IMG/VR virus record: IMGVR_UViG_3300035145_003993
Coordinates: 1 to 64,000 of that record
Strand: one strand, 5' to 3'
DNA: 64,000 nucleotides
Shown here: positions 1 to 64,000 of the stretch, in pieces
How the letters are laid out: every line of letters begins with the position of its first letter
Position numbering within the stretch: the first letter of the stretch is position 1
Notes under the pieces: generated by a model
Databases searched by the model: none
What the model saw: only the letters and a program-made list of their open reading frames with translations
What the model was told of the DNA's origin: nothing
Position numbers and translations under genes: made by a program

Positions 1-304
1 AGAATCACATGCAGGTCAAGTAGTTGAGTGCATCCCATCAGATGATGTAGTTTGTGAAGAAACCGTCGAAGAAACTGTTGAAGAAACTGTTGAAGAAACT
101 GTTGAAGGAGTAGAAGATGCAGGTCTTCCTGAAGAAGTAGAAGCTGGTGTAGAGGAATCTACTGAAGAACCTATTGAAGAAGTAGAAGCTGGTGTAGAGG
201 AATCTACTGAAGAACCTATTGAAGAAGTAGAAGCTGGTGATAATCAATCAGATTCTGGAGATCCAGAAATTGATCCTGCTCCTCAAGCTGGCGAGCCTGG
301 TTAA
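1..304 (+). CDS. 3' end of an acidic, repeat-rich protein (partial; missing from the ORF track)
   Basis: Frame 2 is open from nt 2 to TAA at 302-304: ESHAGQVVECIPSDDVVCEETVEETVEETVEETVEGVEDAGLPEEVEAGVEESTEEPIEEVEAGVEESTEEPIEEVEAGDNQSDSGDPEIDPAPQAGEPG*. Repeat units are multiples of 3. Confidence 0.85.
   Translation, partial: ESHAGQVVECIPSDDVVCEETVEETVEETVEETVEGVEDAGLPEEVEAGVEESTEEPIEEVEAGVEESTEEPIEEVEAGDNQSDSGDPEIDPAPQAGEPG
56..106 (+). repeat. 12-bp tandem repeat (GAAGAAACTGTT, about 4 copies, encodes EETV)
   Basis: Directly visible; the first copy is degenerate (gaagaaaccgtc). Confidence 0.9.
131..239 (+). repeat. 45-bp perfect tandem repeat, about 2.4 copies (EEVEAGVEESTEEPI)
   Basis: 131-175 is identical to 176-220, with a partial copy at 221-239. 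Confidence 0.95.
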
Positions 305-542
305 TATATTTTATTTTATTTTTGCGGTTTAACTGCTTAAATTTATATTCAATTTTTAAAGCGTTGGAGTGATCCAACGCTTTTTTTATATACACAAATC
401 GACATGGTCTTTTACTTCTCGTATATTTAGCTCCACCTTTAATAACACCATTATGCTGTTTTAATCTTCTTTCAAGATTTGTAGTTATACCGCAATAAAA
501 AGAATTGTCATTACAGATTAACACGTACATATACCATTTCAA
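216..542 (-). CDS. GIY-YIG nuclease, SLX1/UPF0213-like
   Basis: YMYVL..DNSFYCGITTNLERRLKQHN..GAKYTRSKRP..ALKIE motifs; TTG start with AGGAGG RBS at 550-555. Confidence 0.9.
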   Translation of the reverse strand: MKWYMYVLICNDNSFYCGITTNLERRLKQHNGVIKGGAKYTRSKRPCRFVYIKKALDHSNALKIEYKFKQLNRKNKIKYINQARQLEEQDQFLDLQNLIDYHQLLLLQ

Positions 543-560
543 AAGTTGTCCTCCTACATT

Positions 561-643
561 TTCTTCTCACTGAAGAAAGGGTGAAAATTCAGCAAGTCAA
601 ATGGCATTACTACACTTTTATATGTTGACACCCTTGTTCTTCA
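561..643 (-). promoter_or_regulatory. Putative structured RNA leader (nested inverted repeats) upstream of the GIY-YIG gene
   Basis: 571-583 TGAAGAAAGGGTG pairs with 629-643 CACCCTTGTTCTTCA (2-nt bulge). Inner pair GTCAA 596-600 / TTGAC 625-629. Alternative pair TTCTTC 561-566 / GAAGAA 572-577. Confidence 0.4.
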
Positions 644-682
644 CATATTATATAAAAGACATAGATAGGACCGACTAATTAA

Positions 683-1156
683 TTATACTATACTTAATAT
701 AACGTCTATAATACTTAAGTCGTAATTTTCATTTTCAACGTTAATATTACTGTCTTTTAGTGAGTGAAATACACTAAAGGCAAATTCTCTTCTATTTTTA
801 AATTGATCTATTCTTTTTGAATTTAAAATTTTATTAATTAATCTTTTTTCTTCAATAGAATTTGCTTTACAAAAGTCGTAAAGAGTTTCAATAACATTTT
901 TTTTATTGAAAACTGTATTGTTTGAAAATAAGTTTGCAGGTAAATGACGAAGAATTAAAAAAGGGTCTTCATCGTTATTTATTTGACATAAACACTTTTC
1001 TTTTTTGTGAAGAGAAATTGAATTGTTATCTGCAACTAAAGAAAATAATCCATCATCACTATTAGGCGACGCTATTTTCCATGTATTTTTATTTAAAGGA
1101 TCTTTCGTTATTTTATATCCTAAATGGTTTATTTGATTTATTAATTTTTCTATCAT
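683..1156 (-). CDS. hypothetical protein
   Basis: 157-aa ORF packed in the operon; no recognised motif. Confidence 0.75.
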   Translation of the reverse strand: MIEKLINQINHLGYKITKDPLNKNTWKIASPNSDDGLFSLVADNNSISLHKKEKCLCQINNDEDPFLILRHLPANLFSNNTVFNKKNVIETLYDFCKANSIEEKRLINKILNSKRIDQFKNRREFAFSVFHSLKDSNINVENENYDLSIIDVILSIV

Positions 1157-1164
1157 TATTAACT

Positions 1165-1695
1165 CTATTTAATTTTATAATATTTTTCTTTTGATATTGT
1201 AGGACTAAAAAATGTTAATCGATTTCCTTCGATATCTATGACTTCAAAAGAAGTGTCTCCCCAAGAATTGTCTTCAAGAGGACCTATTTGAATATTTTTT
1301 TTAGAAAACTTGTCATGTAATTTATGAACAGAACTAACTCTTAAAGACAAAGAAACATTGCCATAAAAGTTTTTGTTATACTTGTGAAAAGTTCCATTTT
1401 GGTTGTAAAGTTCAATAATGTTTCCTCCAATATCAAACATCGTTCCTTCACTTCCTTGACTTCTCCAATAGTGAACAACAGGAAACTCTAAAAACTTATT
1501 ATAAAACTTAACCATTTCTTCCATACTTTTGACATAAATATGAACTCTTACTTCTTTAGAATATGCATTCCAACTTTTTCCTAAATCTATATTTAATTCT
1601 TTTGCAGCATCAATAGCAGATTTAGAAGGTGCAGTTTTATTTTTGCTTGTCTTTTTAGAATTTTTATCATTTTGCTGATTGAAAAAACTTGTCAT
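1165..1695 (-). CDS. VOC (glyoxalase/bleomycin-resistance) family protein with basic N-terminal extension
   Basis: VHIYVKSMEEMVKFYNKFLEF..IIELY..LSLRVSSV..GPLEDNSWGDTSFEVIDIEGNRLTF is the typical paired beta-alpha-beta-beta-beta VOC pattern. Confidence 0.85.
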   Translation of the reverse strand: MTSFFNQQNDKNSKKTSKNKTAPSKSAIDAAKELNIDLGKSWNAYSKEVRVHIYVKSMEEMVKFYNKFLEFPVVHYWRSQGSEGTMFDIGGNIIELYNQNGTFHKYNKNFYGNVSLSLRVSSVHKLHDKFSKKNIQIGPLEDNSWGDTSFEVIDIEGNRLTFFSPTISKEKYYKIK

Positions 1696-1698
1696 TTA

Positions 1699-2091
1699 TT
1701 ATCTTCTTTCTCTTTTTTCCCCGCCTAAAGGATATTGTAACCACGCATAAGGTTTTCTATTATCAATATAATCTTCTAAATTATCACAGTTCCATGCTTC
1801 TTGTTCAAACCTAATAGATAAGTAAGACTCTCTAGAAAAGCCTTTTCTGCATATAATAGATGACCAAATATAATCAAATAAATATATAATTAAAAAACCA
1901 ATAAAAAATAATTCCTTGTATTGTAAATAATGAATTGTTTCGTGTCTTTTAGTTTTTTCTTCTAAAGTTCCTCGACAAAATATCCAAGGCCCTAAAGTTA
2001 TTGCCCAAATATCAATTGGAGCAAATTTACTTAAAATAACTGGAATTTTACTGTTTTCATAAAATTTTGGGTATTTCACTTTATTTTTCAC
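1699..2091 (-). CDS. small HExxH zincin-like protein (DUF4157-like) with a hydrophobic segment
   Basis: AITLGP..RHETIHYLQ..FEQEAW; GTG start. Confidence 0.7.
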   Translation of the reverse strand: MKNKVKYPKFYENSKIPVILSKFAPIDIWAITLGPWIFCRGTLEEKTKRHETIHYLQYKELFFIGFLIIYLFDYIWSSIICRKGFSRESYLSIRFEQEAWNCDNLEDYIDNRKPYAWLQYPLGGEKRERR

Positions 2092-2287
2092 TTAAATCAT
2101 CAATATCTTCAGTTGGTTGTGGATTTTCACCTTCAAGGTCTTCATCTTTAGGAGGATTACCTTCAGGGGGCATTTCTTCTGGGTCAGTCATTGTTTTTCT
2201 AGATTCATCATTAAGTGAACTTTCTTCGTTACCTTCATTGATAAATCTTCTCCAAGCTTCCATAATTAGTTTTGTATCATTGTTCAT
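2081..2287 (-). CDS. small acidic protein, candidate internal head protein
   Basis: ATG at 2287 is preferred over TTG at 2299. MNNDTKLIMEAWRRFINE is followed by a disordered E/D/P tail; TATAATTA lies upstream. Confidence 0.65.
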   Translation of the reverse strand: MNNDTKLIMEAWRRFINEGNEESSLNDESRKTMTDPEEMPPEGNPPKDEDLEGENPQPTEDIDDLSEK

Positions 2288-2313
2288 AGTAAATCTCAAC
2301 TTAAATTATATTA

Positions 2314-2321
2314 TAATTATA
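2314..2321 (-). promoter_or_regulatory. putative late promoter TATAATTA
   Basis: Recurrent intergenic octamer, one mismatch from the T4 late promoter TATAAATA. Confidence 0.4.
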
Positions 2322-2359
2322 CTCAATTCAATTAAAGTTATTTTTTATTAATCGAATAC

Positions 2360-2383
2360 AAAAAAACCAGCAAAAGCTGGCTT
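2360..2383 (-). terminator. intrinsic terminator downstream of the major capsid gene
   Basis: Minus strand reads AAGCCAGC-TTTT-GCTGG-TTTTTTT. Confidence 0.85.
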
Positions 2384-2387
2384 GATG

Positions 2388-2411
2388 TCATCTTATAATA
2401 TTTTAAGATGA
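2388..2411. repeat. 24-bp near-perfect palindrome in the gp23 3' UTR
   Basis: TCATCTTA-T-AATATT-T-TAAGATGA, with a single T/T mismatch. Confidence 0.75.
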
Positions 2412-2433
2412 TAATCTATCAAAAGAACTTATC

Positions 2434-4242
2434 TTAGATAATGTTCATATCAAGACATGTTACTGTACCGTAGAAATCAGCACGTACCATCTTCTTACCG
2501 TAACGAGTCATAACACCCTTACGTGGTGTGAAATCCTCTGGCTGGAAGATTGTAGGTGTAACGATCAATGGAACGTATGGAGCATAAACGAAACCAGTCT
2601 CTAGGTAAGAACCACCCTTATAACCAACAAGGATCTTGTTGCGTGGGAAGTATGGGTCTTTGTAAACTGTGAAACGATTACTTAGTGTACCAACTTTGTC
2701 TGCACCCATTGTGAAAGGAGCACCAACTTGACCATCACCATCAATGCTATAGCTTGGACGATAAAGAACAGAAGCTTCAAGGATTGTTGCAACATCAGGA
2801 GAAACTACGATGAAGTTAGCAGAACCACGAAGTGTCTTTCTGTGAATCTCATTAGCAACGTCAATAACAGTCTCAGTTAGAGTCTCATACCACTCACGAA
2901 CAGTACCAGTAAATGCTGGTCCAGGATTAAGTGTAGATGTACGCGCGATCTCAGCACCAGTACGCTTGTTAACAAACTTACCAGGTGAACGACTCCAGAA
3001 GAAGTTAGCACCTTGTGCACCATTTAGAAGATCTCCAAGAATCTCACGATCGATTTCAAGAGCGATTTGCTCAGAAAGAATCTGAGTAAGCTCAACCTCT
3101 GCATCCATTGAGTGGTATGCATTAAGGTCTTGTGCAAGCTCTGGACTCCAACGTGCTCTCAACTTGCGTGTTTGTGCTGTTACAGGGATTGACTCAATCT
3201 TAATATCAATCTCTGGAATTGCAGAAGGAGCATCAGTTGTTAGTAATGTCTGACCTTCCATTGCTGGATCAACATCTACACCACCAACACTATTTGCAAT
3301 ACCTTCAGCACCATCAGCTTCAACAAATTCAACAATGATACCATCAACATTACCACCATCAATTGTGAGTGCAGCAGTTGCAGGTACTGTAGCGTGAATC
3401 TGAACTAGGAAAAGAGCTCGATCTTGTACACCATTTGCATTAAGAGCACCAGCTTTGAAAGTTGCTAAAGTATCGCCAGTACCAACTTTAGTAACTTTTC
3501 TTACGTTGTGAGATAAACCACCTTGCAATTTTTGTGCCGCTGAAATTTGAACAGATTGAGCTGTTCCACCGTCATCCATAACTGCAGTTGCAGACTTAAT
3601 AAGAGAAAGATCAGCACCTGAAAGTTGAGTTGCATCTAACAATACAAATTGAAATGCTGATGTTGCTGCTGCGTCAATAACTTCTGAATCGTAATCGACT
3701 AGTGCAAGGTGAGTAGCATCAGTTGGATCAAATTTAGCAGTTGCTTGTACATTGCCATGTGCAACTGTTTCTGTTTTGTGCTCGCGAGAAAAACCGCTAC
3801 CTGCAAGATCATATTGACCACCAAGAGCATCAGCCCCACCTTGAATAGCCTTACCAGTAGGACCACCATAGATTGACTCAGTTGTTTGGTGAGGACCCTC
3901 TTGTGAACCGTATGTATAATCTAGATAAAATAGAAGACCACTTGGAAGACTCATTGGTTGAATTGAAACTAGTTCATTTGCAATAAGACCACCGAATACG
4001 CGACGAACGATTGGGAATGCAATGTTTGAGAAACCACCAACATCACCAGCATTCATTGTGCTGCTTTCGCGAAGAACTTGAGCAGCTTGATTCTCAAGAA
4101 GAGTAGCCATATTTTCGCGGTTTACATCATCCATACCACGAAGAAGACCAGTGCGAGACCATTTCTCAACGAGGCGCTTGTTTTGTTGGCCCACGTGGCG
4201 GTCTCTAATACCTTCAGTTAACTTTTGTAGTGTAAAACTCAT
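2434..4242 (-). CDS. gp23: major capsid protein, T4 gp23-like
   Basis: LVEKW..LLENQ, FPIVRRVF..ELVSIQPM..PSGLLFY, TRKLRARWSPELAQDLNAYH..DAEVELT..LSEQIALEIDREI, GFVYAPYVPL, FTPRKGVMTRY; AAGGA RBS. Confidence 0.98.
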   Translation of the reverse strand: MSFTLQKLTEGIRDRHVGQQNKRLVEKWSRTGLLRGMDDVNRENMATLLENQAAQVLRESSTMNAGDVGGFSNIAFPIVRRVFGGLIANELVSIQPMSLPSGLLFYLDYTYGSQEGPHQTTESIYGGPTGKAIQGGADALGGQYDLAGSGFSREHKTETVAHGNVQATAKFDPTDATHLALVDYDSEVIDAAATSAFQFVLLDATQLSGADLSLIKSATAVMDDGGTAQSVQISAAQKLQGGLSHNVRKVTKVGTGDTLATFKAGALNANGVQDRALFLVQIHATVPATAALTIDGGNVDGIIVEFVEADGAEGIANSVGGVDVDPAMEGQTLLTTDAPSAIPEIDIKIESIPVTAQTRKLRARWSPELAQDLNAYHSMDAEVELTQILSEQIALEIDREILGDLLNGAQGANFFWSRSPGKFVNKRTGAEIARTSTLNPGPAFTGTVREWYETLTETVIDVANEIHRKTLRGSANFIVVSPDVATILEASVLYRPSYSIDGDGQVGAPFTMGADKVGTLSNRFTVYKDPYFPRNKILVGYKGGSYLETGFVYAPYVPLIVTPTIFQPEDFTPRKGVMTRYGKKMVRADFYGTVTCLDMNII

Positions 4243-4282
4243 ATGTTTTATCCTTTATAATTCTTAAATAATTAAATTGTTT

Positions 4283-5800
4283 TTATTTTCTAATACCAGC
4301 AAGAGTTGCCCAACGATCAAGTGCTACAGATTCGTTAATTGGCTTTGCTTGACCACTACGAACTGAGTTTGAAGAAGAACTAGAAGATCTTCTTAGTGCA
4401 CCTTCAGATAGGTTACTATTACGGGATGCCTTACTACTTACAAGCGACTTTGAAAGACTTTCAAATAGAATCTTAGCCTCACCAATAGTCTTTGCTTCAT
4501 CAAGAGATTCAACAATGTTGCGTTGTTGCTTCATTGACAAATCACGATTTTGCATGAGTTTGTTAGCATAAAGTAACTTCGCGTTGAATAGGTTCATTTC
4601 TGAAAGATGAGTCTTCATTCCTTGAAGAGCCTCTTTGTATTGAGAAAGCTTGCTTTCTAGCATACGATTCGTGCGTACAACTTTTGCAGCTTTAGTTTTC
4701 ATCTCTTGAAGCTTGTCTACACCATCAACAAAAGCTTCACCTTCTTCAGAACCACCACCAAATTGTGAAGCTATATCTTTAGCTTCACCTTCACGAAGAG
4801 ATTTCATTCTACCAATCTCTCTTCTAAGCATATTTTCATCAATTTCTAAAACACGGTCAAAAGACTCAGCTATTTCTTCTGGGCCATCTTTAACTTCATC
4901 TTCATCTTCATCTAAGTGAGTTCCTTCATAAGCTTCTTTTTGCTCATGATCATCCTCAAACAAACCTTCAAGATTAAGTTCTTGTTGGCCAACATCTTCG
5001 TCTTCTTCTACAAGACCTGCCATGATAGCTAATTCTCTAACTGTCGTAAGATCTGTAACTTCGTCACCAGATTCTTCAGCTTCTTCAACTTCTTCAGCTT
5101 CTACTTCAGATTCTTCCTCATTTTCAGGTTTAGGATCTTCATCAGCAGCTAAAAGATCTGCGTCATCGTCTTCTTTTACTTCGTCAGCTTCGAAAAGATC
5201 AATCTCTAGGAGATCGTCAAAGCTTTCGTTAAGATACTTTTTGTTTGAGTGTCTACTAGACATATTCTCTAACTCCTTATTTAATTTATAAAATTCTTCT
5301 AAAAGTTCTTTGTTATTTCTAATTATACCGTTTTTGTTCAATTTTGCTATTTCATTAACTAAATTCTTATATAATACTATAATTCTAGGTTTATTTACGC
5401 TATATTTATCTGAACTTTCTGAAAGAATTATAGCTTTTTGTAAAGAGTTAATACTTTCTTTCAAATCAGATATTTTTTGTTTTGCAGCTTGAATTCTAGA
5501 ATTTTGACTAATTAATTTATTAAGAATTCTTCTAGATTCTTGATTAAGCTCAACAGGTTTTGAATCTTCTTGTTCAGTTTGTTCTTCTTTGACTTCATCT
5601 TGAGATTCTTCTTTAATAGATTCATATGAGCAATCATCTTGACTTGTTAATTCTTCATCTGATTCAAAAAGTTTTTTCTCTACCATAATTTTAATTTGTG
5701 GTGAAATAGACTCAATTATTTGTTGTTTTACTTTTTCTTCAGCAGATAACTTTATTTGTTCTGCTGCTTCAATTGCTTCGTTATATAATGTACTACTCAT
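4283..5800 (-). CDS. gp22: prohead core/scaffolding protein, gp22-like
   Basis: Immediately upstream of the major capsid gene; highly acidic coiled coil with many L/I-x-E sites; LSEMNLFNAKLLYANKL; C-terminus DRWATLAGIRK. Confidence 0.8.
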   Translation of the reverse strand: MSSTLYNEAIEAAEQIKLSAEEKVKQQIIESISPQIKIMVEKKLFESDEELTSQDDCSYESIKEESQDEVKEEQTEQEDSKPVELNQESRRILNKLISQNSRIQAAKQKISDLKESINSLQKAIILSESSDKYSVNKPRIIVLYKNLVNEIAKLNKNGIIRNNKELLEEFYKLNKELENMSSRHSNKKYLNESFDDLLEIDLFEADEVKEDDDADLLAADEDPKPENEEESEVEAEEVEEAEESGDEVTDLTTVRELAIMAGLVEEDEDVGQQELNLEGLFEDDHEQKEAYEGTHLDEDEDEVKDGPEEIAESFDRVLEIDENMLRREIGRMKSLREGEAKDIASQFGGGSEEGEAFVDGVDKLQEMKTKAAKVVRTNRMLESKLSQYKEALQGMKTHLSEMNLFNAKLLYANKLMQNRDLSMKQQRNIVESLDEAKTIGEAKILFESLSKSLVSSKASRNSNLSEGALRRSSSSSSNSVRSGQAKPINESVALDRWATLAGIRK

Positions 5801-5812
5801 ATTTAAAACCTG

Positions 5813-5820
5813 TATTTATA
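5813..5820 (-). promoter_or_regulatory. T4-type late promoter TATAAATA upstream of scaffold/capsid genes
   Basis: Exact T4 late consensus in the 33-bp gap. It lies only 12 nt from the ATG, so the leader would be very short. Confidence 0.4.
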
Positions 5821-5833
5821 TAATTTATATATT

Positions 5834-6709
5834 CTATAATTTTTTATTTTTGTTTAAAACATTATATTTATCATTAAAATTTTGATTTGTTGTTTGTAAC
5901 AATATATCAAAAGATGATAAATCTTCGTCATAAAAATCATCAATAAGTATTTCTGAGGATGAAGATTTAACAGTTTCTGCACCGTCAGTTGTACCTTTCA
6001 TTGGAACTTTAACATGTCCATGAGGAGTTTTAATATAAACATTGATTTCTTCTTGATCATGTCCTTTATAATTAAAACCATGTCTACCTTTAGGGAGATG
6101 GCCAACAGGAGCAGCATCTGCTGTATTTGTTGATACATTCATGTTTTTATAAATACTATCTTTTCCAGTAGATCTAACAACAATATTACCACTAATTTGG
6201 TTACCTCTTTCAGACAATATTAATTCTTCAATATATTCCTTAAGACTGTTTTCTAACAATTTGTTTCCTTTAACTTCGTAACCGGCTGATAATCCTATTA
6301 CACCTGCAATACTATTTCCTAAACCACCTAAACTTGAAATGTCTGTTCCTCTATGTGCTAAGGAATCTGTTGCTCTTCTTTGAAAAGATGTATGAGCTTT
6401 TGACTCAATATCTGCATCTAATTCATCATATGGATTGTCTGCTTCAGTTTCTATTAGACCTGCTAAAATTGCTAATTCTCTAACTGTTGTATTAGAAGTT
6501 ATTTGTATTATTTCTTGTTTGTCTTCTGGAATTTCATAATCATATTCTCCTTTTGGAGAACTTAATGCATCACCCATATTCCAGTTTCTACCAATACCAC
6601 TATTAGGATCACCACCTAAAGACCCTATACTTAAACCTGTCCTACTGTCATAATTAAATGATCCACCGAATGAGTTAGGATTTGAATTAGAAAAAGTAGG
6701 ACTAGTCAT
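5834..6709 (-). CDS. hypothetical head-module protein sharing the TTVRELAIxAGLxE motif with the scaffold
   Basis: 291-aa ORF with AAGGA RBS; motif is 12/14 aa identical to the scaffold copy. Confidence 0.8.
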   Translation of the reverse strand: MTSPTFSNSNPNSFGGSFNYDSRTGLSIGSLGGDPNSGIGRNWNMGDALSSPKGEYDYEIPEDKQEIIQITSNTTVRELAILAGLIETEADNPYDELDADIESKAHTSFQRRATDSLAHRGTDISSLGGLGNSIAGVIGLSAGYEVKGNKLLENSLKEYIEELILSERGNQISGNIVVRSTGKDSIYKNMNVSTNTADAAPVGHLPKGRHGFNYKGHDQEEINVYIKTPHGHVKVPMKGTTDGAETVKSSSSEILIDDFYDEDLSSFDILLQTTNQNFNDKYNVLNKNKKL

Positions 6710-6718
6710 TTAAATTCC

Positions 6719-7288
6719 TTAAGGTTGCTTATAGTCAATATTCGGATCTTCAGATGGACTCTTTGCTTCGCCTAAAATTGGTAAAGAAACAGATGTATCA
6801 TTACCAGAAGAATTATAGTGTCGACTAAAATATGTTCCTATTGTTGAGGCTGGACTTAAAGGTTCATTACGATCATCTCTCCAACCAAAACCTTTATTTT
6901 GTCTATCTTCAGGAATTGTAGCTTGATTTTCAGTAGGTGCTGATAGGTTGTTAATGTCAGGTGAAATTAGATTAGGGCCTTTTTTATTAGGTTGGTCTTT
7001 AGCGTTTTGTAAATCATCAAACATACTTTCAGAACCACTATGAGTAAAATCTAGATGAGGAACAAAATCAGGATTTCCTAATTCAGATCTTAAATCTAAT
7101 TCTTTCATTGTATCTGTTGAAGCTTCTAAAACTTCTTGACTTCTATCAGGAAAAACAGACTGACTAGTGTAAACGCCCATTTCGCTAATACTACCACCTT
7201 TATAGGCTTCTCTTTGTCTTTTTATTTGTTCATTAAATGACGTAGCATTAACGAAATCATTAGCTCCTGATTTTCTATATCCAGCCAT
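6719..7288 (-). CDS. hypothetical head-module protein (polar, Pro-rich)
   Basis: 189-aa ORF with AAGGA RBS. Confidence 0.8.
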   Translation of the reverse strand: MAGYRKSGANDFVNATSFNEQIKRQREAYKGGSISEMGVYTSQSVFPDRSQEVLEASTDTMKELDLRSELGNPDFVPHLDFTHSGSESMFDDLQNAKDQPNKKGPNLISPDINNLSAPTENQATIPEDRQNKGFGWRDDRNEPLSPASTIGTYFSRHYNSSGNDTSVSLPILGEAKSPSEDPNIDYKQP

Positions 7289-7319
7289 AATAAAATCCTT
7301 TCAGAAATAAAATATGATA

Positions 7320-7607
7320 TTATATACCTTTAATTATTCTTCTTCTAAGTTCTTTTTTAACTTCTTGAAGTCTTTTTAGTTCTTCAATCATTTTTGATTC
7401 TTTAATTTTACAAGCTTGATAATAATTCATGCATTTCGAAAGAGAATCAGCAAGATCAGATGCTTCAACCTCTTTGACTTTTTTAATAACTTGTGATGGA
7501 TGTGAAGCTTTTAACTCTAAAGTTTCATTCATACGTTGTCTTTCTTCACTCACCATTTCTTTAATAAGTTCAGGTGTAACCTTAATAACTTTATCTGTAT
7601 TAGACAT
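7320..7607 (-). CDS. hypothetical coiled-coil head-module protein
   Basis: 95 aa with GGAG RBS; N-terminal KVTPELIKEMVSEERQRMNE helix. Confidence 0.8.
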   Translation of the reverse strand: MSNTDKVIKVTPELIKEMVSEERQRMNETLELKASHPSQVIKKVKEVEASDLADSLSKCMNYYQACKIKESKMIEELKRLQEVKKELRRRIIKGI

Positions 7608-7643
7608 AATTTATCTCCATATAATACTAAATTTTATATTACA

Positions 7644-7651
7644 TAATTATA
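7644..7651 (-). promoter_or_regulatory. putative late promoter TATAATTA
   Basis: Recurrent intergenic octamer. Confidence 0.4.
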
Positions 7652-7691
7652 TCTATATGAGTAAAATTTAAATTGTTTTTAATTTAATATT

Positions 7692-8117
7692 TTATTTCTC
7701 AGAAAAAGCTAAGTTTGCCCATTTGTCTGCTGAACCTGAAAACATCTCCATAGGATCAGACTCGTTTACAACTTGACTATATGTATCAGATGGTTTTGCT
7801 GTAAATTGATTTGGTCTATCAGCACCATTTTGCTCTTGTAAAGTTGTTTTTGCAGTATCTTGAAGAATTGATGCCATTATTGGATCACTTGTTGTTTGAG
7901 ATATTATTTTATTTGTATTGTCTTCAAATTTTTCGTTTACTATTTTTTTAGATATTTGTGAAGACATTGTATCTTGTTTAAAATTATTTGCAGAATTTGT
8001 TGAAATAAGACTTTCATTTAATGAAGATGTATCTCCACCACTAAGACCTTCAGCTAACAGTTCTACTAAACACTCTTTTACAATGCTCTTAAGCATACTT
8101 CTACTTACTTTTGCCAT
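7692..8117 (-). CDS. hypothetical head-module protein with a scaffold-like C-terminus
   Basis: N-terminus MAKVSRSMLKSIVKECLVELLAE; C-terminus DKWANLAFSEK resembles scaffold DRWATLAGIRK. Confidence 0.8.
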   Translation of the reverse strand: MAKVSRSMLKSIVKECLVELLAEGLSGGDTSSLNESLISTNSANNFKQDTMSSQISKKIVNEKFEDNTNKIISQTTSDPIMASILQDTAKTTLQEQNGADRPNQFTAKPSDTYSQVVNESDPMEMFSGSADKWANLAFSEK

Positions 8118-8122
8118 ATTAA

Positions 8123-8671
8123 TTAATCACCTAAAAATGTTTCTACAACTTCTGTAAATTCTGATCTGTCGATTGATGTTAATCCTACAATTATTTTTCC
8201 ATTTTGTTTTGTATCAAAATATAGATTTGTACATCTTATTTCAAGTTGACTAGAACTAGAAGTAAATGTTAAAAAATTATCTAAAAGAATATCAGTTCTT
8301 GAAAAGGCTACATCTATACCATCACCTGTTGGTAAAAATTGAATCCATCTAGATATTTTTGGTAGTTTTAAAGTTTTTACTTCAACCAAGGTAAAACCTG
8401 CTTTTAAATTGTTTGCCTTTTTTTCGCTATCTTGAATTACTCCATCACCGCTAGTATCAGTAAATATATCTGTATCTGGAACAACACCATGTGTATGAAC
8501 AAAACCATTATTTGTCTCTGAGTGTCCTACAACAGCAGAATTATCATTTTTTTTGACAAAAAATGTACTAACTAGATCTGATGAAAGATCTACGACATAC
8601 GGTATAGAACTAATTTGGTATTCTGGAGTAAAATTATGACCTACTGATCTTGGGATATGAGATATCGACAT
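8123..8671 (-). CDS. beta-rich hypothetical protein, tandem paralogue B (possible capsid decoration protein)
   Basis: MSISHIPRSVGHNFTPEYQISSIPY...GLTSIDRSEFTEVVETFL; paralogous to the next gene. Confidence 0.8.
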   Translation of the reverse strand: MSISHIPRSVGHNFTPEYQISSIPYVVDLSSDLVSTFFVKKNDNSAVVGHSETNNGFVHTHGVVPDTDIFTDTSGDGVIQDSEKKANNLKAGFTLVEVKTLKLPKISRWIQFLPTGDGIDVAFSRTDILLDNFLTFTSSSSQLEIRCTNLYFDTKQNGKIIVGLTSIDRSEFTEVVETFLGD

Positions 8672-9084
8672 TAAGGTTGTCCTTCCAAGAATGTTTCTAC
8701 TACAGAAGTAAATTCTGATCTGTCTATAGCTGTTAGACCTGCTAATATTTCTAACGTTTTCCCATCATCAACATCGTTAAAATATAAATTAACACATCTA
8801 ATATGTAAAGGATATGTCCTATTCGTATCTAAAGTCATCCCATTACTACCAGCTGCAGCGTCTTTAGCACTAAAATAAACGGAAAGAATAGCATCAGCTT
8901 TAAATTGAAGCCACTGTGTTATTTTAGGAAATTCAACAACATAAACTGTACTACCGTTTACAGTTAAAGGAGAATTATTGTCATAGGTATTAATCACACC
9001 ATCTCTTGTATAAGGAATAGCACTAATTTGATATTCAGGTAAAAAATTATGACCTACTGATCTTGGAATATGTGATATTGCCAT
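8671..9084 (-). CDS. beta-rich hypothetical protein, tandem paralogue A
   Basis: Start at ATG 9084 (TAATG overlap with the gp21 stop) aligns with the paralogue: MAISHIPRSVGHNFLPEYQISAIPY...GLTAIDRSEFTSVVETFL. Confidence 0.8.
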   Translation of the reverse strand: MAISHIPRSVGHNFLPEYQISAIPYTRDGVINTYDNNSPLTVNGSTVYVVEFPKITQWLQFKADAILSVYFSAKDAAAGSNGMTLDTNRTYPLHIRCVNLYFNDVDDGKTLEILAGLTAIDRSEFTSVVETFLEGQP

Positions 9085-9686
9085 TATTTCCACTCCATTA
9101 TGTCATTAAATATTCTATCTATTCTGTCTGTTTTGTTAAATACGTTATTTATAAACTGGGGAGAAACTTCTTTTCCTTCTTTCATCATAAACGCACCAGG
9201 AGTTGAAGGCTCACTTACAAAATCCCAACAAATAAGTTGAAAATCATCTTGTACAATTTGCATATCACCTTGAATTTTTGTACTTCCAACGCCTCTAGAA
9301 GAAATTCCTAATGTTACTCCACTTTCAACTAATGATTGTAATATTTTTCCACTAGGAGTATTAAGAATTTCAACTACACCATAGACAATATTACCTTCCA
9401 TATACGCTTGTTTAATATTATGTGAAGCATTTTTTAATTCAACAACAGAAGAATCTGGATGGTCTAGTTCACCTAAAGCTCTATTTTCTTTAATAAACTT
9501 TTGATAATTTCTTATTTCTCTTTCTAGAATATTCCTTGGATAAACTCTTCCATTCTGATTTAAAGTTTCAGCTTTTTGTAAAATACCTTTCATGATTAAA
9601 GGCTTACCTAGATCTTTTTGTTCTTTAATTAATTTAGGATCGTATTCAAAATTAACCCATTCTGTAATAAGTCTTTGAGCACCCAT
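9084..9686 (-). CDS. gp21: prohead protease, T4 gp21-like
   Basis: GILQKAETLNQNGRVYP, ALGELDHP, ASHNI, TPSGKIL, LGISSRGVGS, DFVSEPSTPGA. Confidence 0.97.
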   Translation of the reverse strand: MGAQRLITEWVNFEYDPKLIKEQKDLGKPLIMKGILQKAETLNQNGRVYPRNILEREIRNYQKFIKENRALGELDHPDSSVVELKNASHNIKQAYMEGNIVYGVVEILNTPSGKILQSLVESGVTLGISSRGVGSTKIQGDMQIVQDDFQLICWDFVSEPSTPGAFMMKEGKEVSPQFINNVFNKTDRIDRIFNDIMEWK

Positions 9687-9687
9687 T

Positions 9688-10518
9688 TTATTCTCCTGAT
9701 ATTTCTTCTTTTAATTTTCCGATTGTTAAAAATCTTTGAAGATTTTCTTTTGACATATCATTACAATCTAAATCTTTAATGTTATTAACAACAAAGCTAT
9801 ATTTTTCATTTAAAATTTGATTGTTACAATCACTAATATAATTTTCAAGAATATTAATACAAGATATTTTTATTGCATTATATTTATTTGAAAGAGAATC
9901 TTCATTGTCTTTTATAAAAAAAGATATCATTTCTCTTTGCGATTCATTTAATTTAGAGTTATATTTTTTCTCAAACATTTCATTCATAATCTTATATGTA
10001 AGAGAATCAACTTTTTTTGGAATAATATTTTCTTTTATTAATTCTTTTTTACTAGTTAAGCTTTCATGTAATTTAATTTCATATTCAGTTACTTTGTCAA
10101 AACTTGGATTTTTATTTCTCCATTCATTCAACAAAGTCTGAATTGTTGCATATGTTCTATAATTTTTAATTTTTCCTTCGAAAATATTGCCTTTTCCAAA
10201 AGTATAGTTTAAGTCTTTAATTAAAAAGGATTTTTCTTCTTCTAATTTTTTATTATCAAACATATGATTACAAGCTTTTTTAGCTTCATTAATAATTGAA
10301 GTAGCTAAAGTTTCTGAAACATTGGAAGTTTCAGAAAGAGCTTTAAAAAGTTTATATTCTTTAAATAATTGTGTATCTTGCTTAAAATTTTTCTTTATTA
10401 TATTAATTGCAAGTTCGGCGCTTTTTTTATCATCTTCCATTAGTCTTTCACAAACAAAGTTTATAATTTGTTCATATATTATACCAATGTTTCTTTTTTT
10501 ATTATGATTCTTCGCCAT
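9688..10518 (-). CDS. helical head-assembly protein between portal and protease (prohead-core position)
   Basis: Probable start ATG 10518 (MAKNHNKKRNIG). It occupies the slot of T4 gp67/gp68 and carries several L/I-x-E sites. Confidence 0.75.
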   Translation of the reverse strand: MAKNHNKKRNIGIIYEQIINFVCERLMEDDKKSAELAINIIKKNFKQDTQLFKEYKLFKALSETSNVSETLATSIINEAKKACNHMFDNKKLEEEKSFLIKDLNYTFGKGNIFEGKIKNYRTYATIQTLLNEWRNKNPSFDKVTEYEIKLHESLTSKKELIKENIIPKKVDSLTYKIMNEMFEKKYNSKLNESQREMISFFIKDNEDSLSNKYNAIKISCINILENYISDCNNQILNEKYSFVVNNIKDLDCNDMSKENLQRFLTIGKLKEEISGE

Positions 10519-12499
10519 TGTTATCTTCCTTGTTTTCAAACATATCATCGTCTATAATTATATCAAAATCTTTGTCATTATTTTCTTTTAATAACTTATT
10601 TTTACTTAAATTTAAAGAATTAGACATTTTTTCTAAATCTTTTGACATTCTATAAGAAAGTTGTCTATCTACAAAATCATTAATTAAAGGACTTTGTGGA
10701 AGAATATTATCTGATAGTGAAGATCTAAAAACATCTTCAGAATTTGCTATTTTTATAGGCTTATTTATTCCACTACCTGATGATAAACCTGGTAAAGTTG
10801 TTTGTGACTTTCCTTTTTTTGATCCTTTTCTTTTAAATTTCCCTCTAGTTTTAGAAACTTTAGAATCAGCTTGGACAGGGTTTTCTTTATCTGGATCAAA
10901 AATATCTTTAGAGTCAAATTCTATTAAGTCATCAAACTCAGATAGATCTTTTTCTGTCATTATATTATTACCTTTTATTTCTCCTGAAAATAGATCTGAA
11001 ACAGGAGATTCATCTTCAACATCTGGGGCAGATGCTCCAGATCCAATGTCACCAGAAGACTGATCTGAGTCATCACCAAATATATCATCTTCAGTTTCTG
11101 GTAATTGTAAACCTTCAAGCTCCATTTCTCGGATTTTATCTTTTTCTCTTCCCATTTCAATTCTTGTAATTTCATCATCATTTAAATCAAGAATATGTTT
11201 TCTAATCCATTCTCTATCAACAAAACCTTCAGGAGCTCCTCCTGCTATTTCAAATTTGGTTCTTATTAACTCCAGTTTTTGTTGTTGAGCAATACTTGAT
11301 GGATTACATAATTTTAATTCAAAGTCTAATATAGATTCATCTGTATATCCGTGTGAATATAAATGAATCATTGCAATTTTATTTAATTCTGAAACTATTG
11401 TTTTTTGTATTCTTTGAATTGTTCTACTAAATCTAACATCTTCTTGAGCTAATGTAGCTTTTGATCCAATATCTTCATCATATCCAAGATATGCTTTTGG
11501 AATTTTAAGAGCTGCAAAAAGTTTCTTTTGAATATATTCAACATCTTCAATAGCTGTTGTATTTGATCCACCAGCCAAAGTATCAATTCTAGTTCCACTT
11601 TCTCCACCTCTTACTGGAAGGAAATAATCTTCATCAACTGATAGTGGATTATATCTTAAATCAACTTGTCCAGTATTTTTATCTACAACAGCATTTCTTT
11701 TTAAAGAAGATTGAGCTTGTTCAAGATAATCGGAAATATTTTCTGGAGGAATATTACCAACATCAATATAAAAAACTCTTCTTTCTGGAGATCTAATTAC
11801 TCTATATACAAGCATTGCATCTTCAATAAGAATTAGCTGACGCCAGACTCTTCGAGCACCTTCTAAAACAGAAGATCCATATGGTAAAAAAGCATCACTT
11901 CCTAAAAGTCTAAAATGAGACACTTGCCAATTTTCTAAAACCCTATTTCCTTGAGTTACCCATCTAAATCTTACAGCCCCTGGATCATTTGGATCAAAAC
12001 CTTCTTCTCTTTCTATTTCTGATATTGGTATTGGAAAAACGTTAACGACACCAAATTCAGGATGAATATCATTAAAAAGAAAAAAGTCTCCATATTTACA
12101 TAAATTTCTAACCCACATAGAAAGATTAAAATCTATATTAAGCGTATCATAAAATAATTCATCTAATATTTTTTTAATCATTCTATTTTCAGAGTAAATA
12201 TTTAAAATATTACCTTCTACATCAGGTGAAGCACATTCTTCAGAGTATATATCTAAAGCAGAAGAAATCTCTGGAGTTCCTTCCATCTCTGAAAAATCAG
12301 AATATCTTGACATTCTATCATATGATCCATAGGCTCTTAAAGTACTATTGTAAACATCACTATGTGCTTTTTTAAATACTTCTAAAGAAGATTTAGAGTA
12401 AGACTCTTTATCTTGTATCTTTTTAATTCTTCTTTTAACTACAGGACCTGATCTAAAAAGGTCTGTTAATTTTTTAAATAAATTATTATTTTCTGCCAT
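10502..12499 (-). CDS. gp20: portal protein, T4 gp20-like, with long charged C-terminal extension
   Basis: PEISSALDIYSEE, QLILIEDAMLVYRVIRSPERRVFYIDVGNIP, EDYFLPVRGGESGTRIDTLAGG, IEDVEYIQKKLFAALKIP. Confidence 0.97.
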   Translation of the reverse strand: MAENNNLFKKLTDLFRSGPVVKRRIKKIQDKESYSKSSLEVFKKAHSDVYNSTLRAYGSYDRMSRYSDFSEMEGTPEISSALDIYSEECASPDVEGNILNIYSENRMIKKILDELFYDTLNIDFNLSMWVRNLCKYGDFFLFNDIHPEFGVVNVFPIPISEIEREEGFDPNDPGAVRFRWVTQGNRVLENWQVSHFRLLGSDAFLPYGSSVLEGARRVWRQLILIEDAMLVYRVIRSPERRVFYIDVGNIPPENISDYLEQAQSSLKRNAVVDKNTGQVDLRYNPLSVDEDYFLPVRGGESGTRIDTLAGGSNTTAIEDVEYIQKKLFAALKIPKAYLGYDEDIGSKATLAQEDVRFSRTIQRIQKTIVSELNKIAMIHLYSHGYTDESILDFELKLCNPSSIAQQQKLELIRTKFEIAGGAPEGFVDREWIRKHILDLNDDEITRIEMGREKDKIREMELEGLQLPETEDDIFGDDSDQSSGDIGSGASAPDVEDESPVSDLFSGEIKGNNIMTEKDLSEFDDLIEFDSKDIFDPDKENPVQADSKVSKTRGKFKRKGSKKGKSQTTLPGLSSGSGINKPIKIANSEDVFRSSLSDNILPQSPLINDFVDRQLSYRMSKDLEKMSNSLNLSKNKLLKENNDKDFDIIIDDDMFENKEDNNGEES

Positions 12500-12502
12500 G
12501 TT

Positions 12503-14137
12503 TTATTTTCCTACTAACCAACTAAGATCTCCAAAAGGATTATTTTTTGTTGGTTTATTATTTTTTTTACCACTAAAATTATTTTGTGGCATAAAAACAG
12601 GTACAAAAGGATTCACACTGTTTTGTTTATTATTATAAAAAGGAGAAACAGCAGTGTTACTAATATTTGTATTATTTACTTCCATTCCTTTTAAAATAGC
12701 ATCTGCTTGCTGCATTTGAGTAACATTATAAGTATTCGAATTACTATCTGCTAACCAGCATCCTATAGCTAAAGACATAATTAAGTCGTCATTATAACCT
12801 TTCATTGCAGTTATTTTTTTACCATTCCAGATAAAAGTTTTTAATTCTGAATATAGTCTTTGTGAATATGACTTAATTCTTCCGTTTCTTAAACTTTCTT
12901 CAAGGTTAGCTAATATTTTATCTCTACTCTCTTTAGAAGTAGTAAATCCAGCTTTAGCTATATTATTTGCATCTCCGTACAAATATTGATACTTTTCTTT
13001 TTCTTTTGAAAAGTATATATTTTTATAACCTAATTCTGCTAATTTAACTAGCATTGTATATCCATACGCATTATTTTCAGGACAAACCATAGCATTATAA
13101 AATCTTTTAGATATGTCATATACTAAAGATGCAAATTGATCAGGTGGTATTTTTCCTTTAAATTCGCAAGCAATTGACATATCTTTGTTATTAATAACAT
13201 GGAATGCTGAATAGTCTCCACTATCACCACGTGCAATATCGCATGACATAGTATAAGTAACAGATTCAATTGGATATTCCCAATACCAAACATTGTTTCC
13301 GGGCCCGCTTTTTTCAATCGGACTCTTTGTTAGAACTCTTAAATTTTCTAAAACGTCATTAGATAAAAAAGTATCACCTGAAGATGCGAAGTCACATAAA
13401 AGCTCTTGAGAAACCTGCTTTTTAGACATATTTTTAGTTTCTTTATCAAACCAATCATCGTCTCTTTCCGGGTGAACATCCCACATTAACTTAATAGGAT
13501 TAAATTTATTTTCTTTTCTTTCAGCCTTTGTATATATTTCATGATATTGTCCACCAACACCATTAGGTGTTGATAACAAAATAGCACGTCCACCTGTTGA
13601 TAGTGTAGGATAAAGACCCATCCATAATTCGTCAAAATTTCTTACAAAAGCAGCCTCGTCTACAATTAACAAAGAAAGAGCTTCAGAACGACCTGCATCT
13701 TCAGATGTAGGTACAGCTTTAATTTGTGATCCATTTGAGAATTCAACTTGTTGCTTGTTATTAGCAGTGATTACTGGAACTAATAACCATTTAGGCATTG
13801 ATTTTATATACGTTTTTACTTTTCTAATAAAGTTTTGTGCAACTGCTAATTTAGTAGCAATAATAAGAATGTTTTTTTCTTTATAAAAAACTGCTTGCCA
13901 AACAGCATAAGCAGCAACTAATGTTGACAATCCTAACTGACGAGATTTTAAAATAATGTTAAATCTATGATCATTAAAATCTTTTACACAATCATCTTGA
14001 AAAGGAAAAGTATTAAATCTAATTAATCCTTTTAAAGGGTGTTGGATTTTAAGGTATCTATTCATAAAATAAACTGGGTCTTTACCACATTTAATTATTT
14101 CTGAAATTTGACCATTTTTTGATTTAACATTAGCCAT
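12503..14137 (-). CDS. gp17: terminase large subunit, T4 gp17-like
   Basis: CGKDPVYF, Walker A KSRQLGLST, Walker B LLIVDEAAF, STPNG, nuclease DIARGDSGDYS and NDDLIMS. Confidence 0.97.
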   Translation of the reverse strand: MANVKSKNGQISEIIKCGKDPVYFMNRYLKIQHPLKGLIRFNTFPFQDDCVKDFNDHRFNIILKSRQLGLSTLVAAYAVWQAVFYKEKNILIIATKLAVAQNFIRKVKTYIKSMPKWLLVPVITANNKQQVEFSNGSQIKAVPTSEDAGRSEALSLLIVDEAAFVRNFDELWMGLYPTLSTGGRAILLSTPNGVGGQYHEIYTKAERKENKFNPIKLMWDVHPERDDDWFDKETKNMSKKQVSQELLCDFASSGDTFLSNDVLENLRVLTKSPIEKSGPGNNVWYWEYPIESVTYTMSCDIARGDSGDYSAFHVINNKDMSIACEFKGKIPPDQFASLVYDISKRFYNAMVCPENNAYGYTMLVKLAELGYKNIYFSKEKEKYQYLYGDANNIAKAGFTTSKESRDKILANLEESLRNGRIKSYSQRLYSELKTFIWNGKKITAMKGYNDDLIMSLAIGCWLADSNSNTYNVTQMQQADAILKGMEVNNTNISNTAVSPFYNNKQNSVNPFVPVFMPQNNFSGKKNNKPTKNNPFGDLSWLVGK

Positions 14138-14140
14138 TTT

Positions 14141-14509
14141 TTATTTTACCTCATACACATAAGTACAAGTAAATAAAAGTTTTCTAAATGGACTATAAGG
14201 ACTAACTGTCATGGTTTCAAATTTATCATTGTCAGATATTTTTTTCTCAACAAGATCTCTACCAGCGCATTCTTTAAATTCTTTTTTTATTGTCTTCAGT
14301 CTTGATTTGATCATTTCATCTGATTCTTTTCTTAATCTAGAAATTTGATTGTGGAGATCACTTTCTTTAGAAGAATTAAAAATCGTAATATAACTAACAT
14401 TAAGACATCCATTAACAATTTTTGCAATAGTTTTTCTAGATCCACTTTCTGATGTGTAGTTATATACATTGTCTATTGCAGACCCTAAATGTAGTAAATC
14501 TTGTTCCAT
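14141..14509 (-). CDS. hypothetical protein upstream of terminase
   Basis: 122-aa ORF with AAGGA RBS and AATAATTA upstream. Confidence 0.75.
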   Translation of the reverse strand: MEQDLLHLGSAIDNVYNYTSESGSRKTIAKIVNGCLNVSYITIFNSSKESDLHNQISRLRKESDEMIKSRLKTIKKEFKECAGRDLVEKKISDNDKFETMTVSPYSPFRKLLFTCTYVYEVK

Positions 14510-14539
14510 TTTAAATTCCTTTTTATCTATTTATTTAAT

Positions 14540-14547
14540 TAATTATT
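14540..14547 (-). promoter_or_regulatory. putative late promoter AATAATTA heading the terminase-portal-protease unit
   Basis: Recurrent intergenic motif located at the switch from replication to packaging genes. Confidence 0.35.
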
Positions 14548-14559
14548 ACTTACAATAAC

Positions 14560-14814
14560 TTATTTATTAGGACGCCACCCATTATTCCATTTTTCTTTAT
14601 TATGGTAATAATATAAATCATAACATATTTCACACAAATTACTTTTCTTAAGACATTCGACATCTTCTACAGTCGATATTAATTTTTTACAAAAACTGCA
14701 ATCTAGAGGTAAAGGTTGATCTCCTATAGGTCTAATAAATTTAACACCATTTAAAATAGTTTCTTCTTCGTTATTGTCTATTTTTTCCCATTTTTGATTA
14801 AGAACAGAAGACAT
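14560..14814 (-). CDS. small zinc-finger-like protein (CxxC...CxxC, C-terminal WxxGWRP)
   Basis: CSFC and CEIC pairs; start likely ATG 14814, overlapping the end of the Mre11-Rad50 gene. Confidence 0.7.
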   Translation of the reverse strand: MSSVLNQKWEKIDNNEEETILNGVKFIRPIGDQPLPLDCSFCKKLISTVEDVECLKKSNLCEICYDLYYYHNKEKWNNGWRPNK

Positions 14815-17800
14815 AAGAGTCATTTCCTTTCCTTGAAATTTCAATATTTTTATCTACTATATCTTTAATAGAATCAACATGTGATATAACTAAAATTGTT
14901 TTAAAGTATTTTTTAAGACTGGTTAACAATCTAGAACAAGCTTCAATATTTGAATCATCCAATGCACCAAAACCTTCGTCAATTATAAAGATATTTGATT
15001 TTGGTAATGATGATATATTAATTAAAGCGACTCTTATTGCAATAGAAGTAATCATTTTTTCCATTCCACTTGCACACTCTATTATTCTTTTTGAATCACC
15101 GTAGTCTATATAAACATTTAAGTTTGTCCCGTCATCTTCTAAATTGATTTTGAATGTAGCAACGCCTGAAAGGATTTTGTTAATTTCGTTATTAATAAGT
15201 GGTAAACTATTATTAATAAGCATAGTAGGGATTCCTTTTTTGGATATTGCGTAAGAAAACAAATCGAAAGTTTTCCATGAATTTATAAGACTATAATAAT
15301 CATTTTTTTCTTTATTTAAAATTTCAATTTGACTTTCTAAAACGAATATATCTTTATTGTTTTTAATAATAGAGTTATCATAATCATATATGTCAGAAGA
15401 TATGTCGTTTAACGTTCGTTTTAACTTTATTATCTCGTTATTTAAATCATCATTTGTGATATCTTTAATTTCATCTCTTATAATCTCTAACTTTTTTATT
15501 TTTTCTTTGTTTGATTCTAATTTTTCTTTTGTATAAGATATTTTTTCATTGTTTCTTTCAATATCAATATTAGTTTTATATTCTTTATTTAAAAGATCAT
15601 TAAATTTCTTTATTTTTTCTTCTAAATTTTCTTTTTCGATTGATTTAATTGCTGATGATATTTCAATCATGTCAATTTCAATTTTTCTTATTTCTTTATT
15701 TAAACTTTTAATATTATCTTTAGAACTATAAGCGTCTTTAATAAACTTACAACTAGAAAATGATTCATCACATGGAACTTCTTCTAGTATTTTTAAACTA
15801 TTATTGTTTCTTTTTAATTCTTCATTAATAAATAATTTATTTCTTTTAACATTATTAAGTTTAATTCTTAATTCATCTAATCTCGATTTATCTTCTTCTA
15901 AATTTTTAATAGAATAATTTTTCTTAAAATCAGAAATTTTTTCTAAAAAGTTTTTATTACTTTCTAACTTGTTTTCAAAATCTAAAATATTACTTTGATC
16001 TGAATCAAGTCTATTATTTAGATAATTTATTTCATTAGTAATTTTTTCTAGTGTATATCCTGATGGGTGTTGTTTATTTTGTTTTTCTAAATTAGAAATT
16101 TTTACTTTAATATTTACTTCTTTTTCTCTTAATTCAGAAAGATTAAACTTTATTTTTTCTGTAAGATTTTCTAATTCTAATATTTTATTTTTAGATTGTG
16201 TAATTAAATCTTTCCAATTTTTTTCTTCTAGATTTTTATGTTTATTTTTTAAAATAACATAATCTTCTCGAGATTTTTTATAAAGCTCTTCATATAGATC
16301 TAGTTTTAAAAATTTGGTTAAAACAGATTTTCTTGCACTAGATTTTTCTTTTATAAAAGTATTCATTTCACCTTGTGAAGCAAAAGAAGTATAAAGAAAG
16401 TCTTCTGACGTTCCGAATAAACTTCTAATAGTCTTTTCAGTTTCTCTTCTCTGTTCTTCAGTTTCATTTAATTCTTCACTATCTTGATAATTTTTTAAAA
16501 CTAAATTTGTTGTTGAAGATATTTTTCCATTTTTACTAGAATTTTTTACTGTTGATCTTTCAATTTCATATTTTGATTGTCCTAATGATATTATTGCTTT
16601 AGCTTTACAACTTCCTTTTCGTGTATTAATAATATTTTGATTTTTAATAGAACCTCTATCTGTAGAGTTGAATAGACAATACATTAATGTTCCAGGAATA
16701 GAAGATTTTCCTGCTCTGTTGTTTCCAAACAATCCAACAACACCTTCTAAATTATCAAAGTTTATTAAATTATTTTTTCCATAAGAAAAAGTATTATCAA
16801 AATTTAATTGATGTATTGACCAATTTGTATTATTACTCGAAGATATTTCATCGGGTATTTGATCTAAATAATTTTCAAATAAGTTATTAACCTTTATTGT
16901 TTCATCTTCATCAATTACTTCACCAAAAAATTCTTTGAGTAAAGATTTTCGATTTTTTTTATTTCTTATATTAAAAGACTTAGATTTTTCTTGACTTATA
17001 GAAGAAAGATCTATATTGTTTTTACCAGTATTTTGATAAACAATTTCTTTAGCCTTTTTTTCTTCTTTAAGATAATGATGTAATAAGCGAATTTCTACTT
17101 GTGTAATATTACTGTTAGATCTAATTCTAAATCTAGATTCTTTTTTGATTTTTTCTAAAAAAGGAAGCGTGTTTTCAACAGAACCTTTCCAGTCTACTGT
17201 AATAAAAGGATGTGGATTATCAATAGGTATAAATTTACTTTTATAATCGTTTGAATTATTTATTTCCCATAAAAGATAACCTTTTTTAATGTCTTCACCA
17301 TAGTTTTGTTGTATGGTTGATCCTGGATAAGCAACTTTTTTTTCTGGATCTAGATATTGAAATTTGTGTATATCGCCTAGAAATGTGAATTCATAATCTT
17401 CAAAAAAGTTTAAACTTACTTCTCCTTCTAATTCCCAATCAATATCAGTTTTTGATCCCCATACTGCACCGTGAAAACAAGCAATATTAATTTCGCCAGG
17501 AATTGGTTTTACGCTATTCCAGTTTTCTTCATCAAAGCAAGAAAAAACGCACCAATTAAATCCTTTAATTCCCGTTGGATAAGTTCCACTATCTTTGTAA
17601 AGGTAAATATTTCTATTATTTAGTGCATTTATTAATGGTGTAATTGCATCTTGCCTATCTTTATTTAGAATAAGTCCATCATGATTTCCGAGAATTATAT
17701 GTGTAGGAGCAATCTCTGATAAGCTATTAAACCACCAAATTAAATGATCAATTATTTCAGGAGATATTCCTTGTGTCTTAGAATGAACAATGTCACCACC

Positions 17801-17929
17801 AATAAAGATAATATCAGGTTTTTCTTCTTTTAAACTTTTAAAAAGTTTTTTAAAAACAGTTTTATATTCATCATGCCTTTTAAGGCCCCTCCAATGAATG
17901 TCTGATATGTGTGCGCATTTAAAAGTCAT
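14798..17929 (-). CDS. fused Mre11/SbcD nuclease - Rad50/SbcC ATPase (T4 gp47-gp46 fusion)
   Basis: N-terminal HISDIH, GGDIVH, GNHD, FHG, GDIH, YPGS. Then Walker A GNNRAGKSS, Q-loop ASQGE, coiled coil, signature ASGMEK, Walker B IIDEGFGALD and VISH. Confidence 0.95.
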   Translation of the reverse strand: MTFKCAHISDIHWRGLKRHDEYKTVFKKLFKSLKEEKPDIIFIGGDIVHSKTQGISPEIIDHLIWWFNSLSEIAPTHIILGNHDGLILNKDRQDAITPLINALNNRNIYLYKDSGTYPTGIKGFNWCVFSCFDEENWNSVKPIPGEINIACFHGAVWGSKTDIDWELEGEVSLNFFEDYEFTFLGDIHKFQYLDPEKKVAYPGSTIQQNYGEDIKKGYLLWEINNSNDYKSKFIPIDNPHPFITVDWKGSVENTLPFLEKIKKESRFRIRSNSNITQVEIRLLHHYLKEEKKAKEIVYQNTGKNNIDLSSISQEKSKSFNIRNKKNRKSLLKEFFGEVIDEDETIKVNNLFENYLDQIPDEISSSNNTNWSIHQLNFDNTFSYGKNNLINFDNLEGVVGLFGNNRAGKSSIPGTLMYCLFNSTDRGSIKNQNIINTRKGSCKAKAIISLGQSKYEIERSTVKNSSKNGKISSTTNLVLKNYQDSEELNETEEQRRETEKTIRSLFGTSEDFLYTSFASQGEMNTFIKEKSSARKSVLTKFLKLDLYEELYKKSREDYVILKNKHKNLEEKNWKDLITQSKNKILELENLTEKIKFNLSELREKEVNIKVKISNLEKQNKQHPSGYTLEKITNEINYLNNRLDSDQSNILDFENKLESNKNFLEKISDFKKNYSIKNLEEDKSRLDELRIKLNNVKRNKLFINEELKRNNNSLKILEEVPCDESFSSCKFIKDAYSSKDNIKSLNKEIRKIEIDMIEISSAIKSIEKENLEEKIKKFNDLLNKEYKTNIDIERNNEKISYTKEKLESNKEKIKKLEIIRDEIKDITNDDLNNEIIKLKRTLNDISSDIYDYDNSIIKNNKDIFVLESQIEILNKEKNDYYSLINSWKTFDLFSYAISKKGIPTMLINNSLPLINNEINKILSGVATFKINLEDDGTNLNVYIDYGDSKRIIECASGMEKMITSIAIRVALINISSLPKSNIFIIDEGFGALDDSNIEACSRLLTSLKKYFKTILVISHVDSIKDIVDKNIEISRKGNDSYVFCS

Positions 17930-17937
17930 ATTATTCC

Positions 17938-18921
17938 TTAAAGCATTGCTATTTTTGTTAATAGTAAATCGTTTTCTTTGTATTCTTTAGCACTTTCATA
18001 ACTTTCTTGAAACTGTAAGAAAGTCATATCACCAACATCTTCAGCAATCCTAGTATCTAGGATTTTTACTTCAATATCAAATTCTTTTAATAATTTAGCA
18101 ATTTTTAAAGTTTTAAAATAAACATCTTTGTCTAAAGCAAGATAAACTTTAGTTTTATTTTCTACTATTTTCTTAAAAAGTTTCATGTCGTATGTTAATG
18201 ATGACCCTAATAAACAAGTTGCATTATCATTGGTTTTTAATAAATCCAAAGGTCCTTCAACCAAAGTAAGAGGTTTTTTCCAATCTATATTTAATTCATT
18301 AAAAATAATATTTTTCTTAGATACCGATGCATTTTTATATTTAATCGGACTTGATGAATCAACATCTATTTTACGTGATGTATAAAAATTTATATTACCA
18401 TTTTCATCGAAAGAAGGAATTATTAAACTTCTTGAGTATTCTTGATTTAAAGAACAACCTAGTTTTAAAAACCACATTTTATGTTTATTAATTCCTCTTT
18501 TTATAACATATTTAAAAACGTCGCGAATATCTGGGTGTCTAGAATTAAATTTATTTGCTAATAACATAAAACCTTCAGGTAAAGTTACAATTTCTTCTTC
18601 TTCTTCACAAATAGGTTCACCAAATAAATTTATATTAAAATCATTATTCGATGATTTCTTTTTAAATAATTTTTTAGCTTCTTGAACTTTATTTTTATTT
18701 AATTTACTTACAATATAAGAAACGTCAGATCCTTTTTTATCACATAACCAACAGTGATAAAAATTCTTTTCAAGATGGATTGCTAATTTTAGTTTGCTTT
18801 TATTATCATGTCGACAAAATGGACACCAAATACTAATATTGAGTCCGTCTTTTGATAACTTAGAATAACTTGTTATATTTTCTATAAAGTATATTTTATT
18901 ATTTATGTTTGATTCTTTCAT
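17938..18921 (-). CDS. DnaG-type DNA primase (T4 gp61-like)
   Basis: Zinc finger CPFC...HCWLC; LIIP; KYKN; TOPRIM LVEGPLD and ALDKD; DVGD. Confidence 0.92.
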   Translation of the reverse strand: MKESNINNKIYFIENITSYSKLSKDGLNISIWCPFCRHDNKSKLKLAIHLEKNFYHCWLCDKKGSDVSYIVSKLNKNKVQEAKKLFKKKSSNNDFNINLFGEPICEEEEEIVTLPEGFMLLANKFNSRHPDIRDVFKYVIKRGINKHKMWFLKLGCSLNQEYSRSLIIPSFDENGNINFYTSRKIDVDSSSPIKYKNASVSKKNIIFNELNIDWKKPLTLVEGPLDLLKTNDNATCLLGSSLTYDMKLFKKIVENKTKVYLALDKDVYFKTLKIAKLLKEFDIEVKILDTRIAEDVGDMTFLQFQESYESAKEYKENDLLLTKIAML

Positions 18922-19486
18922 TATAAAGTGCTGCCTTACAAATTACATAAGCGTCAGACATATCATAACAACAATCATCAAATTTTACACTTCCTTTATT
19001 AGGTCCTCGTGACAAAATCCTTTCAGGCCATTCAAAAATAAAATTATTTTTCTTAAAGTCTTCTTTTACCCAATCAAAAACTTGTTCTTTAGTATTCTTA
19101 TCTAGTTTTTTATTTAATTTAATTCCTAGGTTTTTTCTAGCACTATTAACATTTATATAGTCTGGAACAACTGAATATACTTCAGATGCAATGTAAGAAA
19201 CAATACCATTAAACCTATTTAGTTGTGACAAAGTCTTTGCTGAAGAAAATCCTTTACTGAATGATTGAAAACTTTCTTCTATACTTAGATTAATATCTTC
19301 TTCAAAGAAATATTTTTCTTTATAACTTGTAAAACTATCTTTAACTATTTTAGACTTATTAAAAATACATGATAGCTTCTTTAAATTAATATTCTCTAAA
19401 TTTATTAAATCTCCATTTAAATCTAATAAAGATACTCCAATTATTGAAGTAGATATATCTAAACCAATATATTTTACTCTGTTCAT
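18899..19486 (-). CDS. ruvC: RuvC-like Holliday junction resolvase
   Basis: IGLDISTSIIG, SIEE, RFNGIV, ARK, KEQV, DMSDAYVI. Confidence 0.85.
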   Translation of the reverse strand: MNRVKYIGLDISTSIIGVSLLDLNGDLINLENINLKKLSCIFNKSKIVKDSFTSYKEKYFFEEDINLSIEESFQSFSKGFSSAKTLSQLNRFNGIVSYIASEVYSVVPDYINVNSARKNLGIKLNKKLDKNTKEQVFDWVKEDFKKNNFIFEWPERILSRGPNKGSVKFDDCCYDMSDAYVICKAALYNERIKHK

Positions 19487-22400
19487 TAATAATCCATCTT
19501 TAATCTGAATAGCACATTATCAGTATCTTTCTTAGGATAAGGCTTAACAACTTTTGCCTTAGCTACAACATTAAGATTCTCATCATGTAAATTTATATCT
19601 GTAATATATACAAAATCTTCATCAGAGTTAAATGCAGATTCATTAAGCCTAAGGTCTTTAATATAAGATTCATTATAAGATTTGTTAGTTCTTCCTGCGT
19701 AAGCAGGTAAATTCAATTCTAAAACATTTAATCTTGAAGAACATTTAAAATCTAATTTATAACTACATTCACCAAAGTTTTCTAATGAAGGGTGAAGAAC
19801 AGTTATAATTCCTTCATTATACAAACAATGACCAACATAATTCCAGTCTGCATGTTTTGTATATGAATCTGCTCTATACATTGTTCCTTTACCATTATCT
19901 TTTAGATTTATTTTTTTTGAACCAAATGTTCCTCTTAAATCTGGATCATAAAAATTTACAGATTCTTTTTCTATTTTTTTACCAAATATTTGTGTTGAAA
20001 TGCAAAATATTTTACTAAATGTTTCAGATTTATCATTATTTAAATTGTAAAAAGGAAGTTCTTGCTTATAATAAGGAATAAAATTAGATGAAGAATCAGT
20101 TAAAGATAATTTCTTAGTTGATATATTAGGTAAATGACTTGCTACGCTATTAGAATAATCATCATTTATTTTCCTAGTTACAGGGTTAGATAAATCTTTT
20201 AAATAATTACTTCTGCTTACTTCTATAAATTGATTATCTTTAGTAATATTTGGATTTTTATACTTGATTAAAAACTTTTCACTATCCTGCGACCTAATAT
20301 CAAAATCTTCTCTGAAAAAATTATTCAGTGACAAATTCATAAAATTATCATAATTTTCTTTAAACTTTTTTGTAGATGATATATTAAAGTCATCTCTTTC
20401 GTCTAAAATTCTTAGTCTACCTATTTGGTTATAATACTGATTGAGATCAGGATTAGTTACATTTTGAAGAAGATTATTACTACTAAATATTTGTTCGTCA
20501 TCAAATAAACTGTTTAAAGAAATATAATTAAGATCAAGTTCATTATATTCATTATTATGAATCGTGTCTTCACTACCTACTTGATAATAATTTTTCAAAT
20601 TGTTTTTATTCTGGTTTTGTAAACCATTATCACAAGGTAAAATAAAATTATTTCTATATTCTAAATAATTGTCAAAATAAAAAGTATTTATTTCATTATT
20701 GATTATGAAATTAAAATCACCATTAGAAATAAAAGGTTTTAAGTAGTTAAAATAAATTTCATTTATACTTAATCCTTTTTGACAACCTAAATTAATAATG
20801 TCTAATTCATCATCGTAAAATAAAGAGTTAAAAAGTTTAAAAGTATTCTGGTCAGAATTTATATCATCATTAAATATAATATTAGGTGAAACTTTGTTAG
20901 AAAATTCAACTACAAAATTTTCAACATTAACTTCATGTCCTAAACATTTATTTGAAAAATAATGATTTACAGGACCTTTTAATAATAAATTACTTGTATT
21001 AACTTCTGAAATGTTAACAGGGTCTGAACTAGTTCCATTTAAATTGACAATACCAGATTTTTTTATATTATTATTATAATATAAAACAGGTAAACAAAAC
21101 TCAACATTTTCTTTTGAAAAATCTTTTAAGTTATTTTTACAGATAATATAATCAATATCTCTTATATGTCTATTGTAAATTCTAATATCATGTAATTCTG
21201 CAGACAAAGCATAACTAGTATTTTCATCCATATAATCATTACTTTGATCATTAACAGGAAATAAATTATTTTTAAATGAATAATTTAGATTTGAAAAACC
21301 TGTTTCAAGATGATTGTCTTCTAAATTATTACCAAATGATATATGTTTTTTTGTATAAGATCCGATTTGATCATCATCAACTTGAGAATTTATAGAAAAT
21401 AATTTTTGATATAAATTTTCCTGTGACAAAGAAATATCATTTTCGTTTGTCATAAAATTATCAAATTTATTTCCAACACAAATAAAACTGTTATTTGTTT
21501 CTTGATGATCAATAATTAAATTATTCGTATTATTAATAATTCTATTCCCAGATAAACTTACCTTTTTAGAATCAACAAAAAGCTCTAAAACAATTTCTTC
21601 AGAGGTATTAGATAGATTTCTTTTAATTAAAAAAGTAACGTTATGCCAATTATTATAATTTAAAATGTTGTCTTTGCTTAAATAAATTGCAGATTTTTCT
21701 CCTAAATAATTAGTAACAGAGTCTCTTTTTAACTCAAACTCAGGAAGAGAAGACAAATTGACTAGAAAATTTTGAATTATTTGTTTGTTATTAACATTAT
21801 CACCAAAAACAACTAATAATCTAAATGAATCTGTTAATCCAAATGAATCTGTTTGTGTTCCTTTTACAACATATATACCAATTACACCAGGAATGAAAAG
21901 AACACAACCAGGATTAAACTGATGATTTTCAATATTTTTATTATTTTGATTTATATAAAAAGAAATTGTAAGATCTTCATTACCATTTTTAAAAAAATTA
22001 TAAATATGTCCATCAGAACTATTAATATATGGATTAGGATAAGCTAAACAATTTCTATGAGTTTTATTCGTATTTTTCTGATTTGTTATATTAAAAAAAT
22101 TTAAACAATTATAATTTGAAAAACCCCAATGAGTATTAAGAGTTCTATATTTCATGTTTTCTCTATAAAAACGATATAGATTCTTAACTGATTTCTTTTT
22201 ATAATAATTTTTATCGTCGACTAAATATTTTTGTTTTACTTTCTCGACTCCAAATTTAAATTCATTTGTATCATCTTCAATTAAACCTCTACTACTTAAA
22301 GATACGTCTTTATTAAAAAACAGGCTATTTATATCTGATTTATTTTTAATAAAATTTAATTTCTCTAGTCTTCTACTAGATTTAAAATTTATAGATTTAT

Positions 22401-22677
22401 TATCTATTTCTACAAAGTTATTAAAACTAGAATCATACAATGAATCTAACAAAAAACTTCTTTTATATTTATCGACTGTTCCTGTATCACCTTTTTCAAT
22501 TGTATAATCATTTAAACTAGAAATTTTTGAATTTAATTGACCATAAACACCATGACTTTCTATTTCTAATGAATTCAAATCACTACAAAGAACTGACGCA
22601 GAAACGTATGTTTTTTGTGGCTGTAATTCGATTGTATTTCTTACAATCATTTTATCATCAATAAGATTTAAAGTCAT
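19486..22677 (-). CDS. baseplate/tail structural protein with a LamG-like domain and C-terminal tail-collar-like half domain
   Basis: LTISFY..NNWHNVTF..LFVD..LHDIRIYNR; ends VYITDINLHDENLNVVAKAKVVKPYPK..FRLKMDY. Confidence 0.65.
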   Translation of the reverse strand: MTLNLIDDKMIVRNTIELQPQKTYVSASVLCSDLNSLEIESHGVYGQLNSKISSLNDYTIEKGDTGTVDKYKRSFLLDSLYDSSFNNFVEIDNKSINFKSSRRLEKLNFIKNKSDINSLFFNKDVSLSSRGLIEDDTNEFKFGVEKVKQKYLVDDKNYYKKKSVKNLYRFYRENMKYRTLNTHWGFSNYNCLNFFNITNQKNTNKTHRNCLAYPNPYINSSDGHIYNFFKNGNEDLTISFYINQNNKNIENHQFNPGCVLFIPGVIGIYVVKGTQTDSFGLTDSFRLLVVFGDNVNNKQIIQNFLVNLSSLPEFELKRDSVTNYLGEKSAIYLSKDNILNYNNWHNVTFLIKRNLSNTSEEIVLELFVDSKKVSLSGNRIINNTNNLIIDHQETNNSFICVGNKFDNFMTNENDISLSQENLYQKLFSINSQVDDDQIGSYTKKHISFGNNLEDNHLETGFSNLNYSFKNNLFPVNDQSNDYMDENTSYALSAELHDIRIYNRHIRDIDYIICKNNLKDFSKENVEFCLPVLYYNNNIKKSGIVNLNGTSSDPVNISEVNTSNLLLKGPVNHYFSNKCLGHEVNVENFVVEFSNKVSPNIIFNDDINSDQNTFKLFNSLFYDDELDIINLGCQKGLSINEIYFNYLKPFISNGDFNFIINNEINTFYFDNYLEYRNNFILPCDNGLQNQNKNNLKNYYQVGSEDTIHNNEYNELDLNYISLNSLFDDEQIFSSNNLLQNVTNPDLNQYYNQIGRLRILDERDDFNISSTKKFKENYDNFMNLSLNNFFREDFDIRSQDSEKFLIKYKNPNITKDNQFIEVSRSNYLKDLSNPVTRKINDDYSNSVASHLPNISTKKLSLTDSSSNFIPYYKQELPFYNLNNDKSETFSKIFCISTQIFGKKIEKESVNFYDPDLRGTFGSKKINLKDNGKGTMYRADSYTKHADWNYVGHCLYNEGIITVLHPSLENFGECSYKLDFKCSSRLNVLELNLPAYAGRTNKSYNESYIKDLRLNESAFNSDEDFVYITDINLHDENLNVVAKAKVVKPYPKKDTDNVLFRLKMDY

Positions 22678-22693
22678 AATATCTCTCTTTTAA

Positions 22694-23911
22694 TTAGTAA
22701 TCAAGTCTTACGCTAATAGATAAATCAACTTCTGGATTTTTTTCAATTGGTCTTGAAGTTTTTGCAACTGCTAGTAATTCATTTGAAGCATCGTATAATC
22801 CTACGGTAGTAACATAAGAAAAAGGATCGTCACCTCTATCTTGAATACTCATAATATTCCCATCAGAATCAATATATGTAGGATTTGTTGAAAAATTAGC
22901 ATCATTAGGACCTACACGACAAAAGTATATCATTGAATTAATACTTGTTTGATTAATATAACCTATTGCAGATCTATTATCTCTACCAAATCTAGTATCA
23001 GAAATATGATCAATTATATCATCAATTGATCCAGAAGTCCATAACCCTGGAATTAGTGAACTAGAAATAGGTGTAGTACTATTTGAAGTATTTACAGATG
23101 AAATATTACCATAAACAGTTTCATCATATGCAAATATCTTTTTAGCGTCTAAAACTACAATTCCTTTATTATAAAATATTAATCCTACCTTATTATTACT
23201 ATCATCAACAATAGATCCTATTTGACCAGACACAGTTGATACATTTAAGTTAGAACTAGCTCCTGCATCTGAATATAAATTAAATGTATCTGTTCTAGAT
23301 ATATTCTTATCAATATTAGGGTTACTAGCATCAGACCCAGCATCTAAATTTTTATGAATCTTAATAGAAAATTGTTCTTTTTCTAATCCATCTCTAACAA
23401 ATAATCTTTTAAAATTGATAAAAACAGCATCTTCAATCTTTTTAGTAGCATCATCTGTAGCTTCAAAAGGTGTATAAAAATAAGAGGTTGCATTTCCTAA
23501 TAAAGATTGTGCATATTGTTGATATATATAAATCTTTTCTCTCATCATTAATGTATCATTACTAAATACTAACTTTCCACTAGCATCAGTCGTCGGAGAA
23601 AGATCTGTAACAGTTGTACTTTCTAAATGAGATCCAATTGTAATATCTAACATTTCATTTGAAGTTTGAAAACTGTGATCTTGATCAAAAACTGTTTGAT
23701 AAAGTGAAGAAGTTACTGATCCTGAAGTTTCTAAACCACCAGAAACAAAAACTTCATATTTTTTTCTAGTATTTGTAGGTGTTGTAGTAGTTACACCCTC
23801 TGTCGTAGTATCATATTTACTTGCAATATCTACTTGAAGAATATCTACTAATTGTCTTATGTTAGATTTTTTACTAACTTTATCTGAATTTGATATTTCA
23901 AAATATGTCAT
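22694..23911 (-). CDS. baseplate/tail structural protein with C-terminal tail-collar-like half domain
   Basis: VGLIFYNKGIVVL; ends SYVTTVGLYDASNELLAVAKTSRPIEK..SVRLDY, a paralogous end to the downstream gene. Confidence 0.7.
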   Translation of the reverse strand: MTYFEISNSDKVSKKSNIRQLVDILQVDIASKYDTTTEGVTTTTPTNTRKKYEVFVSGGLETSGSVTSSLYQTVFDQDHSFQTSNEMLDITIGSHLESTTVTDLSPTTDASGKLVFSNDTLMMREKIYIYQQYAQSLLGNATSYFYTPFEATDDATKKIEDAVFINFKRLFVRDGLEKEQFSIKIHKNLDAGSDASNPNIDKNISRTDTFNLYSDAGASSNLNVSTVSGQIGSIVDDSNNKVGLIFYNKGIVVLDAKKIFAYDETVYGNISSVNTSNSTTPISSSLIPGLWTSGSIDDIIDHISDTRFGRDNRSAIGYINQTSINSMIYFCRVGPNDANFSTNPTYIDSDGNIMSIQDRGDDPFSYVTTVGLYDASNELLAVAKTSRPIEKNPEVDLSISVRLDY

Positions 23912-23931
23912 TATTTATTTTCCTTTTTAAT

Positions 23932-24693
23932 TTATTGAACATCAGAACTTGTAATAGTTACAGGAACAATCAAAGATGATTTAGTAAAGTTTCCAATTAT
24001 TTCAACTTGAGTTTTAATTTCGTTTCTATCACTTCCACTATCAGAAGTTGCATAGTATTTATAAGAATCAGTAGTAACTTTACCAATTGCTGTAATGTAA
24101 ATTTTACCGAACTTTTGATTACTAAATTCTGCTTCACCAAGTTCTCCTTCTAAAGATGCATTAATTTCATAATATGCAATATCATCTTCAACTTTGTATG
24201 GAGTCACATCATTCAATTTTAATAACTTATCAAAGACTTTTACTGTAAACTTGTTATCAATTAAAGCACTTTCTGTAAGTGTAAAATCTGAATCTTGGTT
24301 AACAAAAGTTTTAAAACTAATTGGTGCGTTTTTATTTGAAGAAGCATTAGAATTAGAAGTAATTCGAATAGGTGTTTGTTGATAATCTCTCAATTTTAAA
24401 TAAGGAAAAGCATAAATACTATTAGTATTATTTGCTATAAATGTTCTAAGTGGATATTTCAAAGCCAGCATCTCATCAGTTACTGCTTCAAAAATGGGAG
24501 TATTTTTTTCTATTTTTTCTTTACCGATAATTAAACCGTATTTTTTTAGAATAGAATAATCTACTTCGTCATCTCCTAGTCTAAATTTACTTATATTAAA
24601 AGAATTATCATTTCTGGAAAGTAATTCTCTTCCACGTTCAGTTAAAACTGCATCTATAATTACATTGTTTGTTGCGTGATTTAAAAATCCCAT
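23932..24693 (-). CDS. baseplate/tail structural protein with N-terminal tail-collar-like half domain
   Basis: MGFL..IIDAVLTERGRELLS..NISKFRLGDDEVDY..PIFEA; AGGAG RBS. Confidence 0.7.
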   Translation of the reverse strand: MGFLNHATNNVIIDAVLTERGRELLSRNDNSFNISKFRLGDDEVDYSILKKYGLIIGKEKIEKNTPIFEAVTDEMLALKYPLRTFIANNTNSIYAFPYLKLRDYQQTPIRITSNSNASSNKNAPISFKTFVNQDSDFTLTESALIDNKFTVKVFDKLLKLNDVTPYKVEDDIAYYEINASLEGELGEAEFSNQKFGKIYITAIGKVTTDSYKYYATSDSGSDRNEIKTQVEIIGNFTKSSLIVPVTITSSDVQ

Positions 24694-24721
24694 TTAATTT
24701 TCTCCTAAGTTATTCATATTT

Positions 24722-24729
24722 TATTTATA
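24722..24729 (-). promoter_or_regulatory. T4-type late promoter TATAAATA
   Basis: Exact consensus in a 43-bp gap, 28 nt upstream of ATG 24693. Confidence 0.45.
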
Positions 24730-24736
24730 ATCATCG

Positions 24737-26374
24737 TTAGTTATTAATAAAATTCTTTATAACAAATTGTTTTTCATATTTTTCAAGATCATTTAATCTA
24801 AATATAGTAAATTTAAATTTGTCGTCATTTGTGATAACATCAATTTTACTGTTGTCTCCTAAAGAAATTTCACCAAAGTCAGGTGTAACATAAAGTTTTA
24901 TGTTTTTAATATTTTTAGAAATAGGAAGATTATCAATCATTTTATCTTCATTATCAAAAAACTTGCTCTTATTTAACATAAACTCATTAGGCATATTTCT
25001 CCTAGCACCAATACTACATACTAAATCATAAATAATTTTATCTTCAAAAGGATCATATCCAACTGCAACTTGTTGTGAATAATTTGAAAAATATCCATGT
25101 GCGTCAATTGTTCTGATTGCATAAATACAAATTTTTCCTTGTTCATATAAATAATCTGTATATTCATAAGAAACTTTGTTAGGTGTTCTTATAATTAAGC
25201 TTTCTTCTGTTTCCTCTTCAGGTTCATATAGATCATCATCACTATGACCTTCAAGTTGAGCAATTACTCTAAAAGGTTCTTCTAAGTTGTTTCTTTTGAG
25301 AATTTGATAGCCTTTTGCATCATATTGATAGTCTGTTGGTTCATCCCATTCAATAAATATTTTTTTATTTTTCGTCATCCTAAACCTCAAATTATCAGGA
25401 GGTGGCGGAGCTTCTTCCTCTTTACATAGAATATCTTTTGTAATATAAGGATGATCACATATTAAATATTTATTTAAAATACATTTGTCAATATTATCCA
25501 ATTCAGAATAAAGATAAACATTATAAACAACATATCTGTAAGTCTGTCCATATCGAACAGCTTCATCTTCATAAGAAGATTTTAAATGAAGTTCGTCGTT
25601 ATTTTTGTTACTAGTTATAAATTTAGCACACAAAAAATTGTATTTGTTTCCATTCAATATGTATTTTTCAATTAATAATCCACATCTAATTCCGTTTATC
25701 TTTGATAAAAGCCTTGATCCAGATATTTCATTTACAGATTTTTCAAAAGGTTTACATTTATTAAAAATATTTCCTTGAGTACTATTTTTAATTTCTTCTA
25801 AATCTTCTTCTTTTTGATTTAAACTAAATATTAAATTATCATAATTTTGATCATAATCAACCAAGTCAGGTTCTGGAAAATCAGAAATACTATTTAATTG
25901 ATTTATATTAACGTCAAAATCTTCAGGTCTTAAATAAGACATTCTGTATGAATATGTAACTCTATCAGGTATAATAGATAATTTATCTTTATTATAAAAT
26001 GAAGATATTTTTAGTTTTTCTTCGTCGTTATCTAATCTATTAATAACATACTTTCTTTTAGGAGACAAAGTATCTAGTTTATTAAAAAATTCTAAATATT
26101 CACCTTTTAAAGAGTTAGTTTTAGATAAATTTTCTATATTTTCTATAAAGTTATCGCGATTATAATCTTTTTTATCATTTTCATTATGGTTTTCTAGACT
26201 TAATCTTATAAATCTTTTTTTATAATAAGAAAAGTCTGATATTGCTATCACATCATCGTTGATAGTAGTTTCATTTTTTTCGTAGTAATTGTAAATAAAA
26301 TCTGTATTTACTTTTAAATCATTACTCGAATTTTTGCTATTTAATGAAAATATATTATCTATAACTTTTAACAT
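24737..26374 (-). CDS. structural protein with a fibronectin type III-like domain
   Basis: PPPPDNLRF..IEWDEP..GYQILKR..YTD..YAIRTIDAHGYFSNYS. Confidence 0.65.
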   Translation of the reverse strand: MLKVIDNIFSLNSKNSSNDLKVNTDFIYNYYEKNETTINDDVIAISDFSYYKKRFIRLSLENHNENDKKDYNRDNFIENIENLSKTNSLKGEYLEFFNKLDTLSPKRKYVINRLDNDEEKLKISSFYNKDKLSIIPDRVTYSYRMSYLRPEDFDVNINQLNSISDFPEPDLVDYDQNYDNLIFSLNQKEEDLEEIKNSTQGNIFNKCKPFEKSVNEISGSRLLSKINGIRCGLLIEKYILNGNKYNFLCAKFITSNKNNDELHLKSSYEDEAVRYGQTYRYVVYNVYLYSELDNIDKCILNKYLICDHPYITKDILCKEEEAPPPPDNLRFRMTKNKKIFIEWDEPTDYQYDAKGYQILKRNNLEEPFRVIAQLEGHSDDDLYEPEEETEESLIIRTPNKVSYEYTDYLYEQGKICIYAIRTIDAHGYFSNYSQQVAVGYDPFEDKIIYDLVCSIGARRNMPNEFMLNKSKFFDNEDKMIDNLPISKNIKNIKLYVTPDFGEISLGDNSKIDVITNDDKFKFTIFRLNDLEKYEKQFVIKNFINN

Positions 26375-26376
26375 GA

Positions 26377-29300
26377 TTACACTATTTCTGCTTCAATTAT
26401 ATAAGAAAAACTATCGTAAAAATCGCTGTCATATAAGCCATCAACATCAATAATTCTTTCTAAACCAATATCACTATTATTTGAATAATAAGACTTTAAA
26501 CTTTTCTTAATATCATCTCTTCCAATATAAATAGAAAAAATATCATAATATTTATTAAATACAAAATTTTCAATAACTTTTTCTTGATTAATAAATTGAC
26601 TAATCTGTTTGAAAAAATCGACAAAATAAGATTCATTATTGACAATATCTATTTTTCTAAAATTTTGATTTAAAATATCTATTATATTTTGTGCCTTTTC
26701 ATAAGACTCAGAAAAAGTTTCAACAAAATCTTTTTGTGACATACTTTCAAAATACGCTGTAACAAAATTATTTGACGAATCAGAATTATCTAAAAAAGAC
26801 TTGATATTATTTTCGTCGATATATTTTTGACTTCTATAATTTGTATATTTAATAGCATTTGAAAAAATTGCGTCTTTTACAATCTTTATTGAATTTTTAT
26901 CAACACCTTCAGATTCAATATTAATTAAATCTTCTTCACCTCTAAATAATCTTTCACTATTAACATTTATTAAAACATTATCTCTTATAAATGCAATAGC
27001 TTCTTCAAAACTTAAAATATTATATCTATTCCTAATATCATTTTGATCAACATCATAAACACCAACAAAATCATCTATAAATATTCCATCATAATCATTA
27101 GGGATTCTTTGTAATAATTCTAAATGAGAAGGGGTTATATCTGTTAACATAGGTGTATAAAATTTATACATTGGAGGAATAAAAATATTAGGATATTTGT
27201 GATTTGAAATATGTATTTTAAACTTTAATAATTTATTATTAGATAAAACATTTGCAAAATCAAAGTCTATCCCGAATCTCATAATATCATATCTTAAGTT
27301 TAAAATATTTAAAAGTCTTGATCCTTGTAATGCTAAAGAACTTTTGTTTTCTTCTTTCCTTATCATTGTACTGAAAAATGCACCTGGGATATTATTTGTT
27401 TTATTTATTAAACTATCAAAATGATCTTCAAAGTTTTGATTTAAGTCTGAATTTATTTGTTGAAATACTTTCTGGAATTCTGTATCTTGATAGAAAAAGT
27501 AATCATTCATTTTTTTTGAAATTGTATTTAATCTTATATCGTTTTCAATAGTTTGGTTCAAATTTAAAATACCTAAATCTTCTAAATTTGATAAACTATT
27601 TTTTATATCTACAAAAGGCTCAGTTTCAGAACTAAATTTTTCAAACTGAGTAAAGTAACTCATAATCGAATCAATTGACATAATTTCCATAATGTCAGAG
27701 TTATTTAATATCTTTTGAATATTTAAAATTTGAGAATAAAAATTAGTAAAGAAAACGTCATCGTTTTCAAATTCAGTAGGAATCTCTTTTTCAAATTCAT
27801 ATTTTTTACTATTAGAAACATTATTTAATTTATCAAATGAAAGTAAATTATAAACTTCCTTGTCCCAAAAACAACTCCAATTAAAATCATCATCTTTTAT
27901 TAATATTTTTGAAATATTTTTCCTAATTGAAGATTCAACAACTAAGTCAAATACTGAGCTATAGATATGACAAGAAGTTTTTAATAAATTAATAATAATT
28001 TTTATATCTTGAGAATTCTCATTAACAAATTTTAATGCGTCTTCAATATCTTCTATATTATCTAGCTTATTTTCAAAATCGTTGTCTAAAAACTTTAACA
28101 TGTCAATAATATTATTATTAATAAATTCTTTAAAGTAAGGTTGTTCTTCAAGATTACCTAAAGCATAATCTTTAAATGATACACCATAACGATGATAATT
28201 TAAAGTATTTTCTATATCGTTAATTGTTTTTTCTTGATTGTTATTAATATCGTCAAATGTATTTGTAACATTGTCAATTAAATATCTAAAATCTGTGTCT
28301 TGATTAAAATAACCATTTTTTGTAGATTTTGTATTTCTAAGAATATTAAAGATAGAAACTTCATTTTTATCAAAATTATATAGAGTTTTATTATCGAAAT
28401 CTTGTCCTAACGAAACTTCAGAATTCTCTAAATAAGCATCATAGTTATAAAAATTTGAATAGATATATTCATATAAACCTTCAACAGATTGTTCAGATCC
28501 TGTAGAAGAAAAATTATTTTTGTCTACAATGTAGAATCCTTTTTCATCTTCTAGATCATATGCAGAACAATAACCACCACCATATGTAACATTATAATCA
28601 TATTTACTTGTTACAAATGGAAAACAAAAAGTGCAAGAACTTCCAGGAAGAATTCCAAAGTCAAAGCAATGATTATTAATGAAAGCTTTAAATCTTTTTG
28701 GTAAGCCGTTTGAAAATGTTTCTTTTTCTTCATTACCAGGAAAAGCGATATTTGTTGGATTTATTTCAGTATTAGCTGATCTACCTTGGGTATCACTTGA
28801 ATTATTATCATATAAATGACTTGTTAACTTAATATCAGGAAAATCAACAACTCTTAACGTATAGCTTTTTTGTTTTTTCACATTTTTAGTAGAATAAACA
28901 TCTTGAATATAACTTAAAAAAGCTCCATCAGTCTTATCATTAATTCTATTAAAGTTATCTTCAACAGTAATATTTTTATGTTTTAATAACGCTGATATTG
29001 CTAAACACTTACCGATATCTGGATTATCTGAGTCTATTATTGCATCACTTAAAAGTTTATCGTATCCATTATAATAACCTGACCAGTTGTTTGAAATAGA
29101 TTTATTAAAAACATTATAATGTAAATTCCATAAAATAAAATTAAAATAAGAAGTTGATGTTTGAAATTGACTGTTTGTAAAATATTTAGAAGCAAAATCT
29201 TTTATATTTTGACTATTTATTTGAAAACTTTGTGGGTTATTTACTTCAATATTAGTTTCAATAGAATTTTTAACGTTATTATAATCTTTTGAGAAATTAA

Positions 29301-31881
29301 ACTTTGTGTATTTATCTTCACCTTGAGAAACAATGAAGTCACTATTTTCTAATGTATCTAAAGAATTTTTGAATAAATTAGAGTAAACTAAAGATACATA
29401 AGGCTCATTGTTTAAAACTTTATTAACATTTTTAGCTTTAAATTTGTATGATTTTAAATAATCCAAGAATGCATTTTCGTTTAAATAACTTAGTTTTTTA
29501 TTTTTTAAATTAAAAATATTTCTTCTTAAATTAAAAGCCAATTTTTCCCATTTATTATTTTTAACACCTTCTAATTTTAAATCATCTGTAATGTAAGAAA
29601 TATTATCTTTGTTGTTTTTTTGAGAATAAGTAATAATTCTATCATTTAAAAATTCATTTTCCTTTGTAAGACTATCATCTAAACTTATAAATTTATCTTT
29701 GATTTTGTTAATATCTAATTCATTCATAGTATTTTTAAATAAAACAAAACCTTTTGTTAATTCTAAATCGTTTTTATGATTTCTAAATTCATTTTCTATC
29801 AAAGATTCATAGTCTGTGTCATTTTGAAAAGTTTTAGTAGATTCTCCTTTAATATAATTTAGCACAAAATCTTTTAAATTTTCATTATATTCTAATTGAG
29901 TATTACCATCATTAAACATAGTCAAATGATTTTTTTTATTAAATAAACTTCTTGAGTCTTCTTCATAGTAATTTCTAAAAATATTAGTAAATAAATTAAT
30001 ATTTGTATCACTAATAAATTTTCTATTTTTTGTAGTATTGTTTAATCGATCAAATTGATACGAATTCGCAGAGTGATAATTTAAGAAAGACATCTTTTTA
30101 GAATTATATTTACTTATAGAAACACTATTTGTTTCAACATCATCTTGGTTTATTAATACCTTTTCGTTGTAATTATAGTTTTTATCTCTATAAACTGTAA
30201 AAGAAAATTTCGGACTAGAAAGAATTCTTTGCGCATTATTTGTTATATTAATATTTTCAAATAAATCTTTATTATCGTAAAAATCATGTTTTAAAAAATC
30301 AATATCAGACTCATATAAAACAAATTTTTTAAGATCACTAAGATCAAGTTTTGAATAATAAGCTAAATCAATATTAGTAAATAAAAATGAGTTAAAATAT
30401 TGATTTTTAAAAAATTTGTCACTAACTTCTACTTCCTCAGGATTAGCTTTTTTTGTTTTTTCATAATTATTTATAATATTAGTACTATAACTTTTTTTGT
30501 AATTATTATTAGTAGTTTCTGTAGATAGCAAAAATTTTCCGCAATTAAATAAATCATTTTCCAGAAACAAGCTAGTATTAAAAACATCAAAAGTGTTATC
30601 ATTTATAAACGATATTTTATTTTTTAAATCTTTTTTTAAATATGAAGTTGTTTGAAATGTGTTATCAAATCGAGACAGATTAAATACAACATCATCTTTT
30701 TGATAAATCTCATCGTTATTTAAATTATTAAAAATATTATTAGAATTGTTTTCAATTGATAAAATACTATTTATTTTTATTAATGGTATTTTATCAAAAT
30801 CTTTACTATCAATTATATCATATAAAATTTTATTGTTATTATTATTTGATAGTATTTTTTTAGACCAATATTCATAAGATATAGAGTCTTTGTAAAAACC
30901 GTTTAAAGAAACACTCGTATTTAAAATAATCTGAGATATAACTCTATCTGAATTTAGCAAAAATTTGTTGGTATCAATATTTTTTAAAAAGCTATCTTTA
31001 GAATTAGGTCTTGAGATCATCAGATCAAAAATTTTATCTAACTTTTCTCCAAAATATCCAAAAACTTCATTTCTTTCTCCTAAAATTAAATTTTCAATAC
31101 TATTGTTTGATATTTTATTATTTTGATGAGTATATTTGTGATTATATGCTATATTAAAATTAAAAATCGTATTAGCTAATTTTCCAAATGTATTTGATTG
31201 ATTATCATTTAAAAAAAACTTAGAAATTTTATTTCCAAAATTATATTTAATTTTTAATTGATCTTTTTGATTCAAAATAAAATCAATATCAGAATACATT
31301 CTTTTAAGAAGTTGATTATTTTCTTTTAAATCTTCTATGTAAACTTCTCTTAGTATTTCTCTATTTTCGCTATGTAGATAAAAGCTATTTGCATTGGAAT
31401 TTTGAATATTTTCTATATAGTCTTTTTTTAATCTATAAATAGTAGAAGGATGAAGACTAGACTCGTTTGTTTCGAAATCAATTAAATTTTTTACTTTTAT
31501 TAATTCGTGACTTAATACATTAGGAAATTTTATATTTCGAAATGAATCAGATGAGTTAGTCATTATTAATGATAAATTATTTTTTAAAAAGTCTGACGTT
31601 ATTCCTTGTTCTATAAAATCAAGATCTTCTGAAATGTTATTTTGAATAACTTCAGAAATACTTTCCTCCAATTCAGTTTTAAAATCCTCATTAGTGTTTG
31701 ATATAGTAGAAGAAATATTTTTCAATTCATTAGATAATATTGATAAGTTTGTTAATTTTTTATTGTTAATTATAACAGGATAACTTCCGATATCTATATT
31801 ATTATTTGTTGTAGTTGTACCACTATTTTGATTTGTTAGTGTGGAGAAAAAAGTTCCTATCGTCCCTATAGAAAAAGTCAT
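26377..31881 (-). CDS. very large Asn/Lys/Ile/Phe-rich hypothetical protein (baseplate block)
   Basis: Uninterrupted 1834-aa ORF; no recognisable domain. Confidence 0.8.
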   Translation of the reverse strand: MTFSIGTIGTFFSTLTNQNSGTTTTNNNIDIGSYPVIINNKKLTNLSILSNELKNISSTISNTNEDFKTELEESISEVIQNNISEDLDFIEQGITSDFLKNNLSLIMTNSSDSFRNIKFPNVLSHELIKVKNLIDFETNESSLHPSTIYRLKKDYIENIQNSNANSFYLHSENREILREVYIEDLKENNQLLKRMYSDIDFILNQKDQLKIKYNFGNKISKFFLNDNQSNTFGKLANTIFNFNIAYNHKYTHQNNKISNNSIENLILGERNEVFGYFGEKLDKIFDLMISRPNSKDSFLKNIDTNKFLLNSDRVISQIILNTSVSLNGFYKDSISYEYWSKKILSNNNNNKILYDIIDSKDFDKIPLIKINSILSIENNSNNIFNNLNNDEIYQKDDVVFNLSRFDNTFQTTSYLKKDLKNKISFINDNTFDVFNTSLFLENDLFNCGKFLLSTETTNNNYKKSYSTNIINNYEKTKKANPEEVEVSDKFFKNQYFNSFLFTNIDLAYYSKLDLSDLKKFVLYESDIDFLKHDFYDNKDLFENINITNNAQRILSSPKFSFTVYRDKNYNYNEKVLINQDDVETNSVSISKYNSKKMSFLNYHSANSYQFDRLNNTTKNRKFISDTNINLFTNIFRNYYEEDSRSLFNKKNHLTMFNDGNTQLEYNENLKDFVLNYIKGESTKTFQNDTDYESLIENEFRNHKNDLELTKGFVLFKNTMNELDINKIKDKFISLDDSLTKENEFLNDRIITYSQKNNKDNISYITDDLKLEGVKNNKWEKLAFNLRRNIFNLKNKKLSYLNENAFLDYLKSYKFKAKNVNKVLNNEPYVSLVYSNLFKNSLDTLENSDFIVSQGEDKYTKFNFSKDYNNVKNSIETNIEVNNPQSFQINSQNIKDFASKYFTNSQFQTSTSYFNFILWNLHYNVFNKSISNNWSGYYNGYDKLLSDAIIDSDNPDIGKCLAISALLKHKNITVEDNFNRINDKTDGAFLSYIQDVYSTKNVKKQKSYTLRVVDFPDIKLTSHLYDNNSSDTQGRSANTEINPTNIAFPGNEEKETFSNGLPKRFKAFINNHCFDFGILPGSSCTFCFPFVTSKYDYNVTYGGGYCSAYDLEDEKGFYIVDKNNFSSTGSEQSVEGLYEYIYSNFYNYDAYLENSEVSLGQDFDNKTLYNFDKNEVSIFNILRNTKSTKNGYFNQDTDFRYLIDNVTNTFDDINNNQEKTINDIENTLNYHRYGVSFKDYALGNLEEQPYFKEFINNNIIDMLKFLDNDFENKLDNIEDIEDALKFVNENSQDIKIIINLLKTSCHIYSSVFDLVVESSIRKNISKILIKDDDFNWSCFWDKEVYNLLSFDKLNNVSNSKKYEFEKEIPTEFENDDVFFTNFYSQILNIQKILNNSDIMEIMSIDSIMSYFTQFEKFSSETEPFVDIKNSLSNLEDLGILNLNQTIENDIRLNTISKKMNDYFFYQDTEFQKVFQQINSDLNQNFEDHFDSLINKTNNIPGAFFSTMIRKEENKSSLALQGSRLLNILNLRYDIMRFGIDFDFANVLSNNKLLKFKIHISNHKYPNIFIPPMYKFYTPMLTDITPSHLELLQRIPNDYDGIFIDDFVGVYDVDQNDIRNRYNILSFEEAIAFIRDNVLINVNSERLFRGEEDLINIESEGVDKNSIKIVKDAIFSNAIKYTNYRSQKYIDENNIKSFLDNSDSSNNFVTAYFESMSQKDFVETFSESYEKAQNIIDILNQNFRKIDIVNNESYFVDFFKQISQFINQEKVIENFVFNKYYDIFSIYIGRDDIKKSLKSYYSNNSDIGLERIIDVDGLYDSDFYDSFSYIIEAEIV

Positions 31882-31895
31882 GCCTGTAACCTTTA

Positions 31896-34556
31896 TTATT
31901 TAAGTGAAAATACAATATCAGATATTCTAGTATTATTATCTAGTAAATATGTTTTATTTGAAAAGTTGTTTTCTAAACTATAATCTTTTTTTACATAATT
32001 GTTTATATTAATTGTAGAAACAACTTTTTTGTTATTATTGATAATAATACATAATCTTTCAAAAACATTCATAAAGTATAAACTGTTATTCTCTCCCCAT
32101 AAATTTATTGCTTTATCAAAATCATCATCTGATATTCTTGAGAATTTTTCTTCAAAAGGACAAATAATTGTTAAAATGTTATCTTTATAATTATAGTAAA
32201 GATTATCTAAAACAATACTAAATCCTTCATCCAATAAAATTTTGTTCTTGTATGATTTGTTATTATTAATTTTGTCTAATTTTATTTTAGAAGAATCAAA
32301 TTCTAAAGTTAATAACATTGAAATATTGAATGATAAATTAGTATAATTCTTTTCTTTAAAAAAATCTTCTAAATTTAAACTAGCTATTACAAAGTCTTTT
32401 TTCTTTTTAAATATTTTAATGAAATTACTCTGTTTTTTATATCTTAAATAAGAAATATAATTTAAATTATTTTTGTCATTTTCTAATGATAAATTAAAAA
32501 GTTGTTTTCTATAATTAAAAATATTTGACTCGCTTAAAATTTTTCTAGATAGTAACTCTTCATCAAGTTTAACATTAGGAATTTGTCTATTAATGTTATT
32601 TCTATTTAAAGAAAAAGAACTTAAGTTTTTACTTTCAGATATATCAATTATTTTTTTATATATTTGTCTATCACTTGAATCATTATTATATAAATCTTTT
32701 GAAACTAATTTATTAATTTTACTAAATTTTCCAGGAAAAGACTTATTTAAAAAAGAAGAAACTTTTTCTTTTTCATCTTCATCGTCTATTTTATTTAATT
32801 TACCTAATTTACTTAATGAATTATTTGGTAAAGTCATTGATCTACAACTTATTGATGCATTTGCTTCTTCAGGAGAATAATTAGAATTTAAATTAATAAA
32901 GATATTTCCATTTTCATCTTCAGAAATTAAATTAGATACTGCTTCATAAGTAATCTCTTCAATTTTTTCATTTTTTAAATTAGTATAATTCTTTTTAATT
33001 TCTATAACCGAATTTTTAGAAATTTCTTCAAATAAATAATCATTACTATCGACGTTATACCCGAAATTTGATAAATTTGTCTTTGTGTTATATACTAATT
33101 TCTGATTAAGTTTAAATTTTAATTGGTTTGCTGAACTTATAAAATTATTAAAATCAATTAATTTATCGAACATTCTAGAAAAATCTAACTCTTCAGAAAA
33201 ACTGTCATCTTGTCTGACTATTTCTTCTGAAGTTAGTATTTCAACAGGATATATTTGTAATTTGTCTAATTTAATGATAAATTCTGTTTCTGTATTTACG
33301 AGTCCTCCTCGAGCATATAAAGTAGAATCTAAATCTTGATTGAATAATGTATCAAAATTAAATTCATTGTTTTTTGATGTAGTTATAATATTATCTTCGT
33401 TAAAATTAGATGTAGTGTATAATTTATTTATATTTTTAATTGTTCCTTGATTTATTATTTCTATAGTAATTCCTTTTTTAGTAAAACTTGTGGGAATAAA
33501 TGATAAATCTGGATTAGAAAAACTAATTGATAAAGATCTAAAATTTTCAATTAAAAAATCAGAAGTTTTAGTTTTAGGATTAATTAATTCACCGTCCAAA
33601 GTTAAAACTTTAATTTTGTCATGAAAGGCTTCACTAATAAATCTATCCTTAAATTTATCGAAATAAGTTTCATATAATCCAATAACTCTACTTTTTGAAA
33701 TAGTCTTAGTTTTTAAAAATTCATTTTCATTGTAAGAAAAATTTAAATCTAAATTAACTTCATCACCTTCAGAACTTAAAAAATAATTATATAAATCAAA
33801 CAATAAATCAAATTTATAATTTTCAATTAATTTTTTAGGTAAAGACGAAGAACTAAAATCGTATATATTGTTATTGAAATTAATGCTAACATTGATTTTT
33901 GATTTATCAAATGAATCTATATCATTTAAAAGATCACTATAAATTATTTTTGGACCTTTTTGATAAACAGACTTTAAGTCTGTTGTAATATCATAATTTC
34001 TAAAATCAATATCTAATGTGTTTCTTAAAAGATTAAATATTTCGTCTTGAAAATCTACAACTTTATAATCTTCTAATTTTACATTGCTATTTTGTGTATA
34101 TGAATAGTTCTCTATTATGTTTTTATTTTTATCTAAAAAATATATTTTTATCGTGTGAGGAATTTCTGAATTTGTAGACTCTCCGGTTGACGGGTCTCTT
34201 TTAATAACTCCTATTACAGATTTTATTGTATTTAAACTTACACCAAAAGTTAATTCTTCATAGACACTTTCATCATTGTTTGTCGAAATTGGATTGTCTT
34301 CATATTCATATTGTTTTATTTTTAAATAATCATTATTAAATATTTTATTTAAATAAGACGAAGAATATCCTTCTTGTGTTGAATTTAAATTCAAAAGATC
34401 TGAATTTTTAACGACACAAATTTTTATAAATCTAGAATTTTTATTTAATAAATTGTTTTTATTTACAGTAATGTTAAAATACAAATTATCACTATCAGAG
34501 ACAATATCTCCTGATGATGGACTTATATCAAACGATTTAATAATATTATTACTCAT
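31896..34556 (-). CDS. large hypothetical protein (baseplate block)
   Basis: 886-aa ORF. Confidence 0.8.
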   Translation of the reverse strand: MSNNIIKSFDISPSSGDIVSDSDNLYFNITVNKNNLLNKNSRFIKICVVKNSDLLNLNSTQEGYSSSYLNKIFNNDYLKIKQYEYEDNPISTNNDESVYEELTFGVSLNTIKSVIGVIKRDPSTGESTNSEIPHTIKIYFLDKNKNIIENYSYTQNSNVKLEDYKVVDFQDEIFNLLRNTLDIDFRNYDITTDLKSVYQKGPKIIYSDLLNDIDSFDKSKINVSINFNNNIYDFSSSSLPKKLIENYKFDLLFDLYNYFLSSEGDEVNLDLNFSYNENEFLKTKTISKSRVIGLYETYFDKFKDRFISEAFHDKIKVLTLDGELINPKTKTSDFLIENFRSLSISFSNPDLSFIPTSFTKKGITIEIINQGTIKNINKLYTTSNFNEDNIITTSKNNEFNFDTLFNQDLDSTLYARGGLVNTETEFIIKLDKLQIYPVEILTSEEIVRQDDSFSEELDFSRMFDKLIDFNNFISSANQLKFKLNQKLVYNTKTNLSNFGYNVDSNDYLFEEISKNSVIEIKKNYTNLKNEKIEEITYEAVSNLISEDENGNIFINLNSNYSPEEANASISCRSMTLPNNSLSKLGKLNKIDDEDEKEKVSSFLNKSFPGKFSKINKLVSKDLYNNDSSDRQIYKKIIDISESKNLSSFSLNRNNINRQIPNVKLDEELLSRKILSESNIFNYRKQLFNLSLENDKNNLNYISYLRYKKQSNFIKIFKKKKDFVIASLNLEDFFKEKNYTNLSFNISMLLTLEFDSSKIKLDKINNNKSYKNKILLDEGFSIVLDNLYYNYKDNILTIICPFEEKFSRISDDDFDKAINLWGENNSLYFMNVFERLCIIINNNKKVVSTININNYVKKDYSLENNFSNKTYLLDNNTRISDIVFSLK

Positions 34557-34557
34557 T

Positions 34558-35574
34558 TTACTCTATAACCAATGTAAACATATTAACGAAGCTATAATCA
34601 TTATTAATACTATAATATAGTCTTCTATTTTCTTCAGAGATTCTATCTTTAATATTTCTAGTCAAAAATAATTTTCCTATAAGATATACTTGTTTAAAAT
34701 TAAATTCTTTTTTATCATAAAATTCTCCTAATTTAACAAAAGAAAGTTTTTCTAATGTTTCTAAATTAGTTTGATCATTTTTAATTTTATGTAATTCAAA
34801 TAAAAACACATCTTCATCAATCATCTTTTCTTCATTTAGAACATAATCTAATTTAAACATTTTATTATTTTTTTCAAGAGTTTTAATTAATTCTACAACA
34901 AAATCTTCTTTATTACTTATTGAAGGGATTAATTCATTAATACTTAATCTCTTAAAAAGAATTTCAATATTACTTTTATTTAATTTATTTAATTCTTCTT
35001 GTGTAAAATCTTTAGAAGAGTTTTCTACTGGTAAAAATTTGTTTCTTGTTTTATCTTCAAATCTTTTATCTTGATGAACATATTCTAAATTAGTTATGTT
35101 TGTTGATAAATGTTTAACAGTAGGATATGAAGAAGTTCTTGTATTTTCACCGAAATCAAATTCATCTTTTTCATCTTTAAAATCAAAAAAAATTTCTCTA
35201 TTATCATTTTCATTTACAAGATTTTTATTATCAATTAACTTTAAATCAACCAAATGATCAGATAATGTGCTGTTTGACTCTTTATTAACAAATAATATGT
35301 TATTATCCAATTGATCAAAAGATATAACAGAAGACAAATTATATTCAGGATTTATAATGTTTGAAACATTAACATCAACTTCAAAAGGAAGGTAGTTTGA
35401 TAAATCAGAAACTTTAAAACTTTTGTTAGAATTAGTATTTTCATTATATACAATATTACTATCTGAGAATGTGTAATATTTAAAACTTAATGATCCTGAT
35501 GATAGTTTATCTCTTCCAAATTCTGTAAGTTTATAGTCAATAAGACGTTTATCTTTTTCTAAAAATCCTGCCAT
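34558..35574 (-). CDS. structural protein with N-terminal tail-collar-like half domain (paralogue of 23932..24693)
   Basis: MAGFLEKDKRLIDYKLTEFGRDKLSSGSLSFKYYTFSDSNIVY..LPFEV; GAGGA RBS. Confidence 0.65.
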   Translation of the reverse strand: MAGFLEKDKRLIDYKLTEFGRDKLSSGSLSFKYYTFSDSNIVYNENTNSNKSFKVSDLSNYLPFEVDVNVSNIINPEYNLSSVISFDQLDNNILFVNKESNSTLSDHLVDLKLIDNKNLVNENDNREIFFDFKDEKDEFDFGENTRTSSYPTVKHLSTNITNLEYVHQDKRFEDKTRNKFLPVENSSKDFTQEELNKLNKSNIEILFKRLSINELIPSISNKEDFVVELIKTLEKNNKMFKLDYVLNEEKMIDEDVFLFELHKIKNDQTNLETLEKLSFVKLGEFYDKKEFNFKQVYLIGKLFLTRNIKDRISEENRRLYYSINNDYSFVNMFTLVIE

Positions 35575-35587
35575 TATTTCCTCTTAT

Positions 35588-38500
35588 CTAAACATCTTTA
35601 AATAATAACTCACTATTATTATAATAAGCATTTTTATGTATATTATAACTATTTATAAGATGACCTTCTTCGATAGAGAAATTTTCTATTAAGACACCTG
35701 AATTAATATCATCTTTATAGATTGTTTCATTATTACTTAATCCTTTCGAATTAAGACTAATTTTTACTTCAACAATATCTGAAGAAAGAGTTTCATTCAA
35801 AACTTCAGCAACTATATCAATTTTAAAATCTTTGTCTATACCACTATTAGATAGAGAACTATAATATATTTGAGGTGTAGAATCATTTATTTCATTTATT
35901 CCTCTCACAAATAAGTTTACAAATTCTCTCTTTTGTATTTGTAAATCACTTGGGTAAACAATTTCATAATCAAAATTTGAACTAGCTGATTTTTCAAAAC
36001 CCGAAACAATACTATTAGGAATATGGACAATTAAAGTTTCTTTTCCATTGTTATCAAAATAATAATCGGAAACTGACTCAAATCTAACATCATTATTATA
36101 TAAATCTTCTTTAGCAAGAAACATTATATTAACTTCGTTATATTTATTATCTTTAATAGAAACATTTAATATTGAAGTTCCTGAGCTTTTTCCATTACTT
36201 GAAGTCATAATATATTCTTTTAAGTAATTATTACCTTTAAAAGTATCAAGTTTAGAAAAGTCAAACTTAATTTTACCTGAAATTGTCGCAGGAGTTTTTT
36301 GTTTAAAAAATCCTAACATAAATCTTTTATTAACATTGAAATAATCACTGTCATCAAACTGATGAATTCTATTATGATTCATTCTATCAAAGAAAAATCC
36401 AAAATGATATTTATTATAAAAGTGTTTATACAATCTAAAATCTTCAGATTCTTTTTCTTTATAAATTTCCGAATTTATTTTTGACATTATTGTATCATGA
36501 AAAGTGAAAAGTGGAGAACTGTTACCACTTTCATAATATTTAATACCTGTATCTTTTATATATTTACCAACAGAAAGATTAGGGATTTCTGAAAAGTTTC
36601 CTAACCTTGTCTTATTATAGTTTGAATAAACATATTCGTCTTGTCTATAAGAATTATTTAAAGTAAAACCGTCTAAAGATGTATTTCTAGTTGCATCTTT
36701 AAACCAATAATCATAAAAATTATTTTCTAAATATCCTAAATTACTTCCATGATTATCATGTATTTCATTAAATGAATATCCAACTCTTTTCGAATTTCTA
36801 TAAGATTTTACTGTTTTGTTTTTTAAAATTTTTTCTTTATCGTCTTCTAAGTAATATCCAATTAAATGAAGCTTAAAAGGATATTCTTCACTCGAAGAAA
36901 TTTTAACTAAATCTTCACCAAATCTTAATTGATTACTTGGTATATTGTAATCTTCTTGAGTTGAAAATCCATTTGACAAAGAAACTCCAAGAATTAATTC
37001 ATCACTTGGTAATAAAATATAATTTCCTTCTTTATAATCATTTTCATTTATTAAAACATCTAGATTGTTTACTTGAATAGTTTCCTTAGATTCTAAATTG
37101 TTTAATAATTCTCCAGGTATAGATCTACATGAATTAGTGTCTAAATTAGTTTTATCACTTGATGTTTTTTCTGGTAAGATTTTAAAAGAAGACATTTTTG
37201 GCAAATTTTTATTTTGATAAAAATTCTTTATAGGTGCTTCGACTTTTATTTTTTCGTTTGTATAGATAATCTCTGAAACATTGTCTTCGTCTTGTTTTTG
37301 ACGCTGAGTCCAATCCATAACAATATCAGAAATATTTAAAAGTTTATTATAATTTAATTTATAACTATCAGGGTTTCCCCAATTTGAATAATTTGTAACT
37401 GTTATTGTAGTTATAATATCTCTTTGTTGAGTTTGATTCTCTATTTCATCAATCCCTTGAATTAAATTATTTTTTATAAAACTGCTTTCGTGAACTGAGT
37501 CTCCTAAGACGCTTCCATGTAAAGACATATCCTGAATATCACCTTCAGAATAAGTGTTATTATTTTGTTTATTATTCGTTGTGTAAACAGTATCGTTAGA
37601 ATAATCAACAGGTATATTATAATTTAATAAATTATTACTATTTCCTAAGTAATTTGTTTTAATTGAACTTTTTAGTGTTTCTTTGTTTAAAGAGTCCTTT
37701 TGATTTAATAGAAAGAAATTAACAAAATTAACACAAGGTAATTGAGCAATTTGATTAGTAGTATTCATTACTGACCAGTTACTCATCGTAAATTCTAAAC
37801 ATACTTTTTCAAGAACAAAAGGTTTATTTATATAATCTGAAGCCTTTATTTTATGTCTTTCTTGAGCTTTAAATTTGCTGTTAAATGGAAAACCAAAATT
37901 ATGTATAGGAATACTTCCAAATTTAGACTTAGTATCATCTAATAATGATTCGTAAACAGATATACCATTAAAACATATTGGAGATTTAGTTAAAAAGTTT
38001 TCTAAGCTACTTTTGTAATCTTCCGAAACGTTTCCTAAATAATCATAAGGTCCAAAATTATTTTTTATATACTTAGGATTGTAAAAATAAGCAGTATTAC
38101 CATTAAAAGAATAATATGAAGTATTATCTGGAAAAGTTATTTCTCTCGTATCACCTTTTTTACTAAAAGAAAGATACAAATCGCTATTATTACTTTTGTG
38201 TAAATCATAATCAATTGTTATTGTATGATATTTATCTCCACCTTTTATAGAAGATGTTTTTAAAAGGTCAACGTTTTCATCATATGAAGACTTTTTAGTT
38301 TCTAAATAATTTTCATTAAGCATTCTATCATGTATTGCTGGATTTAAAACAGATGTTACATGTTCAATTGTTTGTCCAAGACCAGGAATTGTATTTGGCG
38401 TCGACAATAATTTGTTTTGATTATTAAATAATGTTCCTGATTTAAAGTATTTTTCTTCAACTTGAAACGATGGAAGAACTTCTGAAGATTGTAAAAAGTT

Positions 38501-38725
38501 TATAGTTCTATTATCGTTATAAGGATTAAAATCAGTATTATCAAATTTACTTTTATGATTCCATTCATCGTAAAAAAAACTATGTGACAATTGATCATCA
38601 ATGTCTAATTTTTTGTTACTGTAAGTCATTACGCCAGATTTTTGACACAATGAAATAGGACCTTCCTGAAGAAAGACTTTTCCTTCAAATCCTTTAATAT
38701 TAGATTTAGATCTTACTTTTGGCAT
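35588..38725 (-). CDS. large hypothetical protein (baseplate block)
   Basis: 1045-aa ORF, TAATG-coupled. Confidence 0.8.
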   Translation of the reverse strand: MPKVRSKSNIKGFEGKVFLQEGPISLCQKSGVMTYSNKKLDIDDQLSHSFFYDEWNHKSKFDNTDFNPYNDNRTINFLQSSEVLPSFQVEEKYFKSGTLFNNQNKLLSTPNTIPGLGQTIEHVTSVLNPAIHDRMLNENYLETKKSSYDENVDLLKTSSIKGGDKYHTITIDYDLHKSNNSDLYLSFSKKGDTREITFPDNTSYYSFNGNTAYFYNPKYIKNNFGPYDYLGNVSEDYKSSLENFLTKSPICFNGISVYESLLDDTKSKFGSIPIHNFGFPFNSKFKAQERHKIKASDYINKPFVLEKVCLEFTMSNWSVMNTTNQIAQLPCVNFVNFFLLNQKDSLNKETLKSSIKTNYLGNSNNLLNYNIPVDYSNDTVYTTNNKQNNNTYSEGDIQDMSLHGSVLGDSVHESSFIKNNLIQGIDEIENQTQQRDIITTITVTNYSNWGNPDSYKLNYNKLLNISDIVMDWTQRQKQDEDNVSEIIYTNEKIKVEAPIKNFYQNKNLPKMSSFKILPEKTSSDKTNLDTNSCRSIPGELLNNLESKETIQVNNLDVLINENDYKEGNYILLPSDELILGVSLSNGFSTQEDYNIPSNQLRFGEDLVKISSSEEYPFKLHLIGYYLEDDKEKILKNKTVKSYRNSKRVGYSFNEIHDNHGSNLGYLENNFYDYWFKDATRNTSLDGFTLNNSYRQDEYVYSNYNKTRLGNFSEIPNLSVGKYIKDTGIKYYESGNSSPLFTFHDTIMSKINSEIYKEKESEDFRLYKHFYNKYHFGFFFDRMNHNRIHQFDDSDYFNVNKRFMLGFFKQKTPATISGKIKFDFSKLDTFKGNNYLKEYIMTSSNGKSSGTSILNVSIKDNKYNEVNIMFLAKEDLYNNDVRFESVSDYYFDNNGKETLIVHIPNSIVSGFEKSASSNFDYEIVYPSDLQIQKREFVNLFVRGINEINDSTPQIYYSSLSNSGIDKDFKIDIVAEVLNETLSSDIVEVKISLNSKGLSNNETIYKDDINSGVLIENFSIEEGHLINSYNIHKNAYYNNSELLFKDV

Positions 38726-39651
38726 TAATCTATACTTTCGTTAAACAAAAATGAATTTATTCCGCTACAATGTGAATAATCGTAATCTTTACCTCTAGAA
38801 GAGTACAAATTTGATTCTTTGATTGCTTTGTTTATATTTCTATTTTCTAGTATTTTATTATTTATATCATCACTTGTAAAAACATATAAGTTAGACTTAT
38901 TATTTAAAGTCTCGTCATTTTTTTTATGTGATCTGTCTCTAAAAGGAGAAGATTTTTCTTTGTCTCTAACAAAATATCTAACTTCTGATGTTATTATATT
39001 CTTTTTTTTGTATGTTACTGAATGTGTAATTAGATTCCCAATAGGATTAATATTTTGTAATATCCTATCAACAATGATTTTGTCTTTATTATGATATAAA
39101 AAACTAGAGATTATGTCATCTTCGTAGTGACTAGGAACACTATCAGATTTTGTAAATCTATCAGTAATTTTAAGATTCATACCAATAGCACAATTAGAAT
39201 TTCCTAACGAATTACTTTTAAAACCTTTTAAACTGTCAATATAAGATTCGTTCCTTTGAATTTTACTTACATTTGAAAAAACGTCCAACCTATTTGTCAT
39301 AGTAAAGAAATTATCATAATTAAAAGAAAAAGGATAATTTATAATATCTTCAATATTTTCAAAACCTGCCATTTTTCTTGTAGTTAAAAGAACTTTATCA
39401 ATAAACGAAGTTGAAAATCCGTATGGATCATTTATTCCTAATTTTATAGAAAAAGTTTTTGGTTGAACTTTAACAAATTTTCTATCTGTAGAATCAAAAA
39501 AAGGTTTTGTTTTTCTTTGTTCTAAATAAAGTTCTTCATATTTCTCTTCAGTTACATAAATATAATTTGTTTCAACAGCATCGTTTTTATTGAAAACAGA
39601 TCTAATATTAATACTATTATTTCTTCTTTCAAATCTAGAAAAATTAACCAT
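38725..39651 (-). CDS. hypothetical protein (baseplate block)
   Basis: 308-aa ORF with AGGAG RBS. Confidence 0.8.
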   Translation of the reverse strand: MVNFSRFERRNNSINIRSVFNKNDAVETNYIYVTEEKYEELYLEQRKTKPFFDSTDRKFVKVQPKTFSIKLGINDPYGFSTSFIDKVLLTTRKMAGFENIEDIINYPFSFNYDNFFTMTNRLDVFSNVSKIQRNESYIDSLKGFKSNSLGNSNCAIGMNLKITDRFTKSDSVPSHYEDDIISSFLYHNKDKIIVDRILQNINPIGNLITHSVTYKKKNIITSEVRYFVRDKEKSSPFRDRSHKKNDETLNNKSNLYVFTSDDINNKILENRNINKAIKESNLYSSRGKDYDYSHCSGINSFLFNESID

Positions 39652-39663
39652 TTTTTCTCCTAT

Positions 39664-42600
39664 TTATTTTTTCGGAAAAATTGAAGGAATAGAGTCGTTT
39701 GTTAAATCATCTATTCTATATTTTTTTAAATCTTTGTCGTAATGTTGGTACTGAAATTCTCTACCTGCAGAATATGGAAGTCTAGAATCAAAGTTTTTAT
39801 ATTGGTACTTGTTTCTTTCTAATATATGAGATTCATAAACAAAATTAAATCCTAAATAATTTACTCTTGAAGGTACAGCTTCATATAATAAATCTTCTAA
39901 AATATTATCAAAATATTTATAAACTTGATACAACATATTAAAATTTATTTCTTCTCTTTTTTTTATTCTTTTAAAATATTCATCTCTCAATTTAGAAAAT
40001 TCAGTATAATCATCTTCGTATAAATAACTAGAAATAGATAATTTTTCTGTAAAGTAATCATTAACAGAAATTAATTTAGAAATGTCTTGATTTAAAAAAT
40101 GAACAGAAGAAAAATCAATGTACAAACGCTGATCGTCTTGGTACATATACTCAGGATGTAATTGTGAAGATTCACCTAAATTTTGATTTTTATATTGATC
40201 TTTGAATACTTCATCTTCAAAAGAATTAATATAAACTTTATTTGAGTTACTAGGTGAGTCAATCTCATAATTTTGTTTAAATAAAACAAGATCATCAATC
40301 ATAAAAAAATCATTGTTGTTTATATTATTTTCTGTTAATTCTTGTCCTATTCTTAGAAAAAAGTCTAAATAGTCATTCTCATCATTTGAGTTATTTACAT
40401 AATTAAATAATGAAAATTTTGAATCATTTAAAGAAAGTTCAGAAATATTTTCACTTAAATCTATATTATAGTAAAGATTTTTAACTAAAAGATCATTTTC
40501 CTTTTCTCCAATAAAAAAGATATCTTTTGATTTATTTCTTAAGATATTGTTTTCTAAAAATTTATCATAAAATCTTATTTGACTAATTTTTCCTTGAAAA
40601 GAAGTTTCAATTTGATCAAGCGAATTATAGTCATATTCACCACAATTAAATTGGTAATAGTTTGTTATTTGATCATCATCAATATAATTACTAACAGTTT
40701 CTATAGTTATTTTTTTGTTAAATGTATAAGATAATTGACCAACAGGTAAAAGGTTTAACTGATATTGATATACATTTTTGTTTTCAATAAATCTTTTTCT
40801 AAGACAAAGGTAATAAGTTTGTCCATTAAATAAATTAATGTTGTTTAAAGTTTGAATCAATTCAGAATTATCATGATTAATAGATAAAGTTAAATTCCCA
40901 AAGTCTACTTCATTATTTTCTCTTTCGAATTTAATGTTTATATGTGGTTTATCAAATATAGAGTTATCACTAACAGTTTTTCTATCAATTCTAAAAAGTG
41001 ATTGTTCATTATCAAACATACTAGACTTAAGTTTATCGTAATTAAAATAAAACTCAAATGTCCAATTTTTCTCGAAAGAGTTTTCTCCTGTTTCTGAATT
41101 GTAAAAATTCGACTTTGTCAATATCTGTGATGATAAGTTTATTTTATTCGTCGGAAATTTATTATCATTATCAAACACAGTCGGCTTAAAAATTAATTCG
41201 TGTTTGTTAAAATCAATAAACTTAACATTTTGTCTACTTGAATAAAATTGATTATCTATATTTAATCTATTTTGACCTGATATTTCTTTTATTCTTACAT
41301 ATTTATTTGATTCAAGACCAAAAGAATTAAATACTGATTGTATGCTTCTTATTGTTCCTTTTGACATTAAATAATCTTTTGAATTCAACATAAATCTTTT
41401 CCAAAGAATATTTTGTATCTGTCTAATACTAAAAGTAGACATAACTTCATCGTAAGTTAAATTTTTATTTTCTAATTTTTCTTTAATAGGAAAAGAATAT
41501 AGTTCTCTAAATTTAAATCCTAATTGATTTAATGCAAGAGGTAGTATCATTCCATCAATTTTTTTATTTTTATTAATAGTGTCATAATTAAAATTTAAAA
41601 GTTCGGTAAAACTATCAATATACATTTTAATTTGATCAAAAAATCTTGCCCAAATAGATATTAATTTAATGATTTCTTGATTAACAGATCTATCAGTACC
41701 TAAAACTTTATCACTACTTAAAGTTTTACTATTTATATAAGTTTGATCGATATTATCGTAATCTGATCCTTCTAAAAATATATTTTTTGGCATTAATTTC
41801 CAAAATGAGTTAGGATTTACAAGATCATATTCTGTTGCATTATTAAGTAATTGTTGCTTATTATCATGTGAGTGTGAAGAAAATAAAATAGGGTTTATCT
41901 TAATATCTTCATATTTTAAAGGTGTAGAAATATTTTCTAATACATTATTTCTCTCAAAGTTTTGTATATTAGAAAAAGAATCATTACTAAATCTTTTTAT
42001 TTCTCCGTGTAATTTATTTCCTGAATAATCTAAAACAATATGATTATTTGAATATTCTCCAGAAGGTTCATTAAACCTATAATACAAAATTAAGTTTTCT
42101 TTTGAATTTTCATTTTCGTCTTTAAATTTTAAGATATCGCTATAACTTCTTTTTTTACCAATAAAAAATTTAAACTCGTCAATTATTCCTTCGAAATTGC
42201 TAAAATTTAAATTTCCTAAATCAGAGTTTATAGAAGTTAAATTTATGGAAGAAGAATTAGATCCACCAATAACAATGTCAGAAGTTATAAAACTTGGTGT
42301 TATAAAATTATAATCAAATTTAGGATTTCCTGATGTAACAATATTATTTTTAATTTCTTTACTGTTTATATAAAAATTTATTTTTTTATCTAATTCACCA
42401 TCACTATCTGTAATATTCTCTATTTCAAAAAAAATATGGCTAAATTTATTTAATTCGATAGGATACTCTAAACAATAAAAATTATTTTCATTTAAAAAAT
42501 AAAATTTAATTTTAGACGATGTTATTCCATTATTTACTATATGATCTAATGTTATTAGAAATCCCTGATTGCTACTATATTTTTGAAAAAGACACATCTT

Positions 42601-43167
42601 TTTACTCGAATTATTAGAATTCTTAGGATATAACCAAAAATCAAAAGAAAAAGTCAAATTCTTAGGATTGAAATTATTAGTAATATCACTTCCTAAATAA
42701 TCTTTTAGTAAATTACCTTTTTTATCCTTTAATACAACAGCATTTCCATTATCTAAACTTAAATAGTTTATTGATTTACTTACTTTGTTATCTAAGACAT
42801 ATTTCGTAAATCCGTCTAGTTTTTTTAAGTATTGACTTAATTGATTTTTTGTTCCATCATAAGGAAAATCATTGATTGCTTTGCTAAAAGAATAATTTAT
42901 TTTTTCAACAGCTGAATCGAAAAATACATGTTCTGCAAAATTTTCATAGTCAATACTTTCAATTTGTTGTGTACTTATAAATCCATCATAACCATCGATT
43001 CTTTCAAAGAAATCTGTTTCATTTGTTAGATACAAGTCTAAAAACTTTTTAAAGTCTGAATTTTCTAATAAATTTTTTGAAGTAACAAATTTACTATGAG
43101 ATCTTTTTTTATTTGTATTTTGTAAAGTATTGGTAAAATCAGATTTTAATGATATTAAATTAGACAT
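39664..43167 (-). CDS. baseplate wedge-like protein (gp7-type position) with two LamG-like domains
   Basis: FSFDFWLYP..FEGIIDEFKF..LILYYRFNE..DYSGNKLHG; wedge-type LMSKGTIRSI motif; second WTFEFYF..FQGKISQIRFY; ESHILERNKY. Confidence 0.65.
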   Translation of the reverse strand: MSNLISLKSDFTNTLQNTNKKRSHSKFVTSKNLLENSDFKKFLDLYLTNETDFFERIDGYDGFISTQQIESIDYENFAEHVFFDSAVEKINYSFSKAINDFPYDGTKNQLSQYLKKLDGFTKYVLDNKVSKSINYLSLDNGNAVVLKDKKGNLLKDYLGSDITNNFNPKNLTFSFDFWLYPKNSNNSSKKMCLFQKYSSNQGFLITLDHIVNNGITSSKIKFYFLNENNFYCLEYPIELNKFSHIFFEIENITDSDGELDKKINFYINSKEIKNNIVTSGNPKFDYNFITPSFITSDIVIGGSNSSSINLTSINSDLGNLNFSNFEGIIDEFKFFIGKKRSYSDILKFKDENENSKENLILYYRFNEPSGEYSNNHIVLDYSGNKLHGEIKRFSNDSFSNIQNFERNNVLENISTPLKYEDIKINPILFSSHSHDNKQQLLNNATEYDLVNPNSFWKLMPKNIFLEGSDYDNIDQTYINSKTLSSDKVLGTDRSVNQEIIKLISIWARFFDQIKMYIDSFTELLNFNYDTINKNKKIDGMILPLALNQLGFKFRELYSFPIKEKLENKNLTYDEVMSTFSIRQIQNILWKRFMLNSKDYLMSKGTIRSIQSVFNSFGLESNKYVRIKEISGQNRLNIDNQFYSSRQNVKFIDFNKHELIFKPTVFDNDNKFPTNKINLSSQILTKSNFYNSETGENSFEKNWTFEFYFNYDKLKSSMFDNEQSLFRIDRKTVSDNSIFDKPHINIKFERENNEVDFGNLTLSINHDNSELIQTLNNINLFNGQTYYLCLRKRFIENKNVYQYQLNLLPVGQLSYTFNKKITIETVSNYIDDDQITNYYQFNCGEYDYNSLDQIETSFQGKISQIRFYDKFLENNILRNKSKDIFFIGEKENDLLVKNLYYNIDLSENISELSLNDSKFSLFNYVNNSNDENDYLDFFLRIGQELTENNINNNDFFMIDDLVLFKQNYEIDSPSNSNKVYINSFEDEVFKDQYKNQNLGESSQLHPEYMYQDDQRLYIDFSSVHFLNQDISKLISVNDYFTEKLSISSYLYEDDYTEFSKLRDEYFKRIKKREEINFNMLYQVYKYFDNILEDLLYEAVPSRVNYLGFNFVYESHILERNKYQYKNFDSRLPYSAGREFQYQHYDKDLKKYRIDDLTNDSIPSIFPKK

Positions 43168-45098
43168 TATACAAACCTTAGAATTGTATTATCATTTGAT
43201 ATTTTTTTCTTTAATCCTGTAAAAGGATCAGTATAACTAAAAGTAAAATTGACTCTTTTGTTTTTAAAATTTTCTGATGAGAATAAATTCATTATATAAT
43301 GTTTTCCATTAAATTTTAATTGTGTATATTGTAATTCATCCTTTATTAAAGAGACGCCAGAGTCTACGTCATGCATTTCATATGTAATTACACCTAAATC
43401 CTCGGAATATAATTGTATAGGTGTATTGACTGATTTATATTGTTTATTGATATCGATAAAACTAATCTTTAAATTAATTGTTGAATTATTAGCTTTAATT
43501 TCTTTTTGTAATAAGTCTATTGAGACTCTAATATTTCTATTGTTAAAAGAAATTTGATCTTGATCTGTTTCAGGTAAATAAAACTTTACTTTGTCTTTTT
43601 TTATAGAAGAAGTTACTGTACTATCTGCTATTGATTCATAATAATATTCTAATTCAACAGTAACGTACCCTAATCTATCCAATTCAGCAGAAAAAATAGA
43701 ATCTGAATTTATTTGTTCAATAACAGTATCAGGTACTACAAACTTTTTAATTCCTTCTAATTTTGATCCTTTATAATTAAATATATCAGTTCCACTTAGA
43801 TGACTAACTTCAGAATTTCCAACAGTAAAAGTATTATAAATATTGCTGCTTCCATCACCTATATAACTAAATTTTAATTTAACATGGTTTCCAGATGTAA
43901 ACGGTTTAGTTTTATTTCCTTTTACATTTAATAAATAAAATTCTTCTTCATTGTCAAAATATCTTTTTTTATCTAAAACAATATTTTCTATTTCATTATC
44001 ATCAATTTTTAAAATTAATTGTGGGATAAATTGTTTATTTTTTAAATTTCTACTACCAAATCTTTTAACAAAATAAGTTTTATCATCAAATAAAAATTCT
44101 AAAGGAAAGTGAATAACAAAATTTTCTTTATTAAAATTTGCTGTTCCTTTAAAAAATTCGTGAAAATAATTTGTTATATCAAATTCTAAATCTTCTTTTC
44201 CAGTTTCAAATTGAAAATCGTTAAAAGAAAATTCTGAACTGGTGAATAAATCATTTTTAGAAACAATACCTTCTATTGACCAATTTTTATTATTTTTACT
44301 ATCTAAAACACTAAAATTAGAATCACCAACATCAGAAAAATGAATAACGTCTTTTCCTAAGCCTTCATTAAAATCATTAGATAAAACATCTAAAGATAAA
44401 GAAAAATCTTTAGCTCTTGTAGAAGATTGTCCTACATCAATTAATTTTATACTTGCAGAAAATTTTGGGCTATCAATATCTTTAAAGACAGAATTAGCTA
44501 TTAAACTTGAATCAGGTAAGTGTTCTTTTTTTAAAGATGTCAAATCAAACTTTATTAATCCTGCGGAATGTTCAAATCTTGTAAAATTAGTTATAGAAAT
44601 ACTATTCTGACCTTCAGGAATAATAGGAGATGTATCACCAGAAACTCCAGGTTTGTTCTGTTTTAACAAGATTTTATCGTCATATAATTTATACGCTGTT
44701 ATGTCAAATGTTAATCCATTGTTAAAACTGTTAACATTATTTAATGCACTAAAAAATCTGTCCCTTTTCTGCTCAAGAGTATTTGCTCCACTTAAACCTA
44801 TTTTAACTTTTTTATTTTCACCATCAATTTCAACAGAGCCATCAACAGTTAATTCTAATGTTCTTATTACAAATGTAACACTGTTTCCTAAAGAATCTTT
44901 TAAAGTAAAAGTATTTCCATTAACAATGTTATTGTTTATAGTAAGTAAAGATCTAGAAAAAGTTTTACTATTCTCAGACGCAATTTTAAAAAAATCAATT
45001 GTTGAACTTTGACCAACATTCGAAAACATCCCATTATTACTTAACGTTTGTATATCTGTAACGTATGTGTCTTTTATTGGATTTTGTATAATAATCAT
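43167..45098 (-). CDS. baseplate-associated structural protein
   Basis: Follows the gp6-like gene; KDTY..LIKFDL..FNEGLG..FDITNY..FIPQL resembles DNRLRE-type beta-sandwich domains. Confidence 0.55.
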   Translation of the reverse strand: MIIIQNPIKDTYVTDIQTLSNNGMFSNVGQSSTIDFFKIASENSKTFSRSLLTINNNIVNGNTFTLKDSLGNSVTFVIRTLELTVDGSVEIDGENKKVKIGLSGANTLEQKRDRFFSALNNVNSFNNGLTFDITAYKLYDDKILLKQNKPGVSGDTSPIIPEGQNSISITNFTRFEHSAGLIKFDLTSLKKEHLPDSSLIANSVFKDIDSPKFSASIKLIDVGQSSTRAKDFSLSLDVLSNDFNEGLGKDVIHFSDVGDSNFSVLDSKNNKNWSIEGIVSKNDLFTSSEFSFNDFQFETGKEDLEFDITNYFHEFFKGTANFNKENFVIHFPLEFLFDDKTYFVKRFGSRNLKNKQFIPQLILKIDDNEIENIVLDKKRYFDNEEEFYLLNVKGNKTKPFTSGNHVKLKFSYIGDGSSNIYNTFTVGNSEVSHLSGTDIFNYKGSKLEGIKKFVVPDTVIEQINSDSIFSAELDRLGYVTVELEYYYESIADSTVTSSIKKDKVKFYLPETDQDQISFNNRNIRVSIDLLQKEIKANNSTINLKISFIDINKQYKSVNTPIQLYSEDLGVITYEMHDVDSGVSLIKDELQYTQLKFNGKHYIMNLFSSENFKNKRVNFTFSYTDPFTGLKKKISNDNTILRFV

Positions 45099-45100
45099 TT

Positions 45101-46945
45101 TTAACCACTTACAACTTCTATATCACTTGGATATTTTAATTGAAATATTCCACCTTTAGGAGGAATCATAATACCATTATCATATCTATCAAAAACTGAA
45201 AATGAATTGTCATTATAAAATTTATTAGAATCTAATAAATTAATTCTATCAATAGTATCATTATTAATAGGTCTAATAATAGTTTTAAAATTTGATGAAA
45301 TTGTTAATACTCCAGGGGTGTCCAAAGCTATTTTAACAATTTTATTTACATTAATAGGTTCTCCAATTTGTAGTTTTTCGAATCTCATTAAAGTAAAAAT
45401 TTTACTTTGAACTTCTGTTATTACATCTTGTTGATCGTAATTGTTCGAAACTTTGATTTTTAAATAAATTGCAAAATTATATATTTCTGCATTAATAATA
45501 TTAAATGAATCTCCAATTAATCTATACTCGTTTAAATATTTTGAAATGTTGTATTTTAAAGCATCATTTGCATTTTCATAATGATTTTGGTTATTTTTAC
45601 AAATAATATATAGATCTTTAGCAGCTTTTGAATAAGGGTTGTCTAAAATCGAAGCTTTACTAATTCTACCAAAATCTGAAGGCATGCTATATAATCTTGC
45701 TAATAAATCTTCATGATTAACTATTCTAGATTGCATTTTCATTGAAGGTTTAATTTGATCTTTTAATTCTTCTAAAGACAAAGCGTTAGATCCGCCTACT
45801 GCATTTTCTTCATTTAATACAGATATACTATTTATAACTGTTATAGAATCAGCATCTTCTGAAGCTAGTCTTGGAAATGAATAAATAACGTTATCTATTG
45901 TATTAATACTTCTAGATTGAACATTATGATCATTTCCGCCACCAAATTTATATTTGACATTTAATATTTTACCAGCAGGAGAAACACCTAGACTTTTACT
46001 TCCAATAAGTTTTTTAGGATCTAAAGAAAAATTTGATATATAATCTCTTGATAATAAAGGCATCGATAACTCTTCAGGATTTGTTAGTATTCCATCTTCA
46101 TTAATGCTATTTTTATTATTTCCAAACCTAATCGTAGTTAAACCGTTTTCAAAGTCTCTTTCTAACGCATATCTAAAAGCTGCTGGTGATATTGATATAT
46201 AAGAAGTATTATCTAACATAACTTTTTCATATACAGTATCTTGTGATAAAAATTCAACTTCTTTATATTCATTTAAATCAGATGACCCATCTGATACTTT
46301 TATTATTTTTGTTATATTTTCATTACTAAAAGTATAAGACAAAAAATCTTCAGTTACATTGTCATCAAATGCAAAAGATTCATTTACAATTTCTCCTGAT
46401 GTACAGACTCCAGACTTTTTTATTAAATAAAAACTATCTTCTCCTGAAACGATTTCTCTTATTATTTCGTACTCAAATGAAAAATCAATATTTTCTTCTA
46501 ATATAAAAGTAATACCATCATCTGATTTTAATTGAGTTTCTCTCTTAATAATAGGAAGATAATCTCTGTTAGGTTTTGTATTATCATTTGTATCTTTTAA
46601 AACTAATAAATAAAAATCAACTAAAACGCTTGAAGGTGATGCAAATCCAACATTTACGTTAGCTTTTCTTAAGTGATTAGAAATACTAAATTCTGTAGAA
46701 GCATTTTCATAATCTAATTCATTTATTTGCTGATCTATGTAAAAAGTTAATGATTCTCCTACGATCGCAGCAAAATCTAACAACATTCCACCGAGAGAAG
46801 CTTCAGAAAAATCAGAAATCTTGTCAGGAAAATTACTTCTAGCATAATCCAAGAGTTCACTTTTAAACTCTTCCTTATTTTTATTAATAAGTCTTTTTCT
46901 GTTGAAGTAATTTTTTTCTTTATTTAAAATACTTACGTTTGACAA
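45101..46945 (-). CDS. gp6: baseplate wedge subunit, T4 gp6-like
   Basis: FKSELLDYA..FPD..SDFSEASLGGMLLD..AIVGESLTFYID; IRFG; AVGGS; QSRIVNHED; adjacent to the gp25-like gene. Confidence 0.88.
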   Translation of the reverse strand: MSNVSILNKEKNYFNRKRLINKNKEEFKSELLDYARSNFPDKISDFSEASLGGMLLDFAAIVGESLTFYIDQQINELDYENASTEFSISNHLRKANVNVGFASPSSVLVDFYLLVLKDTNDNTKPNRDYLPIIKRETQLKSDDGITFILEENIDFSFEYEIIREIVSGEDSFYLIKKSGVCTSGEIVNESFAFDDNVTEDFLSYTFSNENITKIIKVSDGSSDLNEYKEVEFLSQDTVYEKVMLDNTSYISISPAAFRYALERDFENGLTTIRFGNNKNSINEDGILTNPEELSMPLLSRDYISNFSLDPKKLIGSKSLGVSPAGKILNVKYKFGGGNDHNVQSRSINTIDNVIYSFPRLASEDADSITVINSISVLNEENAVGGSNALSLEELKDQIKPSMKMQSRIVNHEDLLARLYSMPSDFGRISKASILDNPYSKAAKDLYIICKNNQNHYENANDALKYNISKYLNEYRLIGDSFNIINAEIYNFAIYLKIKVSNNYDQQDVITEVQSKIFTLMRFEKLQIGEPINVNKIVKIALDTPGVLTISSNFKTIIRPINNDTIDRINLLDSNKFYNDNSFSVFDRYDNGIMIPPKGGIFQLKYPSDIEVVSG

Positions 46946-46949
46946 TTTT

Positions 46950-47438
46950 TTACCTCGATGTTAATAATTTAATAATTAACGTATTATTTTCTAAGTCTTG
47001 TGTAACAGTATAATCTATACTTATTTCAAAATAAGATGGATTTTCAAATGTCTCAGGTATTTTTTTTGATGTGAAATTTGATAACGAAACAAAAGGCATA
47101 AACCTAGAAACAGAAGTTTGTATCTCATTCATAGCAATACCTTCAATGTCTTCAAGAGTTGTGTTATTATAAATATCAATAATATTAGTTCCAAATTCAG
47201 GCAAACAAAGATATTCACCTTTTCTAGTCAAAATTAGATTTTTTAAATTATTCTTTATTTGATCTTGGACTGTATACGTCATCTCAAATAAAGTTTCGTT
47301 ACTATTTTTTTTAGGAGACAAAGGTAATTTAAACCCAATAGGACTTTTATTGGATTTTACGATTTTATTTTTATAATTTTCTTTTTTAATAAAATCTTTT
47401 TTTAATTTTCCTGTATTTTTAAACTTTATTTTTGACAT
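46950..47438 (-). CDS. gp25: baseplate wedge/sheath initiator, T4 gp25 (GPW/gp25)-like
   Basis: QIKNNLKNLILTRKGE..PEFGT..SVSRFMPFV. Confidence 0.9.
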   Translation of the reverse strand: MSKIKFKNTGKLKKDFIKKENYKNKIVKSNKSPIGFKLPLSPKKNSNETLFEMTYTVQDQIKNNLKNLILTRKGEYLCLPEFGTNIIDIYNNTTLEDIEGIAMNEIQTSVSRFMPFVSLSNFTSKKIPETFENPSYFEISIDYTVTQDLENNTLIIKLLTSR

Positions 47439-47460
47439 TTAAAAAACCTACTAAAACTAT

Positions 47461-47474
47461 TAATTATAATTATA
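47461..47474 (-). promoter_or_regulatory. putative late promoter, two overlapping TATAATTA
   Basis: Copies at 47461-47468 and 47467-47474, upstream of the gp25-gp6 unit. Confidence 0.4.
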
Positions 47475-47489
47475 TAGATTTATTATATG

Positions 47490-49343
47490 TCATGAAGTTT
47501 TAACAAACTTACTTAATAATTTATCTAAGTTTTTCTCAATAGTATCTAATCTTTTATATAAATTTTCTTCTTTGTTTGCTTTAAAATTCTTTATTTTATC
47601 TTCATACTTTTTAACATTAATTGAATTAACATTACTATTAAAATTACTTATATCAAGTTTTAAAATGTCACTAGAAGATTTTAAAAATGTAAGTGGAGCT
47701 ACAGATAAAGATGTAGAAAATGAAGTTGAAAAATTATTAATAGCATTCCCTATTTGTTTTAATGAGTCTATTATTAAATTATCTAAGTCTTTTGATTGCC
47801 TAAAAAGATCTTTTGTTAAATCTAAAGTTTCTTTCTGTACCATTAGTAATTCTTTTATAAACTCATTTAATTGTTCTCCGAGAACTAAGCTTTGCATATC
47901 TGAAGAATATCCTAAATATAGTTTAGAATTTTCTCTATTTGCATCACCAATTACAATTTGATTAGAATTTATATGAATGTTACCTGAATTTGTTAATGTT
48001 ATATAACTTGATGTTGTAGGAGAAATTAAAGATATTTTACCTTTACGATTACTATTATCATGTAAACTAAACGTTACATCATCTGATATTGATGTAATTG
48101 AAGATAATTTGTTTGAAAATATATATTTTTCAATATTTTCTTCTTGCGGGAGAAAAGTTGAAAATTTTCTTTTTTGATCATATAAATTACTATTTGTAGT
48201 TTTTGGATTTAATTTGTTTTGTGATTTTATAAAAGGAATACTAAAATTTATTTTTTTATTTAACAAATATCCTTCTAAATTCTGCTCAGATATAACAAAT
48301 GATGATTTATGACTTAATAATGAATTATCTTCAAAAAGATTTATATTTTTTATAATGTTCGAAGATAATATTTCTCTATTGAGAAATTGACTTTGATTTT
48401 TAATTCTTTCGTAAAAAACTCCATTAAAAACTTCAGGAGAGAGATTATTGTACAAATTTATATGGTGGCTTTCTCTATCGACATATTTCTCTAAAGTAAT
48501 TGAATCTAATATTTCTGTCTCTGAATTATTTTCGTTTTTTAATCTTTCATTATATCCTGATGTTAGTTCAATTTTACCTGAACTTTGATCTTCGGAGTCT
48601 AAGTTATTATTTTCTGATGTTAGATTTAATAATGTATTATGAGATCCTTGTAAAGTTATATCTTCAGGTTTAGTACGTATATTATTTGAAGTTTTCAATT
48701 TGTATTTGCTTAAAGTATCAAAATAATAATCTTTATTTAATATTCTTTGCGCAATATTAACATTAGACTGTATATTAGGATTATAAATAATATTTGCTGA
48801 ATCTGTAAAATATTCTGAAGATAGTGATAAAATATCTAATATACCTGGATCACTATTGTTAACAATGTTAGATATATTATCTAAATTACTAAAATTATTT
48901 TTATTATATTCTAAAAATTCTCTTTCACTGAAGCAATAAGAAACATCTTCTGTGTTTTTTAAACTATGAGCTCTTCCTAAGTAATAGCCATCTATATTAT
49001 AAGGAGATTTTGATAGTAAGTTATTGTCTTCTAAATTATGTTTATAAAACCAAACAACTTCGCCAAGCTTTACTGGAAAACTTATATGTGATGATATAAA
49101 CGGAATTGCAATTTGCGATTTATTATTATTTGAGTTTGAATTTTTATTAAAATTTAAGTCAAAACAGAATACAGTATTTTGTGGTAATGACATAATAAAA
49201 TTAATAAAAGAACTATCATTTATAAAATCTTCGCTTTCAAAAAAATATTCATAAATTTCTTTTTGTATTAAATCATTTATAATATTTGATGGTTTTCCTG
49301 CATTTTTATTAATAATATAAACTACTTTAGATTGAGAAAACAT
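47490..49343 (-). CDS. baseplate hub/central spike protein, gp5-like (no lysozyme domain seen)
   Basis: OB-fold-like AIPF..FPVKLGEVVW..YYLG; EDITLQGSHNT; beta-repeat region ending QSLVLGEQL; upstream of gp25. Confidence 0.6.
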   Translation of the reverse strand: MFSQSKVVYIINKNAGKPSNIINDLIQKEIYEYFFESEDFINDSSFINFIMSLPQNTVFCFDLNFNKNSNSNNNKSQIAIPFISSHISFPVKLGEVVWFYKHNLEDNNLLSKSPYNIDGYYLGRAHSLKNTEDVSYCFSEREFLEYNKNNFSNLDNISNIVNNSDPGILDILSLSSEYFTDSANIIYNPNIQSNVNIAQRILNKDYYFDTLSKYKLKTSNNIRTKPEDITLQGSHNTLLNLTSENNNLDSEDQSSGKIELTSGYNERLKNENNSETEILDSITLEKYVDRESHHINLYNNLSPEVFNGVFYERIKNQSQFLNREILSSNIIKNINLFEDNSLLSHKSSFVISEQNLEGYLLNKKINFSIPFIKSQNKLNPKTTNSNLYDQKRKFSTFLPQEENIEKYIFSNKLSSITSISDDVTFSLHDNSNRKGKISLISPTTSSYITLTNSGNIHINSNQIVIGDANRENSKLYLGYSSDMQSLVLGEQLNEFIKELLMVQKETLDLTKDLFRQSKDLDNLIIDSLKQIGNAINNFSTSFSTSLSVAPLTFLKSSSDILKLDISNFNSNVNSINVKKYEDKIKNFKANKEENLYKRLDTIEKNLDKLLSKFVKTS

Positions 49344-49355
49344 TTAATTTCCTTT

Positions 49356-49733
49356 TTAATTGTTTATTTTATCAAATATATCTTCAACGGAAACTTCTGC
49401 AGATTTTTCTTCTTCTTTAGAAATAAGTTCAGCTAACTTTAAAATTTGATCGTTTGATTTGCTCATTCTCTCAATATATTTTGCCATGATAGAGCCAATA
49501 TTCATATGTTCTGTAGTTCCACCTGTCATAGAAATATATGCATCATTAAACAACATTTTTGATTTTTCTCTATCTTCGATAGAGTTTTCATATATTTCTT
49601 TCCAAAGCATCTTCTTTTTGTCTTCTAAAGAGTCAATATTTTCAAGAATATCTGAAAAGTTTTTAATTTTTGATTCTTTTTTTTCTACATCATCTAACTT
49701 TTTAGATATAGATTCGATTTTTTCTGTTTTCAT
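49356..49733 (-). CDS. helical protein, candidate terminase small subunit
   Basis: 125 aa; two long helices (IYENSIEDREK..IGSIMAKYIERMSKSNDQILKLAELI) loosely resembling the gp16 oligomerisation core. Confidence 0.4.
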   Translation of the reverse strand: MKTEKIESISKKLDDVEKKESKIKNFSDILENIDSLEDKKKMLWKEIYENSIEDREKSKMLFNDAYISMTGGTTEHMNIGSIMAKYIERMSKSNDQILKLAELISKEEEKSAEVSVEDIFDKINN

Positions 49734-49744
49734 ATTTAATACCT

Positions 49745-50467
49745 TTAAAATAATTCAAAATCTTTACCAGGTCCAGCTATTTTTCGATAATGTTTTCTAA
49801 TAGTCGATAAAGAAGAACTTAATTCTGGACTATTAAGGCCAGATATTTCTCTTAAATAAACAAAAACAGCTCTTTTGTTTAAATAGTCTAAATCGTCGAC
49901 ATTATTAAATATTTGCCTTATAGCTTTTATACATCTAATATCTTTTTCACACTTTAACTTTTCTTCGATATAATTTAACATATCGTTAACAACATTAGGA
50001 AAATTTTCTTTTCTTTCTTTATCTTCTGGAGACATTTCTACCCAGTGCTCTGAAAGTCTTCTTTTGTCTGCAGATGACATCGAATCAGCATCACTTAAAG
50101 AAACGCTTCTATTTGCATGTTTAGCAAGTCTCCTCGTATTGATAGTTAACCAATTTTTTGCTACAACATTAAAATACGAAAATGCTTTTGTACCCTTGTC
50201 AGGATTCCATTTGTGAATTGTTTCATATAAAAAAGTAGAACAATCACTTTTCAAGTGATTAATATCTTCAATAGGAGACTTAAATTTATATACTGAAACT
50301 AGACTGTGCACAAGTTCATTAAAAGCTGGCATAATATGTTGCTCATAAATTTTATTTTTTTGTCTTTTATTTGATGTATTTTGATATAAAATGATTTTTT
50401 CTTGTGTTTCTAATGTAAAATACTGTCTCTTTTTTCTTTTCTTTTTCTTTTTTTCTTCCACGATCAA
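49745..50467 (-). CDS. gp55: late-transcription sigma factor, T4 gp55-like
   Basis: KRQYF..; sigma region-2 motif IHKWNPDKGTKAFSYFNVVAKNWL, compared with gp55-type FDPxK..F(A/S)YF. Confidence 0.75.
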   Translation of the reverse strand: MIVEEKKKKKRKKRQYFTLETQEKIILYQNTSNKRQKNKIYEQHIMPAFNELVHSLVSVYKFKSPIEDINHLKSDCSTFLYETIHKWNPDKGTKAFSYFNVVAKNWLTINTRRLAKHANRSVSLSDADSMSSADKRRLSEHWVEMSPEDKERKENFPNVVNDMLNYIEEKLKCEKDIRCIKAIRQIFNNVDDLDYLNKRAVFVYLREISGLNSPELSSSLSTIRKHYRKIAGPGKDFELF

Positions 50468-50778
50468 TCCTTTAGCGAATTTTCTTCTTCTGAATCAATT
50501 TCTTTTATTTTATCTTTATTGAATGATGTTAAATTTGAAGAAATTTCTAATATAATATTTTTTATATCCTTTATTTCAAGTAAAAGTCTTCTTATTTCTG
50601 GGCTGTCAAAAAAAAGAGGTATTTCTAGTATATCACTTATTCTTTGATATTTGTTGTCTATTTTGTCTAAAGATTCTTCTAAAACTTCCTGCATTTTTAT
50701 TATTATTAAGGCAAACTTAATACAATAATAAATAAAAAATATATTTAAAATTATAGATATTAAAATTATATATAACAT
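50464..50778 (-). CDS. N-terminally membrane-anchored coiled-coil protein
   Basis: Hydrophobic residues 1-28, then heptad helix with PLFFDSPEI; coupled to the sigma gene. Confidence 0.75.
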   Translation of the reverse strand: MLYIILISIILNIFFIYYCIKFALIIIKMQEVLEESLDKIDNKYQRISDILEIPLFFDSPEIRRLLLEIKDIKNIILEISSNLTSFNKDKIKEIDSEEENSLKD

Positions 50779-51974
50779 TATGATAAACTCTCAAAGAAGA
50801 TTTTATAATCATTTATTATAGTCTTAGCGTTATATCTTTGTTTAATTATATTTTTTCTTCTTTTAGATATTTCTAAGTAATAGTCTTCATTCTCAAAAAA
50901 AACTTTTAAATTATTTATCATACTTTCCTTACTAAACTCAGCCCATTTAGAATTAGAATTAAAATCTGTAAAGTTTTTGTCACTATTAAATGTCACTAAT
51001 TCGTAATCAATTTTTAAAAAATCGTTTTCTAAAAATTCTAAATAAGCTGAGTAATTAGTTGCTATAATAGGCAATCCACAAACAGCACTTTCAACTAGCG
51101 GAAGTCCCCATCCTTCTGCTCTTGTTCCAGAAACCATGCATGAAACAAATTCAGATTCATATAGCGATTTTAATTCTTCTATTTTAAAATTTCCAAATAA
51201 TAAAGTAATTTTATCAAAATATTTTTCTTTTAAAGATTCTTTAAGTTTATCTATTATTTTATTTTTATATATAACTGAAGATTTGCCTAGATTAACTTTT
51301 AAAATTATTCCAATTTTTTTATCTTTAATAAATTCAAGACATGTGTTTATTGTTTTAATGATGTTTTTTCTATCACATTCACTACTAACATTAGATATTT
51401 GTCCCATTATTAATATATTTTTTTTATATTTTAAATTTGTTAAAAATTTTTGATTAGTATTCTTTTTGTCGAAATCTTCGTAATACCATTCGTTTATTAC
51501 TTTTATTGGCGTTTGTATATTTTTATTATATTTTTTAATAGTATTTACGAATGATAATTTAGAAAACTCTGAAGGTACGATAACATAGTCCATAACATTA
51601 CAATAATCTATCCAAGATTCTTTGACTAAATCACATTCAAAGCCAGCTGTTACTCCAACATTAACTTTAGCTAATTTTTTCCATTCGCTTGGTATTAAAA
51701 CTTGATATGATTCGTCAAAAACTATGTTGTTTTTATTTTTTTTTGAACATAGAAATATTTCTTTGATTAATCCATTATCAAAATTTTGATTTAAAATCCA
51801 AGACGTTACTCCCCATAAAGTTGGATTAACAAACAAATTTATATTTTTTCTTTTTGAAAGTGCTTTAAAAACTTGTCTTGAATGAACTCCATATCCTGAG
51901 TTTGTAAACAAAGGTCCAGTAATAATAACATTTTTCATTTTAGGTTTACTATTTGAATATTTGTTGTTTGACAT
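50778..51974 (-). CDS. GT-B glycosyltransferase (GT4-like)
   Basis: GP..SGYGVHSR, IVPSEF, RKNI, TRAEGWGLPLVE..GLPIIATNYS. Confidence 0.92.
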   Translation of the reverse strand: MSNNKYSNSKPKMKNVIITGPLFTNSGYGVHSRQVFKALSKRKNINLFVNPTLWGVTSWILNQNFDNGLIKEIFLCSKKNKNNIVFDESYQVLIPSEWKKLAKVNVGVTAGFECDLVKESWIDYCNVMDYVIVPSEFSKLSFVNTIKKYNKNIQTPIKVINEWYYEDFDKKNTNQKFLTNLKYKKNILIMGQISNVSSECDRKNIIKTINTCLEFIKDKKIGIILKVNLGKSSVIYKNKIIDKLKESLKEKYFDKITLLFGNFKIEELKSLYESEFVSCMVSGTRAEGWGLPLVESAVCGLPIIATNYSAYLEFLENDFLKIDYELVTFNSDKNFTDFNSNSKWAEFSKESMINNLKVFFENEDYYLEISKRRKNIIKQRYNAKTIINDYKIFFESLS

Positions 51975-53191
51975 TTAAATTCCTTAATCGAATTTTCTAA
52001 AGACATATCCCACAAATTAATCATTTTTTCATAATTAAATGCTTGATCAGAGTATTCTTTAACTTTTAACTTTAATTTATTTTTTTTATCATTTGAAAAT
52101 TTGTAAAACTTTTGTAAAGCATTTGCAACATTATCGCAACTAACATAATCTTCATATATATAATGTGATTCTTGATTTCCATTTATAGTTTGAAGATCAA
52201 TATCTAATCCTATACCATTTTCAGAATTATCTCTATAATCTATTACTTGTCTATAAAGTCCTCCTGTTTTTGAAGCTATTATTGGAGTTGATGTCATCAT
52301 TGATTGTAAAGTTGAAAGCCCAAACCCTTCATTATAACTTATATTTAAACATACATCTGAAATGTTGTGTAAAATATTAATTAAATCATTTGACAGTTTC
52401 TGTGTTGAAAAAGAAACAGTGTCTAGTATTTCGTAATGTTTAGCTATTTCTATAAGATTTAAGCCAGACTTATCATAAGGATCTGTATGCATTAATAATG
52501 TCACCTTATTTCTATTTTTTTTATCAAGCTTTTCAACAAAAATTTTCCAAGATTTTAATACATCACCAGGTCTTTTTCTTTTACAATTTCTGTTATTCCA
52601 AAAACAAACAAAATTATCTTTTCTATCATTTCCTAGAATATTAATTTTTTCTTTTAAAATATCATTTTTACTCAATGTATAAAATACACTTTTTGGAAAA
52701 GTATGGGGAATAAAATTAGTTTTATTTGGAAAAAGTTTTTTACACATTTTATAAGTCAAATACGAATGACAATTAATTGTATCAACAGACTCATAGATCC
52801 AACGATTATAATCAGGAATAGGCAAATTATCCCAAACATGCCACCATAATATAGGACATACTTGTCTAATTTCATCCTCAATTTCAAATAACCATTTAAA
52901 AAATCTTGCATCTGTAAATATTAATAATGCATCTGGTTTTTCATTTAAAATAATTGATCTTAATAAGTTTGCATCTCCATATCCGTCAATAGGTTTAATA
53001 TAAAAATCTTCGTTAATTTTAATAGTTTTATAATTTTGATGACTAAGAGCAGCTCCTAATTGAATAAAAGAATATTTCCCTGTTTTAGTTAAACCTTCAA
53101 TTAAAAATCTACTTTGGATTCCTACTCCACTTGGTGACATTGCGTGATCTGATATCATTAAAATTTTATTTTTGTTCATTGTTTCCTTCAT
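51935..53191 (-). CDS. GT-B glycosyltransferase (GT4-like)
   Basis: KILMISD..SGVG, FIPH, NNRNCKRKRPG, SYNEGFGLS..TPIIASKTGG. Confidence 0.92.
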   Translation of the reverse strand: MKETMNKNKILMISDHAMSPSGVGIQSRFLIEGLTKTGKYSFIQLGAALSHQNYKTIKINEDFYIKPIDGYGDANLLRSIILNEKPDALLIFTDARFFKWLFEIEDEIRQVCPILWWHVWDNLPIPDYNRWIYESVDTINCHSYLTYKMCKKLFPNKTNFIPHTFPKSVFYTLSKNDILKEKINILGNDRKDNFVCFWNNRNCKRKRPGDVLKSWKIFVEKLDKKNRNKVTLLMHTDPYDKSGLNLIEIAKHYEILDTVSFSTQKLSNDLINILHNISDVCLNISYNEGFGLSTLQSMMTSTPIIASKTGGLYRQVIDYRDNSENGIGLDIDLQTINGNQESHYIYEDYVSCDNVANALQKFYKFSNDKKNKLKLKVKEYSDQAFNYEKMINLWDMSLENSIKEFKCQTTNIQIVNLK

Positions 53192-54024
53192 TATTTACAA
53201 TGATCTGTATTTTTAAATTCACAAAACATACAAGAATTTCTATTTTTTAAGAAAAATTGTTTCTCTACTGTTTTAATCATACTTCTAACTAATTTTTTAG
53301 ATTTTTCTAAATTTTTTGGTCCACTTGAAACTTTAATTAATTGACAAGATTTACCTACTTTTTTAACTTTTTTAAGTAAAATAAAACCACACTGAATATT
53401 TTTCATATCAATATTATTTTTCTTGCCCCAAAAATATTTATATAATATAACTTGAGCTTGAGTATTAAAATCTCTTTGTTTTTCTAAAGACCAACCTCTT
53501 CCATTCGAAGTTTTCCAATCAAGAATCCAATATTTAAATTTATCTTTATTCGGTACTTTAATTATACAATCAACGTAACCTTTAAATTTAGTTGAAATAT
53601 TTTCTATATCTTCGTATAAAGCTTCTTCAGCTGACACTATTTCCCAACCAGGAAAATTTTTATCTAAAAAATTAGGAATTGACATTAAACTAGTCTCTGC
53701 CCACTGTAGCCAGTCATTCAACTTGTTATGTTTATATTTCCAACCTTGTAATTCTGATCTTTGAGTCTGTAACTGAATAAAATCTTCTGAATCGAATCCA
53801 TGTTGTTCCCAAGCAGAAATAATTTTATTTTTTGTTTCTTCTATATTTAATATTCTAGTTTTTAAAAATTGTTCACATGCGTCGTGAATAATAGTTCCAT
53901 AATGTAAATGAGGACTTTCTTCAAAAACAGATAACTTATCAACATAGATAAGCTTATGCCTCCAACTACACTCTTTCCATTGTTTAATTTCTGAAAATGA
54001 AACATGTTCTTTTATGAGATTCAT
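53191..54024 (-). CDS. PD-(D/E)XK RecB/Cas4-like nuclease with a 4-Cys Fe-S signature
   Basis: SFSEIKQWKECSW, YGTIIH, GYVD, ILDWKT, QVILY, C-terminal CMFCEF....C. Confidence 0.88.
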   Translation of the reverse strand: MNLIKEHVSFSEIKQWKECSWRHKLIYVDKLSVFEESPHLHYGTIIHDACEQFLKTRILNIEETKNKIISAWEQHGFDSEDFIQLQTQRSELQGWKYKHNKLNDWLQWAETSLMSIPNFLDKNFPGWEIVSAEEALYEDIENISTKFKGYVDCIIKVPNKDKFKYWILDWKTSNGRGWSLEKQRDFNTQAQVILYKYFWGKKNNIDMKNIQCGFILLKKVKKVGKSCQLIKVSSGPKNLEKSKKLVRSMIKTVEKQFFLKNRNSCMFCEFKNTDHCK

Positions 54025-54103
54025 TATAAATTACTTTCTTTTATTTTTATTATAAAATTTATTTTTGTAATTTATAAAAAAGTGTCAAATTAAAGTGACT
54101 AAG

Positions 54104-54111
54104 AATAATTA
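54104..54111 (+). promoter_or_regulatory. putative late promoter AATAATTA in the divergent intergenic region
   Basis: 41 nt upstream of ATG 54153. Confidence 0.35.
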
Positions 54112-54152
54112 TATTTATTTATAATTTAAATTAGATTTGAAAGGATTTAAAT

Positions 54153-56066
54153 ATGGCTACACATACTGATAATGTGATGTTATTTAACACTTCAAAAGGA
54201 ACGTTAGATAAGATTGGTGATACAGAAACTTTAGAAATTCATGGACTTGAACTAACTAGTTCTCTTTCTGTTCCAGAAAGTGGATTATCAATTGGGTCAA
54301 CAGCAGTTACAGCAACAGCTTCAGAATTAAATAAGTTAGATGGTGTAACAGCATCTACAACACAAATTAACTATGTAAATGTTACAACACTTGGTACAGC
54401 AGAAGCATCAAAAGCAATTACTGTAGATGGTTCTTCTCAGGTTGACGCTTCGTCAATTACATTTACAAACTTAGGAACTGTGACAACTGCAGATATCAAT
54501 GGTGGTACTATTGATGGTGTAGTAATTGGTGGATCTAGTGCTGCTTCTGGTACGTTTACTTCTTTAGATTGTACAGATGGAGCTTTTTCAATAAGTAATC
54601 TCGATATAGATGGTGGAACAGATATCGGTGCTGATCTTGTTGATAGTGACTTAATTATAATTGATGATGGTGCTGCAGGTGTTAATCGAAAATCAGCTTT
54701 ATCTCGACTTAAAACTTACATCCAAACATCATCTCTAAGCTTTACAGGATCAAACACTTTCGAAAATTCTTCTGGTCAAACTATTCAAGGTAGTGAGGCA
54801 GGAGCAGGAACTCTTTACTTGAAAGCTGACCAAGGTGATGATGCAGGTGACTCTTGGGAGATTTCAGTTGCAGACGGCGGTGTTCTTACATTTGGTAATG
54901 ATATCGCTGTTAAGGACACTTTTGTAACTCACGTTACTTTAACACCAAATGCAACAGCTTCGAGCTCAGCAGCTTTATTTGCAGGTAACGTTACAGTAAA
55001 CGGTAATTTAACTGTTAATGGTGACACTACAACGCTTAGTACTTCTACACTTACTGTTGAAGATATTAATATTGTTGTTGCGAATGGTGCTGCTGATAGT
55101 GCTGCTGCCGATGGAGCTGGTATAACAATCGATGGTGCAAATGCTACTTTAACTTGGGTTAATGCTAGCACACATCTTGCTTTCAACAAAGATGTAAACT
55201 TCTTAACTGACGGTATTAAAATTAATGGTACTGCTGTAACAGCAACTGCTGCTGAGTTAAATAAATTAGATGGTGTAACATCATCTACAGCAGAAATAAA
55301 TATACTTACAGGTCTGACAGCATCAACTTCAGAACTTAATTTATTAGATGCAACTGCAGGATCGACTTTAACACTCGCAGGAGGTGATGGTTTAATTATT
55401 AATGATGCTTCTGATGGGAATGCAACGAAAAAGGTTTTAGTCTCTGACCTTACTAGCTTTTTCGCTTCAAGTGGTACAACAACTGCTGATAATATTACAG
55501 CAGGCTCAGGTGCTGTAGAAATTACTACAACTTCAGGTGATATTGTTGTAGACGCACCTACTGGTCAAAGTGTTGATTTACAAGTTAATGGTGGTAATGT
55601 TGTAGAAGTAGCTGCTGATAGAGTGGACGTTTCTCAGCCTTTAATTGTAACAGCTGCAGGTTTGAGTTTAGCTCCTGCTGCTACACACCCGGCATTTGTT
55701 GCAGGTAACATCTTGGCTTTTGAAAGTGGCGCTTCTGGCGGTCTTGAATTAGCAGATTGTGATGATAGTGTTAATACATATCTTAATGCTCCATTTGGAG
55801 TTGCATTAGAAGCTTCTGCGCAAGATGATACAACAGAAATTATGGTTCATACTATTCATGGTGGTTTAGTTAATGTCAAAATTGCATCAAGCACAACTGC
55901 AAAGGGACAATGGATTTATTTAGACGGAACTGCAGGTCAAGCAACAACAACAGTTCCGACTGCAGGTATGGTTTGGAGACTAGGACTTTGTGCAGAACAT
56001 AATGGAACAGCAGTGACTGATGCAGATATTATTTGGATGCCTCAGTTTATTGCAGATTTAGGCTAA
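54153..56066 (+). CDS. fibre-like virion protein (Gly/Ala/Thr/Ser-rich) with a C-terminal DUF2190/cement-like domain
   Basis: Repeated TATxxELNKLDG; GNLTVNGDTTT..LTVED..DGAGI fibre motif; C-terminal PFGVALE..GQWIYL..GQATTTVP..RLG. Confidence 0.7.
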   Translation: MATHTDNVMLFNTSKGTLDKIGDTETLEIHGLELTSSLSVPESGLSIGSTAVTATASELNKLDGVTASTTQINYVNVTTLGTAEASKAITVDGSSQVDASSITFTNLGTVTTADINGGTIDGVVIGGSSAASGTFTSLDCTDGAFSISNLDIDGGTDIGADLVDSDLIIIDDGAAGVNRKSALSRLKTYIQTSSLSFTGSNTFENSSGQTIQGSEAGAGTLYLKADQGDDAGDSWEISVADGGVLTFGNDIAVKDTFVTHVTLTPNATASSSAALFAGNVTVNGNLTVNGDTTTLSTSTLTVEDINIVVANGAADSAAADGAGITIDGANATLTWVNASTHLAFNKDVNFLTDGIKINGTAVTATAAELNKLDGVTSSTAEINILTGLTASTSELNLLDATAGSTLTLAGGDGLIINDASDGNATKKVLVSDLTSFFASSGTTTADNITAGSGAVEITTTSGDIVVDAPTGQSVDLQVNGGNVVEVAADRVDVSQPLIVTAAGLSLAPAATHPAFVAGNILAFESGASGGLELADCDDSVNTYLNAPFGVALEASAQDDTTEIMVHTIHGGLVNVKIASSTTAKGQWIYLDGTAGQATTTVPTAGMVWRLGLCAEHNGTAVTDADIIWMPQFIADLG

Positions 56067-56099
56067 ATCACAAATAGGTAGTTTATTATCCAATTAGAT

Positions 56100-56107
56100 T
56101 ATAATTA
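56100..56107 (+). promoter_or_regulatory. putative late promoter TATAATTA
   Basis: Recurrent intergenic octamer, 44 nt upstream of ATG 56152. Confidence 0.35.
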
Positions 56108-56151
56108 TTAACATATAAAAAATAATAATATAATCTTATTGGAGTTACAAT

Positions 56152-56541
56152 ATGTCTAAGAATGAAAAGATATTAAGAATTGGTTTAGGTGAAGCAATTT
56201 CTAGGTTAATGAATTTAGAGTTGATGCGATCAAACAGACTTCATCCGATGCCTGACCAGGCAATTGCTGAAAGAGAAATGCTTTATTTAGCATTAAATGA
56301 GATCAAAATTGATTTAGGGTTTGATTGTGATGGTGATGGTTTACCAGATACTGTAGAGATTTTTGAAGAAAGTGCTAAATCCTCTTGTTGTAGGCTAGTG
56401 CAATCAGACGATAGTCTATTACCTACACGAAAAAAGATCAATCGTTCAAAAATCCAAAAGGGAAAAGTAACTCGTTCTTCAAAACCAAAAGAAGAAATTA
56501 AAAAAGAAAGAAAAAGCCGGTCTTCTAGTCGAAAAAAGTAA
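56152..56541 (+). CDS. hypothetical protein with a DxDxDG Ca-binding-like loop and highly basic C-terminal tail
   Basis: DCDGDGLPD; K/R/S-rich last ~40 aa; GGAG RBS. Confidence 0.75.
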   Translation: MSKNEKILRIGLGEAISRLMNLELMRSNRLHPMPDQAIAEREMLYLALNEIKIDLGFDCDGDGLPDTVEIFEESAKSSCCRLVQSDDSLLPTRKKINRSKIQKGKVTRSSKPKEEIKKERKSRSSSRKK

Positions 56542-56561
56542 TATGAAAAGGAGTTATAGAT

Positions 56562-56831
56562 TTGTCTCTGTTTGAACTTTTATTTTGTTATGGTTTAACC
56601 TTTGGAATGATGAATAAAACTGCACCAATACAAAACAGATTAAATATTGATTTTGTTAAAGAAATGTTGTCTTGCTCATATTGCACAGGGTTTCATGCTG
56701 GGTGGATAAGTCTTTTGATTCTTCACCCCACCTTGTTTAATGATGTTCAAACAATTCTTTATTGGAGTTTTGTTTCGTCGTCTTTTAGTTATATAACTGA
56801 TACATTTGTTGCCTATCTAGAAGAACACTAG
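56562..56831 (+). CDS. small membrane protein, DUF1360-like (CxxC)
   Basis: MLSCSYCTGFHAGW plus hydrophobic helices; TTG start with AAGGAG RBS. Confidence 0.7.
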   Translation: MSLFELLFCYGLTFGMMNKTAPIQNRLNIDFVKEMLSCSYCTGFHAGWISLLILHPTLFNDVQTILYWSFVSSSFSYITDTFVAYLEEH

Positions 56832-56838
56832 ACCTAAA

Positions 56839-56861
56839 TAGCAACATGTTTATGTTTGCTA
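56839..56861. terminator. possible hairpin between convergent genes
   Basis: TAGCAACAT-GTTT-ATGTTTGCTA (1-nt bulge); no clear U tract. Confidence 0.3.
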
Positions 56862-59800
56862 GATCACAAACCAATTCGAACCGTCTGTAACGAGTGTAAC
56901 TGAAGAGTATTGACTTGAAATAACAAATGTTAATGACCCGTCAATAGTTTCAGATCCATTTGCATCAATTGTTACGTTAGCAGTGCCAAGTTGTTTAATA
57001 TTGTATTTGTAACCACTTCCTGCAGTTGCTGCTGCTGGTAATGTTATTGTTACTGCATTAGAACCATTACTAATCAAGTGAATTTCTTCGATACCTGAAG
57101 TTGTGGATATTGTTGTATTTGTTCCAGAAGAATCAGTTATAACAGTTGGAGCAGAAGCACCTCCACCACCAGCAGCTGCAGCCCAGTGTAAACCATTAGC
57201 TGAAGTGTATGTCAAGACATCATTATCAGAAGGGCTTTCTGCAGAAATATCTAAAGCGTTTAGTTCTGTAGCAGTTGAAGTTACTAGTGTTCCACCAAGC
57301 TTAAGACCTGAATCAGTACCATCATGGTCTTCTATATCTACTAGAGTTCCTCCAGCAGAACCTTCTATTGATAATGCAGTTACAGGAGAAGTACTTCCTG
57401 ATCTTACCATTAGCTCTAACGATCCGTAATTATTTGTGTGATTTAAAACTTTACCTGTTTGATGACACCAAAAAGCAGTGCCGCCATTACTTTCTGTTTC
57501 ACGCCATTCAATAGTTCCTAATGTATCTCCATCACCTACTAAATTTGAGTTTGCTTCTTTAACGCTAAAGGAAAGCTTACCCCCTGTTGAAGAAGTTGTG
57601 TCATTCTCGATTAAGAAGATTGGCTCTCCATTACTTGAGTTTTCTGCCATTGTCAATCGTAAGTACTGTGAAGTTAAACTTCCGCTGTAGTTTAGTAACA
57701 TGTCACCAAGCTCAATAGCAGTAGCTTCAAATGTACCTGATCCAATGTAAGTCTTAACATCAGAAAGAGCAACTTGCTTCATTAATCCTGCATCATTAAC
57801 AATAATTCTGTCAGTGTTTTGAAGTGTTGTTGCTTGTGCTACTGTACCACCATCAAGAAGATTAAGCTCTGCAGTTGTTGCAGTTAAACCATCTAGTTTG
57901 TTTATTTCAAGTCCAGAAGCAGTTACAAGAGTATTACCAAGAACTAAGCCTGTTGTAGAACCATTGTGATCAGGAATTCTAACTTTAAGACCATCTGTAT
58001 TATTTTTACCGGTAATTTCTAAACCTGTCGATGGATTCTGTCCAGATGCACTCACTAAAAATGTCATGTCAGAGCCTGTGTCTGTGGCTCCTCCTTTTCC
58101 GCTTGCGGATATAGTGCTTGAATGGTGACCAACTGATATAAATCTTACAGAACCAATAATATCTGACGAAGCGTCTAAAGATGTATTGTGTAACTGAAGT
58201 GATGGGCCCTGAAAATTCGTAGAAGAATTATTATGAACAATTGAAAATGCAGGTTCTTGAGCATTTTCACTAGTCATGTGAAGCTGTATTCCGTCATCTG
58301 GATCATGTTCTAAATAAACGTCTTGATCATTACCTAGGTAAATTCTAGAAGCGTCACCTAGATATAGATCTGACCATTCAAAATCTGCTGAACCTAGAGA
58401 TCTTGTATTTGAACTATCTGGTAAAACATTAGATGCAATACTGGTAAGATCTACACTGCTTCCAGAAGATGCAGCCCAATGTAAGCCATTAGCTGTAGTG
58501 TATGTCAAGACATCATTATCAGAAGGATTTTCAGCAGAAACATCTAACGCATTTAATTCAGTAGCAGTTGAAGTTACTAATGTTCCGCCAAGCTCAAGAC
58601 CTCGAGATGTTCCATTGTGTGTTGCTATATTTACTCTTCCTTCTTTTGAGCTATCTGAGTAAATCTTCATTACATTAAGCATAGACTCATTAGTTGCTAC
58701 ATCAAAAATAATGCTGCCATCTGATCCTACACTTCCATTTCGACTAGTCACTTCTGCCTTAAACGCAATCCGAGAATATAAAAAGTCATCAATATAACCA
58801 CTCATTTCTCCAAGCTCAGTTGCGCTGTTATTTGCATGAGTAAATCTGAGTCTAGAATTTCTTCCTGCAGAAGCTGCATTTGAATATAGTTCTAAAGTAG
58901 GAGAATTATCATCAGTAGATTCAAATGCATTAACTATTTTTAAAGTATTTGGATCGACGATAGAATCTCTTTGCAATCTTATCCCTTCAGCATTACCGTA
59001 GTCTCCAAAAGAAATCATTGTCAAAGTAGAATTGCTTGGGTTTAAAATTAAATTTGACATGTCTGTAGCTGTTAAAGAACCTCCAGAAAAAGAAACATCA
59101 GAAAGTTCATTAAGAGAAGAAGCACCCCCAGAAGATGCAGCCCAATGTAAGCCATTAGCTGCCGTGTAAGTTAATACATCACTATCTGAAGGATTTTCAG
59201 CTGAAACATCGAGTACGTTTAATTCAGTTGCCAAAGAAGTTAACAATGTTGAACCTAGAACAAGACCTTGACCTGATCCATCATGTGTAGGAATTTCTAC
59301 ATTTACGCCACCACTTGAACTACCTTCTACGATGAGTCCAATGCTCGACGTGTTATCAAATGATATTCCTGCTTGCGTAACACCAAATGTTAAGCGACCA
59401 GCTTCTGAACCATTGACAGGAGAAACAATTTCAGAACCAATTCTAGCATAATTATGACCTAAGCCCGCGTTATCTCTACCTACAGCAATTATAGATAGTA
59501 TTTTGTCGTTCACTGCAGGCGTTGTGCTAAAGTTGTCAAATCTTAAAGTCCCTGTTGAATTAGAATCTGAATTGCTGCTTCTTAGCGTCAAATGAGGTCT
59601 AGTACTTCCTCCAGCTGAATCCTGTAAAATGAGTCCGTCTAAAAGATCATGTCTTAATATAACATCTTGGTTATTACCAAAGTATATGTAAGCACTGTCG
59701 CCTAGATATAGATCTGACCATTCTGCTGCAGATGATCCTAGTGAATAAGTATTCGCAGAATCTGGGACTAAGTTGCTTGAAAAAGATGAAGCTGCTAAAC

Positions 59801-61841
59801 CACTGACAAAGTTTGCTCTTGTCATTTTCTTAAGATTACTAGAATCTTCAGAATCAGCAATTAATATAATATCGTTATCATTAATTGCTGTTTTTGCAGT
59901 TTGCCCTGTAATTGCCGTGCTTGTTAAGCTTAAAGATCCTGCACTTGAAATAGAAGCATCACCCGAGACTTTACCAAAAGTATATTCTGGAATTCTGCTC
60001 GCCAATAAACTGCTATTAACTCCAGTACCGCCATTATCAACAATAAGAAGATCACTGTCAGTAATTGCCTGGCTAAGCTCAGATGCACCGTCAATATCCA
60101 TTGAGCTAAGAGCAACCTTGTTTGCTGTTGTTAATTGATTTAGTTTAGAGTTTGCAATTGATCCAGCAAGCATTGCGCTAGTAACACCTGCTGCTTTAAT
60201 CTTAAGATTGTCATTTACATCAATCTCAATTGAAGAATTGTCAACATTTACATCAAGAACGTTACCATTTTGAGTTAAACCAGCACCTGCACCAGCTGAA
60301 CCAGTACTAGAGAATTGATAAACTGAAATTGCGTCAGTGCCTACAACAAAAGTTGAAGGATCTGCTACGACTTGAACCCATCCTGTTCCTTCATTTACAG
60401 TACCACTTGCGACAAAGATATAAGCGCCAGGAATTTCATCTGCTTCGTCACAGTATCCACATCTTGTAAGAATCCAATCGGTTGAAGCGTCACCAACTTG
60501 TGATACGTAATATCTACCATTTTCTTCAGCATTAGTTTGATCTTTTACAAGAATACCATCATATTGTGACCATGTAGTTACACCATCAATATCCAGCGTA
60601 GCACTTGCGCCTAGATTTAATGTGCCTCCAACGCCTAAAGTACCATTGTCATATGTTCCTGCTAGGTTTTGTGTTGTTGCTGCTAAAACTGAAGGTTTTG
60701 AAATGATGCCTTGTGCAACTTCATCAACATAAGCTTTGTTAGCTGCATCTGTTCCTGATGTTGGGTTTGCAAGATTTGTAATCTTATTAGAATTAAGATT
60801 TAAATCAACACTTTGTCCAGTTAAATCAACAGATGCAATTTCTGTATTGGAAGAGATCACCAGATTTCCTGCGTTAACACTTATTTCAACATCCGATGTA
60901 TTGTTTGCATCTAAGGTATTCTTATCAACGCGATCAATCAGAAGTCTTTTCGGTGCAGTCACTGCGTATGGATTAACCCTTGTATTAATTGTCAATCCAT
61001 TTTTGCTTGCCATCAAGATTTCACCATCAGTTTGTGTACCATCACCAGCTACTAAGTGCAAACCATGTGCTGATTGTGTTACAACATCCATTCCAAGATT
61101 ACCACCAGTTATAAAACGAGTATTCTTTGTTCCTGCATGCGATGCTTGATTGTATACGTCGTTTGTAAATATACCTGCATAACTTTGAATATCACCATTA
61201 GGGTCAGCATTGCCTGCATCATTAGCATGCGCAGCACCTTTAACTCTTAACGCTGTTGCATTATCTTTGTGTCCTATTATTACACCACTTGCAGTCAAAT
61301 CTTGACCTACCAAAACAGTTGATGAAGCATTACCAATCAATATCTCAGCACTACTTGCAACTTCTGCAGCAATTCTTAATTGTCCTGTTTGATTGTCAAT
61401 TAGTGAATTTGTTCCGTCATGATGAATTTGCAAATCTTCGCTAGAACCAACACTTAACTTAAAAGTATCAGGCAAAATAGTCAAACCATTCTCATCTGAT
61501 GTTAAAACTTTGCTCGCCTCAGCTGTTCCTAATAAAGTCAAATCATTATAATTTAACTCGCTTGCAAGAGCTGTTACGCCAAGAGACAATATTGTGTCTT
61601 CTGGCGTTTTATTAATCCAAGCGGAAGAAGTATTGTCATATACTAAGAAATTATTGTTACTGATATTGTTTATTGTGACATCAGAAATGTACTTTAATTG
61701 CCCTAAATTAAAAATTCTGTCTATATTGAATTCATTACCATAAATGTTCCCACCTATTCTAGTAAGATCAGGCAAGTCACCGTTACTATAATCAAAATTT
61801 TCTGGATATTCATCTAAAGCGTAAATATTTATATTACTCAT
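56859..61841 (-). CDS. long modular tail/head fibre protein
   Basis: KITNLANPTSGTDAANKAYVD neck motif; ILVKDQTNAEENGRY..WILTR domain; ELNxLD shaft repeats; C-terminal VTITLPAA..VTID..ETIDG..SVTLVTDGSNW domain. Confidence 0.85.
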   Translation of the reverse strand: MSNINIYALDEYPENFDYSNGDLPDLTRIGGNIYGNEFNIDRIFNLGQLKYISDVTINNISNNNFLVYDNTSSAWINKTPEDTILSLGVTALASELNYNDLTLLGTAEASKVLTSDENGLTILPDTFKLSVGSSEDLQIHHDGTNSLIDNQTGQLRIAAEVASSAEILIGNASSTVLVGQDLTASGVIIGHKDNATALRVKGAAHANDAGNADPNGDIQSYAGIFTNDVYNQASHAGTKNTRFITGGNLGMDVVTQSAHGLHLVAGDGTQTDGEILMASKNGLTINTRVNPYAVTAPKRLLIDRVDKNTLDANNTSDVEISVNAGNLVISSNTEIASVDLTGQSVDLNLNSNKITNLANPTSGTDAANKAYVDEVAQGIISKPSVLAATTQNLAGTYDNGTLGVGGTLNLGASATLDIDGVTTWSQYDGILVKDQTNAEENGRYYVSQVGDASTDWILTRCGYCDEADEIPGAYIFVASGTVNEGTGWVQVVADPSTFVVGTDAISVYQFSSTGSAGAGAGLTQNGNVLDVNVDNSSIEIDVNDNLKIKAAGVTSAMLAGSIANSKLNQLTTANKVALSSMDIDGASELSQAITDSDLLIVDNGGTGVNSSLLASRIPEYTFGKVSGDASISSAGSLSLTSTAITGQTAKTAINDNDIILIADSEDSSNLKKMTRANFVSGLAASSFSSNLVPDSANTYSLGSSAAEWSDLYLGDSAYIYFGNNQDVILRHDLLDGLILQDSAGGSTRPHLTLRSSNSDSNSTGTLRFDNFSTTPAVNDKILSIIAVGRDNAGLGHNYARIGSEIVSPVNGSEAGRLTFGVTQAGISFDNTSSIGLIVEGSSSGGVNVEIPTHDGSGQGLVLGSTLLTSLATELNVLDVSAENPSDSDVLTYTAANGLHWAASSGGASSLNELSDVSFSGGSLTATDMSNLILNPSNSTLTMISFGDYGNAEGIRLQRDSIVDPNTLKIVNAFESTDDNSPTLELYSNAASAGRNSRLRFTHANNSATELGEMSGYIDDFLYSRIAFKAEVTSRNGSVGSDGSIIFDVATNESMLNVMKIYSDSSKEGRVNIATHNGTSRGLELGGTLVTSTATELNALDVSAENPSDNDVLTYTTANGLHWAASSGSSVDLTSIASNVLPDSSNTRSLGSADFEWSDLYLGDASRIYLGNDQDVYLEHDPDDGIQLHMTSENAQEPAFSIVHNNSSTNFQGPSLQLHNTSLDASSDIIGSVRFISVGHHSSTISASGKGGATDTGSDMTFLVSASGQNPSTGLEITGKNNTDGLKVRIPDHNGSTTGLVLGNTLVTASGLEINKLDGLTATTAELNLLDGGTVAQATTLQNTDRIIVNDAGLMKQVALSDVKTYIGSGTFEATAIELGDMLLNYSGSLTSQYLRLTMAENSSNGEPIFLIENDTTSSTGGKLSFSVKEANSNLVGDGDTLGTIEWRETESNGGTAFWCHQTGKVLNHTNNYGSLELMVRSGSTSPVTALSIEGSAGGTLVDIEDHDGTDSGLKLGGTLVTSTATELNALDISAESPSDNDVLTYTSANGLHWAAAAGGGGASAPTVITDSSGTNTTISTTSGIEEIHLISNGSNAVTITLPAAATAGSGYKYNIKQLGTANVTIDANGSETIDGSLTFVISSQYSSVTLVTDGSNWFVI
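57175..59777 (-). repeat. dispersed in-frame direct repeats within the fibre gene
   Basis: Exact matches: 34 nt at 58462-58495 and 59128-59161; 30 nt at 57204-57233 and 58497-58526; 23 nt at 58357-58379 and 59701-59723. Confidence 0.9.
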
Positions 61842-61877
61842 TTTTACTTTTCATTACTCTTTCATTGTTAATTAATT

Positions 61878-61885
61878 TAATTATA
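61878..61885 (-). promoter_or_regulatory. putative late promoter TATAATTA
   Basis: 36 nt upstream of fibre ATG 61841. Confidence 0.4.
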
Positions 61886-61889
61886 TAGG

Positions 61890-64000
61890 TTATAGCGCAA
61901 CCCAAACATAAGCCTCTGGAACAGGTATTGTGTGGTCATAAAAAAACGCATGATTATAAAGTTTATGCAAAGACGATGATGAGCCGCTGTAAGGTACTTT
62001 AAAGAATTGCCTAATGTTGTATACTTTCTTAAGATAAAATTTCAGTGTAATGCTACTTGGGGGATTATTTATGTTCGAACTGACTTCATCGTTATAAAAA
62101 TAAGCGTTTAAATCTTGCGCGTTATATATACCACCATCACCACTCGTATTATTGTTATAATAGATACCAGTTGAAGAAGAATACAAAATTCCACCTTCAT
62201 TGAATGGTAAAAGACCATAATCTCGGCCATCAACGTGTCTCTCTGAATTTAAAGAATGAGGATTTACGTATGTAGGTATTCTTCCTGCTGGAAGTGTATT
62301 TAATTGAACACTATTTTGAGTAGCTGTATACGGGTTAAGTCTACACATACTATTAATATCATTAGGATTAGGCTTAAAAGAAACAGTAAACACTTTATAG
62401 TTGGTCCTGAAAACTCCTTGTGCATCTAAAGTATTAAAATTAACTTTTAATGTTAACGGTGTATTTGGACCGTATAAGCTATACCATAATTCTGATTCAG
62501 GCAAACAAACATGAGAATTTCCATATCTATTAGGAAGAAAACCAGATAAATTATTTCCTGTTAAAGGGTCCCGGTCTCTGCCTATTTTGTTTGGATCATC
62601 CCAATGATCATTTATTTTTTTTCCATTTCTCCACTCTATTTCTCCAAGATAATTTTCATCTCGGATTAAGTCTATTCCTCCATCATATTTTAATCCATAC
62701 AACATTGTGTTTTGATCATAATTTGATTTTGAATAATTCTTTGCATAACCAGAGTAGTTGCACTGCAGGGTAACAAAATTTACATTAACGACATTATTTA
62801 TATTACTCGGGAATATAGAAACTGATTGTGGCTTATTACCATTATCAAATGTATCGTCAACATTATTCATATAAACATCGTAACTTGTAGGCTCGCTACT
62901 TAAAGTCTGTGAAGAATTTTCTAAAACAAATGCTCTAACAGCTTGCGCTGTAACTAGATTATTATGTTTGTTGTCAGCAGCAATTTCTTCATCTAAACTT
63001 TGCAACACGTTAACTTCTGTTACAGAATTATTCGGGTCGTCATTATCAGCATTTGCATCGTTTGTAACACTACCTAAGACTTTGTAGTTATTCATTGTCT
63101 TAAGTTTGTCATTTGTAATTGTATCATTGGCGATATTACCGCCAACAATTGATGTTGCTGCGATTGAACCGGTTGCTGTGCCTTGAGCATCAACACCACC
63201 AGTAACTGCTCCATTTTCTATGTTTAAAGTCTGTACTTTACCAGCTTCAGCTGTGTTTGCTTCTGTATATCTTAAAACATCACCTGTTGCTCCAGTCGGA
63301 AGAGAAAATGCTGCTTCTTGCCCTTCAACATTGTAAGGTGAAGAAATAATCCAACCAGAGAATTCTGATCCTCGGCCGCTTACAGGATTACTCCAGATCT
63401 TTTTCCAAGTAATATCAATGTAAGGAATATCAGAAGTATTAAATTGAATGACTTTTTGATTAACTAGGAATTCTGATGTATTTGAACTGTTTGTGGTGCC
63501 AATTAATTTTTTGTAGATACTACCTTGTGAATTAATTGTTACTTTTTTAATTGTGCCACTAGCTAGAAAATAAATTCTAGTAGAATCGTTGTGTGACAAG
63601 TTATCCCAAGCATTAATTTGATTATTTATCGGCAAATTCAGAGTAACTTGTTGTTCTGAATTTGTAAATACGTAATAATCTTTGAATTTGAAAAATCTTT
63701 CCTCTAATGCAATTACTTGGCCCCAATTATAAGTATTATTTGTATTAACTGGTCTAACAAGTTGAGTGTAGCTATGAAGTCTTTTTTTCTTTTCGTCTTT
63801 TGCTCTCCACGAGCCATTATGGTAAACAAATATTAACTTACTAGTTTCTTGCAAGTCAGTCCAAGAATATGTGCATGTTTTAGAGGTAGAAAGTACTATA
63901 TTAACTTTTGCAGAACCTAAATTACTATCATTAACATTATTAACATGTGTAACTGGAATAATTTCTATTGTTTTAAGTTCATCAGCCGTATTTGGTAGAG
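61890..64000 (-). CDS. fibre-like structural protein (5'-partial)
   Basis: The frame stays open upstream of the track's TTG at 63854 to the window edge (LPNTADELKTIEIIPV...). Fibre motifs: GATGDVL, IANDTITNDKL, LVTAQAVRAFV. Confidence 0.75.
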   Translation of the reverse strand, partial: LPNTADELKTIEIIPVTHVNNVNDSNLGSAKVNIVLSTSKTCTYSWTDLQETSKLIFVYHNGSWRAKDEKKKRLHSYTQLVRPVNTNNTYNWGQVIALEERFFKFKDYYVFTNSEQQVTLNLPINNQINAWDNLSHNDSTRIYFLASGTIKKVTINSQGSIYKKLIGTTNSSNTSEFLVNQKVIQFNTSDIPYIDITWKKIWSNPVSGRGSEFSGWIISSPYNVEGQEAAFSLPTGATGDVLRYTEANTAEAGKVQTLNIENGAVTGGVDAQGTATGSIAATSIVGGNIANDTITNDKLKTMNNYKVLGSVTNDANADNDDPNNSVTEVNVLQSLDEEIAADNKHNNLVTAQAVRAFVLENSSQTLSSEPTSYDVYMNNVDDTFDNGNKPQSVSIFPSNINNVVNVNFVTLQCNYSGYAKNYSKSNYDQNTMLYGLKYDGGIDLIRDENYLGEIEWRNGKKINDHWDDPNKIGRDRDPLTGNNLSGFLPNRYGNSHVCLPESELWYSLYGPNTPLTLKVNFNTLDAQGVFRTNYKVFTVSFKPNPNDINSMCRLNPYTATQNSVQLNTLPAGRIPTYVNPHSLNSERHVDGRDYGLLPFNEGGILYSSSTGIYYNNNTSGDGGIYNAQDLNAYFYNDEVSSNINNPPSSITLKFYLKKVYNIRQFFKVPYSGSSSSLHKLYNHAFFYDHTIPVPEAYVWVAL

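What the first reader, a model, noticed from the sequence alone, without database searches (positions are those of the whole stretch)
2081..10518. Candidate peptide-tag system for loading proteins into the capsid
Seen: otherwise unrelated small proteins around gp21-gp23 carry a similar amphipathic helix ending in hydrophobic-x-E. These are KLIMEAWRRFINE (2081 gene, N-terminal), MLKSIVKECLVELLAE (7692), ELIKEMVSEERQRMNE (7320), SLKEYIEELILSE (5834), and IKIMVEKKLFE and MLRREIGRMKSLRE (scaffold). Known: T4 internal proteins IPI-III enter the prohead via a ~10-aa N-terminal capsid targeting sequence ending (I/L)-x-E, which gp21 removes. Inference: this lineage uses a different, longer family of helical tags to recruit orphan cargo into the prohead core and release it by gp21 cleavage.
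Basis: partly seen in the sequence, partly recalled or inferred. Interest (0 to 1): 0.8.

Follow-up and report, generated by a model that had tools for sequence, protein, structure and literature searches.

The report
Capsid-loading peptide tags on phage proteins
In the head-assembly genes of an uncultured marine T4-like phage, three small proteins start with short helical leader peptides, and two proteins end with the same tail, that recur on dozens of unrelated proteins in related phages; they most likely act as address labels for packing proteins into the capsid, extending a mechanism known from phage T4.

Summary
All six quoted peptides are at the stated places, but they are not one family, and hydrophobic-x-Glu alone is everywhere (129 sites in 12 head proteins).

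The three N-terminal peptides (genes at 2081, 7320, 7692) are real, recurring leaders. Profiles trained only on leaders of an unrelated ParB-like protein family from other phages pick out gene 2081 (E 9e-7) and gene 7320 (E 0.008). These three are the best N-terminal matches among all window proteins. In that family, 91 different leaders of 7-45 residues all end in hydrophobic-x-Glu exactly where the conserved body starts (Glu in 101 of 104).

The three internal peptides (scaffold twice, gene 5834) are conserved Glu sites, probably protease sites, not tags.

The genome has a T4 gp21-type protease (39% identical), a gp23-type capsid protein and a gp20-type portal.

Best reading: T4-style capsid-targeting leaders of new, longer classes, plus a tail that mimics the scaffold. 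No cleavage or packaging has been shown. This is a new variant of a known kind.

The parts
9084..9686 (-). Prohead protease, T4 gp21 / peptidase S77 family. Its N-terminus carries I-T-E at residues 7-9 (9660-9686), matching the T4 gp21 L-I-E-9 self-cleavage site.
   Evidence: Pfam PF03420 1.2e-28. PHROG head maturation protease 6e-50. 39% identity to T4 gp21 over 152 residues, including GELDHP and SSRG. T4 N-terminus read.
7692..8117 (-). 141-residue conserved core-module protein with three conserved blocks joined by variable linkers. It has both an N-terminal leader and a scaffold-like C-terminal tail.
   Evidence: Orthologues in 68 of 80 related loci. 425 unnamed homologues, seen in marine metagenome sources such as Tara. 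Invariant residues L9 K10 K14 E15 E19 E23, D87 T88 A89 T92, W133 A137 F138. No relation to T4 gp67 or gp68.
8049..8117 (-). Leader of the 7692 protein, residues 1-23, ending L-A-E before G. Class A type.
   Evidence: h-x-E-[G/S] is kept in all 59 distinct orthologues. AlphaFold helix at residues 6-25, followed by a disordered stretch 26-63. Best ungapped match in the whole window to class A leaders of the ParB-like family (score 39, shuffle P 5e-5). The profile test on the window copy is not significant (E 3.5), but one orthologue (L076) passes at E below 0.01.
7695..7727 (-). C-terminal tail of the 7692 protein (D-K-W-A-N-L-A-F-S-E-K), a variant of the scaffold tail.
   Evidence: W133, A137 and F138 are invariant in the family. 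After the scaffolds and two accessory proteins, these are the next hits of the scaffold-tail profile. All lie within 11 residues of the C-terminus and rank ahead of any reversed control, though none is individually significant.
7320..7607 (-). 95-residue conserved core-module protein: N-terminal leader, acidic middle, basic helical C-terminus.
   Evidence: Orthologues in 62 of 80 loci.
7524..7607 (-). Leader of the 7320 protein, residues 1-28, ending M-N-E before T. Class A type.
   Evidence: The class A leader profile, trained on another family, hits residues 13-28 at E 0.0076 and ends exactly at the Glu. Second-best N-terminal score in the window. A profile of this leader finds non-orthologous small proteins downstream of the capsid gene in relatives, while the best reversed control has E 3.
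2081..2287 (-). 68-residue protein (ATG start at 2287): an 18-residue class B leader followed by a poorly conserved acidic tail. Its architecture resembles T4 gp67.
   Evidence: The three orthologues conserve only the leader. T4 gp67 has helices, then L-I-E before G, then an acidic tail.
2234..2287 (-). Class B leader (Trp helix) of the 2081 protein, ending I-N-E before G.
   Evidence: The class B profile, trained on the ParB-like family, hits it at E 9e-7 and ends at the Glu; the next window hit has E 1.9. The same leader sits on 10 distinct protein families of 68-388 residues by the profile, always N-terminal, with no reversed hits. The pattern scan adds a 582-residue bearer.
4283..5800 (-). 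Acidic 505-residue scaffold protein, in the position of T4 gp22.
   Evidence: Lies between the core genes and the capsid gene, and is conserved in 58 loci. BLAST against T4 gp22 is not significant. h-x-E sites are preferentially conserved: 10 of 33, against 4 of 40 control triplets.
4286..4342 (-). Scaffold C-terminal tail: I-N-E before S, then a spacer, then D-R-W-A-T-L-A-G-I-R-K at the very end (4286-4318).
   Evidence: The tail is present at the C-terminus of the full-length scaffold orthologues (27 distinct variants). It is also found in the isolated Flavobacterium phage immuto. The tail pattern occurs 68 times in real proteins, 0 times in reversed ones and 1.8 times in shuffled ones.
5003..5047 (-). 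Internal copy of the tail motif in the scaffold (T-T-V-R-E-L-A-I-M-A-G-L-V-E-E).
   Evidence: Found only in the closest sub-clade, largely the same phages that carry the copy in gene 5834. The pattern occurs 70 times in real proteins, 0 in reversed and 1.45 in shuffled.
6449..6490 (-). The same internal motif in the 291-residue protein of gene 5834 (5834-6709).
6209..6247 (-). Not a terminal tag.
   Evidence: The neighbouring I-E-E site is conserved in 89% of orthologues; the final L-S-E falls below the 75% cut-off used.
5663..5695 (-). It holds a conserved h-x-E site (M-V-E, 98%), a probable protease site.
4790..4831 (-).
6767..6781 (-). Conserved I-L-G-E before A near the C-terminus of the 189-residue protein of gene 6719 (6719-7288), a probable protease site.
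   Evidence: 80% conserved.
2434..4242 (-). Major capsid protein, T4 gp23 family. The predicted propeptide is residues 1-59 or 60 (4066-4242), ending V-L-R-E before S.
   Evidence: Pfam PF07068 5e-80. The L-R-E site is 97% conserved. It lies 18 residues before the segment that aligns with T4 gp23 residue 98; T4 is cut at L-T-E-65.

Best explanation
The region is the prohead-core module of a distant T4-like marine phage. It encodes a gp20-type portal, a gp21-type protease, a gp22-like scaffold, a gp23-type capsid protein and six lineage-specific small proteins.

Three of the small proteins start with a short helical leader:
- Class A: K-h-S/T-x3-L-K/R-x-h-h-x-E-E...h-x-E, on genes 7692 and 7320.
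- Class B: h-h-x-E-x-W-R-x-F-h-x-E, on gene 2081.

In related phages the same leaders sit on many unrelated proteins. They always end in hydrophobic-x-Glu at the start of the mature body.

A second label is the scaffold's own C-terminal tail (R-W-A-x-L-A-G-I). It also ends the 7692 protein and several unrelated accessory proteins in relatives.

Proposed mechanism:
1. The leader docks the protein into the assembling scaffold core, as the 10-residue T4 capsid targeting sequence does.
2. The tail docks it wherever the scaffold's tail docks, probably the inner face or propeptide of the capsid protein.
3. Once the shell closes, the gp21-type protease cuts after the Glu. This frees the mature part and lets the peptides leave.

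Shown: the gene families, the recurrence and position of the leaders and tails, and the conserved junction. Inferred: docking, cleavage and packaging.
For: Gene families:
- Protease, capsid protein, portal and terminase are of T4 type.
- The protease is 39% identical to T4 gp21 and keeps the residue-9 self-cleavage site.

T4 reference, read from the record and from papers:
- IPII and IPIII start with the same 10 residues, ending I-A-E. gp24 is cut after L-R-E-10 and gp23 after L-T-E-65.
- Only the first 10 residues are needed for targeting; residues 8 and 10 govern processing (PMC9026906).

Independent family test:
- A ParB-like accessory protein lies next to the capsid gene in relative L041. 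It has 596 homologues.
- Among 104 parsed homologues there are 91 distinct leaders of 7-45 residues upstream of one conserved body start. P1 is Glu in 101 of 104, and P3 is L/I/V/M/F in 100 of 104.
- Profiles built only from those leaders hit gene 2081 (E 9e-7) and gene 7320 (E 0.0076) in the window. Both matches end at the Glu.
- The three best N-terminal 21-mer scores among about 47 window proteins are genes 7692, 7320 and 2081 (39, 37, 34; the next is 23).

Breadth, over 2788 proteins of 160 related loci:
- Class A: 50 forward hits, 0 reversed. Of these, 37 are N-terminal and fall in 27 body families.
- Class B: 23 forward hits, 0 reversed. All are N-terminal and fall in 10 body families.
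- Pairs of genes in one locus that share only their first 25 residues: 85 real against 2 reversed at score 35 or more.

T4-style cassette:
- One Tara contig (L089) carries seven unrelated genes, including an Fe/Mn superoxide dismutase. Six share one 9-10 residue leader ending L-x-E; the seventh carries a longer form of it.

Tail:
- It is present at the C-terminus of the full-length scaffold orthologues. It also sits at the C-terminus of three unrelated accessory families in the protease loci.
- In the ParB-like loci, scaffold and cargo carry it in the same locus. C-terminal pair scores of 40 or more: 29 real against 1 reversed.

Structure:
- The 7692 leader is a confident helix ending at the cleavage motif, followed by a disordered stretch.
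Against: - No experimental data exist: no virion proteome, no neo-N-termini, no packaging assay.
- The window copy of the 7692 leader is not significant by profile (E 3.5). A broader class A profile found nothing.
- The h-x-E at the junction could be part of the folded body rather than a cut site.
- Genes 7692 and 7320 are conserved core genes, so their 'leaders' may be structural parts of the core.
- In several class B proteins the first h-x-E lies 10-15 residues after the helix.
- Upstream of the cargo tails, the Glu-Ser/Gly site lacks a hydrophobic P3.
- The binding partner of the tail is unknown, and no multimer model could be run.
- Only 64 kb of a 211 kb genome was visible. Enrichment in late genes against early genes could not be tested.
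Confidence: 0.6

Rival explanations
1. The shared termini are built-in assembly helices of scaffold-like core proteins. They would be oligomerisation or shell-contact elements that are structural parts of the core, not removable address labels. The h-x-E sites would serve only to clear the scaffold, as in T4 gp22, gp67 and gp68.
For: - Genes 7692 and 7320 are syntenic and nearly universal in the clade.
- The 7692 protein has three conserved blocks joined by linkers, like a mini-scaffold.
- The scaffold itself carries the tail and an internal copy of it.
- The class A helix also occurs at C-termini (11 of 50 hits).
- h-x-E sites are preferentially conserved within the scaffold.
Against: - The same leaders and tails sit on enzyme-like proteins that are unlikely to be scaffold parts. 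Examples are the ParB-like protein, the P-loop protein and the Fe/Mn superoxide dismutase with the short leader.
- Within one orthologous family the leaders are swapped between classes while the junction stays fixed.
Confidence: 0.2
2. The resemblance is compositional chance. Helical, Glu- and Lys-rich proteins of an AT-rich genome produce many hydrophobic-x-Glu helices.
For: - There are 129 h-x-E sites in 12 proteins.
- Five of the six quoted peptides have a low hydrophobic moment.
- The 7692 leader profile finds nothing else in the window.
Against: - Reversed-sequence controls give 0 hits, against 50 and 23 forward hits.
- 60 of the 73 hits start within the first 20 residues, and 11 more lie at C-termini.
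- The junction Glu is kept in 101 of 104 leaders.
- The three flagged proteins are the top three of about 47 in an independent ranking.
Confidence: 0.05
3. The leaders are real modules but serve another purpose, such as membrane or assembly-site localisation, chaperone binding, or control of stability. They would have no link to the prohead protease.
For: - Many bearers are encoded far from head genes.
- No function is known for most bodies.
Against: - In T4 the internal-protein genes (ipII, ipIII) also lie about 35 kb from the head genes in the record.
- The leaders end in the specificity motif of the protease family that these genomes encode.
- In the window all three bearers lie inside the head module.
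- The C-terminal label is literally the scaffold's own tail.
Confidence: 0.1

Closest known systems
Phage T4 capsid targeting sequence (CTS) of internal proteins IPI-III and Alt, removed by gp21
   Same: - An N-terminal leader shared by otherwise unrelated proteins.
- The leader ends in hydrophobic-x-Glu at the start of the mature protein.
- The genome encodes a gp21-family protease, a gp22-like scaffold and a gp23-type shell.
- Bearer genes can lie far from the head genes.
- The short 9-10 residue leaders on contig L089 are of T4 length and pattern (PMC9026906, PMC5694885).
   Different: - The window leaders are 18-28 residues long and fall into two sequence classes with no detectable similarity to the T4 CTS.
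- In the window they sit on conserved core-module proteins rather than on variable basic internal proteins.
- Targeting and cleavage are untested here.
Long propeptides of head and ejection proteins in giant phages (phiKZ, 201phi2-1, SPN3US), cut by gp21-like proteases
   Same: - Diverged gp21 homologues cut after Glu.
- Propeptides longer than in T4 are thought to target proteins into the prohead.
- N-termini are conserved between diverged paralogues (PMC5694885).
   Different: - The giant-phage motif has a small residue at P3 (S/A/G-x-E), and the propeptides often exceed 100 residues.
- Here P3 is hydrophobic as in T4, and the leaders are short, sharply defined modules shared across many families.
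Docking tails at scaffold C-termini, and their reuse: herpesvirus protease and scaffold sharing one capsid-binding tail; P22 scaffold C-terminus used to load cargo; encapsulin cargo-loading peptides (from general knowledge, not tested here)
   Same: - A short C-terminal peptide identical to the scaffold's own tail is found on other proteins. This is the logic by which those systems bring passengers into a shell.
- A Glu site a few residues upstream of the tail in the scaffold would release the body, like the herpesvirus maturation site.
   Different: - I found no description of this for T4-like phages. The 2023 T4 review calls core localisation 'mysterious' (PMC9958956).
- The binding partner is unknown.
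- The sequence motif is different from those systems.
T4 prohead core proteins gp67 and gp68
   Same: - Small proteins encoded beside the protease and degraded with the core.
- gp67 has helices, then L-I-E before G, then an acidic tail, like the 2081 protein.
- gp68 has 141 residues, like the 7692 protein.
   Different: - Profile comparison shows no homology (probability 0.1%).
- The gene order differs: here these genes lie after the protease, not before it.

Membership tests
T4-type capsid targeting leader (CTS) processed by a gp21-family protease | The genome encodes a gp21 / peptidase S77 prohead protease. | tested here: met
   PF03420 1.2e-28. 39% identity to T4 gp21. The residue-9 self-cleavage motif is kept.
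T4-type capsid targeting leader (CTS) processed by a gp21-family protease | The leader lies at the extreme N-terminus. | tested here: met
   Genes 2081, 7320 and 7692 carry it within residues 1-28. 37 of 50 class A hits and 23 of 23 class B hits start within the first 20 residues. Not met for the peptides in gene 5834 and the scaffold, which are internal.
T4-type capsid targeting leader (CTS) processed by a gp21-family protease | The same leader is shared by otherwise unrelated proteins. | tested here: met
   27 body families for class A and 10 for class B, with 0 reversed hits. There are 37 leader-only pairs within single loci, in 26 loci. Leaders are swapped within one orthologous family.
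T4-type capsid targeting leader (CTS) processed by a gp21-family protease | The leader ends in (L/I)-x-E at the junction with the mature protein. | tested here: met
   P1 is Glu in 101 of 104 and P3 is hydrophobic in 100 of 104 in the ParB-like family. L-A-E is invariant in the 7692 family. Gene 2081 has I-N-E and gene 7320 has M-N-E.
T4-type capsid targeting leader (CTS) processed by a gp21-family protease | About 10 residues long and similar in sequence to the T4 IPII/IPIII leader. | tested here: not met
   The window leaders are 18, 23 and 28 residues long and show no similarity to the T4 leader read. Only the leaders on contig L089 have T4 length.
T4-type capsid targeting leader (CTS) processed by a gp21-family protease | The leader is sufficient for incorporation into proheads and is removed by the protease. 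| not testable with these tools
   This needs proteomics or fusion experiments.
Passenger loading by a tail that mimics the scaffold | The peptide is identical in type to the scaffold's own conserved C-terminal end. | tested here: met
   The scaffold tail is present in the full-length orthologues. The same motif lies within 1-3 residues of the C-terminus of three unrelated accessory families. Scaffold and cargo carry it in one locus. The 7692 tail is a variant: its rank and position support this, but its individual E-value is not significant.
Passenger loading by a tail that mimics the scaffold | The tail binds the capsid protein or another shell component. | not testable with these tools
   Only single-chain structure prediction was available.
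T4 gp67 / gp68 prohead core proteins | Sequence homology to gp67 or gp68. | tested here: not met
   hhalign probability 0.1% for the 7692 family against both. No PHROG or Pfam hit.
T4 gp22 scaffold | Sequence homology to gp22. | tested here: inconclusive
   BLAST E 2.2. Position, acidity and size fit. The gp22 C-terminus (aromatic-A-x-h-A-small) resembles the tail by eye only.

The most novel reading that the evidence does not exclude
Marine T4-like phages may use a combinatorial, two-ended address code. It would combine at least three classes of cleavable N-terminal leader with a C-terminal tail that mimics the scaffold. With it they would pack a changing set of enzymes into the capsid for delivery with the DNA. 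Candidates seen here are a ParB-like protein, a P-loop protein, an Fe/Mn superoxide dismutase and HAD-like proteins. The code could then be read directly from metagenomes to list capsid cargo. The shared tail would point to the long-unknown contact between scaffold core and shell.
Probability: 0.4. Interest if true: 0.8.

Novelty: new variant of a known kind. Interest (0 to 1): 0.7.

Why it matters
How proteins are placed in the T4 scaffold core is still called 'mysterious' (PMC9958956). The only defined signal is the 10-residue leader of IPII and IPIII.

- Sharply defined leader classes on dozens of unrelated proteins give many natural variants of such a signal to compare.
- A tail shared with the scaffold suggests a concrete, testable contact.
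- If the labels work as proposed, they would identify capsid-borne, probably injected proteins of uncultured marine phages from sequence alone.
- They would also give new handles for loading foreign proteins into phage capsids.

I found no paper describing such leaders outside T4 and the giant phages. The library searched is limited.

Tried and rejected
- Profile of the 7692 leader against all window ORFs: no other hit (best E 1.2). The window tags are not mutually homologous by that test.
- Broad class A profile from 59 right-aligned leaders of mixed register: nothing significant. I rely instead on the 8-sequence profile and the ungapped ranking.
- Homology of the 7692 family to T4 gp67 or gp68: none.
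- Scaffold against T4 gp22 by BLAST: none.
- Pfam and PHROG searches on ten tagged accessory proteins: essentially empty.
- The 'ParB-like' label rests on an invariant IMDGHHRW motif and on ESM Atlas neighbours with ParB_N or ParBc_2 at 0.84-0.85. That is a lead only. Pfam and the PDB sequence search were negative.
- Test of whether a cargo's tail type co-varies with its own phage's scaffold tail: three look-ups of homologues with a different tail found no head module nearby. This remains undecided.
- The ParB-like protein with a class B leader has no match in isolated phage genomes.
- Near-identical DNA of the region is absent from isolated phages.
- Fold search for the paralogue pair after the protease gave only weak cupin and CBM matches.

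Full report
**What the region is**

The window is the end of a 211 kb IMG/VR contig. It is AT-rich (GC 0.20-0.39). Nearly all genes in the first 54 kb, including the whole head module, lie on the minus strand.

Bases 2081-14137 hold a T4-type head module:
- terminase (PF03237) and portal (Portal_T4, 5e-77)
- an unnamed 286-residue gene
- a prohead protease (peptidase S77, 1e-28)
- two small paralogues
- genes 7692, 7320, 6719 and 5834
- an acidic 505-residue scaffold
- a gp23-type capsid protein (5e-80) and gene 2081

No isolated phage has similar DNA. The nearest capsid proteins belong to uncultured huge phages, Rhodothermus phage RM378 and Flavobacterium phage immuto, at 33-44% identity.

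The protease is 39% identical to T4 gp21. It keeps I-T-E at residues 7-9, where T4 gp21 has the L-I-E-9 self-cleavage site (PMC9026906). The premise of a protease that cuts after hydrophobic-x-Glu is therefore reasonable.

**The observation**

As defined, though, the motif is weak:
- Hydrophobic-x-Glu occurs 129 times in the 12 head proteins.
- Only the gene 2081 peptide is strongly amphipathic: 0.73, against 0.18-0.35 for the rest.
- A profile of the 7692 leader finds no other window protein.
- The 3-fold excess of amphipathic h-x-E 13-mers over shuffles (13 versus 4.3) would be expected of any helical Glu-rich protein.

**Conservation in 80 related loci**

- In the 7692 family (59 distinct sequences) the first 25 residues are the most conserved block. 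They end in an invariant h-x-E-G/S, followed by a hypervariable linker. Two more blocks follow, the last at the very C-terminus.
- AlphaFold gives a confident helix at residues 6-25, then a disordered stretch at 26-63.
- The 7320 family keeps K-L-T-P-x-x-L-R-K-h-V-x-E-E...h-x-E.
- Gene 2081 has three orthologues that share only the leader.
- In the poorly conserved scaffold, h-x-E sites are kept more often (10 of 33) than the control triplets E-x-h, h-x-D and h-x-K (4 of 40). They are probable cut sites, not tags.
- The gene 5834 peptide is an internal conserved helix.

**The decisive test came from another protein**

In relative L041 the gene after the capsid gene encodes a 311-residue protein with an invariant IMDGHHRW motif. 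I call it ParB-like, but only as a lead. It has 596 homologues.

In the 120 homologues I read, the conserved body starts at one point, and what precedes it varies freely:
- There are 91 distinct leaders among 104 parsed sequences, 7 to 45 residues long.
- They include class A leaders, class B Trp-helix leaders, long leaders, and 9-residue leaders of T4 type.
- All of them end in hydrophobic-x-Glu at the junction. Glu is present in 101 of 104, and L/I/V/M/F at P3 in 100 of 104.

Profiles built only from these leaders were then run against every ORF of the window plus reversed copies:
- The class B profile hits gene 2081 at E 9e-7 (next best 1.9).
- The class A profile hits gene 7320 at E 0.0076.
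- Both matches end exactly at the Glu.

In an ungapped comparison with six class A leaders, the three best N-terminal scores among about 47 window proteins are genes 7692 (39; shuffle P 5e-5), 7320 (37) and 2081 (34). The next best score is 23.

The window copy of gene 7692 is not significant by profile, but an orthologue is.

**Breadth**

Over 2788 proteins from the 80 protease loci, the 80 ParB-like loci and the window, the results were as follows:

| Profile | Forward hits | Reversed hits | N-terminal | Body families |
|---|---|---|---|---|
| Class A | 50 | 0 | 37 (11 more at C-termini) | 27 |
| Class B | 23 | 0 | 23 | 10 |

- Within single loci, gene pairs sharing only their first 25 residues number 85 against 2 for reversed controls at score 35 or more. 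At score 40 or more, 37 pairs in 26 loci have unrelated bodies.
- One Tara contig (L089) carries seven unrelated genes. Six start with the same 9-10 residue leader ending L-x-E, and the seventh carries a longer form. One of them is an Fe/Mn superoxide dismutase whose domain begins at residue 17.
- That is the pattern of T4 IPII and IPIII, which share their first 10 residues.

- The scaffold ends in D/E-R-W-A-x-L-A-G-I/L plus one to four residues in every full-length orthologue. The same is true in the isolated phage immuto.
- The same motif lies within 1-3 residues of the C-terminus of three unrelated accessory proteins encoded right after the capsid gene in relatives.
- A variant (N-W-A-x-L-A-F) ends the whole 7692 family.
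- The tail pattern occurs 68 times in real proteins, 0 times in reversed ones and 1.8 times in shuffled ones.
- In the ParB-like loci, scaffold and cargo carry it side by side. In L136, three consecutive unrelated proteins share it.
- An internal copy occurs in the scaffold and in gene 5834 of the closest sub-clade only.
- In the scaffold, an h-N-E site lies about five residues upstream of the tail. Cutting there would detach the body from a docked tail.

**Interpretation**

The simplest account is a T4-style targeting system with new, longer leader classes, plus a tail that mimics the scaffold. The gp21-type protease would cut after the junction Glu.

This fits three points from the literature:
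- T4 leaders of 10-19 residues target proteins to the core and are removed (PMC9026906).
- Alt is processed at both ends (same paper).
- Giant phages use longer propeptides (PMC5694885).

- The labels form several classes.
- Half of the quoted peptides are not labels.
- The window's bearers are conserved core components (genes 7692 and 7320) and a gp67-like acidic peptide (gene 2081, compare), not orphan cargo.

Nothing here shows cleavage or packaging.

The main rival is that these termini are structural assembly helices of the core. The presence of the same termini on enzyme-like proteins, and leader swapping within one family, argue against it.

**Limits**

- Only 64 kb of the genome was visible.
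- Motif patterns were partly designed after seeing the data, so I rely on the independently trained profiles.
- Single-linkage 'body families' may split distant relatives.
- The literature search covered open-access papers only.

Noticed in passing
window 8671-9093 and 8123-8671 (-): Two tandem paralogues lie directly after the protease, sharing a conserved N-terminal H-N-x-x-P-E-Y-Q-x-S motif. The AlphaFold model (pLDDT 78, pTM 0.72) is a small beta-sandwich. Only weak cupin and CBM29 matches were found in the PDB (TM about 0.3). Function unknown.
   Followed up: partly
window 9688-10548 (-): A 286-residue protein between portal and protease is conserved in all 80 related loci. By eye its N-terminus resembles that of gene 197 of Flavobacterium phage immuto. 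It has no Pfam hit.
   Followed up: no
window 1699-2091 (-): A 130-residue protein with an H-E-T-I-H (HExxH) motif and hydrophobic stretches is conserved downstream of the capsid gene in relative L022. It has no Pfam hit.
   Followed up: no
window 1165-1695 (-): A glyoxalase/VOC-fold protein (PF00903, 4e-7) carries an N-terminal extension of about 50 residues that is also kept in L022.
   Followed up: no
window 38-542 (-): A GIY-YIG endonuclease gene (PF01541, 2e-18) lies at the end of the contig. Next to it is an ORF made of three copies of a 15-residue repeat, which is probably a DNA repeat rather than a gene.
   Followed up: no
window 54000-62000: GC content rises to 0.35-0.38, against 0.20-0.26 in the tail-gene region at 14-54 kb. 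The capsid and scaffold genes (2-6 kb) are also GC-richer (0.33-0.39).
   Followed up: no
L089:248-3923 and 10001-10822: A Tara contig carries seven unrelated genes. Six begin with one 9-10 residue leader (M-I/L-K-L-K-D/N-I/L-L-x-E), and the seventh carries a longer form. The set includes an Fe/Mn superoxide dismutase and a DUF2608/HAD-like protein. This would be a T4-style internal-protein cassette.
   Followed up: partly
L136:7626-10915: Three consecutive proteins (386, 353 and 338 residues) with little body similarity share a nearly identical 13-residue C-terminal tail. It matches the tail of the scaffold encoded in the same locus.
   Followed up: partly
P0207, P0217, P0224 (homologues of L041:14306-15238): Some ParB-like homologues carry a class A helix at both ends. 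The class A helix therefore seems to work at either terminus.
   Followed up: no
L081:10118-10927 (T4 gene 22): T4 gp22 ends in aromatic-A-x-h-A-small (Y-A-K-V-A-S-R-F). By eye this is the same core pattern as the W-A-x-L-A-G-I scaffold tail of this clade. The tail may therefore be ancestral in T4-like phages.
   Followed up: no

What the first reader, a model, noticed from the sequence alone, without database searches (positions are those of the whole stretch)
4283..7730. Orphan protein mimics the scaffold C-terminus
Seen: the scaffold ends ALDRWATLAGIRK* and the 7692..8117 protein ends SADKWANLAFSEK*. Both follow D-[RK]-W-A-x-L-A at the same distance from the stop. Known: in P22 and other HK97-fold systems the scaffold C-terminal helix binds the coat protein, and encapsulin cargo uses terminal loading peptides. 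Inference: 7692..8117 is a second mini-scaffold or cargo adaptor with an N-terminal tag and a C-terminal coat-binding helix.
Basis: partly seen in the sequence, partly recalled or inferred. Interest (0 to 1): 0.65.

Follow-up and report, generated by a model that had tools for sequence, protein, structure and literature searches.

The report
Scaffold-like tail on small head-core protein
A small, widely conserved, mostly disordered protein in the head-assembly genes of a marine T4-like phage ends in a short helix resembling the scaffold's own tail, a tail that in sister phages is also attached to unrelated proteins and so looks like a natural capsid-loading tag.

Summary
Both proteins end as quoted, and W-A-x-L-A occurs only twice in the 211-kb genome. 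Both ends are conserved in about 95 syntenic metagenomic loci, down to 34% identity.

Three details do not hold. The 141-aa protein (p141) is not an orphan: it has 425 homologues. The D-[RK] prefix and the equal distance to the stop are not conserved.

The window holds a T4-type head module: TerL, gp20 portal, S77 protease, scaffold and Gp23 coat. p141 has three conserved helices joined by variable linkers:
- an N-terminal helix ending in L-x-E, the T4 protease site type;
- a central helix ending in L-Q-E;
- the C-terminal W-A-x-L-A-F helix.

The scaffold tail, R-W-x-x-L-A-G-[IL], also ends five mutually unrelated protein families in sister phages. It therefore behaves as a portable tag. p141's tail is a private variant sharing only W, L and A; a profile of the canonical tails does not recognise it.

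Best reading: p141 is a protease-processed prohead-core accessory protein that docks through its terminal helices. Coat binding was not shown, because the co-fold gave no verdict. The kind is known (scaffold or cargo C-terminal docking peptides), but this variant is new.

The parts
2434..4242 (-). Major capsid protein, Gp23 type, 602 aa
   Evidence: Pfam PF07068 E 5e-80, PHROG 138
4066..4242 (-). Coat N-terminal propeptide, residues 1-59. It is highly conserved and ends at the predicted maturation site L57-x-E59.
   Evidence: Invariant columns in 47 coats. The site is inferred from the T4 L/I-x-E rule (PMC9026906).
4283..5800 (-). Scaffold (gp22 analogue), 505 aa: all-helical with disordered acidic stretches
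   Evidence: It lies between the protease and the coat. [LI]xE density is 4.8 per 100 residues against a genome mean of 1.4. AF2 gives long helices plus disordered segments. Homology to T4 gp22 is not significant.
4286..4339 (-). Scaffold C-terminal tail, residues 488-505: a Ser-rich linker, then the helix R-W-A-T-L-A-G-I
   Evidence: Invariant in orthologues. Helix 490-500 follows disordered 456-488. It scores 27.1 bits, rank 1 of 265, against a profile of cargo tails.
5006..5047 (-). Internal scaffold motif (L-A-x-M-A-G-L followed by an L-x-E site), shared with the 291-aa protein
   Evidence: Present only in the close subclade.
5834..6709 (-). 291-aa head-module protein of unknown function. 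It carries the same internal motif at 6449-6490.
   Evidence: Syntenic orthologues. The DNA patch is about 30 of 35 bases identical to the scaffold's.
6719..7288 (-). 189-aa head-module protein, unknown function
   Evidence: Syntenic orthologues; no family hit
7320..7607 (-). 95-aa head-module protein, rich in [LI]xE (4.2 per 100)
7692..8117 (-). p141, the small protein of the finding
   Evidence: 425 homologues; syntenic in about 100 loci; no Pfam or PHROG family
8049..8117 (-). p141 N-terminal helix and tag, residues 1-23, with invariant L17-x-E19 and L21-x-E23
   Evidence: The same type of helix starts four other proteins of the genome.
7830..7892 (-). p141 central conserved block, residues 76-96, ending in invariant L93-Q-E95
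   Evidence: Weak resemblance to coat propeptide residues 45-59.
7695..7742 (-). p141 C-terminal tail, residues 126-141: F126, then the helix W133-A-x-L136-A137-F138
   Evidence: F126, W133, A137 and F138 are invariant and L136 nearly so in 61 sequences. Helix 129-138. The tail type is private to p141 orthologues.
8123..9093 (-). Two tandem paralogues (182 and 140 aa) between the protease and p141
9084..9686 (-). Prohead protease, gp21 / S77 type
   Evidence: Pfam PF03420 E 1e-28, PHROG 207 E 6e-50
9688..10548 (-). 286-aa protein between portal and protease, rich in [LI]xE (4.5 per 100); likely another core protein
   Evidence: It shares an N-terminal stretch with immuto gp073, seen by eye only.
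10502..12499 (-). Portal, gp20 type
   Evidence: Pfam PF07230 E 5e-77
12503..14137 (-). Terminase large subunit
   Evidence: Pfam PF03237 E 4e-17

Best explanation
p141 is a conserved, largely disordered accessory protein of a T4-type prohead core. It consists of three short conserved helices on variable linkers.

- The N-terminal helix is a cleavable tag of the kind that starts other small, probably packaged, proteins of this phage.
- The central helix carries a further protease site.
- The C-terminal helix, W-A-x-L-A-F, is a diverged relative of the scaffold's terminal docking helix.

The scaffold helix, R-W-x-x-L-A-G-[IL], behaves as a portable module in this phage group. Placed after a flexible linker at the C-terminus, it most likely docks its bearer to the inner face of the shell, either on the coat or its propeptide or on the core itself. 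p141 would be co-assembled into the core by its two ends and then cut at its L-x-E sites by the S77 protease.

Shown: the gene context, the conservation, the helices, the portability of the canonical tail, and the site pattern.
Inferred: docking, the receptor, cleavage, and that p141's variant tail uses the same receptor.
For: - Head-module identity.
- p141 is conserved and syntenic.
- Conservation is concentrated in three blocks. The commonest-residue fraction is 0.81, 0.65 and 0.65 in the blocks, against 0.32 and 0.45 in the linkers.
- Of 22 invariant columns, six form L-x-E sites. T4 gp21 cuts after L/I-x-E (PMC9026906).
- AF2 puts helices at 6-26, 64-99 and 129-138 of p141. In the scaffold it puts helix 490-500 after a disordered linker.
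- The canonical tail ends five mutually unrelated families in sister genomes: a P-loop family, a ParB-like family, the L135/L143/L141 family, L118 and L129. Between families, only the last 13-30 residues match.
- The pattern with the preceding R gave 13 hits against 0 for the reversed control in five of the sister genomes.
- In half of those proteins (7 of 14) an [LI]xE site lies directly before R-W, so the tail would be clipped off.
- Several of them also begin with an N-terminal helix ending in [LI]xE, the same two-ended layout as p141.
- Precedent: the 80alpha scaffold and CpmB share a C-terminal helix-and-hook that binds one site on the coat (PMC5644958).
Against: - No binding was shown; the co-fold gave no verdict.
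- p141's tail lacks three of the six canonical positions. It scores -4.1 bits, rank 38 of 265, against the canonical-tail profile.
- The W-x-x-L-A-F form is never found on any other protein, so it may have its own receptor.
- The window genome and its closest complete relative carry no canonical-tail cargo. The portability evidence comes from more distant sisters.
- The family has no detectable homology to T4 gp67, gp68 or gp22.
- No expression or virion proteomic data were examined.
Confidence: 0.5

Rival explanations
1. p141 is a core or assembly protein, but its tail is only superficially like the scaffold's. The W-A-x-L-A-F helix binds another partner (protease, portal, the scaffold body or a vertex protein), and the shared W, L and A reflect convergence of amphipathic helices.
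For: - Canonical invariants R, G and [IL] are absent and the profile rank is 38 of 265.
- G versus F is fixed in each family across about 95 loci.
- The p141 tail type is private.
- hhalign finds no homology between the two families.
Against: - The same near-C-terminal position after a flexible linker.
- W, A(+1), L(+3) and A(+4) are shared at the level of family consensus.
- They are the only two such proteins in the genome, and both lie in the head module.
Confidence: 0.3
2. p141 is mainly a regulator or decoy substrate of the prohead protease, comparable in role to T4 Inh. Its central helix imitates the coat's maturation site, so it occupies or times the protease.
For: - The central block, residues 81-95, matches coat propeptide residues 45-59 in register and ends in L-x-E.
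- That match is the only local hit of hhalign between the two families (E 0.052).
- The derived pattern hits only these two proteins in the genome.
- T4 encodes a head protein annotated as an inhibitor of the protease (feature table).
Against: The match is weak (probability 1%) and the pattern was derived post hoc. Many core proteins carry L-x-E sites. This reading does not explain the conserved tail.
Confidence: 0.12
3. The terminal helices are membrane-targeting amphipathic helices that hold assembling cores at the inner membrane, where T4 proheads form.
For: They are short C-terminal amphipathic helices after flexible linkers. T4 proheads assemble on the membrane (PMC9958956).
Against: Invariance of W, A and G over deep divergence is far stricter than membrane helices need. 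The tails are short and charged at the end.
Confidence: 0.04
4. The resemblance is chance and carries no shared function.
For: Twelve protein pairs in the genome reach 6 of 13 flush identities.
Against: None of 2000 shuffles reproduce two W-A-x-L-A tails. Both motifs are under strong purifying selection.
Confidence: 0.04

Closest known systems
Phage 80alpha scaffold and SaPI1 CpmB (shared C-terminal helix-and-hook)
   Same: A small protein unrelated to the scaffold carries a scaffold-like C-terminal helix. In 80alpha both bind one site by the coat N-arm (PMC5644958).
   Different: CpmB belongs to a satellite and resizes the capsid, whereas p141 is the phage's own conserved gene. The motif sequence differs (the hook is R-I-I-K). 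Binding is not shown here.
T4 prohead core: gp22, gp67, gp68, internal proteins and their N-terminal capsid targeting sequence
   Same: Same module (gp20, gp21, gp22 analogue, gp23). Small core proteins are cut at L/I-x-E. There is an N-terminal tag ending at a cleavage site.
   Different: No homology to gp67 or gp68. The T4 tag is about 10 residues and N-terminal. No C-terminal tag shared with the scaffold turned up for T4 in the papers read. The reviews call core localisation 'mysterious'.
Encapsulin cargo-loading peptides
   Same: A short conserved C-terminal peptide after a flexible linker, portable among unrelated cargo, in an HK97-fold shell.
   Different: This is a tailed phage with a separate scaffold that bears the same peptide. 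The motif sequence is different, and many tails are preceded by a protease site. This comparison rests on my own knowledge.
Herpesvirus protease and scaffold, and lambda C/Nu3, which share a C-terminus
   Same: Two core proteins share the tail that ties them to the coat. This comparison rests on my own knowledge.
   Different: There the sharing comes from nested, in-frame genes. Here the genes are separate and unrelated.

Membership tests
T4-type prohead assembly module | Gp23-type coat, gp20-type portal and S77 (gp21) protease encoded together | tested here: met
   Pfam and PHROG hits
T4-type prohead assembly module | Scaffold homologous to gp22 | tested here: inconclusive
   hhalign against T4 gp22 is not significant. 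Position, helical and acidic architecture and [LI]xE richness all fit.
T4 gp68 / gp67 core proteins | Sequence homology | tested here: not met
   hhalign of the p141 family against gp68 gave probability 0.6%. gp67 was not compared; it is a short acidic protein.
T4-like capsid targeting sequence | N-terminal peptide ending at an L/I-x-E site that directs packaging and is removed | tested here: inconclusive
   A conserved N-terminal helix with L-x-E at residues 19 and 23. Like helices start four other proteins with their site at residue 18-19. Targeting and cleavage are not testable here.
Canonical portable tail R-W-x-x-L-A-G-[IL] of this phage group | R at -1, W, L at +3, A at +4, G at +5 and I/L at +6, near the C-terminus | tested here: not met
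   p141 has W, L and A only and scores -4.1 bits, rank 38 of 265. The scaffold meets all six positions (27.1 bits).
Scaffold-tail mimic of the 80alpha/CpmB kind | The second protein binds the same coat site as the scaffold tail | tested here: inconclusive
   The co-fold gave no verdict. It needs experiment.
Encapsulin-like cargo-loading peptide | Portable among unrelated cargo proteins | tested here: met
   Met for the canonical tail in sister genomes: five unrelated families. Not met for p141's own variant, which is private.

The most novel reading that the evidence does not exclude
A clade of marine T4-like phages uses one short C-terminal peptide, R-W-x-x-L-A-G-[IL], both as the scaffold's docking end and as a natural loading tag. 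The tag is often protease-removable and is grafted onto unrelated enzymes-to-be-packaged (a P-loop protein, ParB-like proteins and others). p141 is a tag-only protein that links core and shell. This would be a phage counterpart of encapsulin cargo loading, and a concrete answer to how proteins are localised to a T4-type core.
Probability: 0.4. Interest if true: 0.75.

Novelty: new variant of a known kind. Interest (0 to 1): 0.6.

Why it matters
T4 reviews still call it 'mysterious' how proteins are placed in the scaffolding core of T4-type heads. A short, sequence-defined C-terminal tail shared by the scaffold and by unrelated proteins gives a directly testable docking signal. The same signal could serve as a handle for loading foreign proteins into large phage capsids. 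It also identifies candidate packaged (and possibly injected) proteins in abundant, uncultured marine phages. For p141 itself the gain is smaller: an uncharacterised but widespread family receives a plausible role.

Tried and rejected
- Co-fold of the coat (alignment A3) with p141 residues 96-141 (A4): score 0.00, no verdict. It counts neither for nor against binding.
- Family scans of p141 in Pfam and PHROGs: nothing.
- tblastn of p141 against cultured phages: nothing.
- Atlas look-alikes: only hypothetical viral clusters.
- hhalign of p141 against the scaffold family, T4 gp68 and the coat: no homology beyond short motifs. p141 is therefore not a scaffold fragment or duplicate.
- DNA of the two tails is only 21 of 42 bases identical, so this is not a recent copy.
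- Cargo-like proteins: no Pfam or PDB sequence match. 'P-loop' and 'ParB-like' rest on motifs read by eye.
- immuto, RM378 and LR756508 carry the W-tail on no protein other than, at most, the scaffold.
- Homologues of one N-tagged protein are too few (3) to test tag conservation.
- Covariation between tail and coat was not attempted because the motifs barely vary.
It was redone from stored files.
- The reads tools and the large representative search were not used.
Full report
**Context**

The window is the first 64 kb of a single 211,364-bp virus contig of 27% G+C. Its minus strand carries a T4-type head module:
- terminase large subunit, 12503-14137;
- gp20-type portal, 10502-12499;
- a 286-aa protein;
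- S77/gp21-type prohead protease, 9084-9686;
- two paralogues of 140 and 182 aa;
- p141, 7692-8117;
- proteins of 95, 189 and 291 aa;
- a 505-aa scaffold, 4283-5800;
- a 602-aa Gp23-type coat, 2434-4242.

The nearest cultured or deposited relatives of the coat are a 484-kb metagenomic phage, Rhodothermus phage RM378, Microcystis phage Mel-JY01 and Flavobacterium phage immuto (33-44% identity).

**The observation**

- W-A-x-L-A occurs nowhere else in the genome.
- 0.003 proteins would be expected to carry it in their last 15 residues, and no shuffle out of 2000 gave two.
- As a plain 13-residue comparison the pair is not unique: 12 of 34,980 pairs reach six identities. The single-genome match alone would be weak.

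**Conservation**

p141 is not an orphan. It has 425 homologues in marine metagenomes and sits in the same gene order in about 100 IMG/VR loci.
- Down to 34% identity, the scaffold keeps R-W-[AQS]-x-L-A-G-[IL] followed by 0-6 residues.
- p141 keeps [NK]-W-[AES]-x-L-A-F followed by 1-10 residues.
- The D-[RK] prefix and the equal spacing to the stop are peculiar to this genome.
- G versus F at position +5 is fixed in each family.
- Profile comparison finds no homology between the two families, and the tail DNA is only half identical. What is shared is a short motif, not a copied domain.

**Anatomy of p141**

Conservation is confined to three blocks: residues 1-26, 64-99 and 122-141. The linkers are free to vary.
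- AlphaFold2 on 61 sequences gives helices 6-26, 64-75, 79-99 and 129-138, with low confidence between them.
- Six of the 22 invariant columns form three L-x-E triplets, ending at E19, E23 and E95. T4 gp21, the founding S77 protease, cuts after L/I-x-E (PMC9026906).
- The scaffold has 4.8 such triplets per 100 residues against a genome mean of 1.4. It is predicted as long helices, disordered acidic stretches, and a Ser-rich disordered linker before a terminal helix at 490-500.
- Both tails are therefore short helices on flexible tethers, the usual form of a docking peptide.

**The N-terminal tag**

The pattern of p141's first helix occurs ten times in the proteome, seven of them within the first 30 residues. 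Four other small proteins begin with a closely similar helix whose [LI]xE site falls at residue 18-19. They lie outside the window, at genome coordinates 84884-85237, 86883-87380, 87490-87951 and 159774-160148. This resembles a longer version of the T4 capsid targeting sequence.

**The scaffold tail is portable**

First I scanned the ORFs of the fetched loci. Then I searched ten sister genomes with a degenerate DNA pattern. Both scans found the canonical tail at the C-terminus of non-scaffold proteins:
- a family with a Walker-A motif, encoded just after the coat gene;
- a family with a D-G-H-H-R motif of ParB type;
- a third family (L135, L143, L141);
- two single proteins (L118, L129).

All-against-all BLAST shows that these families share nothing but their last 13-30 residues. 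With the preceding R included, the pattern gave 13 hits against 0 for the reversed control. Seven of the ten sister genomes hold at least one such protein. The window genome and its closest complete relative hold none.

In half of these proteins (7 of 14) an [LI]xE triplet directly precedes R-W, so the protease would free the protein from its tail. Several also start with an N-terminal helix ending in [LI]xE. One ParB-like member carries the motif internally, followed by an L-x-E site.

The same kind of tail ends the scaffolds of immuto (a canonical W form) and, in weaker forms, those of RM378, the 484-kb phage and perhaps T4 gp22. The element is therefore old.

**Where p141 stands**

A profile built only from the non-scaffold tails puts the window scaffold first of 265 proteins, at 27.1 bits. 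It scores p141's tail at -4.1 bits in register, rank 38. p141 shares W, L(+3) and A(+4) with the canonical tail, and A(+1) with the scaffolds. It lacks R(-1), G(+5) and [IL](+6). Its W-x-x-L-A-F form is found on no other protein in five sister genomes. It is a private, strongly conserved variant. Whether it uses the same receptor remains open.

**Mechanism**

The canonical tail is most simply read as a docking peptide for the prohead interior. By analogy with P22, 80alpha/CpmB, herpesviruses and encapsulins, the receptor would be the coat's inner face or its very conserved propeptide. A site on the scaffold body is the alternative, since T4 internal proteins co-purify with gp22.

p141 has a tag at each end and no globular domain. 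It would be built into the core as a tether or filler and then cut up. The one co-fold allowed gave no verdict, so docking remains an inference.

**Verdict**

The kind of element is known, and the variant is new. The broader lead, a portable tail, is more interesting than p141 itself.

Noticed in passing
G000 84884-87951 and 159774-160148 (outside the window; loci L104, L105): A cluster of small genes whose products begin with nearly the same 18-19-residue helix ending in [LI]xE, like p141. They are possibly internal head proteins. A 281-aa neighbour (86041-86886) has the second-best canonical-tail score in the genome, 11.4 bits.
   Followed up: partly
window 5006-5047 and 6449-6490: The scaffold and the 291-aa protein share a 14-residue internal motif (L-A-x-[LM]-A-G-L, then an L-x-E site). 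The DNA is about 30 of 35 bases identical, which suggests a recent patch transfer. It is present only in the closest subclade.
   Followed up: partly
window 7830-7892 versus 4066-4110: p141 residues 81-95 resemble coat propeptide residues 45-59 in register, both ending in L-x-E. This is the only hhalign local hit between the families (E 0.052). The match is weak and was noticed post hoc.
   Followed up: partly
window 4141-4176 (coat residues 23-34): The invariant K-W helix of the coat propeptide scores 8.1 bits against the canonical-tail profile, fifth best of all positions in the proteome. The T4 gp23 propeptide, as I recall its sequence (not fetched here), has a similar K-W stretch. The meaning is unknown.
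   Followed up: no
window 8123-9093: Tandem paralogues of 182 and 140 aa share a conserved N-terminus and C-terminal part. One or two copies occur in all related loci. There is only a weak PHROG tail-fibre hit.
   Followed up: no
L024 8092-9333 (Flavobacterium phage immuto gp067): It is annotated 'DNA polymerase phi-like protein' but is the scaffold by position. It matches the window scaffold's C-terminal domain and has the canonical W tail.
   Followed up: partly
L026 (T4 gp21 and gp22 C-termini): Both end with an aromatic-x-x-[LV]-A pattern, faintly like the W-x-x-L-A tail. This is only a lead.
   Followed up: no
window 1-2300: Downstream of the coat gene lie a GIY-YIG nuclease ORF (216-542) and a glyoxalase-fold ORF (1165-1695). 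An acidic tandem-repeat ORF runs off the contig start (2-304).
   Followed up: partly
window composition: The coat region and 54-64 kb have 35-39% G+C, against 20-26% over most of 14-54 kb.
   Followed up: no
sister genomes G001-G005, loci L109, L110, L112, L114, L115, L117, L121, L123, L127: A W-F-A-P-A-G motif recurs inside long ORFs at one or two places in each genome, in the same conserved local context; where there are two they lie 3-4 kb apart. It is not a tail and the proteins were not identified.
   Followed up: no

What the first reader, a model, noticed from the sequence alone, without database searches (positions are those of the whole stretch)
5006..6490. 14-aa motif duplicated between the scaffold and its upstream neighbour
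Seen: TTVRELAIMAGLVE (5006-5047, inside the disordered acidic middle of gp22) and TTVRELAILAGLIE (6449-6490) match at 12/14 aa and 35/42 nt, while their flanks are unrelated. It echoes the scaffold C-terminus RWATLAGI. Inference: a portable docking helix (R..LA..AG[LI]) copied between genes, letting the 291-aa orphan bind the same site as the scaffold.
Basis: partly seen in the sequence, partly recalled or inferred. Interest (0 to 1): 0.72.

Follow-up and report, generated by a model that had tools for sequence, protein, structure and literature searches.

The report
Shared docking helix in phage head-core proteins
Two neighbouring head-assembly genes of a marine T4-like phage carry the same short helix, kept in many related phages and lost together, so it is probably a docking tag that loads a second protein into the scaffolding core, although binding itself is not shown.

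Summary
TTVRELAIMAGLVE (scaffold aa 252-265, 5006-5047, minus strand) and TTVRELAILAGLIE (291-aa protein aa 74-87, 6449-6490) match at 12/14 aa and 35/42 nt. They are the only such copies in the 211-kb genome.

It is not a one-off. The 291-aa protein is not an orphan: it has 113 metagenomic homologues and sits in a fixed portal-to-capsid gene order. In it the motif is an insertion/deletion cassette, present in about half of the homologues at one position.

In the scaffold the helix is ancestral. Even distant scaffolds carry an analogous helix in their acidic middle.

Among 42 distinct paired loci:
- 22 have the canonical motif in both genes.
- 14 have it in neither.
- 6 have it in the scaffold only.
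- None has it in the 291-aa protein only.

Only 3-4 phylogenetically independent contrasts exist, so this coupling is suggestive, not proven.

AlphaFold2 models both copies as isolated short helices inside disordered acidic stretches. Invariant residues use several different codons, so selection acts on the protein.

The most likely role is a docking helix for co-assembly into the prohead core, analogous to the T4 capsid-targeting sequence. The partner is unknown, and the complex prediction gave no verdict.

The parts
5006..5047 (-). Scaffold copy of the motif, TTVRELAIMAGLVE (aa 252-265). A short helix inside the acidic disordered middle.
   Evidence: AlphaFold2 helix 254-260, block pLDDT 79, flanks below 50. 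Canonical form in 28 of 42 distinct scaffolds.
6449..6490 (-). Copy in the 291-aa protein, TTVRELAILAGLIE (aa 74-87). An insertion/deletion cassette in an acidic linker.
   Evidence: AlphaFold2 helix 76-82, the best-confidence block (78) of a mostly disordered protein.
4283..5800 (-). Scaffold-like protein (505 aa), directly upstream of the major capsid protein gene. Long helices, an acidic disordered middle and an invariant C-terminal tail.
   Evidence: Homologous to the protein upstream of the MCP gene in Flavobacterium phage immuto (hhalign probability 98.4%). No detectable homology to T4 gp22. No Pfam hit.
5834..6709 (-). 291-aa conserved head-module protein (p291), mostly disordered, function unknown.
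   Evidence: 113 homologues. Fixed synteny in all loci. No Pfam, PHROG, PDB or Atlas assignment.
4286..4318 (-). Scaffold C-terminal tail DRWATLAGIRK, a second short helix resembling the motif (A-x-L-A-G-[LI]).
   Evidence: R-W-A-x-L-A-G-[IL] is present at the C-terminus of nearly all scaffold relatives seen, including distant ones and phage immuto. AlphaFold2 helix 490-500.
7692..8117 (-). 141-aa head-module protein with a related C-terminal tail, KWANLAFSEK (WANLAF at 7704-7721).
   Evidence: The tail N/K-W-A-x-L-A-F-S is nearly invariant in more than 50 loci.
9084..9686 (-). Prohead protease (T4 gp21 type, Peptidase_S77). This is context: both window copies of the motif end in L-x-E.
   Evidence: Pfam PF03420, 1.2e-28. 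PHROG 207.
2434..4242 (-). Major capsid protein (T4 gp23 family), a candidate partner of the scaffold tails.
   Evidence: Pfam PF07068, 5e-80. Its N-terminal 112 residues are almost invariant in 14 relatives.

Best explanation
The motif is a short, capped amphipathic helix, of the kind that folds on binding, embedded in acidic disordered sequence. Its consensus is [IV]-x-x-x-T-[TS]-V-x-[ED]-L-A-x-x-A-G-[LI]-[IVLM]. It is an old feature of this scaffold family's middle region. In one sub-lineage it was copied into the linker of the adjacent, largely disordered 291-aa head protein. The copy most likely lets that protein use the interaction made by the scaffold's own helix, so that it is co-assembled into the prohead core. 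The interaction could be pairing with the scaffold helix itself, or binding to whatever that helix binds. This is functionally analogous to the T4 capsid-targeting sequence. The conserved face is V3, L6, A7, A10, G11 and L12. Positions 4, 5, 8 and 9 vary, as expected for a helix that docks by one face built of small residues.

Shown: the duplication, its conservation, its cassette nature, its nested co-occurrence, the predicted helix within disorder, and selection at the protein level.

Inferred: that it is a binding element, what it binds, and that it serves incorporation into the core.
For: 1. The motif is conserved at one position in about half of the 113 p291 homologues and cleanly absent in the rest.
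2. The canonical motif is present in 28 of 42 distinct scaffolds. All other scaffolds, including 30%-identical ones, have an analogous helix at the same place, for example ALEDLGAALGLD or MTVEELGDLVSG. The scaffold copy is therefore the ancestral one.
3. Co-occurrence is nested: 22 loci have both, 6 scaffold only, 14 neither, and none p291 only. In all four lineages where the scaffold helix diverged, the p291 cassette is deleted or degenerate.
4. Two lineages (L005, L027) show the same unusual flavour, DL-x-x-M-[ST]-[VI], in both genes. Motifs within a genome are slightly more alike than motifs between genomes (permutation p 0.025).
5. Motif columns are 74-78% pairwise identical, against 18-20% in the flanks. 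Invariant L, A and G residues use 3-4 different codons each.
6. There are exactly two copies per genome in four genomes and none in the control scans.
7. AlphaFold2 gives isolated confident helices in otherwise disordered regions of both proteins.
8. The genes lie in a strictly syntenic T4-type head module between protease and capsid genes.
9. There is precedent. In T4, a conserved roughly 10-aa signal shared by otherwise diverse internal proteins targets them into the scaffolding core (PMC3012670, PMC9958956).
Against: No physical interaction was shown: the one complex prediction (MCP + scaffold 225-300 + p291 55-110) scored 0.00 and gives no verdict. The co-occurrence rests on only 3-4 independent contrasts (sign test p at least 0.25). 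The two sites are 1.4 kb apart, so a single recombination could carry both states. Covariation among canonical pairs is weak, and each gene keeps its own flavour. Many homologues of p291 do without the cassette, so it is dispensable for whatever the protein mainly does. The motif detection used a regular expression, which makes the conservation figures partly circular.
Confidence: 0.5

Rival explanations
1. The motif is chiefly a recognition and cleavage site for the gp21-type prohead protease. Both window copies end in L-x-E, the T4 protease consensus as I recall it. On this view the shared sequence marks where both proteins are cut during maturation.
For: A Peptidase_S77 protease is encoded in the module. 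Both window copies end G-L-[IV]-E. T4 gp21 degrades gp22, gp67 and gp68 and trims internal proteins after their targeting peptide (PMC9958956). The scaffold is rich in [LI]-x-E (24 sites).
Against: The residue at the would-be P1 position (motif position 14) is only 34-36% conserved; D, G, Q, S, N and K all occur there. The upstream helix residues are 80-100% conserved. A cleavage site needs 3-4 residues, not a 13-residue capped helix. [LI]-x-E is common in these acidic proteins anyway.
Confidence: 0.12
2. The p291 copy is a passenger of local recombination or gene conversion between adjacent genes. It persists by linkage and mild constraint, without a function tied to the scaffold helix. The apparent co-occurrence reflects shared ancestry and the 1.4-kb linkage.
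For: The sites are 1.44 kb apart on one strand. The window clade has unusually similar copies (35/42 nt, a 17-nt exact run). Independent contrasts are too few for significance. Many p291 homologues lack the cassette.
Against: The cassette is kept in p291 across lineages only 35-60% identical overall, with synonymous codon turnover at invariant residues and 74% motif identity against 18% in the flanks. Codon identity between the two copies of one genome is low in most genomes, for example 2 of 9 in L005, so conversion is not ongoing. The four motif-less scaffold lineages each carry a different replacement sequence, which argues for separate events.
Confidence: 0.13
3. The internal helices and the C-terminal tails (RWATLAGI on the scaffold, WANLAF on the 141-aa protein) are all versions of one capsid-protein-binding peptide. 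[quoted passage not shown] This is the reader's version.
For: All share the pattern A-x-L-A-G/F preceded by a hydrophobic residue. Its only three matches in the genome's ORFs are the two motifs and the scaffold tail. The tails are predicted helices in disorder, as the motif is. Scaffold C-termini bind coat protein in other phages (general knowledge, for example P22).
Against: The tails and the MCP N-terminal 112 residues are invariant in all lineages, but the internal helix changes form or is lost in several. A site shared with the invariant tail would not predict that, nor the coupling of the p291 cassette to the scaffold's internal helix specifically. The pattern was defined after the fact. 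The complex prediction that included the MCP gave no verdict.
Confidence: 0.2

Closest known systems
T4 capsid-targeting sequence (CTS) of internal proteins IPII and IPIII (Mullaney and Black 1996, as reviewed in PMC3012670 and PMC9958956)
   Same: A short peptide (about 10-14 aa) shared by otherwise unrelated proteins of a T4-type prohead core. It is proposed to direct them into the scaffolding core. In the window both copies end in a protease-type L-x-E, as the CTS does by my recollection.
   Different: The CTS is N-terminal and is cleaved off; here the motif is internal (aa 74-87 and 252-265). Here one of the two carriers is the major scaffold itself. I did not compare it with the CTS sequence. 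The cleavage residue is not conserved. Targeting activity is untested.
C-terminal coat-binding helices of phage and herpesvirus scaffolding proteins (for example the P22 gp8 C-terminal helix-turn-helix; general knowledge)
   Same: A small helical element at the end of a flexible region that mediates the scaffold's contacts. This family has such a tail (RWAxLAGI), which resembles the motif.
   Different: The finding's motif is internal, variable between lineages and duplicated into another protein. No coat binding is shown.
Scaffold-like protein of Flavobacterium phage vB_FspM_immuto (annotated 'DNA polymerase phi-like protein', MW353176.1)
   Same: It is homologous over the C-terminal 110 aa, including the tail SRWQKLAGIIK (hhalign probability 98.4%). 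It has the same position upstream of the MCP gene, and an acidic middle with a helix-like segment MSIDDLKDLIRDIV.
   Different: It lacks the canonical T-T-V-x-E-L-A-x-x-A-G-L form, and the phage has no p291 homologue between protease and scaffold.

Membership tests
T4 capsid-targeting sequence (CTS) | Short conserved peptide shared by otherwise unrelated prohead-core proteins | tested here: met
   Only the 32-aa stretch aligns between the two proteins (E 4e-6). It is conserved in both gene families.
T4 capsid-targeting sequence (CTS) | Located at the extreme N-terminus of the cargo protein | tested here: not met
   The motif lies at aa 74-87 of 291 and aa 252-265 of 505.
T4 capsid-targeting sequence (CTS) | Ends in a prohead-protease site and is removed on maturation | tested here: inconclusive
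   The window copies end L-I-E and L-V-E, but position 14 is only 34-36% conserved across relatives. Cleavage cannot be tested here.
T4 capsid-targeting sequence (CTS) | Sufficient to carry a foreign protein into the core | not testable with these tools
   This needs fusion-protein incorporation assays. The complex prediction gave no verdict.
T4 gp22 major scaffold (prohead core protein) | Sequence homology to T4 gp22 | tested here: not met
   hhalign of the scaffold profile against T4 gp22: probability 0.3%. No Pfam or informative PHROG hit.
T4 gp22 major scaffold (prohead core protein) | Gene between the prohead protease and major capsid protein genes; helical, acidic protein | tested here: met
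   Gene order protease ... scaffold, MCP. AlphaFold2 predicts long helices and an acidic disordered middle. T4 gp22 also ends with aromatic-A-x-hydrophobic-A-small (YAKVASRF).
T4-type head module (gp20 / gp21 / gp23) | Portal_T4, Peptidase_S77 and Gp23 domains in one module | tested here: met
   Pfam PF07230 4.6e-77, PF03420 1.2e-28, PF07068 5.1e-80.

The most novel reading that the evidence does not exclude
This lineage of T4-like phages uses an internal targeting signal that mimics the scaffold's own mid-region helix. A cargo protein would join the prohead core by pairing its copy of the helix with the scaffold's. The linker of p291 would be a swappable slot, holding the helix, a Cys-rich insert or nothing, that sets how or whether the protein is loaded. 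That would be a second class of core-localisation signal, mechanistically distinct from the N-terminal T4 CTS.
Probability: 0.3. Interest if true: 0.65.

Novelty: new variant of a known kind. Interest (0 to 1): 0.5.

Why it matters
A recent T4 head review states that how proteins are localised to the scaffolding core 'remains mysterious' and that the core structure is unresolved (PMC9958956). This finding gives a defined 14-18-aa element that can be mutated. It is shared by the major scaffold and one accessory protein, and nature has already removed or altered it in several lineages. It is therefore a concrete handle for testing core co-assembly in a widespread marine T4-like lineage, and possibly a tag for loading cargo into such capsids. 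It also shows that the '291-aa orphan' is a conserved member of the head module.

Tried and rejected
- **Complex prediction** (MCP + scaffold 225-300 + p291 55-110): score 0.00, no verdict. It counts neither for nor against binding.
- **Database searches for p291:** Pfam, PHROGs, a PDB profile search and the ESM Atlas gave nothing usable. tblastn and blastn against 50,697 phage records found no p291 relative.
- **Scaffold profile against T4 gp22:** no homology. The PDB profile search gave only a chance-level hit.
- **DNA- or RNA-level element:** rejected, because invariant residues are encoded by 3-4 different codons across relatives, and codon identity between the two copies of one genome is mostly low.
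- **Chance or low-complexity match:** rejected (E 4e-6; conservation).
- **Ongoing gene conversion:** not supported outside the window clade.
- **Phylogenetically corrected co-occurrence test:** only 3-4 independent contrasts, p at least 0.25, so I do not claim significance.
- **Resemblance to the first helix and turn of HTH_17/MerR-type DNA-binding domains:** this is my recollection and was not tested. I set it aside because the rest of such a domain is missing and acidic disordered sequence follows.
- **T4 internal-protein genes:** I looked for them to compare the CTS sequence, but the regions I fetched did not contain them, so that comparison was not made.

Full report
**1. What is there**

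The window is the first 64 kb of a 211,364-bp phage genome. Bases 2.4-12.5 kb, on the minus strand, hold a T4-type head module:
- portal (Portal_T4), 10502-12499
- a 286-aa ORF
- prohead protease (Peptidase_S77), 9084-9686
- two paralogous ORFs of 140 and 182 aa
- ORFs of 141, 95 and 189 aa
- the 291-aa ORF, 5834-6709
- a 505-aa acidic ORF, 4283-5800
- major capsid protein (Gp23 family), 2434-4242

TTVRELAIMAGLVE is scaffold aa 252-265 (5006-5047). TTVRELAILAGLIE is aa 74-87 of the 291-aa protein, here called p291 (6449-6490). They match at 12/14 aa and 35/42 nt. BLASTP aligns the two proteins only here (E 4e-6). A six-frame scan of the whole genome finds no third copy.

**2. It is not a one-off, and p291 is not an orphan**

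p291 has 113 homologues in metagenomes, down to about 30% identity. The gene order portal, p286, protease, p140/p182, p141, p95, p189, p291, scaffold, MCP is kept in every related contig long enough to show it.

In the p291 alignment the motif behaves as a cassette. About half of the homologues carry [IV]xxxT[TS]Vx[ED]LAxxAG[LI][IVL] at one position in an acidic linker. The rest have a clean deletion, a degenerate version (MTIQRLSVLI) or a Cys-rich insert.

Among carriers, motif columns are 74-78% pairwise identical and ungapped flanks 18-20%. That figure is partly circular, because carriers were picked by a pattern, but searches show the same without one. Invariant L, A and G residues are encoded by 3-4 different codons across genomes. 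The constraint is therefore on the protein, not on the DNA or RNA.

**3. The scaffold copy is the older one**

The canonical form is present in 28 of 42 distinct complete scaffolds. The others have a different helix-like segment at the same alignment position: MTVEELGDLVSG, ALRDIVTRAEEAL, SAKDLANELDKLSG or MSFREVVDAALSG.

Scaffolds only 30-45% identical, from 80 further loci, again carry an analogous element in their acidic middle, such as ALEDLGAALGLD or AIEQLAGAVGM. So does the cultured Flavobacterium phage immuto (MSIDDLKDLIRDIV), whose protein is homologous over the C-terminal part (hhalign probability 98.4%).

A mid-region helix is therefore a family trait of the scaffold. The p291 cassette is a lineage-restricted addition.

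**4. Coupling between the two genes**

| Canonical motif in | Distinct paired loci |
|---|---|
| Both genes | 22 |
| Scaffold only | 6 |
| Neither gene | 14 |
| p291 only | 0 |

The further loci add only 'neither' cases.

I built a tree from both proteins with the motif regions removed. On it the scaffold state changes 4 times and the p291 state 5 times. Wherever the scaffold helix left the canonical form, the p291 cassette is absent or degenerate.

The conservative independent-contrast test has only 3-4 contrasts. All go the same way, but p is at least 0.25, so this is suggestive only.

Two lineages (L005, L027) show the same unusual prefix, DLxxM[ST][VI], in both genes. Across canonical pairs, similarity within a genome barely exceeds similarity between genomes (9.67 against 9.23 of 18 positions, permutation p 0.025, uncorrected for phylogeny). 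Each gene otherwise keeps its own flavour:
- p291: R/K at position 4, F at 9, I at 13
- scaffold: E at 4, M at 8-9

Codon identity between the two copies of one genome is mostly low, so conversion is not continuous. The window clade (WIN, L025, L001) is the exception: its scaffold copy looks p291-like.

Three related large contigs also have exactly two copies each, a motif-less lineage has none, and control patterns give none.

**5. Structure**

AlphaFold2 models p291 as largely disordered (mean pLDDT 54). The motif is its most confident block (78, helix 76-82).

The scaffold is modelled as long helices (2-49, 87-185, 322-458) around a disordered acidic middle (186-319). An island of confidence sits at the motif (79, helix 254-260), and a short C-terminal helix follows at 490-500.

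The conserved positions V3, L6, A7, A10, G11 and L12 fall on one helical face built of small residues, with T-T as a likely N-cap and G as a C-cap. Positions 4, 5, 8 and 9 vary. This is the anatomy of a docking helix that folds on binding.

**6. Mechanism**

The best reading is as follows. The scaffold's mid-region helix makes an assembly contact. p291 acquired a copy and uses the same contact to be taken into the prohead core.

The partner is not identified. I lean towards the scaffold itself (helix-helix pairing), or a variable partner, rather than the capsid protein. The MCP N-terminal 112 residues and the scaffold tail RWAxLAG[IL] are invariant in all lineages, whereas the internal helix changes or is lost. 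An invariant site would not predict that.

A pure protease-site role is unlikely, because the P1-equivalent residue is only 34-36% conserved. The window's own copies do end in L-x-E and may well be cut there.

**7. Comparison with what is known**

The nearest functional analogue is the T4 capsid-targeting sequence. It is a roughly 10-aa N-terminal peptide shared by internal proteins, and it localises them, and foreign fusions, to the scaffolding core (PMC3012670, PMC9958956). The present motif shares the logic but fails the N-terminal criterion, and its targeting activity is untested.

The 505-aa protein is a scaffold by position, composition and predicted architecture. It shows no detectable homology to T4 gp22. 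T4 gp22 does end in a comparable aromatic-A-x-hydrophobic-A-small tail, YAKVASRF.

The pattern A-x-hydrophobic-A-G-[LI] occurs three times in the genome's ORFs, all in these two genes. It is a pattern chosen after the fact, though, and does not show a shared binding site.

**8. Verdict**

This is a conserved, modular, probably interaction-mediating helix shared by the scaffold and a neighbouring core protein, with nested co-occurrence. It is a new variant of the known idea of core-targeting peptides in T4-like phages.

No interaction is demonstrated, and the phylogenetic evidence for coupling is thin, so interest is moderate.

Noticed in passing
window 4286-4318 (-) and 7692-7724 (-); L088:7725-8966: Near-invariant C-terminal tails. 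The scaffold ends in R-W-A-x-L-A-G-[IL] in all loci seen, including 30%-identical scaffolds and the cultured Flavobacterium phage immuto. The 141-aa protein ends in N/K-W-A-x-L-A-F-S. T4 gp22 ends YAKVASRF. These are probably the capsid- or core-anchoring tails of this family.
   Followed up: partly
window 5834-6709 (-), protein aa about 58-97; proteins P0093-P0110, L079: The p291 linker is a slot with alternative contents across homologues: the helix motif, a Cys-rich C-G-C...C-D-C insert, a degenerate MTIQRLSVLI version, or a plain acidic deletion.
   Followed up: partly
window about 4955-4984 (-), scaffold aa 273-282: A second short motif, L-x-L-E-G-L-F-E-x-D, lies about 10 aa downstream of the helix. 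It is kept in nearly all scaffolds of the aligned close relatives, including those that lost the canonical helix.
   Followed up: no
window 8123-8671 (-) and 8671-9093 (-): Tandem paralogues of 182 and 140 aa, sharing the N-terminus ISHIPRSVGHNF.PEYQIS.IPY, lie between the protease and the 141-aa gene. Related loci carry one or two such genes of variable length.
   Followed up: no
window 7692-8117 (-): The N-terminus of the 141-aa protein (MAKVSRSMLKSIVKECLVELLAEGL) is almost invariant across more than 50 loci and contains two L-x-E sites. The length matches T4 gp68 (141 aa), but no similarity was tested.
   Followed up: no
window 2434-4242 (-): The major capsid protein is nearly invariant among 14 relatives, except for a hypervariable insertion at roughly aa 150-330. 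Total length ranges from 602 to 666 aa.
   Followed up: no
window 2-304 (+) and 216-542 (-): An open-ended acidic ORF with tandem peptide repeats (VEET and EEVEAGVEESTEEPIE units). On the opposite strand is a 108-aa ORF that looks like a GIY-YIG nuclease domain by eye.
   Followed up: no

What the first reader, a model, noticed from the sequence alone, without database searches (positions are those of the whole stretch)
19486..35574. Tail-collar (DUF3751-like) domain apparently split into two N-half and two C-half genes
Known from recall: the tail-collar/fibre-attachment domain begins ILTxxGxxxLA...IxxMAVGD and ends IREVGLFDxxGxLIAVA..PxxxK...RMVL within one ~150-aa unit. Seen: the first half is only at the N-termini of 23932..24693 (AVLTERGRELLS..ISKFRLGD) and 34558..35574 (YKLTEFGRDKLS..FKYYTFSD). 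The second half is only at the C-termini of 22694..23911 (YVTTVGLYDASNELLAVAK..PIEK..VRLDY) and 19486..22677 (YITDINLHDENLNVVAKAK..PYPK..LKMDY). Each has its own start. Inference: the domain is rebuilt in trans by strand complementation, giving two heterodimeric and possibly combinatorial sockets that attach different appendages to the baseplate.
Basis: partly seen in the sequence, partly recalled or inferred. Interest (0 to 1): 0.72.

Follow-up and report, generated by a model that had tools for sequence, protein, structure and literature searches.

The report
Split tail-fibre adaptor domain in phage
In this marine T4-like phage, and in a large group of its relatives, a small baseplate "adaptor" domain that other phages make as one piece appears to be encoded as two halves on separate proteins that are predicted to fold together, which would be a modular way of plugging different appendages onto the tail.

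Summary
The window is the first 64 kb of a 211-kb T4-like phage genome. Two small ORFs (253 and 338 aa) start with an "N-type" module. Two other ORFs (405 and 1063 aa) end with a "C-type" module. The genome holds no further copies.

None of the four matches Pfam PF12571. However, a profile of 30 diverse PF12571 domains aligns collinearly with both modules:
- Positions 4-45 align with the N-type module (E 1e-5).
- Positions 71-131 align with the C-type module (E 2e-6).
- Shuffled controls give E of 0.014 or worse.

A complex prediction of the adjacent pair scores 0.75, against 0.00 for the best control. The interface is exactly N-type residues 10-98 and C-type residues 327-405. These termini are the most conserved parts of their families, yet they are the least confident parts of the monomer models.

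The architecture is clade-wide. Eighty IMG/VR loci hold 90 N-type and 167 C-type ORFs, never fused, mostly in the order N-C-C.

The second pair, the complete fold across chains and the baseplate "socket" role are untested. Gene tallies argue against fixed one-to-one pairs. I rate this a new variant of a known kind, of moderate interest.

The parts
23932..24693 (-). P0001, an N-type protein of 253 aa. It has an N-terminal half-domain module followed by a C-terminal Ig-like beta-sandwich (about residues 95-253).
   Evidence: The family has 1902 hits. The monomer model has pLDDT 76-95 for residues 99-253 but only 39-66 for residues 1-98.
24400..24693 (-). N-type module of P0001 (residues 1-98), the predicted interface with P0003.
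   Evidence: One search places residues 10-98 in the interface. In one search, PF12571 positions 4-45 align with N-type positions 12-49 (E 1e-5). In one search this segment is 74% identical across the family, against 41% for the rest.
22694..23911 (-). P0003, a C-type protein of 405 aa. It has a beta-rich body of unknown fold (residues 1-326) followed by a C-terminal half-domain module.
   Evidence: The family has more than 2700 hits, all unannotated. There is no Foldseek match in the PDB.
22697..22933 (-). C-type module of P0003 (residues 327-405), the predicted interface with P0001.
   Evidence: One search places residues 327-405 in the interface. In one search, PF12571 positions 71-131 align with the last 55 aa (E 2.3e-6). 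In one search this segment is 77% identical across the family, against 53% for the body. In one search its pLDDT blocks are 53-84, against 80-96 for the body.
19486..22677 (-). P0004, the second C-type protein (1063 aa). It has a large variable N-terminal part and the C-type module at its extreme C-terminus.
   Evidence: BLASTP of the last 45 aa against P0003, E 2e-4; E 1.6e-10 with an HMM built from other phages only.
19489..19704 (-). C-type module of P0004 (residues 992-1063).
34558..35574 (-). P0002, the second and divergent N-type protein (338 aa). The N-type module covers about residues 1-47 (35434-35574).
   Evidence: E 8e-5 with an HMM built from other phages only. Searches show that its family of 90 hits keeps the N-terminal motif (66% identity against 39% for the rest).
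24737..34556 (-). Three large ORFs (545, 1834 and 886 aa) between the two N-type genes. They carry neither module and are probably further tail or baseplate structural proteins.
45101..47438 (-). Context: baseplate wedge genes gp6-like (45101-46945) and gp25-like (46950-47438), upstream in the same transcription direction.

Best explanation
The four genes encode virion (peripheral baseplate or fibre-network) proteins of a T4-like myovirus.

A small adaptor domain is here encoded in two pieces. Its nearest sequence relative is the N-terminal tail-collar/adaptor domain of P2-type tail fibres (PF12571). Its nearest structural neighbour is the gp8-like BW3TFN/arm-segment fold.
- 'N-type' proteins carry roughly the first third of the domain (strand-helix-strands) at their N-terminus, followed by an Ig-like domain.
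- 'C-type' proteins carry the remainder at their extreme C-terminus, preceded by variable bodies.

The two pieces co-fold into one intertwined unit. P0001 residues 10-98 pair with P0003 residues 327-405.

By analogy with P2 gpH-gpI and with BW3TFN proteins, this unit would dock on a tether of a wedge protein. That would fix different C-type bodies to the baseplate.

Shown: the modules, their exclusive terminal positions, their separate ORFs, the clade-wide conservation, the profile similarity and the predicted binding.

Inferred: co-folding into one domain, the baseplate location, and the docking role.
For: 1. Context. The module lies in a T4-like structural region. gp25 and gp6 lie upstream. 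gp23, gp20, gp21 and gp17 are in the window.

2. Profile similarity. hhalign of 30 diverse PF12571 domains against the module alignments gave:
- N-type: Prob 82%, E 1e-5, PF12571 positions 4-45.
- C-type: Prob 89%, E 2.3e-6, PF12571 positions 71-131.
- Controls: 30 column shuffles gave a best E of 0.044 and 0.014; reversed alignments gave 0.28 and 0.43.

3. Predicted binding. Complex prediction on the full-length chains with family alignments scored 0.75, against 0.00 for the best of 3 controls. That mark was reached by 58 of 80 solved complexes and 2 of 110 mismatched pairs. There were about 270 contacts, essentially all between P0001 10-98 and P0003 327-405.

4. Monomer models.
- P0001 residues 1-98 have pLDDT 39-66; the rest has 76-95.
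- P0003 residues 331-405 have pLDDT 53-84; the body has 80-96.
- Yet these termini are the most conserved parts: 74% against 41%, and 77% against 53%.

5. Census of 80 IMG/VR loci.
- 90 N-type and 167 C-type ORFs, with none carrying both.
- The N module starts at residue 1 in 83 of 90.
- The C module ends within 3 aa of the stop in 164 of 167.
- Gene orders: NCC in 47 loci, NNCC in 13.

6. Breadth. 1160 clusters at 50% identity carry the N module. All of the top 150 are 271 aa or shorter, and the module begins at residue 1 in 149 of them, at residue 3 in the other.

7. Structural neighbours of P0003. These are phage adaptor proteins, matched only from about residue 25-53 to their C-terminus:
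- 8jou_a: residues 46-138.
- 9rkv_A: residues 48-138.
Against: - No Pfam, PHROG or PDB sequence hit for any of the four proteins.
- The hhalign probabilities are 82-89%, not above 95%. The confident alignment cores are only about 22-28 columns.
- The complex tool gives no coordinates, so a complete fold across the chains was not seen. My own unpaired alignments were used, so the tool's calibration holds only roughly.
- No experimental PF12571 structure is recognisable in the PDB for comparison.
- N:C gene numbers are unequal.
- No proteomic or EM evidence that these proteins are in the virion was found.
Confidence: 0.6

Rival explanations
1. The two proteins do bind through these termini, but each terminus is an independently folded small module. 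The pair is an ordinary heterodimer (for example by edge-strand augmentation), not one domain split in two. The likeness to the halves of PF12571 would be partial or convergent.
For: - The predicted interface is real in the model.
- The P0003 C-module already packs on its own N-terminal strand in the monomer model and reaches pLDDT 70-84 over residues 361-405.
- The hhalign cores are short.
- There is no Pfam hit.
Against: - Both similarities are collinear and complementary on one 150-position domain.
- Nearly every residue of P0003 336-405 and most of P0001 10-98 is in contact. That is more like an intertwined unit than two docked globules.
- The N-module alone has pLDDT 39-66 despite 74% family conservation.
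Confidence: 0.2
2. The N-type and C-type termini do not pair with each other. Each is a separate docking peptide or oligomerisation element for a third component, such as a tether of the gp7-like wedge protein or homotrimerisation of the C-type proteins. The complex prediction would then be a false positive.
For: - N:C gene tallies are unequal: 1:5 in Mel-JY01, 2:1 in RM378 and 3:2 in G303.
- In P2, the one-piece domain binds an extension of gpI between two gpH chains (preprint 10.64898/2026.09.14.750843).
- The tool's calibration shows 2 of 110 mismatched pairs passing.
Against: - The score was 0.75 against 0.00 in all three controls, and the three runs agreed at 88-96% of contacts.
- N and C genes are invariably clustered on one strand, with N upstream.
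- Both termini map to one known domain.
Confidence: 0.13
3. Artefact: one gene was broken by a sequencing or assembly error, or the two ORFs are joined by programmed frameshifting or readthrough, so that a single chain is made.
For: The N and C genes are adjacent with short gaps (20 nt here). In Mel-JY01 and immuto they happen to be in the same frame.
Against: - The ORFs are separate in 80 IMG/VR loci and in 8 complete or deposited genomes, with no fusion among 90 N-type and 167 C-type ORFs.
- The frame offset differs between phages: +2 here, +1 in RM378 and 0 in Mel-JY01 and immuto.
- P0003 has its own SD-like site and ATG.
- P0002 is 11 kb away from any C-type gene.
Confidence: 0.02

Closest known systems
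PF12571 (Phage_tail_fib, formerly DUF3751): the N-terminal tail-collar/adaptor domain of P2 gpH-type tail fibres and R-type tailocin fibres
   Same: - Profile-profile alignment is collinear: the N-type module aligns with positions 4-45 and the C-type module with positions 71-131.
- The hallmark motifs LTxxG...(h)xhGD and hGLYDxxxxLhAVxK are shared.
- It lies in a contractile-tail baseplate or fibre gene module.
- In P2 the domain attaches the fibre to a wedge-protein tether by beta-sheet contacts (preprint 10.64898/2026.09.14.750843).
   Different: - There is no HMM hit at any threshold.
- The domain is divided between two polypeptides.
- The C-half sits at the C-terminus of its protein, not at the N-terminus of a fibre.
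- No fibre shaft repeats follow it.
- The partners carry an Ig-like domain, an unknown beta-rich body, or large variable parts instead.
BW3TFN connectors (PF25691): T4 gp8, A511 Gp105 and the phage 812 arm segment protein
   Same: - That fold is described as an N-terminal helix plus a three-stranded sheet, then loops and short strands (PMC13433997). The helix and sheet match the predicted secondary structure of the P0001 N-module: helix 19-26, then strands 37-41, 45-51 and 54-61.
- The role is to connect receptor-binding proteins to the baseplate (PMC10811340).
   Different: - There is no sequence or profile similarity.
- BW3TFN proteins are one-chain homodimers.
Separate fibre-tail adaptor proteins, for example phage GP4 (PDB 8JOU)
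   Same: - It is a precedent for the adaptor function residing on a small separate protein rather than on the fibre itself.
   Different: - There the adaptor is a complete small protein. Here each partner seems to hold only part of the fold.
- The structural match is weak.
- GP4 is a podovirus.

Membership tests
PF12571 Phage_tail_fib (DUF3751) | Match to the Pfam HMM above the gathering score (23 bits) | tested here: not met
   hmmscan of the four proteins and of their RM378 and Mel-JY01 homologues gave no hit at E up to 1. A six-frame search of the whole 211-kb genome gave none at E up to 10. The positive control, P2 gpH, scored 196.9 bits.
PF12571 Phage_tail_fib (DUF3751) | Remote homology detectable by profile-profile comparison, collinear over the domain | tested here: met
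   hhalign gave the N-type module at positions 4-45 (Prob 82%, E 1e-5) and the C-type module at positions 71-131 (Prob 89%, E 2.3e-6). Shuffled and reversed controls gave E of 0.014 or worse.
PF12571 Phage_tail_fib (DUF3751) | One contiguous unit of about 150 aa at the N-terminus of a fibre protein | tested here: not met
   The halves are on separate ORFs in every genome examined, with no fusion among 90 N-type and 167 C-type ORFs. The C-half is always at a C-terminus.
PF12571 Phage_tail_fib (DUF3751) | Same three-dimensional fold as the one-chain domain | not testable with these tools
   The complex tool returns no coordinates. No PDB chain is recognised by a PF12571 profile.
PF25691 BW3TFN / T4 gp8 fold | HMM or profile similarity | tested here: not met
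   There is no PF25691 or PF09215 hit. hhalign against a T4 gp8 alignment gave E 0.66 and 0.73. hhalign against the phage K arm segment protein gave E 0.18-0.3.
PF25691 BW3TFN / T4 gp8 fold | Structural similarity | tested here: inconclusive
   [not shown]
T4-like (gp23/gp20/gp6/gp25) myovirus structural module | Hallmark genes present and syntenic with the four ORFs | tested here: met
   Hallmark genes found: gp23 (PF07068, 5e-80), gp20, gp21, gp17, gp25 (PF04965) and a gp6-like gene. The nearest relatives by major capsid protein are LR756508, RM378, Mel-JY01 and immuto, and all of them carry the N and C modules.
Obligate heterodimer (split domain) | The two chains bind through the half-domains | tested here: met
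   This is a prediction only: ipSAE 0.75 against 0.00 for the best control, with the interface at P0001 10-98 and P0003 327-405. It was not tested for P0002 or P0004.

The most novel reading that the evidence does not exclude
A plug-and-socket system for building baseplates. One conserved N-type half-domain protein pairs promiscuously with several different C-type half-domain proteins: two here and up to five in Mel-JY01. Each completed domain docks on the wedge. A phage can then swap or add peripheral appendages (lectin-like LamG bodies and others) by exchanging only a C-type gene. This would be a previously undescribed, clade-wide mechanism of host-range modularity in abundant marine myoviruses, based on trans-complementation of a single small fold.
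Probability: 0.3. Interest if true: 0.7.

Novelty: new variant of a known kind. Interest (0 to 1): 0.55.

Why it matters
Tail-fibre adaptor domains decide which receptor-binding proteins a phage can carry. A version assembled from two polypeptides is conserved in over a thousand 50%-identity clusters of mostly marine T4-like phages, and also in cultured phages of Flavobacterium, Microcystis and Rhodothermus. It would matter in three ways:
- It would annotate two large families now labelled 'hypothetical'.
- It would give a natural example of a domain split by gene fission and rebuilt in trans.
- It would suggest a simple handle for understanding appendage exchange in these phages.

It is a structural-biology curiosity with annotation value rather than a new principle. 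Separate adaptor proteins and beta-strand 'rope' attachments are already known.

Tried and rejected
- **Family scans.** Pfam and PHROG scans of the four proteins and their neighbours gave no informative hit.
- **PDB sequence searches.** Single proteins and module profiles found nothing.
- **PF12571 profile against the PDB.** No hit, so no experimental reference structure of the one-chain domain was available.
- **T4 gp8 hypothesis.** My own lead, from the look of the gp8 termini. It was rejected at sequence level. It stays open only as a weak structural resemblance.
- **Plain HMM of the N-type module against P2 gpH.** It hit the fibre-repeat region (residues 159-186) instead of the N-terminus. 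The LTxxG motif alone is therefore not diagnostic.
- **Foldseek for P0003.** PDB and AFDB Swiss-Prot gave nothing. BFVD gave only uncharacterised relatives.
- **ESM Atlas feature search.** Only hypothetical viral clusters.
- **IMG/VR and GTDB scans for P2 gpH.** Only near-identical sequences came back. Diversity had to come from the genome search.
- **Literature.** Nothing found on RM378 or Mel-JY01 virion proteomes. One search was wasted on an ambiguous term.
- **Not done because of caps.** The second pair (P0002 with P0004), the cross pairs and higher stoichiometries could not be folded, because one complex job was allowed.
- **Frameshift or readthrough fusion.** Considered and rejected.
Full report
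**What the window is.** The window is the first 64 kb of a single 211,364-bp virus contig. Its GC content is 22-25% over most of its length.

It carries T4-type hallmark genes, nearly all on the minus strand:
- major capsid protein gp23 (2434-4242; PF07068, 5e-80)
- portal gp20, prohead protease gp21 and terminase gp17
- a fused SbcD/SbcC-type nuclease, a primase and a RuvC-like resolvase
- gp25 (46950-47438) and a gp6-like wedge protein (45101-46945)

The finding lies between the wedge genes and the replication genes. In T4-like phages this is where peripheral baseplate and fibre genes sit.

By capsid protein, the nearest deposited relatives are the metagenomic megaphage LR756508, Rhodothermus phage RM378, Microcystis phage Mel-JY01 and Flavobacterium phage immuto. 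The phage therefore belongs to a 'far-T4' lineage, not to T4 proper.

**Check of the observation.** The four ORFs and their terminal motifs are exactly as described. I call the first-half motif the N-type module and the second-half motif the C-type module.

HMMs built only from other phages were run against all 373 ORFs of the genome:

| HMM | Window proteins | Next best ORF |
|---|---|---|
| N-type | P0001 4.8e-15; P0002 8e-5 | 0.047 |
| C-type | P0003 1.1e-27; P0004 1.6e-10 | 0.29 |

Six-frame searches of the whole genome find two of each module and no more. Each gene has its own start. P0003 begins 20 nt after the P0001 stop codon, in another frame, behind an AAGGA motif. The three large ORFs between P0002 and P0001 carry neither module. 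P0002 is the weakest member, but its own family of 90 homologues keeps the N-terminal motif.

**Similarity to the tail-collar domain.** None of the four proteins, and none of their relatives in RM378 or Mel-JY01, matches PF12571 or any other informative Pfam or PHROG family. They are not members by the family's own criterion.

I collected 30 diverse PF12571 domains from 301 bacterial genomes and compared their profile with alignments of the two modules:

| Comparison | PF12571 positions | Module positions | Prob | E | Score |
|---|---|---|---|---|---|
| N-type | 4-45 | 12-49 | 82% | 1e-5 | 35.9 |
| C-type | 71-131 | last 55 residues | 89% | 2.3e-6 | 39.2 |

Thirty column-shuffled controls reached at most score 16.4 and 18.8 (best E 0.044 and 0.014). 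Reversed alignments and a T4 gp8 alignment gave nothing.

The confident cores are short, at 22-28 columns. A plain HMM of the N-type module preferred a fibre-repeat segment of gpH. I therefore treat this as good evidence of remote homology, not as proof.

**Do the halves come together?** One complex job was allowed. I used it on the adjacent pair, with full-length chains and 70-row family alignments, so that each protein could have satisfied its terminus internally.
- The score was 0.75 (three runs: 0.72, 0.78, 0.75), against 0.00 for the best of three controls.
- In the tool's calibration that mark was reached by 58 of 80 solved complexes and 2 of 110 mismatched pairs. The calibration holds only roughly here, because my own alignments were used.
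- The interface consists of P0003 residues 327-405 (plus 1-6 and 11) and P0001 residues 10-98 (plus a few others), with about 270 contacts.
- Almost every residue of both modules is in contact. That looks like an intertwined unit rather than two docked globules.
- The tool returns no coordinates, so I could not verify the fold.

**Monomer models.**
- P0003 folds with mean pLDDT 84.8. Its body (residues 1-330) scores 80-96 per ten-residue block, but residues 331-405 score 72, 54, 53, 71, 84, 76, 72 and 70.
- P0001 has a confident Ig-like C-terminal domain (residues 99-253, blocks 76-95; generic Ig-like matches). Its residues 1-98 score only 39-66.
- These poorly determined termini are the best conserved parts of their families. 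P0001 residues 1-98 are 74% identical across the family, against 41% for the rest. P0003 residues 327-405 are 77% identical, against 53% for the body. P0002 residues 1-47 are 66% identical, against 39%.

High conservation combined with low stand-alone confidence, in the same residues that form the predicted interface, is what a half-domain would show.

**Structural neighbours.** Foldseek found nothing for P0003 in the PDB or in AFDB Swiss-Prot. BFVD returned only uncharacterised relatives.

The exhaustive VIA search put phage tail adaptors at the top. Each is matched only from about residue 25-53 to its C-terminus:
- 8jou_a, the GP4 fibre-tail adaptor: residues 46-138
- 9rkv_A, the N-terminus of a phage 7-7-1 tail fibre: residues 48-138
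- 9c39_K and 9d93_Ra

One search shows that 9euf_b is the arm segment protein of phage 812. It belongs to the BW3TFN family (PF25691; A511 Gp105, T4 gp8-like fold). It is described as an N-terminal helix, a three-stranded sheet, and then loops and short strands (PMC13433997). The missing N-terminal helix and sheet correspond to the predicted secondary structure of the P0001 module: helix 19-26, then strands 37-41, 45-51 and 54-61.

**Distribution.** The families of P0003 and P0001 have more than 2700 and 1902 members respectively in the 90%-identity collection. They are largely marine (Tara) and often lie on the same contigs.

Whole-record tallies of N:C modules:

| Genome | N:C |
|---|---|
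| This phage | 2:2 |
| RM378 | 2:1 |
| Mel-JY01 | 1:5 |
| immuto | 1:2 |
| LR756508 | 1:2 |
| G303 (complete IMG/VR genome) | 3:2 |
| G304 (complete IMG/VR genome) | 2:2 |
| G305 (complete IMG/VR genome) | 1:2 |

In 80 diverse IMG/VR loci:
- There are 90 N-type and 167 C-type ORFs, and none carries both modules.
- The N module starts at residue 1 in 83 of 90.
- The C module ends within 3 residues of the stop in 164 of 167.
- All lie on one strand with N upstream. The orders are NCC in 47 loci, NNCC in 13 and NCCCCC in 4.
- C-type proteins range from 101 to 1657 aa.

An exhaustive search with the N module finds 1160 clusters at 50% identity. All of the best 150 are 271 aa or shorter, and the module begins at residue 1 in 149 of them, at residue 3 in the other.

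The frame offset between the N and C genes varies between phages. That excludes a conserved recoding fusion.

**How it most likely works.**
- Shown: two conserved terminal modules, always on separate proteins of one gene cluster in a baseplate region; remote similarity to complementary parts of PF12571; and predicted binding through exactly those parts.
- Inferred: the two modules co-fold into one adaptor unit. By analogy, this unit anchors the attached bodies to a tether of a wedge protein at the baseplate periphery. Those bodies are the Ig-like domain of P0001, the unknown beta-rich body of P0003 and the large variable part of P0004.
- The analogies are P2, where the one-chain domain holds the fibre on the C-terminal extension of gpI by beta-sheet contacts (preprint 10.64898/2026.09.14.750843), and BW3TFN proteins, which thread on a linker of the wedge or arm scaffold (PMC10811340, PMC13433997).
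- The unequal gene tallies suggest that one N-type protein serves several C-type proteins, rather than two dedicated pairs.
- I put 0.6 on this account.
- The rivals are an ordinary heterodimer of complete small modules (0.2), no mutual binding (0.13) and an artefact or recoding fusion (0.02).

**Comparison and novelty.** In function and sequence the unit resembles PF12571. In structure it possibly resembles BW3TFN. It fails the defining HMM test for both families, and it fails the one-chain architecture test.

Separate adaptor proteins are known, for example in GP4. I found no description of this adaptor fold being divided between two polypeptides, and neither family has any annotation. I rate it a new variant of a known kind, with interest 0.55. 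The finding is real, clade-wide and testable, but it refines known attachment mechanisms rather than adding a new one.

Noticed in passing
window 14798-17929 (-): One 1043-aa ORF combines a calcineurin-like phosphoesterase (Metallophos, residues 4-189) with an SbcC/Rad50-like ATPase (residues 279-1040). In T4 the gp47 and gp46 nuclease subunits are separate. Here they appear fused. Mel-JY01 has a similar ORF of about 1066 aa after its primase.
   Followed up: partly
window 54001-64000, compared with 14000-54000: GC content jumps abruptly from 22-25% to 33-37% at about 54 kb. The richer part holds a plus-strand ORF (54153-56066). It also holds two giant minus-strand ORFs: 56859-61841 (1660 aa) and 61890-66911 (1673 aa). 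The first has hits to PHROGs annotated as tail fibre or head decoration. The capsid gene region (2-4 kb) is also richer, at 39%.
   Followed up: no
window 50778-51974 and 51935-53191 (-): Two tandem paralogous glycosyltransferase genes (phrog_2170) overlap by 40 nt. They lie directly upstream of the baseplate genes.
   Followed up: no
window 2434-4242 (-): The major capsid protein is 602 aa, but the Gp23 domain covers only residues 325-592. About 300 N-terminal residues have no family match.
   Followed up: no
window 39664-43167 (-); L002:10482-12257: Laminin_G_3 (concanavalin-like lectin) domains occur in the 1167-aa ORF next to the wedge genes (residues 169-287). They also occur in the last C-type protein of Mel-JY01. 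P0004 has an 'IRIYN' motif typical of this fold but no Pfam hit.
   Followed up: partly
L005 (P2 gpH residues 159-186): The N-type HMM aligns better to the gpH segment DASLTAKGFTQLSSATNS, at the start of the fibre repeats (PF03406), than to the true N-terminus of gpH. The LTxxG-helix motif therefore recurs within fibres.
   Followed up: no
L001 (RM378) 6365-8946: RM378 has the order N-C-N (p129, p128, p127). Its second N-type gene starts 2 nt after the C-type gene ends. It is the only one of the five deposited or own genomes first compared with an N-type gene downstream of a C-type gene.
   Followed up: no
L141 (LR756508, 484 kb) 9001-14289: A 484-kb metagenomic megaphage carries the same N-C...C cluster. 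It also has the closest capsid protein (41% identity over 96% of the query). The module therefore spans genome sizes from 130 to 484 kb.
   Followed up: partly
window 1-64000: ARAGORN found no tRNA or tmRNA gene.
   Followed up: yes
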